Assembly: GCA_035297365.1 (NCBI GenBank) | Contig: DATGZA010000035.1 | Coordinates: 1-26,260 of the forward strand | DNA length: 26,260 bases | Reading direction: 5' to 3' | Source: Nitrososphaeraceae archaeon | GTDB taxonomy: Archaea > Thermoproteota > Nitrososphaeria > Nitrososphaerales > Nitrososphaeraceae | Shown: in pieces, positions 1-26,260 of the stretch | Layout of the letters: each line of letters begins with the position of its first letter | How positions within the stretch are numbered: the stretch's first letter is position 1 | Made by a program: the position numbers and the translations under genes | Notes under the pieces: model-generated | The model's database searches: none | Seen by the model: only the letters and a program-made list of their open reading frames with translations | Told to the model about the DNA's origin: nothing

Positions 1-1
1 A

Positions 2-166
2 AATAGTAATAATAAAAATAAGACTAATAATGACATAAAATCAAATAGTAATATTATCCTAAAGAAGGCAGGTTTGTCAAAAATTAGAATAACTTCTACT
101 GTACCTACTTTGCAGGGAGAATTAAGATGGTTACTTACACCGAGAGTATTAAAGAGTATCATCTAG
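2..166 (+). CDS. sixA: 3' end of a SixA-like phosphohistidine phosphatase (5'-truncated by the window edge)
   Basis: Frame 2 is open from base 2 to TAG at 164-166 and reads ...NIILKKAGLSKIRITSTVPTLQGELRWLLTPRVLKSII*, matching the SixA C-terminal pattern LKKAG...G.L.WLLTP. It lies directly upstream of ppx and is absent from the ORF track. Confidence 0.75.
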   Translation, partial: NSNNKNKTNNDIKSNSNIILKKAGLSKIRITSTVPTLQGELRWLLTPRVLKSII

Positions 167-183
167 ATAAGACCATAAACAAA

Positions 184-1761
184 ATGACTTATGGAAAACT
201 TTCATTCCGTAAAGTATCGGTAATAGATTTGGGATATAATTCTCTAAAATTAGTTCATTATATTATATCTCCTAATAAATGTTATAAAAAATACTATGAG
301 AAAACTATTAGGGTGAAACTTGGAGAAGGTCTAAACAAAACAGGATTCTTGCGAACAGAGGCTATCGATAGAACTATTCAATCTCTAAAATATTTTCGTG
401 ATATTATTAATTCTGAATCTATTGAATTTACAATACCATTTGCTACTAGCGCAGTACGTGAAGCGGAAAATAAGAAATTGTTTCTGAAAAAAGTGGAAGA
501 AGAAACAGGATTTAAATTCAAATTATTATCAGCTAATGAAGAAGCTGCATATTCATATCTTGGTGCATTGAACTCACTATGTTTTTCAAATTGCTTATTT
601 TTTGATCTGGGAGGAGGAACTATAGAACTAGTAAGTTCTAGAGATTACAGAATAAGGAGAGTAATGTCTCTTCCCTTAGGAGCATTGAAGCTAACCCAGA
701 AATTTTTTTCAAACAATGAAGATAACAAAACTTCTATTAGTAAAAAACCTAAAATTATTTACAATATTTTAGGAGAACATATTATGAATCAATTACCAGA
801 TTCAAAAGAATTAGAAATCAATAGCGAATCTACTGCACTAATAGGTGTTGGGGGGACTCTAAGAGCGATTGCAAGATATGATCAATTGATCAAAGAATAT
901 CCAATCACAAGGTTACATAACTACAAACTAGATTTCCGTTCCGTATCCACCATCAAAGATCATCTATCTAATATGAATAAAGAAGAGTTATCTAAGATAG
1001 ATGTAATAGGTGCAAATAGAGCAGAAATAATCAAGGCGGGATTATATGTAATCTACTTCCTTATGTCAAAATTGGGTTTTAAGAGTATTATTGTTAGTAC
1101 AAAAGGATTACGAGAAGGAGTGCTCTTAAATTTTCTTGAATCCTGTCATTTAGATAATAGAACTGATTTGGACAATTATCTACTAAATAACTGTTACAAA
1201 AAAGACAAATCCAATTCAAGTTTAGCAAAGAAATTCTTATCAAATGGAATTATAACAAAAAATGAATACACTATTATTAATCAATCAATATTATATATGT
1301 CCAAGATTCTGACTAATGATAATATTGGTCAATTTTATATTCTCCTCAATGAGGATATCGTGAATCTGGATCATCATCAACATGTTATATTAGCATTATC
1401 AGTTCTGGCAATAAATAAGCCAAAAATAGCTCTTGAACTATCTGAAAATTACAGAAAGCTATTATATTATTATTATGATAAAAAAAAGATCAAAAACATT
1501 ATCGAAAGAATATCAACTTTCTTACGATTTTTAAATTTTGTGAAAAATAACAAATTAATAATTCAAATCAAAGAATATACAAAAATAACAAACAAGCTTT
1601 TACTGGAAATCGTAGTACAAGGTGATAAAAATAAAGAAATCTTTTCCTTTCCAGAAATTTTATTTAAAGAGATAATATCAGATTTTAAGTCTTCATTTGA
1701 TCTTTCAATACAATATACAATATTCGTCCAAGACAACAAAAGGAGTACAGATAGTAAATGA
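184..1761 (+). CDS. ppx: Ppx/GppA family exopolyphosphatase
   Basis: ASKHA motifs VIDLGYNS, FATSAVREA, EEAAYSYLG, FDLGGGTIE, GVGGTLRA, GLREGV. Start moved from 127 to ATG at 184 because 127 lies inside the upstream sixA. The C-terminal region is divergent with no clear HD motif. Confidence 0.93.
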   Translation: MTYGKLSFRKVSVIDLGYNSLKLVHYIISPNKCYKKYYEKTIRVKLGEGLNKTGFLRTEAIDRTIQSLKYFRDIINSESIEFTIPFATSAVREAENKKLFLKKVEEETGFKFKLLSANEEAAYSYLGALNSLCFSNCLFFDLGGGTIELVSSRDYRIRRVMSLPLGALKLTQKFFSNNEDNKTSISKKPKIIYNILGEHIMNQLPDSKELEINSESTALIGVGGTLRAIARYDQLIKEYPITRLHNYKLDFRSVSTIKDHLSNMNKEELSKIDVIGANRAEIIKAGLYVIYFLMSKLGFKSIIVSTKGLREGVLLNFLESCHLDNRTDLDNYLLNNCYKKDKSNSSLAKKFLSNGIITKNEYTIINQSILYMSKILTNDNIGQFYILLNEDIVNLDHHQHVILALSVLAINKPKIALELSENYRKLLYYYYDKKKIKNIIERISTFLRFLNFVKNNKLIIQIKEYTKITNKLLLEIVVQGDKNKEIFSFPEILFKEIISDFKSSFDLSIQYTIFVQDNKRSTDSK

Positions 1762-2477
1762 CGCAGATAAAAATAAGAAAAACTAGTAATATTACAACTA
1801 GTAAGACAACTAAAAAAGATAAGTATAGTATAAAAGGTAAATTAATTATAGTTGAAGGAATTGATGGATCAGGAAAATCAACACAAATTCATCTTCTTGA
1901 TAAATGGCTTAAATTTAAGAATATACCGGCTTTTTTATCAGAGTGGAATTCATCTGAAATTGTAAAAAATGTAACCTCTAGAGGTAAGAAAAAAGAACAA
2001 CTTACACCTACAACATTTTCGTTACTCCACGCAACTGATTTTGCAGATCGGTACGAAAGGAATATTTTTCCATTATTAAGAGCTGGTTACATAGTATTGG
2101 CAGATAGATATATCTATACAGCATATGCACGAGATATAGTAAGAGGATGTGATCCCCTATGGATCAGAAAAGTATATGATTTTGCTTTAAAACCTGATAT
2201 CACATTTTATTTCAGAGTTCCGGTGGATGTAGCTGCAGGACGAATATTATCTGGAAGACCCAAGCTAAAATATTACGAGGCTGGAATGGATCTAAATTTA
2301 AGTAATGATATTTATGAAAGTTATCGTATTTTTCAAAGTAGAATAATAGAACAATATGAGAAAATGGTCATGACTGAAACTTTCGCTGTTATAGATGGGA
2401 CACTAAATATAGAACAACAACAAAAAATGGTTAGAGAAAAATTTAACAATATTTTTCCGAGAGATATGTTAAAATGA
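1758..2477 (+). CDS. Thymidylate-kinase-like protein A (probable subunit of a heteromeric polyphosphate kinase)
   Basis: P-loop EGIDGSGKST, ADRY motif and KPD.TFY. ATGA overlap with the ppx stop. Confidence 0.88.
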   Translation: MTQIKIRKTSNITTSKTTKKDKYSIKGKLIIVEGIDGSGKSTQIHLLDKWLKFKNIPAFLSEWNSSEIVKNVTSRGKKKEQLTPTTFSLLHATDFADRYERNIFPLLRAGYIVLADRYIYTAYARDIVRGCDPLWIRKVYDFALKPDITFYFRVPVDVAAGRILSGRPKLKYYEAGMDLNLSNDIYESYRIFQSRIIEQYEKMVMTETFAVIDGTLNIEQQQKMVREKFNNIFPRDMLK

Positions 2478-3253
2478 GTAATTCAAATAAGATGAAAAAA
2501 ATGGAAAAATCTAATATTATTAAATATTATGGACATGGAATTCCTTATTTGAAGAATATAGAATTAAAAGGTAAATTGATCATATTAGAAGGACCAGATT
2601 CATCCGGAAGAAGTACACAAATCTTATTATTAAATAATTATCTTGAAGCAAATGGTCACGCAGTTCTTAATACAGGCCTCAGAAGATCTGAGCTAATAAG
2701 TGAAGGAATACTGGAGGCAAAAGAAAGACATTTATTAAGAAAAAGGACCATGAGTTTATTTTATGCTGCAGATTTTGCAGACCAACTCGAGAACAAAATA
2801 ATCCCAGCTTTGAGAGCAGGGTATATAGTATTAGCAGATAGGTATATTTACACACTTATGGCTAGGGATACTGTAAGAAAAATTAATAGAATATGGTCAT
2901 ATAATTTATATGGTTTTGCAATTAAACCCGATCTTGTTTTTTATTTAGATGTAGATCCAAATGAACTTATACGAAGGGCTTTTCAAAAATCTACAGAGGA
3001 ACTCCTGAAAGGAATTTTTGATAAAGATAATTTTCTTGATTATTATGAATCTGGAGAAGATATGGGGTTTTCGGATGATCTTTTAGAATCTTTTATTCTT
3101 TATCAAAAGAAAATGAAGCAAGAATTTACTAGATTACAAAAAAAATATGGAATTATTAAAATTAACGGAAATAGAACAGTAGAAGAAGTGCATAACGAGT
3201 TAAAACAAAAAATAGATCAATTTTTAAAAGTTCCATTCAATAATTCAAAATAA
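2474..3253 (+). CDS. Thymidylate-kinase-like protein B with variant P-loop (probable partner subunit)
   Basis: P-loop EGPDSSGRST (Arg in place of Lys). Shares PALRAGYIVLADRYIYT and YYESG.D.G with paralog A. ATGA overlap with the paralog A stop. Confidence 0.86.
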   Translation: MSNSNKMKKMEKSNIIKYYGHGIPYLKNIELKGKLIILEGPDSSGRSTQILLLNNYLEANGHAVLNTGLRRSELISEGILEAKERHLLRKRTMSLFYAADFADQLENKIIPALRAGYIVLADRYIYTLMARDTVRKINRIWSYNLYGFAIKPDLVFYLDVDPNELIRRAFQKSTEELLKGIFDKDNFLDYYESGEDMGFSDDLLESFILYQKKMKQEFTRLQKKYGIIKINGNRTVEEVHNELKQKIDQFLKVPFNNSK

Positions 3254-3427
3254 TAAAATTAAATTTCTCCCGTTTTATATTAACCGACCTATTGTGTAGT
3301 ATTATAATCTTATAACAACATTATTCTCAGAATCTCAAAGAAACTGGTCTGCATATCGTGAATCCCTCATAGAATGTCGTAATATACTGATGGAAATTTA
3401 AATTATCAAGAATAATCTACCAAGGAC

Positions 3428-3449
3428 CTCATACCGATTTTCGTATGAG
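3428..3449. terminator. Small stem-loop between convergent genes
   Basis: CTCATAC-cgattttc-GTATGAG, a 7-bp perfect stem between the convergent 3' ends at 3253 and 3489. Terminator function is inferred only. Confidence 0.3.
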
Positions 3450-3488
3450 ATCCATGTCTTGCCAAATATAGTGTTATCAATAATAAGA

Positions 3489-3917
3489 TTATTTCTTCAT
3501 TTGTTTATTCTTCTGCTTCTCCTCTTTCTTCATTTGTTTATTCTTCTGCTTCTCCTCTTTCTTTTTATTATTATATTTTGATGTATTTATTGTATCTATA
3601 TCACCACCAATTTTTTTTACATATGATTGTAGTTGAGAGATTTGAGATTTGATCTGTCCCAGTGATTGTAATTCCCTTTTGTGATTAGGATTGCTAGTTG
3701 ATTTAACGGCATTTTTCACATCCAGCAAAATTTTTTCTAGTTTTGAATAATGATCATTTTCATCTTGTAATTTTTTTAGAATTGTTTTCTGCGTATTAGT
3801 ATTAATTTTTAGTTGATCGTGCATATTTTTCAAGTCAAGAATATGTTCAAAATCTAGTGGTTTTTCATTTGTACCAATTTCAACTTCGGGTATATTTAGA
3901 TTTTTTATATTTGACAA
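3489..3917 (-). CDS. Hypothetical Lys/Gln-rich coiled-coil protein
   Basis: 142-aa ORF with a TTG start, heptad-like helical middle and a basic repetitive tail. Confidence 0.6.
   Translation of the reverse strand: MSNIKNLNIPEVEIGTNEKPLDFEHILDLKNMHDQLKINTNTQKTILKKLQDENDHYSKLEKILLDVKNAVKSTSNPNHKRELQSLGQIKSQISQLQSYVKKIGGDIDTINTSKYNNKKKEEKQKNKQMKKEEKQKNKQMKK
3492..3563. repeat. Perfect 33-bp tandem duplication (2 copies plus 6 nt)
   Basis: tttcttcatttgtttattcttctgcttctcctc at 3492-3524 and 3525-3557, encoding the 11-aa repeat in KKEEKQKNKQM-KKEEKQKNKQM-KK on the minus strand. Confidence 0.95.
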
Positions 3918-4574
3918 TATATTTTATTTAAACTACTAGTATTTATTGTTTATATTACTATAGACAACATATAGATATCTTAATGACTCTATTGATCCGA
4001 TATATTATGCATAGTCAATATTTCAATAAGATTTTCAGTTGGATAGTAGTGAGCGAGGATTACTAAAATAAGTGACCTTAACGACGAATTCTAATATCAA
4101 CGATCAATATTCCAATAAATCCTATGTTTGTCATCTTTTTTCGAGTCTGGTAGCAGTATATTATTCTTTTTACAATAAAAAAATCGTTTCATAAAGATAC
4201 ACAAATAACTACAATGGTTTGACAATACTAGGAATATAATAACTCAAATGAAACATATAGATTGTTCAATAATTATTTTTGAATTAAGAACATACAATCA
4301 ATTCCTGACATGCTAATATGATTTTATGGATTCGAGCAGTCACATGCGATTAAAGGTTGAAATCGATATCGATATTCAAACAGATCTTGTAGAGAACAAT
4401 AATCGACTTATCATAATTTAAGATGGAATAATAAAGTGTATCTGGAAGGGACTGTATGAAGAGTATGTTTCATTTCAGATAAAGAAATTTCACTTCCATG
4501 TGATTGGACAATATGAATGATATGCAGATAATAAAAAAATAGTACCTGACTTTGGAGAGAATTGAGCAGTTTTA

Positions 4575-4850
4575 TGATTGCAATCACAAGACCAATTTAT
4601 AGAACGTTGTGAAAGAAATAGAACAAACATCTGCAGATTCTGCACATATTAGGGGGAGAGAAAGATTGTTGGGCTTACAGGCATAAGTGACATAACACTA
4701 GTGGGAGCCGAAAAATATTTAGAACATTAGAAGTGGAGTAAGATCGGATAAATACCGTTCAACTATCTATTTAGATGAATATACTCGAAAGTATTTCCTG
4801 TTATAAATAAAGATAAACTAGTTGAGCTAATTACAGTTACCATAGACTGA
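4575..4850 (+). pseudogene. Decayed CBS-domain protein remnant
   Basis: KIVGLTGISDI (from 4662) and FPVINKDKLVELITVTID* (4794-4850) are in the same frame, separated by three stop codons. Both resemble the CBS signature [LF]PV...GKLVGIIT..DI. The 5' boundary is approximate. Confidence 0.55.
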
Positions 4851-5595
4851 CAAATTGGCAGCTCCCTAACAACAAGTCGTTAATTTCCGGAAAGAAGAAA
4901 GTGACATTTTTTTCCCTCTTTCTACTCCGGAATTATTGAAAATTCTAATTTTATATTCTAAATATGGATAAAGGATCTAATAGATTAATTATTTAGCACA
5001 AAGAGAAATAAAGAAAACGTATAGGATTTCTTTCATAATCAAATTATCTACATCTTCGCTAGAAATGAACAAATCCATACCTCAAGAGATTTTAATGCAT
5101 GATTAGAGACAATTTTCTAAGGTATTTTCAAGGTAGAATTTGATGTATTCTGTACAAAAAATCCAATAAAACACATCATGGATAAAATTAAAAAACGTTA
5201 ATTTTCAAAATGACAGAATGAATCTGTCAGACTATAATACGGAAAGACTTCAATCTAAAAATATGGAAAGTTTATCAAGAGTATTTTTTGAATGTAATTG
5301 TACTTTTTTCATGAAACTACTTCTCAAAAATAGGTGTGTAGTAGGCGTAAGACTATAATGTCATAAAACATTTTTTTATTGTATCTCTCTTAGAAGCTTT
5401 AAAAAACTCGGATCAATTGCAAATTAAGAATGTCGATAAAATCCATCAGAACCAATTCTTGCATTTTTTGTATTATTATCCAAATCCTAAATTGGACAGT
5501 CAAATTTTATTAACATCAATTATTTGCTACTTACGTTTTTTTTACATAAGATAAAGGTTTAAGAATTATTATAAATTAAGATGATTTGTCTGCAA

Positions 5596-6096
5596 ATGAA
5601 AAAACTCTTACTTTTACGTCATGGCAAATCCGGCTGGGATAATCCTGATCTTGCAGATCATGAAAGACCGCTTACCAATCGAGGAAAAGAAAGTGCATCT
5701 ATTATAGGAAAATTTTTAAAAAAAGAAAATCTAATTCCTGATCTAATTATTACTTCCACTGCAAAAAGGGCAAATAAGACTGCTGATATAATTGCCAAAA
5801 AATCTGGCTATGATAAAAAGATTCTTAAATCAGAAGCATTGTACAATGGTTCTACAGAAGATTATACAAACATTATTCATGAAATTGCTGATAAAAATAA
5901 AACAATCCTCTTAGTTGGACATAATCCGGTGATAGAAGAAGTAATAGAAAGAATTACTGCCGAAAAAAGGATCATGAAAACATGTTCCTTAGCACATATT
6001 GATTTGTCCATCGAATCTTGGAAAAATTTTCATTATAGGAAAAAATATAAACTCGTTGATTTGATCAACGTAAGAGAATTAGATATAGATGGATAA
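5596..6096 (+). CDS. sixA: SixA-like histidine phosphatase
   Basis: LLLLRHGKS catalytic motif, RPLT.RG, ITSTAKRA..TA and LLVGHNP. Likely start is ATG 5596 (the track starts at 5581). Confidence 0.9.
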   Translation: MKKLLLLRHGKSGWDNPDLADHERPLTNRGKESASIIGKFLKKENLIPDLIITSTAKRANKTADIIAKKSGYDKKILKSEALYNGSTEDYTNIIHEIADKNKTILLVGHNPVIEEVIERITAEKRIMKTCSLAHIDLSIESWKNFHYRKKYKLVDLINVRELDIDG

Positions 6097-6839
6097 TAAG
6101 GTTCAAGTTTCTGCAATCATAAGAGATGGATTGAAAATGTCTTTTTATTTGGATGATTATTCTAGTAAATATTTAATCTCTTATTGCATCAACACATCAC
6201 CGTCTTAATAGGATCTTATCACTACAAAAGCCCCTTATCTTTTGACCATTCATTTAAATCATTGTTATACATGCCTAAATCCTCAAAGATTCATAAAAAA
6301 CATTCTACTTTTAAAATCAAGTATACTAAACTATATCTACTAACATATTCAGGTATTGTAGTAATAAATCATTATTATCATCTCCTGTAATAAATTCAAA
6401 TTAATACCTTTAAAAAAAGCAACTATTGAATGGCAAATTAAATCATGGTTTGTATTATAGGGAAGAATCTGATAATTCTTCTGATGACATTATTACAGGG
6501 AGATTAGACCATTCTGAGACGAAAGAAGTTGTTACTGAAGAAACGGGTCCATTTATCCTTCAAATGCTACATGGAAATAGTTAAAAGAAGTTCAATATGA
6601 GGCATATCTAAAAAAATAAATCACTGGATCTTGACCGGCAAAACCCTCGCATCACTAATAGAAATTACAAATTCCCTAAGGTAATGTGATCATCCTACAG
6701 AAACGATAATTAAGGTTCTTGAAATATCGATTATAAACGTCTATGTTTCTAGTAGTTATGATAATTTTTGTCACAGCATTAATGAATACTCAAACCAGAC
6801 CAAATTAATTGTATGTTATTTATATATAAAAATTTCATA

Positions 6840-7136
6840 TCACCCACGTACCAATTTTTTCTTTACATTATAATATGATTCAATATTTTTTTCCATATAA
6901 TTGGAAATAAAATATAAAACTCCATACTTATCACCCATTTTAGTTATTAAATTATTTTTCTCTAAAACATGTATATGATGTTGAATTGTTTTATAATCTA
7001 GTTGTAATTCTTCGGAGATTTTATTGATATTTAAGGGTTTTTTGATCAATATGTCAAGAATTCTAATACGATTGTCACCTCCTCTTGTTCCAGCAAAAAG
7101 AAACCATAACAATCGTATTATATCCGGATCAGACAT
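6840..7136 (-). CDS. Archaeal ArsR-like winged-helix transcription regulator
   Basis: LWFLFAGTRGG..RIRIL, HTH NINKISEELQLDYKTIQHHIHVLEKNNLI and wing GDKYG.LYF. Confidence 0.88.
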   Translation of the reverse strand: MSDPDIIRLLWFLFAGTRGGDNRIRILDILIKKPLNINKISEELQLDYKTIQHHIHVLEKNNLITKMGDKYGVLYFISNYMEKNIESYYNVKKKLVRG

Positions 7137-7288
7137 CGAATATTATCAAAATAACTATGAGATGATAAAAAGCCTTTACTTCTAATACATCTTGATTTTT
7201 AAAATTAACGGTTTTAGTACAGGAGCTTTTGGACAGAAAAGAATTTTTTATAATATTTTTATACAATTTTTTATAATCTTTACATTAT

Positions 7289-7570
7289 TCAAAGAGTAAT
7301 CTTCAAAAGGCCAGCAACTCCTGCAAGCTCAGCTATATGAATCATTAAAAAAAATGGCAATAAACCTTCAGCATATAGTGGCGTCATAGCAAAATATGCG
7401 TAGACAACAATCAAATTTTGTATAACAAGCATACTTGCAAAAAACATTAAACCTATCGTGAATGTAGCCCTAGTTTTTAAATATATTTTTGTATACAGGT
7501 ATAATAAAACGCTCAGAATAATTATAGTTGCTATACTTAGGATAGCATTTATCTCCATTAGAGTTTCCAT
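7289..7570 (-). CDS. Small membrane protein (about 3 TM helices)
   Basis: Three hydrophobic segments, the RATFTIGLMFFA motif and a His in the last TM (IHIAELAG). Starts 20 nt after the redoxin stop. Confidence 0.8.
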   Translation of the reverse strand: METLMEINAILSIATIIILSVLLYLYTKIYLKTRATFTIGLMFFASMLVIQNLIVVYAYFAMTPLYAEGLLPFFLMIHIAELAGVAGLLKITL

Positions 7571-7590
7571 ATTGATAACCTTCTTATCAT

Positions 7591-8751
7591 TTAACCAAAT
7601 GTAAATGTGTAGATTTGAAATCCTGGTCCTTTAACATCAATTTCTATTGTATGTTCTCCATAGTTTTTGTTTGTTACTAAATTATACAACCTCTGTCCAT
7701 CTACCACAAATTTGCCACGGCTATCTGAATCTTTGCTTAAATCATTTGTAATCAGTTTTCCATCTTGTATTACTGTAAAGTTCCCTTTTGCACCTGCTAC
7801 TATGTTTACAGATTTTGAATTGTATTTTAATAATATACTTCCGTTATTGCTCTGTAATTCCATGTGATCCGGATTATTTTTCCATTTTCCTTCTAGATAT
7901 ATCATATTAGGTTTAATTTCAGAATTTTCTGGTAGATTATAAAAAAGACTCTGGTTGGGTTTAAAACCTTCTGTATTGCCTAAAGATGCTCTTGCGAATT
8001 CATATCCAAAGTAAAGCTCTGGAGATTTTATTTTTGAAAAATTAACGTCCTGAGATTCTAACTTCGAACCACTGTCAACATTTTGAGAAATATTAAGATT
8101 TATGTTTTTTATTCCTAAATGTCCTGCTCTTTCGGTCAAAAGACCTTGAATTACTTTTTCAGTTTCATTGTAGGCTCCTTCTCCTATGTGATCATATCTT
8201 ATATATCCTTCATCATCTACCAAATATTTTCTTGGCCAGTATCTATTATCATATTCATTCCATGTCTCTTTATCATTGTCCTGTAAAACTGGATATTTTA
8301 TTCCGAATTTTTGAACTGCCGATTTAACATTTTCACTATTTTTTTCAAATTCAAATTCAGGAGTGTGTATACCCACTATGACTAATCCTTTATCAGAATA
8401 TTTATCATACCATTCATTAAGATATGGAATGGTTCTTATACAATTAATACAACTATAGGTCCAAAAGTCTACTAGAACAACTTTATCTCTCAGATCATCA
8501 AGGGATATTGGTTTTGTATTAATATATTCTGAAATTTTAGAAAAATCTTTGGCTTTTTTGAATTGTGATTTGTCAATTTGGATCATTTTTCCATCCTTAT
8601 CATTTTGTGACGTTAAATCTACATATTCAGCAGAAGTAGATTTTTTGGTAGAAATACTTGCTTCTTGAGTATTGAAATAAATTGCAAATCCAGCTATCAC
8701 AGATACTACCGTAATTGCCATAACAACTGCACTGATATTATCTCTATTCAT
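7591..8751 (-). CDS. Membrane-anchored DipZ-type redoxin (TlpA-like thioredoxin plus C-terminal DipZ domain)
   Basis: N-terminal TM anchor, DFWTYSCINC active site, GIHTPEF, NRYWP, HIGEGAY and C-terminal YTFTFG. Confidence 0.92.
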   Translation of the reverse strand: MNRDNISAVVMAITVVSVIAGFAIYFNTQEASISTKKSTSAEYVDLTSQNDKDGKMIQIDKSQFKKAKDFSKISEYINTKPISLDDLRDKVVLVDFWTYSCINCIRTIPYLNEWYDKYSDKGLVIVGIHTPEFEFEKNSENVKSAVQKFGIKYPVLQDNDKETWNEYDNRYWPRKYLVDDEGYIRYDHIGEGAYNETEKVIQGLLTERAGHLGIKNINLNISQNVDSGSKLESQDVNFSKIKSPELYFGYEFARASLGNTEGFKPNQSLFYNLPENSEIKPNMIYLEGKWKNNPDHMELQSNNGSILLKYNSKSVNIVAGAKGNFTVIQDGKLITNDLSKDSDSRGKFVVDGQRLYNLVTNKNYGEHTIEIDVKGPGFQIYTFTFG

Positions 8752-8754
8752 AGA

Positions 8755-9570
8755 TCATATACCCCTTTCTAGATTGATGATTTCATTTGCAAGTGGAAAA
8801 TTACCCAGAATATTTAACTGATTTGTGAATATCAGTATTCCAAGAATTATTAAAAAGGTTCCCATTACAGGATTAAAATATTTCAAATACTTTGCCATCT
8901 TCTTTATCAATCCAGTTGCCGTTGAAAAAAAAGCAGCTGTTATCAAGAATGGAGTTCCTAGTCCCAATGAGTATGCTAATAGTAAGTTATATGCCTCTCC
9001 AGGAGATGTCGCTGCTAAAGTAAATGTACTTCCAAGAATTGGACCTACACATGGAGTCCAGCCTGCAGCAAAGGCAATCCCAAATACAAATGAAGTAATA
9101 TAACTTGTTTTAAATTTAGGAATCTTGGTGAATTTCCTCTCAAAGTTTAAGTTGTTTATCTTTGAAGATAGTATCAGAAATACTCCGAAAGATATAATCA
9201 CGATTCCACCAAATATTTGAAGAGTGTTTTGAAAAGTACTACCTATATTTACCAAAACACTGTTGAGAGCAACTCCTAAAAAGGCAAACACTACTGAAAA
9301 TCCTAGTACAAAATAAACTGTATTTAAGAATATATTAACTCTAGTAGATTTCTGTAGAGATATGCATTTTTTATTACTGTTGATAGCATTGATAGATGTC
9401 TCAATATTCTCATTATCAACAGAACTCTTTGTTTTATTTATGTTACTAATTTCATTAAGAGTTGAACCTGATAAATAGGAAATAAAAGCAGGTAGGATAG
9501 GTAAAATACAAGGAGAGAAGAATGATCCCATTCCAGCAATAGCCGAAACTACTATATTAATTTCTGCCAT
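8755..9570 (-). CDS. ccdA: CcdA/DsbD transmembrane electron transporter
   Basis: Two conserved PC motifs (FFSPCILP, GWTPCVGP), about 6 TM helices and a hydrophilic insertion after the first motif. Stop lies 3 nt before the redoxin start. Confidence 0.93.
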   Translation of the reverse strand: MAEINIVVSAIAGMGSFFSPCILPILPAFISYLSGSTLNEISNINKTKSSVDNENIETSINAINSNKKCISLQKSTRVNIFLNTVYFVLGFSVVFAFLGVALNSVLVNIGSTFQNTLQIFGGIVIISFGVFLILSSKINNLNFERKFTKIPKFKTSYITSFVFGIAFAAGWTPCVGPILGSTFTLAATSPGEAYNLLLAYSLGLGTPFLITAAFFSTATGLIKKMAKYLKYFNPVMGTFLIILGILIFTNQLNILGNFPLANEIINLERGI

Positions 9571-9589
9571 GTATAAAATTTAATAATTC

Positions 9590-9639
9590 TTAATAAAAAG
9601 GATATTCCCAAATTAGACCCACAATCTACCCAACTTGAT
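9590..9639 (-). promoter_or_regulatory. ccdA promoter: TATA box plus three 11-bp-phased direct repeats
   Basis: The minus strand reads CTTTTTATTAA at 9600-9590, 20-30 nt before the ATG. On the plus strand: cccaaattaga (9607), cccacaatcta (9618), cccaacttgat (9629). Confidence 0.65.
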
Positions 9640-9954
9640 ATAAATAGATCACGGAGTTTAATTTATAAATTGCAGGTTCAATGGCTGCTAAGGCTATAAA
9701 CAAGTTAAAAACCAATTATTAGTATTTATTAATCAAACAGAATATCCGAATTTTATCTATAATAGATTATTGTCCGAATACTATGAATAAATGACTGATA
9801 GAAATTATGATCATAAAGGAATGCATTATACGAATCCACAATTCTTCACAAACAAAATCTTTTATCATTACAATAAAAAGCCGTACTAATTATGAGAGAT
9901 ATTATTGCTAATAGGTTAACAAATTAGTTCGAATTCGCTCGATAAATCAAAATT

Positions 9955-9986
9955 AAAAAAAGGTTGGAGAAAGAAGAGAGGGAGTG
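9955..9986 (-). terminator. Pyrimidine-rich/oligo-T archaeal terminator
   Basis: After the stop, the minus strand reads cactccctctcttctttctccaacc followed by a T run. Confidence 0.5.
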
Positions 9987-11060
9987 TTATGCTTCAACAA
10001 ATGGACAATTAACTATTACTCCCGCAATTTCAGTCTTTAGATGATCTTGTTTTGCATGTTCTGTTATTTCTTGAAATGAAGTAAGAAATTGTGATTGTAC
10101 AGGATCTTTCCATGTTACAGCTTGAATTCTCCATAATGGACTATAAGCTTCATCGCCGACATTCGTAGAAGCAATACTTGCCTGGAATCCCATAGGACCC
10201 GTTCCCTTTATTCCATTTGTAAATACATAGAGATCTGAAGAAGACCCTGATTTTAGAGTTGCACCAGTTTTATTGACAAATATAACTCCTAGATCATCTG
10301 CAACTTTCTTGACAGAAGCATCAGTTGCTATATAGTATATCTTGGAGCCATCAGGGGCAAATCCTCGGTGTGCTACAAAAGTAACCTGCATCTTCTTTGT
10401 ATCAATGCTAAGAACTTGTCCTCCACCATATGCCGATTCATCGGTTAATGTCTTATTTTCTCTAACTTTTAGAGAACCATCTTTCCATTGTACAAATGGG
10501 CAGTTTACAATTATGTCTGTTGGTTTAATTGTTAACTCCTTTTTCTCTAATGCATTGAGTATATCTGCTTCCGATGTCAATTCTCGTGGCGTTATACCAT
10601 TATTCCATGTTACAAGATTAACTTTCCATAATGGTGAATAATTATTATCCCCAGGTTGTGAGTCTGCAACATTTGGTTGAAATCCTTCCGGACCACTTCC
10701 TTTAATGCCATTAGTAAATTCATATATGTTTGCAAGTGATTGTGCGGGAGCATACTTTAATGCTGGAGTGTATACAACTCTAGAATTAGTTAGATTGGAA
10801 AGATAACTTGCCAGATTCTTATCTGATACTTCTGTTGTAATATAGAAAACTTCATTACCGTCTGCAAAACCTCTAACTAGAGGAAGTACCTTCGGAATAT
10901 TTGTTTCCGTAAGATTTTGTGTTTTTTCATTCTGTGCATAGGAATTTACTACTTGCGAAGACATAGAAGATAATAAAGACACTGAAAAAATCAATGTAAC
11001 TAATCCTGCTCCTAAAATCCATATTTCATATCTTTCACTTGATTTATATCTGATTGTCAT
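9987..11060 (-). CDS. Exported protein with two tandem ~130-aa repeats (DUF7482-like), one Cys per repeat
   Basis: N-terminal signal/TM segment. Each repeat has RGFA(P)DG, Y.FTNGIKG.GP.GFQ, GD..YSPLW and IVNCPFV. The DUF assignment is from memory. Confidence 0.85.
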   Translation of the reverse strand: MTIRYKSSERYEIWILGAGLVTLIFSVSLLSSMSSQVVNSYAQNEKTQNLTETNIPKVLPLVRGFADGNEVFYITTEVSDKNLASYLSNLTNSRVVYTPALKYAPAQSLANIYEFTNGIKGSGPEGFQPNVADSQPGDNNYSPLWKVNLVTWNNGITPRELTSEADILNALEKKELTIKPTDIIVNCPFVQWKDGSLKVRENKTLTDESAYGGGQVLSIDTKKMQVTFVAHRGFAPDGSKIYYIATDASVKKVADDLGVIFVNKTGATLKSGSSSDLYVFTNGIKGTGPMGFQASIASTNVGDEAYSPLWRIQAVTWKDPVQSQFLTSFQEITEHAKQDHLKTEIAGVIVNCPFVEA

Positions 11061-11080
11061 TAAAGTTCATTTTGTAATTG

Positions 11081-11141
11081 GATTAAAAAACTATTTCTCC
11101 ATATTGAGTCCAATTTATGCCCAAATTAATTCCAGATTCTC
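11081..11141 (-). promoter_or_regulatory. Promoter of the repeat-protein gene: BRE/TATA plus four 11-bp-phased direct repeats
   Basis: The minus strand reads GAAATAG-TTTTTTAATC, 21-37 nt before the ATG. On the plus strand: tccatattgag (11098), tccaatttatg (11109), cccaaattaat (11120), tccagattctc (11131). Confidence 0.7.
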
Positions 11142-11303
11142 TAGTAAATATCTATAGCATCTTTATAAAATTTATAACCAATGACAATAGCTTTATCTTG
11201 AGAATACCGTTATGCTGAATTAATAAGCTTAAAAATAGAATATTTTAAAATAATAATTTGTAATTAAAAGAATCATATTATATTATTATTAAATGTATAA
11301 TAT

Positions 11304-12596
11304 ATGCATAAAGAATCAAATTCATATCTATCCATTAGAACAGCATTTAACAAATTAAGAAAAAATATTGTTGTTCACCCGGTATCTGAAGAAGTAAATA
11401 CTAGAGATTCATTAGGTCGTGTTTTATATAATGACATTATTTCATCGATTGATATTCCAATACATGATTCTTCACACATGGATGGTTTTGCTGTTCTCTA
11501 TGACGATATAATTGGTGCTTCACGTTCGAGTCCAGTGACACTAAAAGTAATAAATGATATCAAACTCGGAAATACTAAAATTGAACCTTTACATTCACGA
11601 CAAGCTTCTAGAATTCCAACAGGCGGATATCTACCTAGAAATTCTGATACAGTTATTCCTATTGAATATGTAAAATATAACGAAAACGATAAATCAGTAA
11701 AGATCTTTTCTGAATTTACCAAAGGATCATTTGTATCTCCTGCAGGAAAGGATATTTCTAAAAATAAATTATTATTTAAAAAAGGACATTTAATTCGAAC
11801 TCAAGATATATCTTTGTTGAACTTAGTTGGGATTAAAAAAGTAAATATATTTAAAAAACCGAAAGTTGCAATAATTGCTACGGGAAATGAGCTGACCAAT
11901 AATATTGAAGAGGTCACTCAAGGAAAGGTTCTCAATACTAATGGTCCAATTATTTGCACCCTGGTGGAAGCATCTGGAGGAATATCTGTTGATCTAGGAA
12001 TAACAACTGATAATATCAAAGATATCCAGAACAAGATAAAACTTGCATTAACTGAAAATGATATCATTCTTACAATAGGAGGGTCTTCTGTTGGACATAA
12101 GGACCTCCTTGCAGAATCTATCAATTCTATGGGACATCCTGGAATTTTAGCTGAGGGAATTAAATTGGATAGAGGAAGAGTAACCAAAATTGCTGTGTTA
12201 AAGCATAAGCCAATTATTATATTACCTGGACCTATCCAAGGAGCTGTTAATGCCTTCATTGTATTGGCTATGCCACTAATTAGATCATTTCTTGGATTAT
12301 CTCAAATTAACGAAGCTAAAATAAATGCTCATATTACTGACAATTGGAATGCAAGAAAGCAATTTCAAAATTTTGTAAAAATCTTATATGTTCATCTATC
12401 TGCATCAAACACAAACAATCGTATAAGGGCCCAACCAATAACTGGAGAAACCTCAAATATGACAGTTATGACTAGAGCAAATGGTTATGTGATAGTACCT
12501 GAAAAAATAACAAATATTGAAAAGGAGAATGAGGTTCAAGTAAATTTGCTTTCTGGATTTTCTTTTCCATCCAGCAACCCCATCGATTTGGTGTGA
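11304..12596 (+). CDS. moeA: Molybdopterin molybdotransferase MoeA
   Basis: SLGRVL..DI, S.MDGFAV, IPTGG.LP..SD.VIP.E, IATGNEL, GGSSVG.KD and ILPG. Confidence 0.93.
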   Translation: MHKESNSYLSIRTAFNKLRKNIVVHPVSEEVNTRDSLGRVLYNDIISSIDIPIHDSSHMDGFAVLYDDIIGASRSSPVTLKVINDIKLGNTKIEPLHSRQASRIPTGGYLPRNSDTVIPIEYVKYNENDKSVKIFSEFTKGSFVSPAGKDISKNKLLFKKGHLIRTQDISLLNLVGIKKVNIFKKPKVAIIATGNELTNNIEEVTQGKVLNTNGPIICTLVEASGGISVDLGITTDNIKDIQNKIKLALTENDIILTIGGSSVGHKDLLAESINSMGHPGILAEGIKLDRGRVTKIAVLKHKPIIILPGPIQGAVNAFIVLAMPLIRSFLGLSQINEAKINAHITDNWNARKQFQNFVKILYVHLSASNTNNRIRAQPITGETSNMTVMTRANGYVIVPEKITNIEKENEVQVNLLSGFSFPSSNPIDLV

Positions 12597-12599
12597 CTA

Positions 12600-13406
12600 T
12601 TACTTGAATAAATTTCTAGCAAGATTAATTGCTGCTAATGCAACTAAAATTCCTATTATCATTATTATTTTGTTATGATCAAATTTAAATGCCCCAAGTC
12701 TAGACCCAAGTATACCCCCGAATAGAACAATTACAGACAAGGGCATTACCAAGTCAAAATCAATATGTTGGATGTTGTTTATATAATGAGCAATAAACCC
12801 ACTTATAGAATTTGTTAGTATAAATAAGCTTGCTGAAGCGGCTGCCTCTTTGGGGTTGGCTAACCCCGACATTATCAATATTGGTGAAAGCCATATTCCT
12901 CCTCCTATCCCAACAAGACCAGAGATACCACCAAGAAGTGCACCTAAAGGACACGTTATAAGCGCATTCTTGGTTAAATTCAAATTCAATTTTCTCATCT
13001 TCTCATATTGAAGCGTTAACTTTCTTCCGGACAATAGTAATGCGGCTGAAGCAGAAAAAAGGGATATGACAAAAATGAAGGTTAATATTTTTTCGGGCAA
13101 AACTATAGAACCTCCTAAAAATGCAAAAGGTACTGAAATTAAAAGAGGAATCGATAATCTTAAGGACAGATGTCCTGCTTTTAGATAATTAAAAAGAGCA
13201 GATGAAGACACAATAATATTTAGTGCTAGGGAGATTGGAGGCACTGCATACAAATTGACTCCAACAAGAACGAGGATAGCAATATAACTACTTCCCCCAG
13301 CAAATCCTACAGAAGAATAAAAAAAACTTATTATAAAGAAGATAGGGGCAAGTACTAATATTAGAACATCATTAATGACCCTTCCCTCCCAACATATTAA
13401 ATACAT
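12600..13406 (-). CDS. TauE/SafE (TSUP) family sulfite/sulfur-compound transporter
   Basis: Duplicated motif SSVGFAGGSSY / GLVGIGGGIWLSP, A...SA.FI..NS and about 8 TM helices. The exact start is uncertain because ATG 13406 overlaps the end of moaCB. Confidence 0.88.
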   Translation of the reverse strand: MYLICWEGRVINDVLILVLAPIFFIISFFYSSVGFAGGSSYIAILVLVGVNLYAVPPISLALNIIVSSSALFNYLKAGHLSLRLSIPLLISVPFAFLGGSIVLPEKILTFIFVISLFSASAALLLSGRKLTLQYEKMRKLNLNLTKNALITCPLGALLGGISGLVGIGGGIWLSPILIMSGLANPKEAAASASLFILTNSISGFIAHYINNIQHIDFDLVMPLSVIVLFGGILGSRLGAFKFDHNKIIMIIGILVALAAINLARNLFK

Positions 13407-14319
13407 GAAATATGCTAGGGAAAAGAAGATCTAACGATTCAGATACCCCTTTAGTACTTCCAGGTAGATTTACAATGAGAGTTTTATCTCTAATACCAGA
13501 TATTCCCCTTGAAAGCATTGATAGCGGTGTTCTCCTTTGACCATATGATCTGATAGCTTCGGAAATTCCTATTGCCTCTCTATCAACAACCATTTTAGTA
13601 GCATCTGGAGTTACATCTCTTTTACTAAAACCAGTACCTCCGGTGGTTATTATTAGATCTACTTTTTTATCATCAGAATATTTGATAAGAAGTGTCTTAA
13701 TTTTGTCCATATCGTCAGGTAATATTTCATAACCAACAATCTCAGTAGTAGTAGCATAAGTATTTTTTAGTATATCAGAGATCAATTTACCTGATTTGTC
13801 AACTCTCGTTCCATTAAAAGTAGAATCACTTATAACAAAAATAGCAATATTAATTTTTTTATCAAGAGTTTGAATAAAATCTCTTTTCCCTCCAGTTTTT
13901 TCTAACAGCTTTATTGACTCTATTGATAAATCTTCATCTATTGGCTTGAGCATATCGTATACAGCAAGAGCAGCGGTACTACAACCAGTCAATGCTTCCA
14001 TTTCTACTCCTGTTTTCCAGACACTTTTAATATTAACTTTAATTTCTATAGATGATTGGTGTAACAGCAGTTGTGTAGAAATATGATCTATTGGAATGGG
14101 ATGACAGTAAGGTATCAATTCCCATGTTTTTTTTGCTCCAAGTGTAGCTGAAATTTTTGCGGCCTCAATGATATCTCCCTTTGGTGTCCTCTCATTTTTT
14201 ATAAGATCAATACTTTCGGGATTTACTTTGATTATTGCTTGTGCAGTAGCAGACCTCAATGTATCTGCTTTTTTGGAAACATCAAACATTCCTCTATAAG
14301 AATTTCTTTCATTCACCAC
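13372..14319 (-). CDS. moaCB: Bifunctional MoaC-MoaB/MogA fusion
   Basis: MoaC part: MFDVSKK, KGD, AKKT.ELIP.CHP, TGVEMEALT, YDMLK, LLEKTGG. MoaB part: ISD...G.R.DKSG, ITTGGTG...RD.TP, LSRG..G, VNLPGS. Confidence 0.95.
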   Translation of the reverse strand: MVNERNSYRGMFDVSKKADTLRSATAQAIIKVNPESIDLIKNERTPKGDIIEAAKISATLGAKKTWELIPYCHPIPIDHISTQLLLHQSSIEIKVNIKSVWKTGVEMEALTGCSTAALAVYDMLKPIDEDLSIESIKLLEKTGGKRDFIQTLDKKINIAIFVISDSTFNGTRVDKSGKLISDILKNTYATTTEIVGYEILPDDMDKIKTLLIKYSDDKKVDLIITTGGTGFSKRDVTPDATKMVVDREAIGISEAIRSYGQRRTPLSMLSRGISGIRDKTLIVNLPGSTKGVSESLDLLFPSIFHVFNMLGGKGH

Positions 14320-14743
14320 TTATCATAACACCTTCTACCCATTCAGAATTGCCAGATTGCATTTTTTCCTTCTTCCAAATTGGACATCTTTTCTTAATAT
14401 TATCAATTCCATAGTTACAGGCTTCAAAAGCATCTTTTCTATGTTCTGATGAGACTCCAACTATGACACTGATTTCTCCAACTTTAAGGTATCCTGTTCT
14501 ATGTATGGCAATAAATTTTTTAACACTCCAATTCTCAAAGATTTCCTTTTCAATTTTTTTTAATATTTCTCCAACCATTTCTTCATAAGCTTCATAAAAA
14601 ATACCCTTCACTTTTCCCTTAGGGCTATTATTCCTAACGGAACCTGTAAACAAAACTAATGCACCAGATGAATCGTCTTTAATTTGATCTAAAATTTTTA
14701 GTTGATCGATCACATCTTTTGTTATAGAAATCATAAATATCAT
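14309..14743 (-). CDS. moaE: Molybdopterin synthase catalytic subunit
   Basis: GALVLFTGSVRN, YEAY..M, HRTG.L.VGE.SV, S.HR..AF.AC and PIWKKE. Confidence 0.95.
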   Translation of the reverse strand: MIFMISITKDVIDQLKILDQIKDDSSGALVLFTGSVRNNSPKGKVKGIFYEAYEEMVGEILKKIEKEIFENWSVKKFIAIHRTGYLKVGEISVIVGVSSEHRKDAFEACNYGIDNIKKRCPIWKKEKMQSGNSEWVEGVMISGE

Positions 14744-14756
14744 CTCCTAACTATCT

Positions 14757-15047
14757 TTATCCGCCACTTATAGGTGGTATTACGGCAATTTCATCATGTG
14801 GAGTTACCTCTACATTATCATTCCGTATCACTTTATTAACGGCAAAAACAAAGTTTATCCCATTCATAAAGAGAGAAGGATATGATTCTTCAAGATTTTT
14901 TCGGAGTTCTTTCAATGAAATTGAATTATCATTAATACGAATAATCAGATTATTACTTCTCAATTTTTCTCTAAAAATTCCAAATAATTTTATCCTTAAA
15001 ATTCTATCTTCTGTCAAGTTTTTCATGTTCACTCTCTGGTCAATCAC
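14757..15047 (-). CDS. moaD: MoaD/ThiS (SAMP-like) sulfur carrier
   Basis: Beta-grasp pattern IKLFG.FRE, FAVN and the C-terminal DEIAVIPPISGG diglycine. An alternative start is ATG at 15026. Confidence 0.92.
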   Translation of the reverse strand: MIDQRVNMKNLTEDRILRIKLFGIFREKLRSNNLIIRINDNSISLKELRKNLEESYPSLFMNGINFVFAVNKVIRNDNVEVTPHDEIAVIPPISGG

Positions 15048-15106
15048 CTCTTGTCTGAATAAGATTCGAGGTTCGTCTGGGTTCTAAATACATACATATA
15101 TTTTAT

Positions 15107-15751
15107 TTACTTTAATTTTGTTAGTTTTTCCATAAAATAGTTACGCCAGCCATCTGGAAGATCTTTAACCTTTATAGCGCGATTCATCATATCGGTATCT
15201 CTACCACCATTTGTTTGAAGGCGAACTATATCTCGTATTGTAACTTTATTTTCATCACTTTTTATTAATTCAATTTTATCTTCTACTCCTATTTCTCCTT
15301 CTTCTTCCACCTTGAAATATATTCCTGAACGTTCACTTGCCATGAATCTACGTATTATATCCATTCTGCCAAATCTTACAGCAAGTTTATAGCATGGCAT
15401 TCTAGGTTGTGTAGCTATTACCTTTGCAGATCCGATTTGAAATTGATCACCTATATTGACTAGATCCTCAAGTAAACCTTCTGTTGTAAGATTTTCTCCA
15501 AATGTTCCCCAAGAATATTCAAAATCTTTTATCTCCTTTTTCCAGAACCTGTAATGTTCTGATGGGTACGAATACACTGCTTTGTCTATGCCACCATGTA
15601 CCGTCAAATCTGCTTGCTTGTCTCCTTCCAAATTTAGCTTGTAGAGTTTGATTCTATGTTTGATTGGATTTTTAAAAATAGCCGTAGTAACAATTTCTTT
15701 GCCAAAATTTACTTTTACTGGAAGTCCGACATTTACAGATATAATCTTCAT
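15107..15751 (-). CDS. yiiM: MOSC domain protein with 3-alpha domain (YiiM-like molybdoenzyme)
   Basis: TAIFK.P, GD.QAD..VHGG.DKAVY.Y, FGENLTTEG, the QPRMPCYKL Mo-ligand Cys motif and RSG.YFKV.EEG. Confidence 0.9.
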   Translation of the reverse strand: MKIISVNVGLPVKVNFGKEIVTTAIFKNPIKHRIKLYKLNLEGDKQADLTVHGGIDKAVYSYPSEHYRFWKKEIKDFEYSWGTFGENLTTEGLLEDLVNIGDQFQIGSAKVIATQPRMPCYKLAVRFGRMDIIRRFMASERSGIYFKVEEEGEIGVEDKIELIKSDENKVTIRDIVRLQTNGGRDTDMMNRAIKVKDLPDGWRNYFMEKLTKLK

Positions 15752-15838
15752 CTACTAATTGTTGAAGATAATAAATGATATAAGCATATTTGTAGTATCA
15801 GATCAAAAACACCGCAAAAATGAATTTTTAAAGCTGAT

Positions 15839-15866
15839 AATAAATAAATAAATAAATAAATAAATA
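15839..15866. repeat. (AATA)7 microsatellite in a divergent promoter region
   Basis: Seven perfect AATA units between the MOSC start (15751, minus strand) and the DUF1059-like start (15892, plus strand). Confidence 0.9.
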
Positions 15867-15891
15867 ATATTGTGCGATTCTTTTCTTCATA

Positions 15892-16107
15892 TTGAGAATT
15901 AGTTTAGTGTGTAAAGAAACTGGGTTGGATTGTACCTACGTCATTTATGGAGATACTATAGAAGAATTTATGACAAATGGGGCTGTACACATAGAAAGGG
16001 ACCATGGAATGCATCCGGATGATTTTTATTTTAAAGACATACCAGGTATTTTTCTATGTCAAGTTTTTGGAAAATTAAACAATATTAAAACTAACCCTGC
16101 CAAATGA
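15892..16107 (+). CDS. DUF1059-like small metal-binding protein
   Basis: L.C...G.DC..VI.G.T.EE.......H....HGM pattern (2 Cys plus 2 His). TTG start. Confidence 0.75.
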   Translation: MRISLVCKETGLDCTYVIYGDTIEEFMTNGAVHIERDHGMHPDDFYFKDIPGIFLCQVFGKLNNIKTNPAK

Positions 16108-16320
16108 CATGGCTCAAATTTTAGACAAAGGCGTAAATATGTTCTATTCTTATAGCATTTTGGTCTTCAACTTCACTTAATTTTTAATTTTACAAATTTT
16201 ACTAAACTCGAGATGTTGATCTGAGGGAGAATGAAAACAGACATAAAATAAGTTTTGAATATTGTATTGAATATCGTTTTGACATTCAGTGCTGTTGGAG
16301 AGATAAAAAAACAAGTGTTA

Positions 16321-16722
16321 CTATATATCCTTTTTTATTGGTTGAGCAAATGATAGTTCATGTCCATCAGGATCAATTATATGAAAATATCTCTCTCCCC
16401 AGTTAGAGTCTTTAGGTTTGTCTTCAATTTCAATAATTTTGGAGATCGTTGAATCATTTTTAAAAAAATCATAGAGTTTATCCACATCCTCAGAAAAAAT
16501 TATTATTCTTCCAAAATTTTTGCTCTTGAACTCGCTACAAAACTCCAAATTAATATGAGATCTTGAGCCGCTGTCTCTATCAGTCATTTCAAAAGAAGTA
16601 AATGTACTATTTGGAGTCCCTCCATAAGATAACTTTAGACCAGGAATTCTTGAATAGAAAACACATGCTCTATCCATATTTCTCACTTTTAGAGTAACAG
16701 CGGCAATTTTTTGAATTTTCAT
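16321..16722 (-). CDS. VOC/glyoxalase family protein
   Basis: VTLKVRNMDRA..FY...G, DVDKLY and P.D..WGERYFHIIDPDGHELSF. Confidence 0.9.
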   Translation of the reverse strand: MKIQKIAAVTLKVRNMDRACVFYSRIPGLKLSYGGTPNSTFTSFEMTDRDSGSRSHINLEFCSEFKSKNFGRIIIFSEDVDKLYDFFKNDSTISKIIEIEDKPKDSNWGERYFHIIDPDGHELSFAQPIKKDI

Positions 16723-16869
16723 AATTTTTTATGTTTGTCTTTCAATCTATTATATATTTAATTTATATAAAAAATCTATATTTTTTTTATGTAAAATTGT
16801 GTACATAATATTAAACATCATAAATCTTACTAACTATTAATATACATTAAAAATGTACTATGTAATAGT

Positions 16870-17088
16870 ATGGGAGTAATCTTATGGATAATTGCAATTG
16901 TATTATTTTTAGCTATTATAGGTTTGGGTTGGGAAACTTTTTTTACTGGAGTTCTCAAGGGTGCCGACAAGATAGGCATTACCCCAATAATTAAAAATAT
17001 TACAGATAGTACGAGAGGTACCATTAACGACATATTATCGGATTCTTCACAAGCCACCATTGAAAATACCTTGAATTTTAATAGCTAG
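16870..17088 (+). CDS. Small single-pass membrane protein
   Basis: ATG start, N-terminal hydrophobic helix followed by IIGLGWETFF.GV..GADK, and an AT-rich TATA-like segment about 25-30 nt upstream. Confidence 0.7.
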   Translation: MGVILWIIAIVLFLAIIGLGWETFFTGVLKGADKIGITPIIKNITDSTRGTINDILSDSSQATIENTLNFNS

Positions 17089-17206
17089 CGATACATCTAC
17101 CAGGTTATGGGACTGTAAAAAATCTTCTAGAGGTATTCATTATGAACAAATTATTAGTACGGTCTTTTAGTATCATTTATTTTTAAATAATAATTTCCCC
17201 TTCTGC

Positions 17207-19804
17207 CTAGACAAAAGTTCGATATACATCTTCAATAGCAATAACCTCTTCTGTTGTTTCGTCATTTTTCAGTCGACCTAATATCTCCAAAGCTGCTTTT
17301 TTATGTAAATATTCATTATTATTTCCGCATCTATACGAATAGGTACATCTTGGACAACCATCCTCATTCTCGCACGGACATTCATTTATGATGTTATGTG
17401 CACGTATTACTGCCTGTTCAAATCTATCATACAGACTTTTACTTGCACCATTTCCACCTATGCTTCCATCATGTACAACAATAATTCCTGAATCACCTAG
17501 TGAAATTCCTCCTAAATCTTGTGACGCGCCACCAGTTATCATCGAACTTCCTTCTATAATTACATGTTCTGTAGCATGATAACCGCTTGTTTCTACCAAT
17601 TCCTTGTCCCTTATTTGTTCCAAGATTGTTAAAGGTCTAGGAGCTTTAAATATAAAACCTTTAGTAACATATTCAAAAATTTCTGGATTTTCAAATAATA
17701 CTTTTTTACCTTGATTTATTTCTTTTCCAATTTCTATATTGGAGTATCCAGTTACTCTTTTTAAGATTTTTAGTAAACAATACTTTAATTGTATTCCATA
17801 TACGTTCTTTTGTTCAATAATTTCAAGAATTTCTGGGATCTCTTCTAGCATTGCTTTAGTGTAATATGGGTAATTCGAAGGAATCATTTCAACTTCAGCA
17901 AAACTTCTTTCTGATCTATTGTCTAAAACGAATCTATCTACCTTGTATCTTTTTCCAGCTATAAAATATATTGCATCCTTGTGTAATTCTTCTAGCGCAT
18001 ACGGTAAATTCCTATTCCCAACTACTTTACCATCAAAAATGATATCAATTTCTTTTCCTGTACCTCTTATACTGTAGTTTTTTAATTTTAAAAACGATTT
18101 GCTGTTTGTGATATATCTGTCATCTTTTAGATCTATCAATCCTTCTTTCACTAACCGTTTTATTGCTTCTGACATTTTTTTTGATTCTGATAAAGAGATT
18201 GGTCGATCAGAACACATTGCTAAAATCTGATTTTCCTCAATTATAGGGTTGTGTGGATCAATATAAGGATATTCGTAGTCACAAAAATAATCCTCAGGGT
18301 GATTCTTATAATACTGACTTATTGGATCATTTCCCAGTGTAAGAAAAGCAAATCCCTCTTGTCCACTTCTAGCAGCTCTTCCTAATCTCTGTAATAATCT
18401 GTTAATGGGAACAAGATTAGATATTACTGAATCTACATCCCCTATGTCTATTCCTAATTCTAATGTTGGTGTGGAAGATAAGACATCCAATTTGCCGGAT
18501 CTGAAAGAATTCTCCATGATTTTCCTAACCTTTGGTAAAAGACCAGCTCTATGTACTCCTATTTTTATCCCTAATCTTGAGGAATTGAATGCCAAAAGTT
18601 CAGCGGAAATATGAGAATTACTAAAGACTAAGGTTTTATGTTTTTTTGATATTTTTCTTATAAGGTCCAATCTCAAAGACCTATTTGACCGTAAAGATGG
18701 ATAAATAATTGAAAAATTTATTATCCCTTTTCTTCCAGTTCCTTTGATAATTTCCATTCTTTTGTCAAATAACTGGTTACAAAATTCATTAGCGTTAGGC
18801 AACGTTGCTGAACAAGCTATTATCTGCAATTTTCCTTTACTTGATAATATTCTTTCAAGTCTCTTTATTATAAAGTAGATATTTGACCCAAAAACACCAT
18901 TATATGTATGGACTTCGTCCACAACCAGGAATTTTATTGTTTTAAATAGATTCACAAATCTAGTTTTATTTAAGAGATGGTAATGTATCATATCAAAATT
19001 AGTTATTAAGATCTCCGGAGGTTGATCATAAATTGTCTGTTTTTCGGATTCATCAAGGTCTCCATCAAATATTTTTGCTTCGATATCCAGTTCATTTGCA
19101 TAGTAGTTTATTTTCTGAAACTGGTCTCTTCCCAAAGCTTTTGTAGGATAAACAAATATCGCTGAAACTCTATTGGTAGGCAGATTGGTATCTTGTTTTA
19201 TTTTTTTTAAAAAAATTTTCTCATTATTACCTTTCAAGAGATTATCATCATAAATTTTTTGAATAACAGGAAGACAGAAAGATTCAGTTTTCCCGGAGGC
19301 AGTTGGCGCAATTATAACAATATCTTTTCCCCGGAGAATTTTCAAGATAGCATCCTCCTGAAATTTAAATAGTTTATTTATGTCTTTTTTACGAAGTTGT
19401 TCTAATAAAATGTCACATAACGGTAATTCTTCTAATTCTTTTCCATCTTGAATGTCCGAATCTATAAGTTTTCGTAGGTCTACAATGTAGTCAGTTTCAG
19501 AATACAAGATGTTGTTTATCAATTCATTATCAAAATTATTTTTTTCAATCATTTCTTTGATCTCATTTTTTGATCTAACCAGTTTTTCCTGTTCAAGAAT
19601 TGCTTTAAAATCTTTCATTAAAGTAACTGAGCCAGTATCAAACCGTTCCAAGAAATCTAGGTATGTCTCGTCTAAATCTACATTAAATGGGATAACGCAA
19701 CAAATATCACATTTTTCACAGACAAACAATATTCTTCCGTCAAAAATCTTATCTGTTTTGATTGAATTAATTGTGGAACAATTGGGGCATCGATATTTAT
19801 TCAC
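17207..19804 (-). CDS. SF2 DEAD/DEAH helicase with C-terminal DUF1998 Zn domain (Hrq1/MrfA/SftH-like) and N-terminal Zn ribbon
   Basis: Motifs APTASGKT, YPTKALGRDQ, DEVH, SAT, TLELGIDIG and QRLGRAAR. C-terminal CPC....GCPRC.....C and N-terminal CPNC...CEKC. Confidence 0.93.
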   Translation of the reverse strand: MNKYRCPNCSTINSIKTDKIFDGRILFVCEKCDICCVIPFNVDLDETYLDFLERFDTGSVTLMKDFKAILEQEKLVRSKNEIKEMIEKNNFDNELINNILYSETDYIVDLRKLIDSDIQDGKELEELPLCDILLEQLRKKDINKLFKFQEDAILKILRGKDIVIIAPTASGKTESFCLPVIQKIYDDNLLKGNNEKIFLKKIKQDTNLPTNRVSAIFVYPTKALGRDQFQKINYYANELDIEAKIFDGDLDESEKQTIYDQPPEILITNFDMIHYHLLNKTRFVNLFKTIKFLVVDEVHTYNGVFGSNIYFIIKRLERILSSKGKLQIIACSATLPNANEFCNQLFDKRMEIIKGTGRKGIINFSIIYPSLRSNRSLRLDLIRKISKKHKTLVFSNSHISAELLAFNSSRLGIKIGVHRAGLLPKVRKIMENSFRSGKLDVLSSTPTLELGIDIGDVDSVISNLVPINRLLQRLGRAARSGQEGFAFLTLGNDPISQYYKNHPEDYFCDYEYPYIDPHNPIIEENQILAMCSDRPISLSESKKMSEAIKRLVKEGLIDLKDDRYITNSKSFLKLKNYSIRGTGKEIDIIFDGKVVGNRNLPYALEELHKDAIYFIAGKRYKVDRFVLDNRSERSFAEVEMIPSNYPYYTKAMLEEIPEILEIIEQKNVYGIQLKYCLLKILKRVTGYSNIEIGKEINQGKKVLFENPEIFEYVTKGFIFKAPRPLTILEQIRDKELVETSGYHATEHVIIEGSSMITGGASQDLGGISLGDSGIIVVHDGSIGGNGASKSLYDRFEQAVIRAHNIINECPCENEDGCPRCTYSYRCGNNNEYLHKKAALEILGRLKNDETTEEVIAIEDVYRTFV

Positions 19805-19908
19805 TAAAATAACACATAAACTATCTGGTAAATCTGTTATTTTATTTTTTATTGATAATATTCGTAATGATAAATAAAATAAGGAAAAATGTAAATTACG
19901 TAATTATT

Positions 19909-20070
19909 ATGAATGATAGGAATTACCAAAAGAAAAAAAATATAGTCGAGAAATTCATAAAGAAAAATAAGACCATTGATCATTCGAAAATTTTAAACGA
20001 AATAGATGTAGATTATGATACTTTGATGAGGATATTGTCCGATCTAAGAAGCGAGGGTAAAGTAAGCTGA
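19909..20070 (+). CDS. Small winged-helix-like hypothetical protein
   Basis: From ATG 19909: MNDRNYQKKKNIVEKFIKKNKTIDHSKILNEIDVDYDTLMRILSDLRSEGKV, an HTH-like pattern ending L..L...G.V. Divergent from the helicase. Confidence 0.65.
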   Translation: MNDRNYQKKKNIVEKFIKKNKTIDHSKILNEIDVDYDTLMRILSDLRSEGKVS

Positions 20071-20198
20071 TACAAATTTCATAGTTACCTATACAAGGAA
20101 AACAACCAAACCAAAAAACCTATAATATTTTGTCTGCCAATTTTTGAATTTCATTTTTAATCTTGATTTTAGTTTAGGTGAATCTGTTGGTTATGAAA

Positions 20199-20975
20199 TC
20201 AATTAAATGATGATCTTACTATCGGATTGACAAAATAAGGAAATGTATGTTTGAGCCAAACTGCAGATCGTGCAAAAAAAGGAACAACTATTTCAAGTCT
20301 TGGTGAATTGCTAGCATGCATGACAGCTTTAGATACTTTTTTAGGATCAAGAACATATCCTATTTTATGGGGCATTTTACCCTTAAATGAATCGTTATCA
20401 AAAAAGTTAGTCCTAACCGCTACTGGACTAACAACTGTTATTCCAACTCCCGTACCTTTTAATTCATGATATAGAGATTCTGAAAAACCTAACATCGCAA
20501 ATTTTGACCCGCAGTAAGCTGCCATTCCAGGTATGCCAAAACTAGCGGCTAATGATGCCACATTTACAATATGTCCAGATCCATTTTTGATCATGGAATT
20601 GAGAAATACCTTGGTACAGTATACCATACCAAAATAATTTGTAAACGTTACTTGTTCAATTTCTTCTAAGGTCTGTTCCAAAACTTTTCCATATCGTCCA
20701 AATCCTGCATTGTTTACAAGAATATCTATATGATTGTATTTTTCTTCTATCTCCTTTCCCATTTCGACGACTTGATTTTTTTTCGAGATGTCACAAGGAT
20801 AAATTCTGGTTTCACATTTTGGATTTAGTAATTTTTCTACTCTCTCTAGGTTGGTTTTTGACCGTGATACTAAAACTATAGTTTTTACACCATTGTTTGA
20901 AAAGTCAATTGCTACTTGTTTTCCAATTCCTGATGACGCACCTGTAACAATAACTTTCTTATCTTTGAAATTCAT
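20199..20975 (-). CDS. Classical SDR family NAD(P)-dependent oxidoreductase
   Basis: TGASSGIG, DILVNNAG, IVNVASLA and catalytic YCGSK. Confidence 0.95.
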   Translation of the reverse strand: MNFKDKKVIVTGASSGIGKQVAIDFSNNGVKTIVLVSRSKTNLERVEKLLNPKCETRIYPCDISKKNQVVEMGKEIEEKYNHIDILVNNAGFGRYGKVLEQTLEEIEQVTFTNYFGMVYCTKVFLNSMIKNGSGHIVNVASLAASFGIPGMAAYCGSKFAMLGFSESLYHELKGTGVGITVVSPVAVRTNFFDNDSFKGKMPHKIGYVLDPKKVSKAVMHASNSPRLEIVVPFFARSAVWLKHTFPYFVNPIVRSSFN

Positions 20976-21293
20976 CTATATTAACACTATAAATAAACTA
21001 TTAAAAAGTCTTGAATCTTTAAATTCTGGTTTATAATTTTTAGCTGTTTAGATGAGATCTTTATTAAAGAATCACTATTATTTATATATAATTATCGTAT
21101 AATGAAATGAACTTTTAGTAAGGAAACAAATTATAGTCTAATGACTTGCATCCTCAACAATCTTAGCAAATATAGGTTTAAAGGATCGTTTCTTATGGTA
21201 ATATTACACTACTATTACCTTGGGTTAGATAACCATAAAAAGAACCCAAAAAACTAAAATATTATCATTATAATCTAATATCAGGATCTGCTA

Positions 21294-22526
21294 TTGTTAG
21301 ATGAAAATAAATCCACAGACGAGGATGATTCTCTTTCTTTAGAAGGCACTGGTGTCGATGCTGAAGATATAACTAAAACTCCATCTGTCACTGGATCTGT
21401 CGGTGTATCTGTCAGTGGGCCGAATAATGGAGAAAGAGATGAATACCTGCGGGCTATAAGACATCTGGATAGGCTTTTAGCATTTAATCCTAGTGATCCT
21501 GGAACATATTTTGATAAAGGATTTATCTTAGAAATCATTGAGAAATTGGAAGATGCAATAAAATGCTTTGATCATGCATTAAAAATAAAACCCAATTATT
21601 TTCAGGCCTTATATAGAAAAGGTTTAGTATTATCTCGTCTGCAGAATTATGCTGATGCAATAAAATGCTTTGACCAAGCCTTGGAAATAAAACCAAACGA
21701 TATCAATGTATTAAATAATAAAGGTTCTACATTTAATAAAATGGGTTTGTATGAAGAAGCTTCAAATGTATATAATGAATCTCTGAAAGTAAAACCAGAT
21801 GATATTACTGCATTAAACAACAAAGGAGTTGCCTTAATAAACATGAACAAGATTCACGAAGCAATAGACTCTTATGATAAGGCACTAAGCGTGAAACCCA
21901 ACGATATTACAGCATTAACTAACAAAGGTATTGCACTGGCGTCACTTGGAAGATACGATGATGCAATCTATTATTACGATATGGCTCTGAACTTGAAACC
22001 CAACGATATTACAGCATTAACTAACAAGGGAGTTGCCCTGTCGTCACTTGGAAGATACGATGATGCAATCTATTATTATGATTCTGCGTTATCTTTAGAT
22101 CCTAACTCTGCTAATCTTTATTTTAATAAAGGTCTAGCTTTGACTCACGCTGGAAATCATTCCGAAGCAATAGAATATTATGATAAGGCAATTAGTATAA
22201 AGAATGACTATATAGATGCATATTATAACAAAGCGATATCTTTATCAGAACTCGGCAGGTTTGAAGAAGCGGTAAGATCATATGATCAAGTCTTGTATAT
22301 ATCATATGATTATGTATATGCTTATTATGGAAAAGGATATTCGTTGGATTGCTTAGAACGATATGAAGAAGCTATTCAATGTTATGATGAAGCAATTAGA
22401 ATCGAACCCGATTATCTACATGCTTATTATCGTAAGGCAGAGGGCCTTGGAAAATTAGGAAAAGCTTCTGAAGCTGATCAAATAATTAAAAGGGCTAAAG
22501 AAATAGAGTCAAGGGAATCTAATTGA
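21294..22526 (+). CDS. Tetratricopeptide repeat protein (about 10 TPRs) with an acidic disordered N-terminus
   Basis: 34-aa periodic A..NKG..L..LGRY..AI..YD.AL...P. TTG start. Confidence 0.93.
   Translation: MLDENKSTDEDDSLSLEGTGVDAEDITKTPSVTGSVGVSVSGPNNGERDEYLRAIRHLDRLLAFNPSDPGTYFDKGFILEIIEKLEDAIKCFDHALKIKPNYFQALYRKGLVLSRLQNYADAIKCFDQALEIKPNDINVLNNKGSTFNKMGLYEEASNVYNESLKVKPDDITALNNKGVALINMNKIHEAIDSYDKALSVKPNDITALTNKGIALASLGRYDDAIYYYDMALNLKPNDITALTNKGVALSSLGRYDDAIYYYDSALSLDPNSANLYFNKGLALTHAGNHSEAIEYYDKAISIKNDYIDAYYNKAISLSELGRFEEAVRSYDQVLYISYDYVYAYYGKGYSLDCLERYEEAIQCYDEAIRIEPDYLHAYYRKAEGLGKLGKASEADQIIKRAKEIESRESN
21892..22082 (+). repeat. Recent 102-bp-period duplication of one TPR unit
   Basis: 21892-21980 and 21994-22082 differ at 6 of 89 nt. 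Confidence 0.9.
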
Positions 22527-22638
22527 TAATCTTTCAATCTCAATTACCAAATCTTATTTTCTTTTCTCATTAAAATAAAATGATTGAAATTAAACTGCAA
22601 GCTATATACATTATCAACTAATATCAAATTTCTTACAG

Positions 22639-23232
22639 CTATTTTACTTCAATTTTATACTCGTATTTTAGTGGTTGTGGCAAAAAAGTATTATCAAAAT
22701 CTATTCCAGTAATTTCAGCCACTAATCTGTATTCTCCTGTGCTACTAAAAATGGGACCTTCTATCTTTATAGGACTACCAAAGTCAGAAACATAGCTTGC
22801 TGCTAGGGTATCATAATTTGCGCTAACACGGTATCTTTCTATATTGCTATTGATGAATTCAATGTTGATATCGCCATTATGTCCGTGAAGATTTTCAGTC
22901 ATTAAATTTTTATTTTTGTCATCGTAGATGCTTATTATGTATGTAACGTGTGGGATATTGTTTCCTGTTTTATTGTCTATCAATGCTAAACTAACTTTTC
23001 CTTTTTCCGATACTGTGAATGTGGGATTATTGAATTTTAAAAAAAGTTCTCTATCTCCTATAATTGAAGGAGGTAAATTATGACCATCACCTCCACCACC
23101 ATGCATCTGTCCAAAAACATCATTAAAGAATCCTGGATAATTGATTAATATTGAATTTATCACTATTGTAAGAGTAATCGTGAACATGATCCTACTTAAA
23201 CTCGATTTTTTTAAATCTAAGAGCTCATTCAT
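22639..23232 (-). CDS. Secreted or membrane-anchored hypothetical protein with His motifs
   Basis: N-terminal hydrophobic segment ending near VFG, then QMHGGGGDGH, PHVTY and HGHNG, and a beta-rich body. Confidence 0.8.
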   Translation of the reverse strand: MNELLDLKKSSLSRIMFTITLTIVINSILINYPGFFNDVFGQMHGGGGDGHNLPPSIIGDRELFLKFNNPTFTVSEKGKVSLALIDNKTGNNIPHVTYIISIYDDKNKNLMTENLHGHNGDINIEFINSNIERYRVSANYDTLAASYVSDFGSPIKIEGPIFSSTGEYRLVAEITGIDFDNTFLPQPLKYEYKIEVK

Positions 23233-23390
23233 TATATAAAAAATCCATATTACTGTGAATATTTATACTTTAAACTAAAATAACAAAAAATAGAGATGAA
23301 TCTATGATCTCGGTTATCTCTGGTTAGTCATTTTTCTGCTTAAATACAAAGTATGAAAAAAATTTATACATTTAAGTTCATATAATAACA

Positions 23391-24461
23391 TTGGTCATTG
23401 ATACCATAAGAACAATAAAGCTTTTAGGAAAATGGTCCACAAATAGATTTATCGGAAAGAAACGTCCTCTAATAGCCGTCTTTAGTCTTACGCATTATTG
23501 TAATTTTTATTGTCCAATGTGTCCTTTTGGGGACCCTGATAAAATGAGTCAAATTAAGACAGCCAAACGAGACGATCTGTCTACTGAACAATGGAAGATA
23601 ATTTTCGATAAAGTTTCAAAATATTGTATATGGTCAATTATTGAAGGAGGTGAACCTACAAGTAGACCTGATTTTATGGAATTAGTTGTATATTTGTATA
23701 AATTGAGTATGCCCATAACTTTGATAACTAATTGTTCTTTATTGCATCAAATTGATTTGCTTGAATTAAAGAAATATATCCAATTTATAACTTGCAGTAT
23801 CGATTCTGTATATCCAGATTCTTATTGTAAAGTAAGAGGTGTGTCGCAAGATGTTTTTGCTAGAGTTATGAAAAATCTCCTCCTTCTTAAACATCATAAA
23901 ATACCTCATTATTTCAATTCAGTAATTACTAAATACAATACTGACGAATTTATCAACCAATCTTATTTTGAGAAAGCGAAAGAACTTGGTTCGAATGCAG
24001 TTTCACTCACATTTGTAGAGGATAGGTCTGATGTAGATTATTCTCTTCTGCCAGACCGTAAAACCATTGTCTCCATTTGTGAAAGTATTATTGACTATAG
24101 TAAGAAACATACCCGTCCAAAAATAATGATACCCATGGAATATTTTGAACAAATTATCGAACACGGTAGGGGAATATATGATGAATGTGGTGTTTGGAAA
24201 AGCATCTTTGTGAATGGGAATGGAACCGTACTAGTTCCGTGTTGGAAATATAATTCTCCTTCAAATACATATGATTTGTTAGAGCAAAGTGTAGAAGAAG
24301 TGTGGGAATCTCCCCAATGGGATATTGCAAGAACCTGTAAGGATTGCAAGGTATTGGGTTGCATTTGGTATTCATCACAGCCAATCACCACCTTTGCAAA
24401 AAACTATATGAGGGGAATGTCAAATCTTATCAATCAAGACAAATATGGAGCACTTGATTAA
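23391..24461 (+). CDS. Radical SAM protein with SPASM-type C-terminal domain
   Basis: CNFYCPMC (CxxxCxxC), GGEP, ITN and SIDS, with C-terminal C.....FV.GNG.V..PC and CKDC....C. Possibly the archaeal PTO1314-like family (unverified). Confidence 0.9.
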   Translation: MVIDTIRTIKLLGKWSTNRFIGKKRPLIAVFSLTHYCNFYCPMCPFGDPDKMSQIKTAKRDDLSTEQWKIIFDKVSKYCIWSIIEGGEPTSRPDFMELVVYLYKLSMPITLITNCSLLHQIDLLELKKYIQFITCSIDSVYPDSYCKVRGVSQDVFARVMKNLLLLKHHKIPHYFNSVITKYNTDEFINQSYFEKAKELGSNAVSLTFVEDRSDVDYSLLPDRKTIVSICESIIDYSKKHTRPKIMIPMEYFEQIIEHGRGIYDECGVWKSIFVNGNGTVLVPCWKYNSPSNTYDLLEQSVEEVWESPQWDIARTCKDCKVLGCIWYSSQPITTFAKNYMRGMSNLINQDKYGALD

Positions 24462-24699
24462 ATTCAGAGATATGTTGAATTATTACTATAGTATTAGACA
24501 GTAATTGATAACATCTTTTAACAGATCATTTTATAATACGATATAAAGATATTTGGAAGTATTTACTGTCTTTACCTTAAGTACTATGTATCTACTAATG
24601 TGCCCGCTGAAGTAAATTCCATATTATAGATCCTAAATCTATTCTTGAATTATATTAAATAGAAATTGACAAGTTAATTAAAATTTACTTACTTTAAAA

Positions 24700-24734
24700 T
24701 GGGATAAGCCATTTTATAACTATGGCTTATCCCA
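24700..24734. promoter_or_regulatory. Perfect 13-bp inverted repeat enclosing a TATA-like spacer
   Basis: TGGGATAAGCCAT-tttataact-ATGGCTTATCCCA. Confidence 0.55.
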
Positions 24735-24868
24735 ATGTGATGACTCGGTTGGTATGTGAATCATAGACTGGGTGAGATTGAGAATATGTTCTCGAATATT
24801 ATATGGAAGTTATATTATTTAATAATTTTTGTCATTCGATTGGAGGTGGTGTGAACCATTTCTTCCTC

Positions 24869-24894
24869 AAATTTTTTCGGCGCCGAAAAATTTT
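24869..24894. terminator. GC-cored palindrome flanked by T and A tracts (possible bidirectional terminator)
   Basis: TTTTTCGGCGCCGAAAAA is a perfect 18-bp palindrome at 24873-24890, extendable by AAA/TTT across a 1-nt bulge. Confidence 0.5.
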
Positions 24895-25296
24895 ATTATC
24901 GTTCAATATTTCATTTTGACATCTTGATCAAAAAGGGATAAAAAATAGTTATTTTGAATGTTTGACTTTGTTATGATGTAAGAAGACTTTTTCCCATAGC
25001 TTCATCATCATCATTATACAAGTCTTCTGGAATCTTATTTTTCATTATTTGAATATAAACTATTTTTTTGAGTATTTTAAATTTATTCCCATAAAAAGTG
25101 TACAAATAAACCTATCAATTTAAACTATATATATCTATATTTAGCCACTAAAACTATATACCTTTCACTTAAACATTTGCTAAAATAGGTTATGACATCT
25201 AACAAATATGATTTGTAGATAATTGACCCTGGTAATTTTATCTTCCTAAGAAATTCCGTATAGAACTTGAATTTTCTCCTTTTATGTCTTACCCCT

Positions 25297-25707
25297 TTAC
25301 AAACCCCATTCAATCTTTTTTTTAATATGAACTTTTACAAAAGGCGCTTCATTTTCCTTCCAAGGATCTTTTTTCACCTAAGTGAATTTTTTTTCAAAAA
25401 TATCATAAATATTTTTGAATTCCTCTCCTTTCTCAATAATTGAACCAAGTCCCTGTATAAATAGAGCCTTATTTCCATTGGTCTTATCATATACATCGAT
25501 AATTATTGATATCCGATTATTTTTAAGAATATTTTTATATTTTTTAGTTTGATAATCTGTTGCAAAAAATATGCAATTCTTCCAAAAAATATAACACACC
25601 GGAACAACATGGGGAATATTATTGTATGATGTAGCTACCCTGCAAATTTCGTTATTTTGCAAAAATTTTATTTCTTTATTAGATAGTTTGATTCCTTCGT
25701 TTTCCAC
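25297..25707 (-). pseudogene. Pyridoxamine 5'-phosphate oxidase (split-barrel flavin/F420-binding) family gene with an internal TAG
   Basis: ICRVAT...PHVVPV.Y, TKKYKNILKNNRISIIID and IQG.G.II. After TAG at 25380-25378 the frame continues VKKDPWKENEAPFVKVHIKKKIEWGL* to TAA at 25299-25297, which supplies the expected last strands. Confidence 0.8.
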
Positions 25708-26260
25708 TTATTGTATATTGTAAATAGTTCTTTATATTCTAATATAGTTATCATCTGTATCTTTTATGTATATAATATACCAGATCTAAATCACATATCA
25801 TTGTCAGAATACAATTTATGATGTTATCTAAAAATTATAATATGTATATGTTATTGTACTGTCAATTATATTGTAATATATCATTTAATAATTTCAAATT
25901 CTTAAAATAGTGCATTATAAAAAGTAAGTTACTTGTCTAACTATATGGTCTATTGATTTCTATATTTTAGTAATATAACTAAAAATATAATATGTAAAAA
26001 TAAGATATTATTCAAATCTATACTCTCTGTTATATTGCAAAAGTGGGAATATATTATATTAAAAATTTTCAACATCATTTTTTATTTTTTCATAGTTTTT
26101 TCTTTCACTCTATGAATCACTATTATGCTATTATCTATGAAAATCTAAGTCATAAAAGTGGGGCTAATAGGAAACACCGTCTAGATTTTCAAATAAAGTG
26201 AGTGCAACGTATATTTTTATGCATAAAATTGAAATATTGATCTATCACAATATTTTTTGT

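Follow-up and report, generated by a model that had tools for sequence, protein, structure and literature searches.

A sixA-ppx locus with a very probable two-subunit polyphosphate kinase (PPK3) in an uncultured Nitrososphaeraceae archaeon

The closest described system is the heteromeric polyphosphate kinase PPK3 of Sulfolobus acidocaldarius, constituted by the catalytic subunit Saci_2019 (cPPK3) and the regulatory subunit Saci_2020 (rPPK3), both previously annotated as thymidylate kinases (Hofmann et al., J Biol Chem 2026; PMC12995831). According to the available text of that paper, the genes are organized in the operon sixA-ppx-cPPK3-rPPK3-CHAD, the enzyme is an alpha2-beta2 tetramer with a dimer of rPPK3 at its core and a cPPK3 on either side, and cPPK3 by itself has approximately one tenth of the activity of the holoenzyme. 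A dTMP kinase activity is absent from Saci_2019 and Saci_2020 and resides in a third paralog, Saci_0893; the dTMP-binding residues are not kept in the PPK3 subunits, basic residues of the cleft are conserved in cPPK3 and not in rPPK3, and rPPK3s are stated to lack the DRX arginine. The same text names ST1543 as a cPPK3 homolog and places the Nitrososphaeraceae among the main PPK3 carriers, with numbers of PPK1/PPK2/PPK3 in Data S1 of 0/0/1 for Nitrosocosmicus franklandus and 0/1/1 for N. hydrocola, N. oleophilus, and Nitrososphaera evergladensis. The PPK3 system itself is already known and in print since 2026. The precedent in S. acidocaldarius that the preliminary description of the present locus had named is a real one. 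Its statement that PPK2 enzymes share the thymidylate kinase fold holds at the level of generic P-loop kinases and, as far as the available text of PMC12995831 goes, not beyond it.

The window, that is, the whole stretch of DNA analysed (26,260 nucleotides), comes from an uncultured Nitrososphaeraceae archaeon and very probably carries its polyphosphate operon, comprising sixA, ppx, and the genes of two PPK3 subunits. The two thymidylate-kinase-fold genes located after ppx are designated paralog A and paralog B. The features of the locus are as follows:

2..163, + strand, 3' end of the first gene of the operon, encoding a SixA-like histidine phosphatase (54 codons, cut by the edge of the window, stop codon at 161-163)
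127..1761, + strand, ppx, exopolyphosphatase of the Ppx/GppA family, 544 aa (PF02541, 2.1e-48; full-length alignment to relatives)
1758..2477, + strand, paralog A, cPPK3-like catalytic subunit, 239 aa (ST1543 match, A clade, motifs)
2474..3253, + strand, paralog B, rPPK3-like partner subunit, 259 aa (2plr match, B clade, motifs)
5581..6096, + strand, second SixA-like histidine phosphatase (PF00300, 4e-12), 2.3 kb downstream of the pair

The junction between ppx and A (1758-1761) reads ...gtaaATGAcgc... and that between A and B (2474-2477) ...aaaATGAgta..., so that in both cases the start ATG overlaps the TGA stop of the preceding gene. The coupling of ppx to A and of A to B by ATGA, behind a sixA gene, had been described previously, and it was borne out by the ORF coordinates and the junction sequences, all four frames being as placed.

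When searched alone, the sixA fragment (2-163) showed no match in Pfam or NCBIfam. It was compared with related loci, which are here the 80 best from a profile scan of genomes, none of them from Sulfolobaceae; the 549 relatives found in that scan are not a PPK3 count, as canonical Tmk is matched as well by one of the patterns used. With phmmer, the fragment scored 19-44 bits against SixA-like ORFs adjoining ppx in related loci. Its last ~40 residues were 33-48% identical to the C-termini of six full-length SixA-like ORFs, located directly upstream of ppx in four Nitrososphaerota loci and on the opposite strand, adjoining ppx, in two. This C-terminal alignment and the position of the full-length ORFs next to ppx indicate that the fragment was rightly assigned to sixA. 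Its stop overlaps the listed start of ppx by 37 bases. The ppx product aligned over its full length with those of seven Nitrososphaerota loci, with a conserved core from residue ~29; translation may therefore start at the ATG at 184 rather than at 127. Against TIGR03706 of NCBIfam it obtained 241.6 bits (1.1e-71), under the 307-bit cut-off of this model. Similarly, the SixA-like protein encoded at 5581..6096 remained under the 74.5-bit cut-off of TIGR00249 (sixA) with 60.4 bits (1.7e-16). Close relatives of the latter (94-139 bits) were detected near A-B pairs in L008, L015, L051, L055, L068, L074, and L077, and this gene may belong to the polyphosphate neighbourhood as well.

No CHAD domain was detected by Pfam in window ORFs of at least 80 aa, and the tblastn search of the window with eight archaeal CHAD proteins yielded a best E-value of 0.045. 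That the ORF-poor stretch 3254-5580 contains remains of a CHAD gene was considered and rejected, since this best match falls elsewhere in the window; the comparison of the stretch with all related loci by blastn and tblastx retrieved nothing. No canonical tmk, ppk1, or ppk2 was present among the ORFs of at least 80 aa within the 26-kb window. Rfam and tRNA scans of the window gave no matches, and scans for bacterial-type promoters and terminators yielded no usable information, the DNA being archaeal and AT-rich.

Paralog A was most similar, among proteins of solved structure, to ST1543 (PDB 2plr/5h70; E 1.7e-63 over residues 26-228, ~60% identity), with an E-value of 1.2e-13 for the best canonical Tmk and weaker values for other solved Tmks. 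It matched Thymidylate_kin of Pfam (1.1e-21) and, with 85.9 bits, passed the 83.25-bit cut-off of the NCBIfam model TIGR00041, named 'dTMP kinase'. The P-loop GIDGSGKST (residues 34-42, nt 1857-1883), the DRY motif (nt 2103-2111), and the lid residues R167/K171 are present, R167 being aligned with R153 of E. coli Tmk. All 28 A rows of a 28-row alignment share K40, R98, R167, and K171, and every catalytic element is kept.

For paralog B the best solved relative was PDB 2plr, at an E-value of 1.2e-34. It matched Thymidylate_kin with 5.9e-23 and also passed TIGR00041, with 92.4 bits for the same cut-off of 83.25. As both proteins pass this model, annotation pipelines give them the name 'dTMP kinase', and the closest database relatives are indeed named 'dTMP kinase [Nitrososphaeraceae archaeon]'. 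The earlier expectation that routine annotation misses the function proved correct, and the family name of these relatives supports, at family level, the guess that the DNA comes from an ammonia-oxidising archaeon. PPK2 (PF03976) was searched in Pfam and NCBIfam and had no match in A or B at E <= 0.01.

At the positions of E40-P41, F74, and R78 of E. coli Tmk, which we take to be dTMP-binding residues, A has E62-W63, H91, and F95, and B has G68-L69, Y97, and F101. These changes agree with the available text of PMC12995831 on the dTMP-binding residues of PPK3 subunits.

The P-loop of B, GPDSSGRST (residues 40-48, nt 2591-2617), carries arginine instead of lysine, and its DRY motif (D122-R123-Y124) lies at nt 2837-2845; both P-loops correspond to those reported in the preliminary description. 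In the 28-row alignment, K40 of A is replaced by R46 of B in 28 of 28 rows, the positions of R98, R167, and K171 are occupied in B by Q, D, and D without conservation, and the basic residues of the lid are lost; R131, R135, and R168 are invariant in both paralogs. The combination of G-R-[ST] in the P-loop and a retained D-R was found in all 76 B-type ORFs, namely that of the window and 75 from the 80 best related loci. B possesses, furthermore, 28 invariant columns of its own. A stricter N-terminal motif for B, [FYW][YFH]GxGxP, was dropped, as only 7 of 28 rows carry it. The predicted structure of B is a confident Tmk fold (pLDDT 86.3), with 5h70_A as best fold match (TM 0.92, normalised to the target; rmsd 1.9). 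Values of dN/dS for B were 0.026-0.123 in six of seven close pairs with estimable dS, indicating purifying selection, and those for A were similar (0.017-0.107, four of seven close pairs). As B keeps DRY, the reason published for the inactivity of rPPK3 (available text of PMC12995831) is not applicable to it, and we infer that B is catalytically impaired through the change of the P-loop lysine to arginine and the lost Arg/Lys of the lid.

A tree of 78 rows, with E. coli Tmk as the root, separated the A-type from the B-type sequences on a branch with support values of 99/97, recovered in 100% of 200 bootstrap trees. Window A was placed within the Nitrososphaerota A clade (99/88) and window B within the Nitrososphaerota B clade (100/100). 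E. coli Tmk formed a very long branch apart from the A-type rows, and the representative P0274, whose likeness to Sulfolobales was judged from the printed ST1543 alignment, grouped with the A-type rows.

B was found directly after A in 79 of the 80 best related loci, of which 75 were recognised by ORF calls, 3 through long ORFs that had been mis-sorted, and one, L002, with tblastn; the sole exception, L003, has A followed by CHAD, without B. In the cleanly called cases A was directly upstream of B on the same strand (57/57), with a 4-base overlap in 22 of these 57. This arrangement is far beyond chance, and its recurrence supports the PPK3 interpretation, which is not new. Regarding the gene context of the 80 best loci, ppx was present in 56, SixA-like genes in 38, and CHAD in 31, these counts being limited by contig ends; CHAD was directly 3' of B in L006, L009, L011, and L038. 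The distances among A and among B sequences co-vary (Mantel r 0.84, 0/2000 permutations as high), which shows co-inheritance, not binding. In a natural fusion, P0241 (460 aa, Alicyclobacillaceae), a c-type domain precedes an r-type domain whose P-loop is degenerate. Other fusions (P0251, P0258, and P0266) have an extra C-terminal region resembling an HD domain. The very wide spread of the pairing among bacterial MAGs, bacteria accounting for 64 of the 80 best loci with 11 named phyla, and its presence in MAGs of Nitrosopumilaceae, Nitrosotalea, and Nitrosotenuis are modest additions made here.

The closeness of A to ST1543, the placement of B in its own clade, and a gene order matching that of the Sulfolobus operon up to rPPK3 support the view, already advanced from the sequence alone, that the pair would consist of a catalytic and a partner subunit of a PPK3 (comparison with the available text of PMC12995831). 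Genes, motifs, family placement, and conserved pairing were observed directly; activity, direction, and oligomer are taken from the published Sulfolobus enzyme, whose proteins are ~60% (A) or less (B) identical. By this analogy, A would transfer phosphate reversibly between ATP/ADP and polyphosphate, mainly forming ATP from ADP and polyphosphate at low energy charge, and building polyphosphate only at high ATP/ADP. B, presumably impaired in catalysis itself, would assemble with A and increase the activity of A, in an oligomer such as the alpha2-beta2 tetramer of Sulfolobus, for which the natural c-r fusions and the co-inheritance of A and B give indirect evidence. PPX would hydrolyse polyphosphate, and a regulatory role is probable for the SixA-like phosphatases.

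The role of B allows another, tentative explanation, namely that it binds nucleotide or polymer as a sensor or second site, and that the enzyme of this clade is regulated differently from that of Sulfolobus. Changes of the Walker A lysine to arginine often keep nucleotide binding and abolish transfer. The retention of G-R-[ST] and D-R in 76/76 B-type ORFs and the invariance of R131, R135, and R168 are consistent with such a site, although the conserved arginine may be purely structural. A distinct, second partner type, with the P-loop lysine kept and without the DRX arginine, accounted for 48 of 120 rows and points in the same direction; its named sources were Nitrospirota, including Leptospirillum, Margulisbacteria, and Obscuribacterales, and the homolog search with the profile of this type retrieved bacterial sequences and none from Sulfolobales. 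Window B could in that case represent a class of PPK3 regulatory subunit distinct from the Sulfolobus one, defined by the retained DRX arginine, several further invariant arginines, the invariant change of the P-loop lysine to arginine, and the lost basic residues of the lid, able to bind adenine nucleotide without transfer, and the commoner form of the two; we regard this as a rather doubtful proposal, and the contrast with Sulfolobus on which it depends is drawn from the available text of PMC12995831. If it were true, B might sense the energy charge and thereby set whether the complex makes or consumes polyphosphate, and the class with DRY and P-loop arginine would be the common form, with 75 partner ORFs in the 80 best loci, from Nitrososphaerota and 11 named bacterial phyla.

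A reading in which A acts as polyphosphate kinase on its own, with B as a duplicate that is decaying or unrelated in function, is very unlikely. The missing P-loop lysine and lid basic residues of B, the locus L003 with A and CHAD and no B, and the residual activity reported for cPPK3 by itself (about 1/10 of that of the holoenzyme; available text of PMC12995831) would fit this reading; however, B adjoins A in 79/80 best loci and evolves under the low dN/dS given above, it has its own set of 28 invariant columns on a well-predicted Tmk fold, and natural fusion proteins join a B-type domain to the c domain. That both genes encode ordinary, redundant dTMP kinases located beside ppx by chance is extremely improbable, for although A and B pass TIGR00041 and their relatives and the PDB entries of ST1543 are titled dTMP kinase, this activity is reported to be present in Saci_0893 and absent from Saci_2019 and Saci_2020 (available text of PMC12995831), both proteins differ from E. 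coli Tmk at the residues aligned with E40-P41, F74, and R78, B has no P-loop lysine, and the A-B pairing with its ppx/SixA/CHAD context recurs in two domains of life.

Soil ammonia-oxidising archaea drive nitrification, and to our knowledge their phosphate storage and energy buffering are poorly known. The reading of the locus as a PPK3 operon bears on this point, and relabelling the 'dTMP kinase' pairs as polyphosphate kinases mends a systematic annotation error. That PPK3 gives Nitrososphaeraceae, some of them without PPK1 and PPK2, a route to make and use polyphosphate is already in print (available text of PMC12995831). A further modest addition made here concerns the distinguishing mark of the partner in all these loci, which is the P-loop arginine in place of lysine rather than a missing DRX arginine.

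Compared with PPK3 of S. acidocaldarius, as presented in the available text of PMC12995831, the window shares two adjacent Tmk-fold paralogs, catalytic then partner, downstream of sixA and ppx. In both systems the P-loop lysine, DRY, and the basic residues of the lid are kept in the catalytic paralog, and conserved basic residues are missing from the partner. The two systems differ in that rPPK3 is described as lacking the DRX arginine (Saci_2020 being compared by the text of the paper only), whereas window B has DRY and a P-loop arginine, and in that the Sulfolobus operon includes a CHAD gene, with none detected after B in the window. Moreover, the host of the window is a mesophilic, AT-rich Nitrososphaeraceae archaeon, and the Sulfolobus enzyme is biochemically characterised. 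ST1543 (STK_15430) of Sulfurisphaera tokodaii (PDB 2plr, 4nzy, 4rzx, and 5h70), the best solved relative of both A and B, carries the title dTMP kinase in its PDB depositions, where it was crystallised with no partner subunit, and has been reinterpreted as a cPPK3 homolog (available text of PMC12995831). Canonical Tmk (E. coli b1098) shares with A and B the fold, P-loop, DRX motif, and lid, but differs in the residues aligned with E40-P41, F74, and R78 and matches with E-values of 1e-13 or weaker. Finally, the two-domain class II PPK2 (PA3455 of P. aeruginosa) belongs to a different family, with its modules fused rather than encoded by separate genes and AMP rather than ADP as acceptor; according to the available text of PMC12995831 it likewise combines an inactive P-loop kinase module, serving for oligomerisation, with an active one, and its equilibrium likewise lies toward the phosphorylation of nucleotides driven by polyphosphate.

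Four reading frames, all on the forward strand, occupy the first 3.3 kb of the window, and the locus is very probably a polyphosphate operon of the family-3 polyphosphate kinase (PPK3) type:

2-163, + strand, sixA-like 3' fragment, 54 codons, truncated at its 5' end, placed by C-terminal alignment to SixA-like ORFs
127-1761, + strand, ppx, 544 aa, Ppx/GppA family (PF02541, 2.1e-48)
1758-2477, + strand, paralog A, 239 aa, Pfam Thymidylate_kin, P-loop GIDGSGKST, DRY motif
2474-3253, + strand, paralog B, 259 aa, Pfam Thymidylate_kin, P-loop GPDSSGRST, DRY motif

The ppx/A and A/B junctions are ATGA, the start codon overlapping the TGA stop of the gene before. The 54-codon edge fragment alone had no family match, and its last ~40 residues were 33-48% identical to the C-terminal ends of complete SixA-like ORFs adjoining ppx in six related archaeal loci. 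The sixA-ppx-'tmk'-'tmk' arrangement proposed in the preliminary description is thus confirmed by the four frames, the junctions, the P-loops and this alignment. The start of ppx is ambiguous. Its homologs begin merely 1-10 residues ahead of the KxSVIDLG block and the conserved core begins near residue 29, so that the true start may lie at the ATG at position 184 instead of the one at 127; this would remove the 37-base overlap of the latter with the sixA stop.

When 28 rows of each paralog type were aligned together with E. coli Tmk, the paralogs differed as follows:

P-loop: A, K40 (28/28); B, R46 (28/28)
EWNSS block: A, E62-S66 (28/28); B, G68...R71-S72
H91 position: A, H (28/28); B, Y97 (28/28)
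R98 position: A, R (28/28); B, Q104 (64% of rows)
Lid R167, aligned with E. coli R153: A, R (28/28); B, D185, not conserved
Lid K171: A, K (28/28); B, D189 (86% D)

DRY, R125/R131, R129/R135 and R162/R168 are common to A and B. From these residues, A resembles a phosphotransferase with a full catalytic set but another second substrate, and B a paralog that is folded and conserved yet impaired in catalysis. It is rather unlikely that B keeps ligand binding and acts as a sensor, a role that would refine the PPK3 explanation rather than compete with it.

Paralog A matched ST1543, the Sulfurisphaera tokodaii homolog of the catalytic subunit cPPK3 (PDB 2plr, 4nzy, 4rzx, 5h70), with E 1.7e-63 over residues 26-228, and the best canonical Tmk with E 1.2e-13; for B the values were 1.2e-34 and, against canonical Tmks, 2.9e-16 or weaker. 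The best structural matches of the predicted B model (28 sequences, mean pLDDT 86.3, pTM 0.84) were ST1543 chains, ahead of canonical Tmks (5h70_A: E 2.6e-17, TM 0.92 on target). Two trees were constructed, a quick one of 90 rows and a careful one of 78 rows, from which 12 long-branch representatives were left out (P0385, P0307, P0305, P0275, P0339, P0283, P0257, P0295, P0268, P0269, P0270 and P0277). In the careful tree, whose only outgroup, E. coli Tmk, has a very long branch, A-type and B-type sequences were split by a 99/97 branch found in 100% of 200 bootstrap trees, and the Sulfolobales-like representative P0274 fell on the A side, beside the archaeal A clade (90/74). Nitrososphaerota were monophyletic in both tree halves (99/88 for A, 100/100 for B), and in both trees the window paralogs each nested within a Nitrososphaerota clade. 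The nearest source-named proteins were 'dTMP kinase [Nitrososphaeraceae archaeon]' for A (P0137, 92% identity) and for B (72-76% identity). These names and the tree placement support, at family level, the assignment to an ammonia-oxidising archaeon; no amo gene was found within the window.

The distribution of the pair was assessed in the best 80 loci from one scan of species-representative genomes. By NCBI phylum, 15 were Nitrososphaerota, including MAGs named Nitrosocosmicus, Nitrosotalea, Nitrosotenuis and Nitrosopumilus, and one was labelled Thermoproteota; 61 were labelled bacterial (Acidobacteriota 26, Verrucomicrobiota 18, Nitrospirota 6, eight more phyla at 1-2 each, one without phylum). 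Three loci without domain label were counted as bacterial from their record titles, giving 64/80 in 11 named phyla. No Sulfolobaceae locus was among these 80. When the window proteins were compared by phmmer with all ORFs of the loci, an A-type ORF was directly followed by a B-type ORF at nearly every locus. B was recovered by ORF call in 75 loci, within over-long ORFs sorted to the A side with the G-R P-loop present in three (L063, L067, L073), and by tblastn across a masked stretch in L002, 79 of 80 overall. The sole exception, L003 (3500-5172), has sixA, ppx, A and then CHAD on the opposite strand, with no partner B on its 5.9-kb contig; PMC12995831 likewise mentions one exception among its own operons. 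Where both ORFs measure 190-300 aa, which holds for the window and 56 loci, A lies upstream of B on the same strand in all 57 cases, with a 4-base overlap in 22. Neighbouring genes, limited by contig ends, included ppx (56/80), SixA-like (38/80) and CHAD (31/80, further limited by a profile from six archaeal sequences). CHAD directly follows B in the archaeal loci L006, L009, L011 and L038; near the pair in L004, L005, L006 and L009 there are genes for a phosphate transporter or PhoU.

Natural fusions were also found. In P0241 (Alicyclobacillaceae, 460 aa) a c-type domain is followed by an r-type domain whose P-loop is degenerate, and P0251, P0258 and P0266 (650-696 aa) carry a c domain, a degenerate r domain and an extra C-terminal region that by eye looks like an HD domain; P0290 and others are listed with them. 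A single PPK3-like domain occurs in proteins of 1000-2575 aa. Pairwise distances of A and B co-vary (Mantel r 0.84, 0/2000 permutations as high, 28 paired rows), which shows co-inheritance, not contact. Among seven close pairs, dN/dS was 0.026-0.123 for B in the six with estimable dS and 0.017-0.107 for A in four; dS was mostly >1, the sole unsaturated pair being L065/L071 (0.064 and 0.073). These ratios show that purifying selection acts on B as it does on A. That A acts alone and B is a relic, as the single locus without B might suggest, is very improbable in view of this selection and of the pairing.

Both paralogs pass the NCBIfam curated dTMP-kinase model (A 85.9 bits, B 92.4 bits, cut-off 83.25), which accounts for the name 'dTMP kinase' of their relatives in public sources; the columns of E. 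coli Tmk E40-P41, F74 and R78, which we take to contact dTMP, are altered in both, and it is scarcely credible that A and B are ordinary dTMP kinases. These changes agree with the statement of PMC12995831 that conservation does not extend to the EP motif and other residues binding dTMP.

The genes of the window, whose G+C content is ~24-36% per kilobase, include no canonical tmk, ppk1, ppk2 or CHAD. They encode an ArsR-type regulator, a thioredoxin/DsbD pair, a DUF7482 protein, an SDR, a TPR protein, a radical-SAM protein and a PNPOx-like protein, besides the following:

3489-3917, - strand, 142-aa Lys/Glu-rich ORF, no family
5581-6096, + strand, second SixA-like histidine phosphatase, intact, RHG and GHNP motifs visible
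11304-15751, molybdenum-cofactor gene cluster: MoeA on the + strand; TauE-like exporter, MoaC-MoCF_biosynth fusion, MoaE, ThiS/MoaD-like protein and MOSC-domain protein on the - strand
17207-19804, - strand, 865-aa DEAD/Helicase_C protein, MrfA-like, with C-terminal MrfA zinc-binding (MZB) domain

The second SixA-like gene, 2.3 kb downstream of B, may belong to the neighbourhood of the PPK3 operon; close relatives of its product (94-139 bits) lie near A-B pairs in Nitrososphaeraceae (L008, L015) and Acidobacteriota (L051, L055, L068, L074, L077). The window is gene-dense except for positions 3918-5580, a 1.66-kb stretch in which neither strand has an ORF of at least 60 aa. Searches there yielded no Rfam family, tRNA or trace of CHAD, and neither blastn nor tblastx matched it to any of the 81 loci. 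The adjacent 142-aa ORF has no convincing relative among the loci, and its 3' end contains a perfect 33-bp tandem repeat (2.2 copies, 3492-3563) encoding repeated KKEEKQKNKQMKK.

The heteromeric PPK3 of Sulfolobus acidocaldarius, correctly named as a precedent in the preliminary description, is published (PMC12995831; Hofmann et al., J Biol Chem 2026). According to that paper, it is encoded in the operon sixA-ppx-saci_2019-saci_2020-CHAD. Saci_2019 is the catalytic subunit (cPPK3); Saci_2020 (rPPK3) is inactive alone, yet activity rises about tenfold in its presence; together the two behave as an alpha2-beta2 tetramer. The enzyme strongly favours making ATP from ADP and polyphosphate, the real dTMP kinase is a third paralog, Saci_0893, and ST1543/STK_15430 of S. 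tokodaii is named as a cPPK3 homolog. In Data S1 the PPK1/PPK2/PPK3 scores are 0/0/1 in Nitrosocosmicus franklandus and 0/1/1 in each of N. hydrocola, N. oleophilus and Nitrososphaera evergladensis; the cultured Nitrosopumilus species consulted score 0/0/0. The PPK3 interpretation of the present locus is supported, and is already in print for Nitrososphaeraceae in PMC12995831.

The bacterial spread of A-B pairs found here is broader than the 'a few bacteria' of PMC12995831, probably owing to a MAG-rich collection. Loci L004, L009, L011, L012 and L013, from MAGs named Nitrosotalea, Nitrosotenuis, Nitrosopumilaceae and Nitrosopumilus (one a 1.89-Mb chromosome), have the pair as well; the cultured Nitrosopumilus species consulted in Data S1 of PMC12995831 are scored PPK3-negative.

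The motifs of the partner subunit are also at odds with that paper's description. As worded in PMC12995831 and its preprint, rPPK3s have lost or exchanged the DRX arginine, and the inactivity of Saci_2020 is put down to this; window B, in contrast, keeps DRY. All 76 B-type ORFs (75 from the loci and the window) keep D-R and have arginine for the P-loop lysine; the 83 ORFs sorted as A-type comprised 79 with G-K, the three mis-sorted B ORFs and one truncated. P0327, P0366 and P0351, which rank among the 150 best cluster representatives, have an intact G-K P-loop but NKY or EQY at the DRY position; they are placed next to the B clade at modest support (96/84 and 83/0). A profile search seeded with these three gave 120 aligned rows: 48 without the DRX arginine, all with the P-loop lysine, 15 G-R with DRY and 57 G-K with DRY. 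Sources named near the top of the matches, the closest relatives of the DRX-less queries, were Nitrospirota including Leptospirillum ferriphilum, Margulisbacteria and Obscuribacterales, names that are not paired row by row with motif class. On motif composition there is a second degenerate Tmk-like type, with the P-loop lysine kept and DRY replaced. If Saci_2020 belongs to this DRX-less type, as the wording of PMC12995831 would have it, the partners in Nitrososphaerota and in most of the bacterial loci would represent a variant unlike the characterised one.

Follow-up and report, generated by a model that had tools for sequence, protein, structure and literature searches.

A DUF7482 repeat protein and a CcdA–redoxin pair with a common periodic promoter element: a possible surface copper/redox regulon in AOA

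Introduction

CcdA family proteins carry reducing equivalents out of the cytoplasm through the membrane and deliver them to a CxxC redoxin that faces outward. In DipZ the membrane part and the soluble part are joined in a single polypeptide. Ammonia-oxidising archaea (AOA) are not known to have any c-type cytochromes. Among the described systems with a comparable set of proteins, the bacterial Scs system is presented as connecting copper and thiol redox (PMC10907172), TlpA of Bradyrhizobium is reported to hold the Cys residues of ScoI and CoxB reduced ahead of metallation (PMC6669012), and the CcdA-Etrx-MsrAB2 pathway of Streptococcus pneumoniae is described as serving extracellular oxidative-stress resistance (PMC3914529). 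For AOA, one account has copper proteins in the place of bacterial heme carriers, and reports that dsbD-family genes of N. viennensis are up under copper limitation (PMC7785015).

Here we describe a locus in 26,260 nucleotides of a soil ammonia-oxidiser, a Nitrososphaeraceae archaeon (assembly GCA_035297365.1, contig DATGZA010000035.1, positions 1 to 26,260), referred to as the window. A sequence-only reading had proposed that five genes form a self-contained extracytoplasmic thiol-redox system, built around an uncharacterised repeat protein as the client of CcdA and a redoxin.

Results

The five co-oriented ORFs are all present on the minus strand in the ORF list of the window (Table 1). They probably form three transcription units, namely DUF7482, ccdA-redoxin-3TM and wHTH, since the DUF7482 gene and ccdA are separated by a 416-bp gap, in which both a T7 run and a separate TATA-type promoter for ccdA are conserved, and since the wHTH gene is preceded by its own 152-nt gap. 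The T-run after the DUF7482 stop is kept in the six orthologous loci. The redoxin gene starts 3 nt past the end of ccdA, and the 3-TM gene probably belongs to the ccdA operon because it starts 20 nt after the redoxin gene.

Table 1 Features of the locus (positions of the window)
Feature	Position	Strand	Remarks
Putative DUF7482 operator, TGGA/TGGG/TGGA/TGGA	11098..11134	-	exact 11-bp spacing; 11 nt before T-rich TATA-like box
DUF7482 TATA-like box, TTTTTTAAT	11082..11090	-	~22-30 nt upstream of ATG at 11060; presumed assignment
DUF7482 gene, 357 aa	9987..11060	-	N-terminal hydrophobic export/anchor segment; two ~135-aa repeats, each ending IVNCPFV
T7 run	9955..9961	-	26 nt past DUF7482 stop codon; likely archaeal oligo-T terminator
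Putative ccdA-operon operator, three TGGG units	9607..9632	-	exact 11-bp spacing; ends 11 nt before TATA-like box
ccdA TATA-like box, TTTTTATTAA	9590-9599	-	abuts TGGG operator
ccdA, 271 aa	8755..9570	-	DsbD_TM family membrane thiol-disulfide electron transporter (Pfam match)
Redoxin gene, 386 aa	7591..8751	-	membrane-anchored, TlpA/ResA-like, DipZ-type C-terminal domain (Pfam, PDB profile)
3-TM protein gene, 93 aa	7289..7570	-	three hydrophobic segments
wHTH regulator gene, 98 aa	6840..7136	-	ArsR family; HTH_5/ArsR Pfam match

The CcdA protein matches Pfam DsbD_TM (PF02683) with 45.6 bits (gathering cut-off 27.1) and has hydrophobic segments along its whole length, in line with the roughly six TM segments of the family. 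In this family two of the membrane segments hold a single Cys each, adjoining a Pro; in the window protein these are Cys21 in FFSPCILP and Cys174 in GWTPCVGP, and the same motifs occur in three fused proteins (P0233, P0278 and P0279). The public record names an identical-cluster member of this CcdA 'cytochrome c biogenesis protein CcdA'.

The redoxin has one N-terminal TM segment, AhpC-TSA/Redoxin/Thioredoxin_8 domains (AhpC-TSA 58.8 bits, cut-off 26) and a Thioredoxin_10 domain (E 1.5e-33). The AhpC-TSA match could suggest a peroxiredoxin; the active site, however, is a CxxC as in TlpA and ResA, here C101-I-N-C104, and this CINC is conserved in 4/5 aligned orthologues. Residues 66-386 match DipZ of M. 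tuberculosis in its soluble portion (E 5e-54; 2HYX/5CYY), and CcdA and the soluble DipZ-like part are encoded separately 3 nt apart, so the designation as a split DipZ was correct. As DipZ itself has no established client, this match names no function. Structurally, the redoxin is most closely related to DipZ and ResA, and the Etrx structures 4hqz and 2yp6 are also among the PDB matches. In NCBIfam the best match is the ResA model (E 1e-21), with scores below the equivalog cut-offs of ResA (77.6 vs 170), TlpA (26.6 vs 230) and DsbE (31.1 vs 123); by these scores the likeness to the ResA and TlpA equivalogs is one of family level only.

The repeat protein was rightly said to have no known function, and a full-text literature search yielded no paper about its family, but it is already catalogued as Pfam PF24298 (DUF7482; 287.7 bits, gathering cut-off 27.5, E 1.2e-85, in two stretches). 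Besides a single N-terminal hydrophobic segment (residues 11-38) it consists of two halves with 41% identity over 129 aa (E 5e-32 in a self-alignment of the repeats), both of which have the core of a ~136-aa unit (F-x-N-G, G-F-Q, Y-S-P, W, N-x-P). As claimed, there are exactly two Cys, each in an IVNCPFV motif: Cys187 and Cys352, one per repeat and 165 residues apart, the motifs starting at 184 and 349. All 61 members of our alignment A4 match DUF7482. Both Cys are invariant in 19/19 aligned homologues and were found in 74/74 complete AOA orthologues, in which the Cys total is always even (2 or 4).

Family-wide the picture is different, and the NCP Cys is not conserved. The position is occupied by C in 91, M in 40, A in 20 and S in 15 of 199 domain instances, and overall by M, A, S, Y, T, L, F, H, V, K or R in 108; only the N (193/199) and the P (192/198) of the motif are conserved. 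Away from this position the domain almost never contains Cys. The invariant residues G, N, Q, Y, S, P and W are not typical metal ligands, which counts against the copper role that we favour below. Exactly one Cys is present in the mature protein of 8/9 single-repeat C-type members, and a lone Cys argues for a functional thiol and against an internal structural disulfide. The Cys of the second repeat is retained in 46/57 two-repeat representatives, even with the first one lost: 26 have it in the second repeat only, and one in the first repeat only.

Fusions connect the domain to redox as well as to metal proteins. The CcdA TM domain is fused to DUF7482 in P0233 and P0278 (by Pfam) and in P0279 (by sequence), while Thioredoxin_4/DSBA is found in P0170, P0222, P0262 and in P0389, which is of the AOA two-Cys type. 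The fused thioredoxin domain of P0389 is nearest to disulfide-forming BdbD/DsbA, and this oxidase type is opposite in direction to the reducing pathway. Plastocyanin is fused to DUF7482 in P0081 and P0138, and P0306 combines the C-terminal part of a heavy-metal P1B ATPase (TIGR01525, 364 bits, cut-off 346) with the domain. Met-rich tracts occur in 31/87 DUF7482 ORFs, compared with 22/973 among the remaining ORFs of these loci; no such tract is present in the protein of the window. The possibility of copper handling, raised as an alternative by the sequence-only reading, gains support from the plastocyanin and ATPase fusions and the Met-rich tracts. DUF7482 domains fused to CcdA or the ATPase have no Cys, so the CcdA link cannot generally rest on the motif Cys. 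Together with the family-wide variability of the motif, the Cys-free CcdA-fused domains make a general thiol-dependent catalytic role of the NCP Cys unlikely.

Synteny of DUF7482 with ccdA and the redoxin, which had been expected, is rare: ccdA lies within 3 kb in 6/78 loci and the redoxin in five by HMM. Most absences are real, because in 45 loci the sequence extends for 3 kb or more to either side. In three loci msrB is a neighbour of DUF7482 at a distance of up to 3 kb. In L008, the close relative whose downstream sequence was read, a DoxX gene takes the place of ccdA, and in the window's own 13-member clade the context of DUF7482 alternates between ccdA, DM13 and neither. The Nitrosopumilus locus L065 has all five families in a changed order, with redoxin and ccdA on one strand, DM13-wHTH-3TM-DUF7482 on the other, and motif-bearing promoters back to back. 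Its DUF7482 protein is only 57% identical to that of the window and is placed in a distant clade, and L065 is an independent replicate of the gene association. Its redoxin lacks the first Cys of the CxxC, which counts against our favoured explanation. The view of the repeat protein as a redox client thus held in part: a functional tie to thiol-redox partners is indicated by the common promoter element described below, the five-family locus L065 and the fusions to CcdA and DsbA-like domains, but ccdA synteny is rare and the Cys is variable.

In the 26-kb window the pattern TGGR-N7-TGGR-N7-TGGR has three matches, which lie only at the DUF7482 and ccdA promoters (expected 0.03; 0/100 shuffles reached three matches). 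The TGGR units before DUF7482 are conserved in 10/10 aligned orthologous promoters with diverging flanks, and the TATA-like box is conserved too. Since the two window promoters differ outside the TGG units, neither is a recent copy of the other. Across 80 related AOA loci (946 kb) the pattern occurs 36 times, always on the sense strand: 28 sites lie before DUF7482, five before ccdA, one each before wHTH and msrB, and one at L048 9038; as the loci are related, these counts are not independent events. A stricter two-unit pattern gave 49 sites vs 0.4 expected. The ccdA-upstream element has a pattern match in 5/5 related loci and, in L065, a PWM score of 20.9 vs a shuffle maximum of 11.8. The motif also precedes the wHTH operons of L060 and L079 and msrB of L054 (SelR, E 5e-53), with related sites in L048 and L050. 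Against our favoured explanation, the element (PWM at least 11.8) precedes only 37/73 DUF7482 genes, seed sites counted in. The close relatives L004, L008 and L010 have neither the TGGR element nor ccdA. The common element suggests that the DUF7482 protein and the membrane electron shuttle are switched on together. To call the system self-contained was an overstatement, given the TGGR element before msrB and the DM13 and DoxX genes as alternative neighbours.

The 3-TM protein had no match in Pfam or NCBIfam. Its proposed pairing with the wHTH protein proved sound, as every 3-TM homologue on a checkable contig adjoins a wHTH gene, in either gene order. The wHTH protein matches Pfam HTH_5/ArsR (34.5 bits, cut-off 22), matches ArsR and CzrA weakly in the PDB (E 4e-4 to 7e-3) and reaches 32.8 bits vs a cut-off of 55 for the NCBIfam metalloregulator subfamily. 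It contains no Cys; His53-His54 is invariant in 10/10. A wHTH gene lies within 3 kb of DUF7482 in 13/78 loci, and 13/15 of all wHTH matches are that near. This adjacency makes the ArsR-type protein, with the 3-TM protein as its partner, the likely regulator at the TGGR repeats.

Discussion

We propose that the locus belongs to a small regulon of AOA that serves copper/redox homeostasis at the cell surface. CcdA and the redoxin would there hold the two Cys that are invariant in AOA DUF7482 proteins in the reduced state; we give this reading an even chance. The DUF7482, ccdA-redoxin-3TM and wHTH units would form one regulon conserved in AOA, marked by three or four TGGR units 11 bp apart that abut the TATA box and through which the wHTH/3-TM pair would regulate. 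The exported DUF7482 protein would be the preferred partner of the redoxin, with its two Cys held as thiols. It could serve copper(I)/redox homeostasis at the surface, either by handling Cu(I) or as a protein exposed to oxidants, rather than being an enzyme with the NCP Cys as a family-wide catalytic residue. The purpose of switching these genes on together would probably be to meet stress from copper or oxidants at the surface of the cell. A wider claim, which we make only tentatively and consider rather doubtful, is that DUF7482 represents a class of extracytoplasmic copper/thiol proteins that occurs across AOA genera and has not been studied before, forming a dedicated surface stress regulon with CcdA, split DipZ, MsrB, DM13 or DoxX partners and the ArsR-wHTH/3-TM sensor pair, wired by an unusual operator, the 11-bp-periodic TGGR direct repeats abutting the TATA box. 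If true, copper/oxidant homeostasis in the copper-dependent, peroxide-sensitive AOA would thereby have its first defined transcriptional regulon and its first cis element.

Another reading is a regulon of oxidant defence, with the TGGR element controlling a response to oxidative damage at the surface. CcdA and the redoxin would then give reductant, MsrB would repair Met sulfoxide, and DUF7482, often with Met-rich tails, would be a sacrificial or protected surface protein with no direct copper role. This fits the TGGR element before msrB in L054, the related sites in L048 and L050, the three loci with msrB nearby and the enrichment of Met-rich tracts in DUF7482 ORFs. A periplasmic Met-rich peptide reportedly works with a Met sulfoxide reductase and would be a precedent. 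The pneumococcal CcdA-Etrx-MsrAB2 pathway, as it is described (PMC3914529), would be another. However, the msrB genes observed lack an export signal and are linked in few loci only, the window protein lacks a Met-rich tract, and the plastocyanin and heavy-metal ATPase fusions are left unexplained, so that we judge this reading unlikely. The neighbourhood might instead be incidental: CcdA and the redoxin would be an all-purpose extracytoplasmic reductase whose substrates might, for instance, be the Cys ligands of the many AOA copper proteins, with DUF7482 merely adjacent in this lineage. The 72/78 loci without ccdA near DUF7482, the separate transcription units, the switching context in the window's clade and the repeated acquisition of Trx and Dsb families that is reported for AOA (PMC7554672) all agree with this. 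What makes it improbable is the periodic element common to both promoters and otherwise nearly absent from ~1 Mb AOA DNA, the rearranged recurrence in Nitrosopumilus, and the existence of CcdA-DUF7482 and DUF7482-thioredoxin fusions.

The Cys themselves bear on two further readings. The DUF7482 protein could be a new thiol-dependent reductase/peroxidase, a possibility raised by the sequence-only reading, with the NCP Cys as the catalytic residue recycled by the co-regulated CcdA and redoxin, and the invariant Cys of the AOA orthologues, the lone Cys of single-repeat C-type relatives and the preference for the second-repeat Cys would suit such an enzyme. We hold it to be slightly more improbable still: the motif residue is non-Cys in more than half of the domain instances with the adjoining N and P kept, CcdA-fused domains have no Cys, and profile searches of the PDB with DUF7482 gave no similarity to any solved structure, peroxiredoxins and Msr enzymes included. 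Conversely, the Cys could form a structural inter-repeat disulfide in a scaffold that binds or docks a ligand or partners (DsbA-like, DM13, DoxX) and does not itself take part in thiol chemistry. The even Cys number of AOA orthologues, the oxidase-type, BdbD-like fused thioredoxin domain, conserved residues that are polar or aromatic instead of metal ligands, and Cys-free family members that are presumably functional point this way; but two-repeat representatives with Cys in the second repeat only (26 vs 1) and single-repeat members with a lone Cys do not fit, and a purely structural disulfide sits badly with co-regulation alongside a reducing pathway. We regard this scaffold as very improbable.

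The copper/redox regulon that we prefer can be set beside the known systems. With DipZ (2HYX, 5CYY) it shares the thioredoxin and Thioredoxin_10 domains, here with a CcdA-type partner gene directly upstream, the membrane and soluble parts being two genes. CcdA-ResA cytochrome c maturation uses the identical two protein families, but the window redoxin stays far below the ResA cut-off, and no ResB/CcsA-type gene is present among the window ORFs of at least 90 aa. In the published outline of CcdA-Etrx-MsrAB2, CcdA and a surface thioredoxin-fold protein are likewise encoded with the client, which there is a known Msr enzyme, whereas here msrB is in the regulon in some loci only and apparently cytoplasmic. 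As TlpA-ScoI/CoxB is described, a periplasmic thioredoxin anchored in the membrane ensures that a client which handles copper has its Cys pair reduced and ready for metal binding, which would be similar here; DUF7482 differs in having no Sco-like or cupredoxin sequence and no CxxxC, its Cys being far apart. ScsABCD, in the features reported for it, matches in the DsbD-family transporter, in a TlpA-like reductase linked to the membrane (ScsD), in the presence of an exported partner (Cu(I)-binding in Scs) and in stress-responsive regulation. It differs in that the exported partner here is DUF7482 and not the DsbA-like ScsC, even though a DsbA-like domain is joined to DUF7482 in some other proteins, in that the window CcdA is without the extra domains of ScsB, and in that here the promoter is archaeal, the regulator of ArsR type and copper binding putative. 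In their logic, the bacterial Scs system and TlpA-ScoI would be the nearest analogy to the locus described here.

Genes of the locus

The window is AT-rich (~30% GC) and derives from a Nitrososphaeraceae-type ammonia-oxidising archaeon (AOA). All five minus-strand ORFs described in the sequence-only reading were recovered by our ORF call (see table). The two-repeat protein belongs to Pfam family DUF7482 (PF24298; E 1.2e-85), has a single, N-terminal hydrophobic segment and consists of halves with 41% identity to each other (E 5e-32), with Cys187 and Cys352 as its sole Cys, both within IVNCPFV motifs as reported. It had been called uncharacterised. Public records do label it 'hypothetical protein', and our full-text literature search found no paper naming DUF7482, but the family is already catalogued in Pfam. 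The Cys residues of CcdA sit in FFSPCILP and GWTPCVGP. The redoxin is a match (E 5e-54) for the soluble portion of M. tuberculosis DipZ, and CcdA is encoded by a separate gene, so the description as a 'split DipZ' is correct. Literature on AOA together with CcdA, thioredoxin or disulfide oxidoreductase amounted to at most one paper per search. For the 3-TM protein, scans of Pfam and NCBIfam gave no family match. Its exact sequence is absent from a 15-billion-protein collection in which its four neighbours are present, and the public record has probably missed its gene or given it a different start. The nearest locus, L013 from an uncultured Nitrososphaerales MAG, encodes a 95% identical repeat protein and has the flanking MoeA and histidine-phosphatase genes in common with the window. 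A molybdenum-cofactor cluster (11304-15751) adjoins the locus.

Features of the window and of related loci (positions in the window unless a locus is named)
Feature	Positions	Strand	Description
Ppx/GppA phosphatase region	127-3253		phosphatase gene, then two overlapping thymidylate-kinase-family genes
ORF	3489-3917	-	no Pfam match
wHTH	6840-7136	-	ArsR/HTH_5 family
3-TM protein	7289-7570	-	ORF call
Redoxin	7591-8751	-	Thioredoxin_10 domain, one TM anchor, CINC active site
CcdA	8755-9570	-	DsbD_TM over Pfam cut-off
TGGR units, ccdA promoter	9607-9632		three units
DUF7482 repeat protein	9987-11060	-	357 aa; ORF call and Pfam
TGGR units, DUF7482 promoter	11098-11134		four units
MoeA	11304-12596	+	
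TauE/SafE-type exporter	12600-13406	-	
MoaC fused to MoCF_biosynth domain	13372-14319	-	
MoaE	14309-14743	-	
ThiS/MoaD-like	14757-15047	-	
MOSC-domain protein	15107-15751	-	
ORF	22639-23232	-	no Pfam match
Tandem DUF7482 paralogues	L079 2298-9023		
Tandem DUF7482 paralogues	L077 4384-8963		
Tandem DUF7482 paralogues	L054 2133-4214		

The five genes share their orientation but do not form one operon. A T7 run follows the DUF7482 stop codon, and the spacer to ccdA measures 416 bp. The gaps between ccdA and the redoxin gene (3 nt) and between the redoxin and 3-TM genes (20 nt) are short; the wHTH gene starts 152 nt beyond the 3-TM gene. The last ~70 bp 5' of the ccdA ATG are nearly invariant across six orthologous loci and include a T-rich TATA-like box ~21-30 nt 5' of the ATG. 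The spacer lacks a credible ORF and shows no sign of a conserved RNA structure: an Rfam search of 6500-11400 gave nothing meaningful (best E 0.88), and RNAalifold predicted a weak fold (-6.35 kcal/mol) with compensatory change in 3 of 21 pairs. Scans for bacterial sigma-70 promoters and terminators gave no hits beyond chance, which is what an archaeon should show. The first ~130 nt 3' of the DUF7482 stop (9860-9990, minus strand) are kept in five of the six orthologous loci; they include CTATTAGCAATAATAT and a second T-rich stretch but neither an ORF nor an Rfam match, and no RNA fold is supported there.

A periodic promoter element common to DUF7482 and ccdA

The main new result of our analysis is a promoter element that DUF7482 and ccdA have in common. 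At both promoters TGGR units follow each other exactly 11 bp apart, and the last unit lies 11 nt 5' of the TATA-like box. TGGR-N7-TGGR-N7-TGGR has three matches in the window (0.03 expected), exclusively at these two promoters, and none of 100 shuffles reached that number. Since the two promoters differ beyond the TGG cores, they do not stem from a recent duplication. A 9-mer, TAATTTGGG, was rejected as an enriched motif, with 8 occurrences against 13 expected when one mismatch was allowed; the periodic TGGR pattern alone is significant.

We located 36 sites with the three-unit pattern in 80 related AOA loci (946 kb); every one lies on the sense strand, ~35 nt 5' of a start codon. DUF7482 follows 28 of these and ccdA five; one each precedes a wHTH gene (L060), msrB (L054; identified as SelR, E 5e-53) and a small membrane ORF (L048, position 9038). 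A PWM built from the 36 sites, with the shuffle maximum as threshold, added sites before DUF7482 in L043, L067, L021, L062, L061, L070, L056, L053 and L057, and before ccdA in Nitrosopumilus locus L065. A stricter two-unit pattern gave 49 sites in the 80 loci against 0.4 expected, 38 of them before DUF7482 and two before wHTH operons, including that of L079, whose site has a 21-mer in common with the L060 site. Because the loci are related, these counts do not represent independent events; in a promoter alignment, the element is kept while its flanks have diverged. The element is not universal, as 37 of the 73 DUF7482 genes with sufficient upstream DNA reached the threshold, seeds included. 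The two promoter motifs described for Cu-responsive N. viennensis genes (PMC7785015) differ from the TGGR repeat.

Gene neighbourhoods of DUF7482

Neighbourhoods were counted in 78 loci with a called DUF7482 ORF, 45 of which extend 3 kb or more to either side of it. Within 3 kb of DUF7482 we found wHTH in 13/78 loci, DM13 in 12, 3-TM in 10, CcdA in 6, redoxin in 5, plastocyanin in 4 and MsrB in 3. Strict synteny of DUF7482 with ccdA and the redoxin gene, for which the sequence-only reading had suggested a test, is therefore rare. It is limited to the close relatives L001, L002, L006, L007 and L013 plus one distant case, Nitrosopumilus L065, where redoxin and ccdA occupy one strand and DM13-wHTH-3TM-DUF7482-DM13 the opposite one, the two sets having back-to-back promoters that bear the motif. 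In a maximum-likelihood tree the ccdA-linked DUF7482 genes fall into two distant clades and this label needs at least three changes; within the 13-member clade of the window the context alternates among ccdA, DM13 and neither. The gene pair of 3-TM and wHTH is robust: every 3-TM homologue on a checkable contig adjoins a wHTH, in either order.

Several further arrangements were observed. L008, of the 'neither' group, represents a third locus type in the window's clade (6288-8653): its DUF7482 protein has a different signal sequence, and its gene lacks the TGGR element and is flanked by genes for a MEDS-domain protein on the 5' side and, 6 nt downstream, for a DoxX/DoxD/MauE-like membrane protein, another redox-membrane partner. 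Exported DM13 proteins ('electron transfer DM13'), with wHTH among the most frequent protein-coding neighbours, adjoin DUF7482 at up to 184 nt in L003, L005, L011, L021, L029, L050, L057, L065 and L067; they lie mostly directly downstream, upstream in L021 and L057 and on both sides in L065, and some have Met-rich linkers of their own. Tandem DUF7482 paralogues number three in a Nitrosotalea locus; Ca. Nitrosotalea devanaterra has two. A large permease, assigned as FTR1-like iron permease from REGLE/REGFE motifs read in its sequence, is convergent to DUF7482 in five Nitrososphaera loci (L015, L018, L019, L022, L023 and others). The DUF7482 protein of L025 (CAVPNP010000011.1), titled 'uncultured Alphaproteobacteria bacterium', is AOA-type and nested in a Nitrososphaeraceae clade; this probably reflects faulty binning rather than a transfer. 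In the redoxin orthologue of L065 (4430-5530, minus strand) a 3-residue deletion (YS---CIRT) removes the first CxxC Cys and leaves a single-Cys active site; the orthologue may be a genuine monothiol form, a gene in decay or an artefact of assembly.

Cysteines, fusions and Met-rich tracts of the DUF7482 family

DUF7482 was found in all sampled AOA genera (Nitrososphaera, Nitrosocosmicus, Nitrosopolaris, Nitrosotenuis, Nitrosarchaeum, Nitrosopumilus, Nitrosotalea, Nitrosomirales). Searching 1.84 billion representative proteins with a profile gave 1168 clusters at E <= 0.001; of the best 150, 81 have one repeat, 66 two and three four. Within the N-x-P of the domain the outer residues are nearly fixed (N 193/199, P 192/198), and the middle residue varies over 199 instances: C 91, M 40, A 20, S 15, Y 8, T 7, L 6, F 4, H 3, V 3, K 1 and R 1. 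A Cys that is not conserved had been named in the sequence-only reading among the findings that would speak against the repeat protein as the client, and for the family as a whole this is what we found. In AOA orthologues, however, all 74 complete two-repeat ORFs carry both Cys, usually as the only ones of the mature protein. The domain otherwise avoids Cys, and eight of nine single-repeat C-type members have one lone Cys. Two-repeat representatives have the second-repeat Cys in 46/57 and the first-repeat Cys in 21/57. From a lone Cys in an exported protein we would infer a functional thiol or intermolecular site rather than an internal structural disulfide. A catalytic Cys as a property of the whole family is unlikely. 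Searches of PDB sequences with the two-repeat profile gave nothing significant (best E 0.88). A marginal 42-residue match of the single-repeat profile to ribosomal protein L23 (E 0.023) is in our view a chance hit or reflects a generic beta-alpha-beta motif.

DUF7482 is recurrently associated with thiol-redox and copper-protein domains. A CcdA-type membrane domain is fused to a single Cys-free repeat in P0233 and P0278 (by Pfam) and P0279 (by sequence motifs); P0288 and P0290 match these in length and are candidates for the same fusion. Thioredoxin_4/DSBA fusions are P0170, P0222 and P0262. P0389, AOA-type and 63% identical to the window protein, combines both NCP Cys and Met-rich linkers with a CPKC thioredoxin domain nearest to BdbD and Gram-positive DsbA. 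Plastocyanin fusions are P0081 and P0138, and in P0306 the C-terminal part of a heavy-metal/Cu-type P1B ATPase (above the TIGR01525 cut-off) is followed by one extra TM and DUF7482. When 61 members were scanned against Pfam at relaxed stringency, no second recurrent family emerged.

Met-rich tracts are a typical feature of periplasmic Cu(I) proteins. Under a definition of six or more M per 25 aa, they occur in 31/87 DUF7482 ORFs versus 22/973 other ORFs of the same loci, several of the 22 being DM13 neighbours, and in 25 of the best 150 DUF7482 representatives. Many Nitrosopumilaceae and Nitrosotenuis members (P0094, P0102, P0112, P0115, P0120, P0396, L065 7785-9398) show a C-terminal extension beyond the Met-rich linker, which in P0396 weakly matches RskA_C, the anti-sigma-K factor C-terminal domain (E 1.3e-5, under cut-off).

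Discussion

The feature noticed in the window is real, and its interpretation stands in part: the link between the repeat protein and the redox pair exists at the level of a regulon with a common promoter element, but not as fixed synteny. We propose that DUF7482 is the preferred partner of the CcdA-redoxin pair, which would hold Cys187 and Cys352 reduced, and that the repeat protein may serve copper(I)/oxidant homeostasis at the cell surface. The TGGR repeats could be the target of the wHTH with its 3-TM partner; their position upstream of and abutting the TATA box would fit an activator. Judged from sequence, we consider the chances of this proposal as a whole about even; most of the weight lies on the regulon and partner link, and the copper role is clearly the more tentative part.

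In other systems, CcdA-type proteins pass electrons to outward-facing thioredoxin-fold proteins that reduce specific clients (PMC3914529). The Cys of ScoI and CoxB must be held reduced by TlpA ahead of copper insertion (PMC6669012), and Cu and thiol homeostasis are linked through the Scs system (PMC10907172). In N. viennensis, dsbD-family genes with adjoining ArsR genes and exported unknowns are up-regulated under Cu limitation (PMC7785015). Against our proposal stand the rare synteny together with the incomplete coverage by the motif, the Cys-free family members including those fused to CcdA, the oxidase type of the fused thioredoxin domain, and the L065 redoxin lacking one active-site Cys. 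Also against it, the invariant DUF7482 residues include no typical metal ligands and the window protein has no Met-rich tract.

AOA drive nitrification, rely heavily on copper enzymes and are peroxide-sensitive; to our knowledge, little has been published on their extracellular copper and oxidant management or on their transcription regulation. The locus gives three directly testable handles, namely an exported protein family, a reductant supply line and a promoter element. The supply line is annotated 'cytochrome c biogenesis' in public records, a use that this organism probably does not make of it. The sharply defined element comes with a candidate regulator, and the fusions to CcdA, DsbA-like, plastocyanin and heavy-metal ATPase domains provide the first functional context for DUF7482. 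The locus represents a variant of the known CcdA-dependent pathways for extracytoplasmic reduction; its partner family is new and its promoter element newly noticed.
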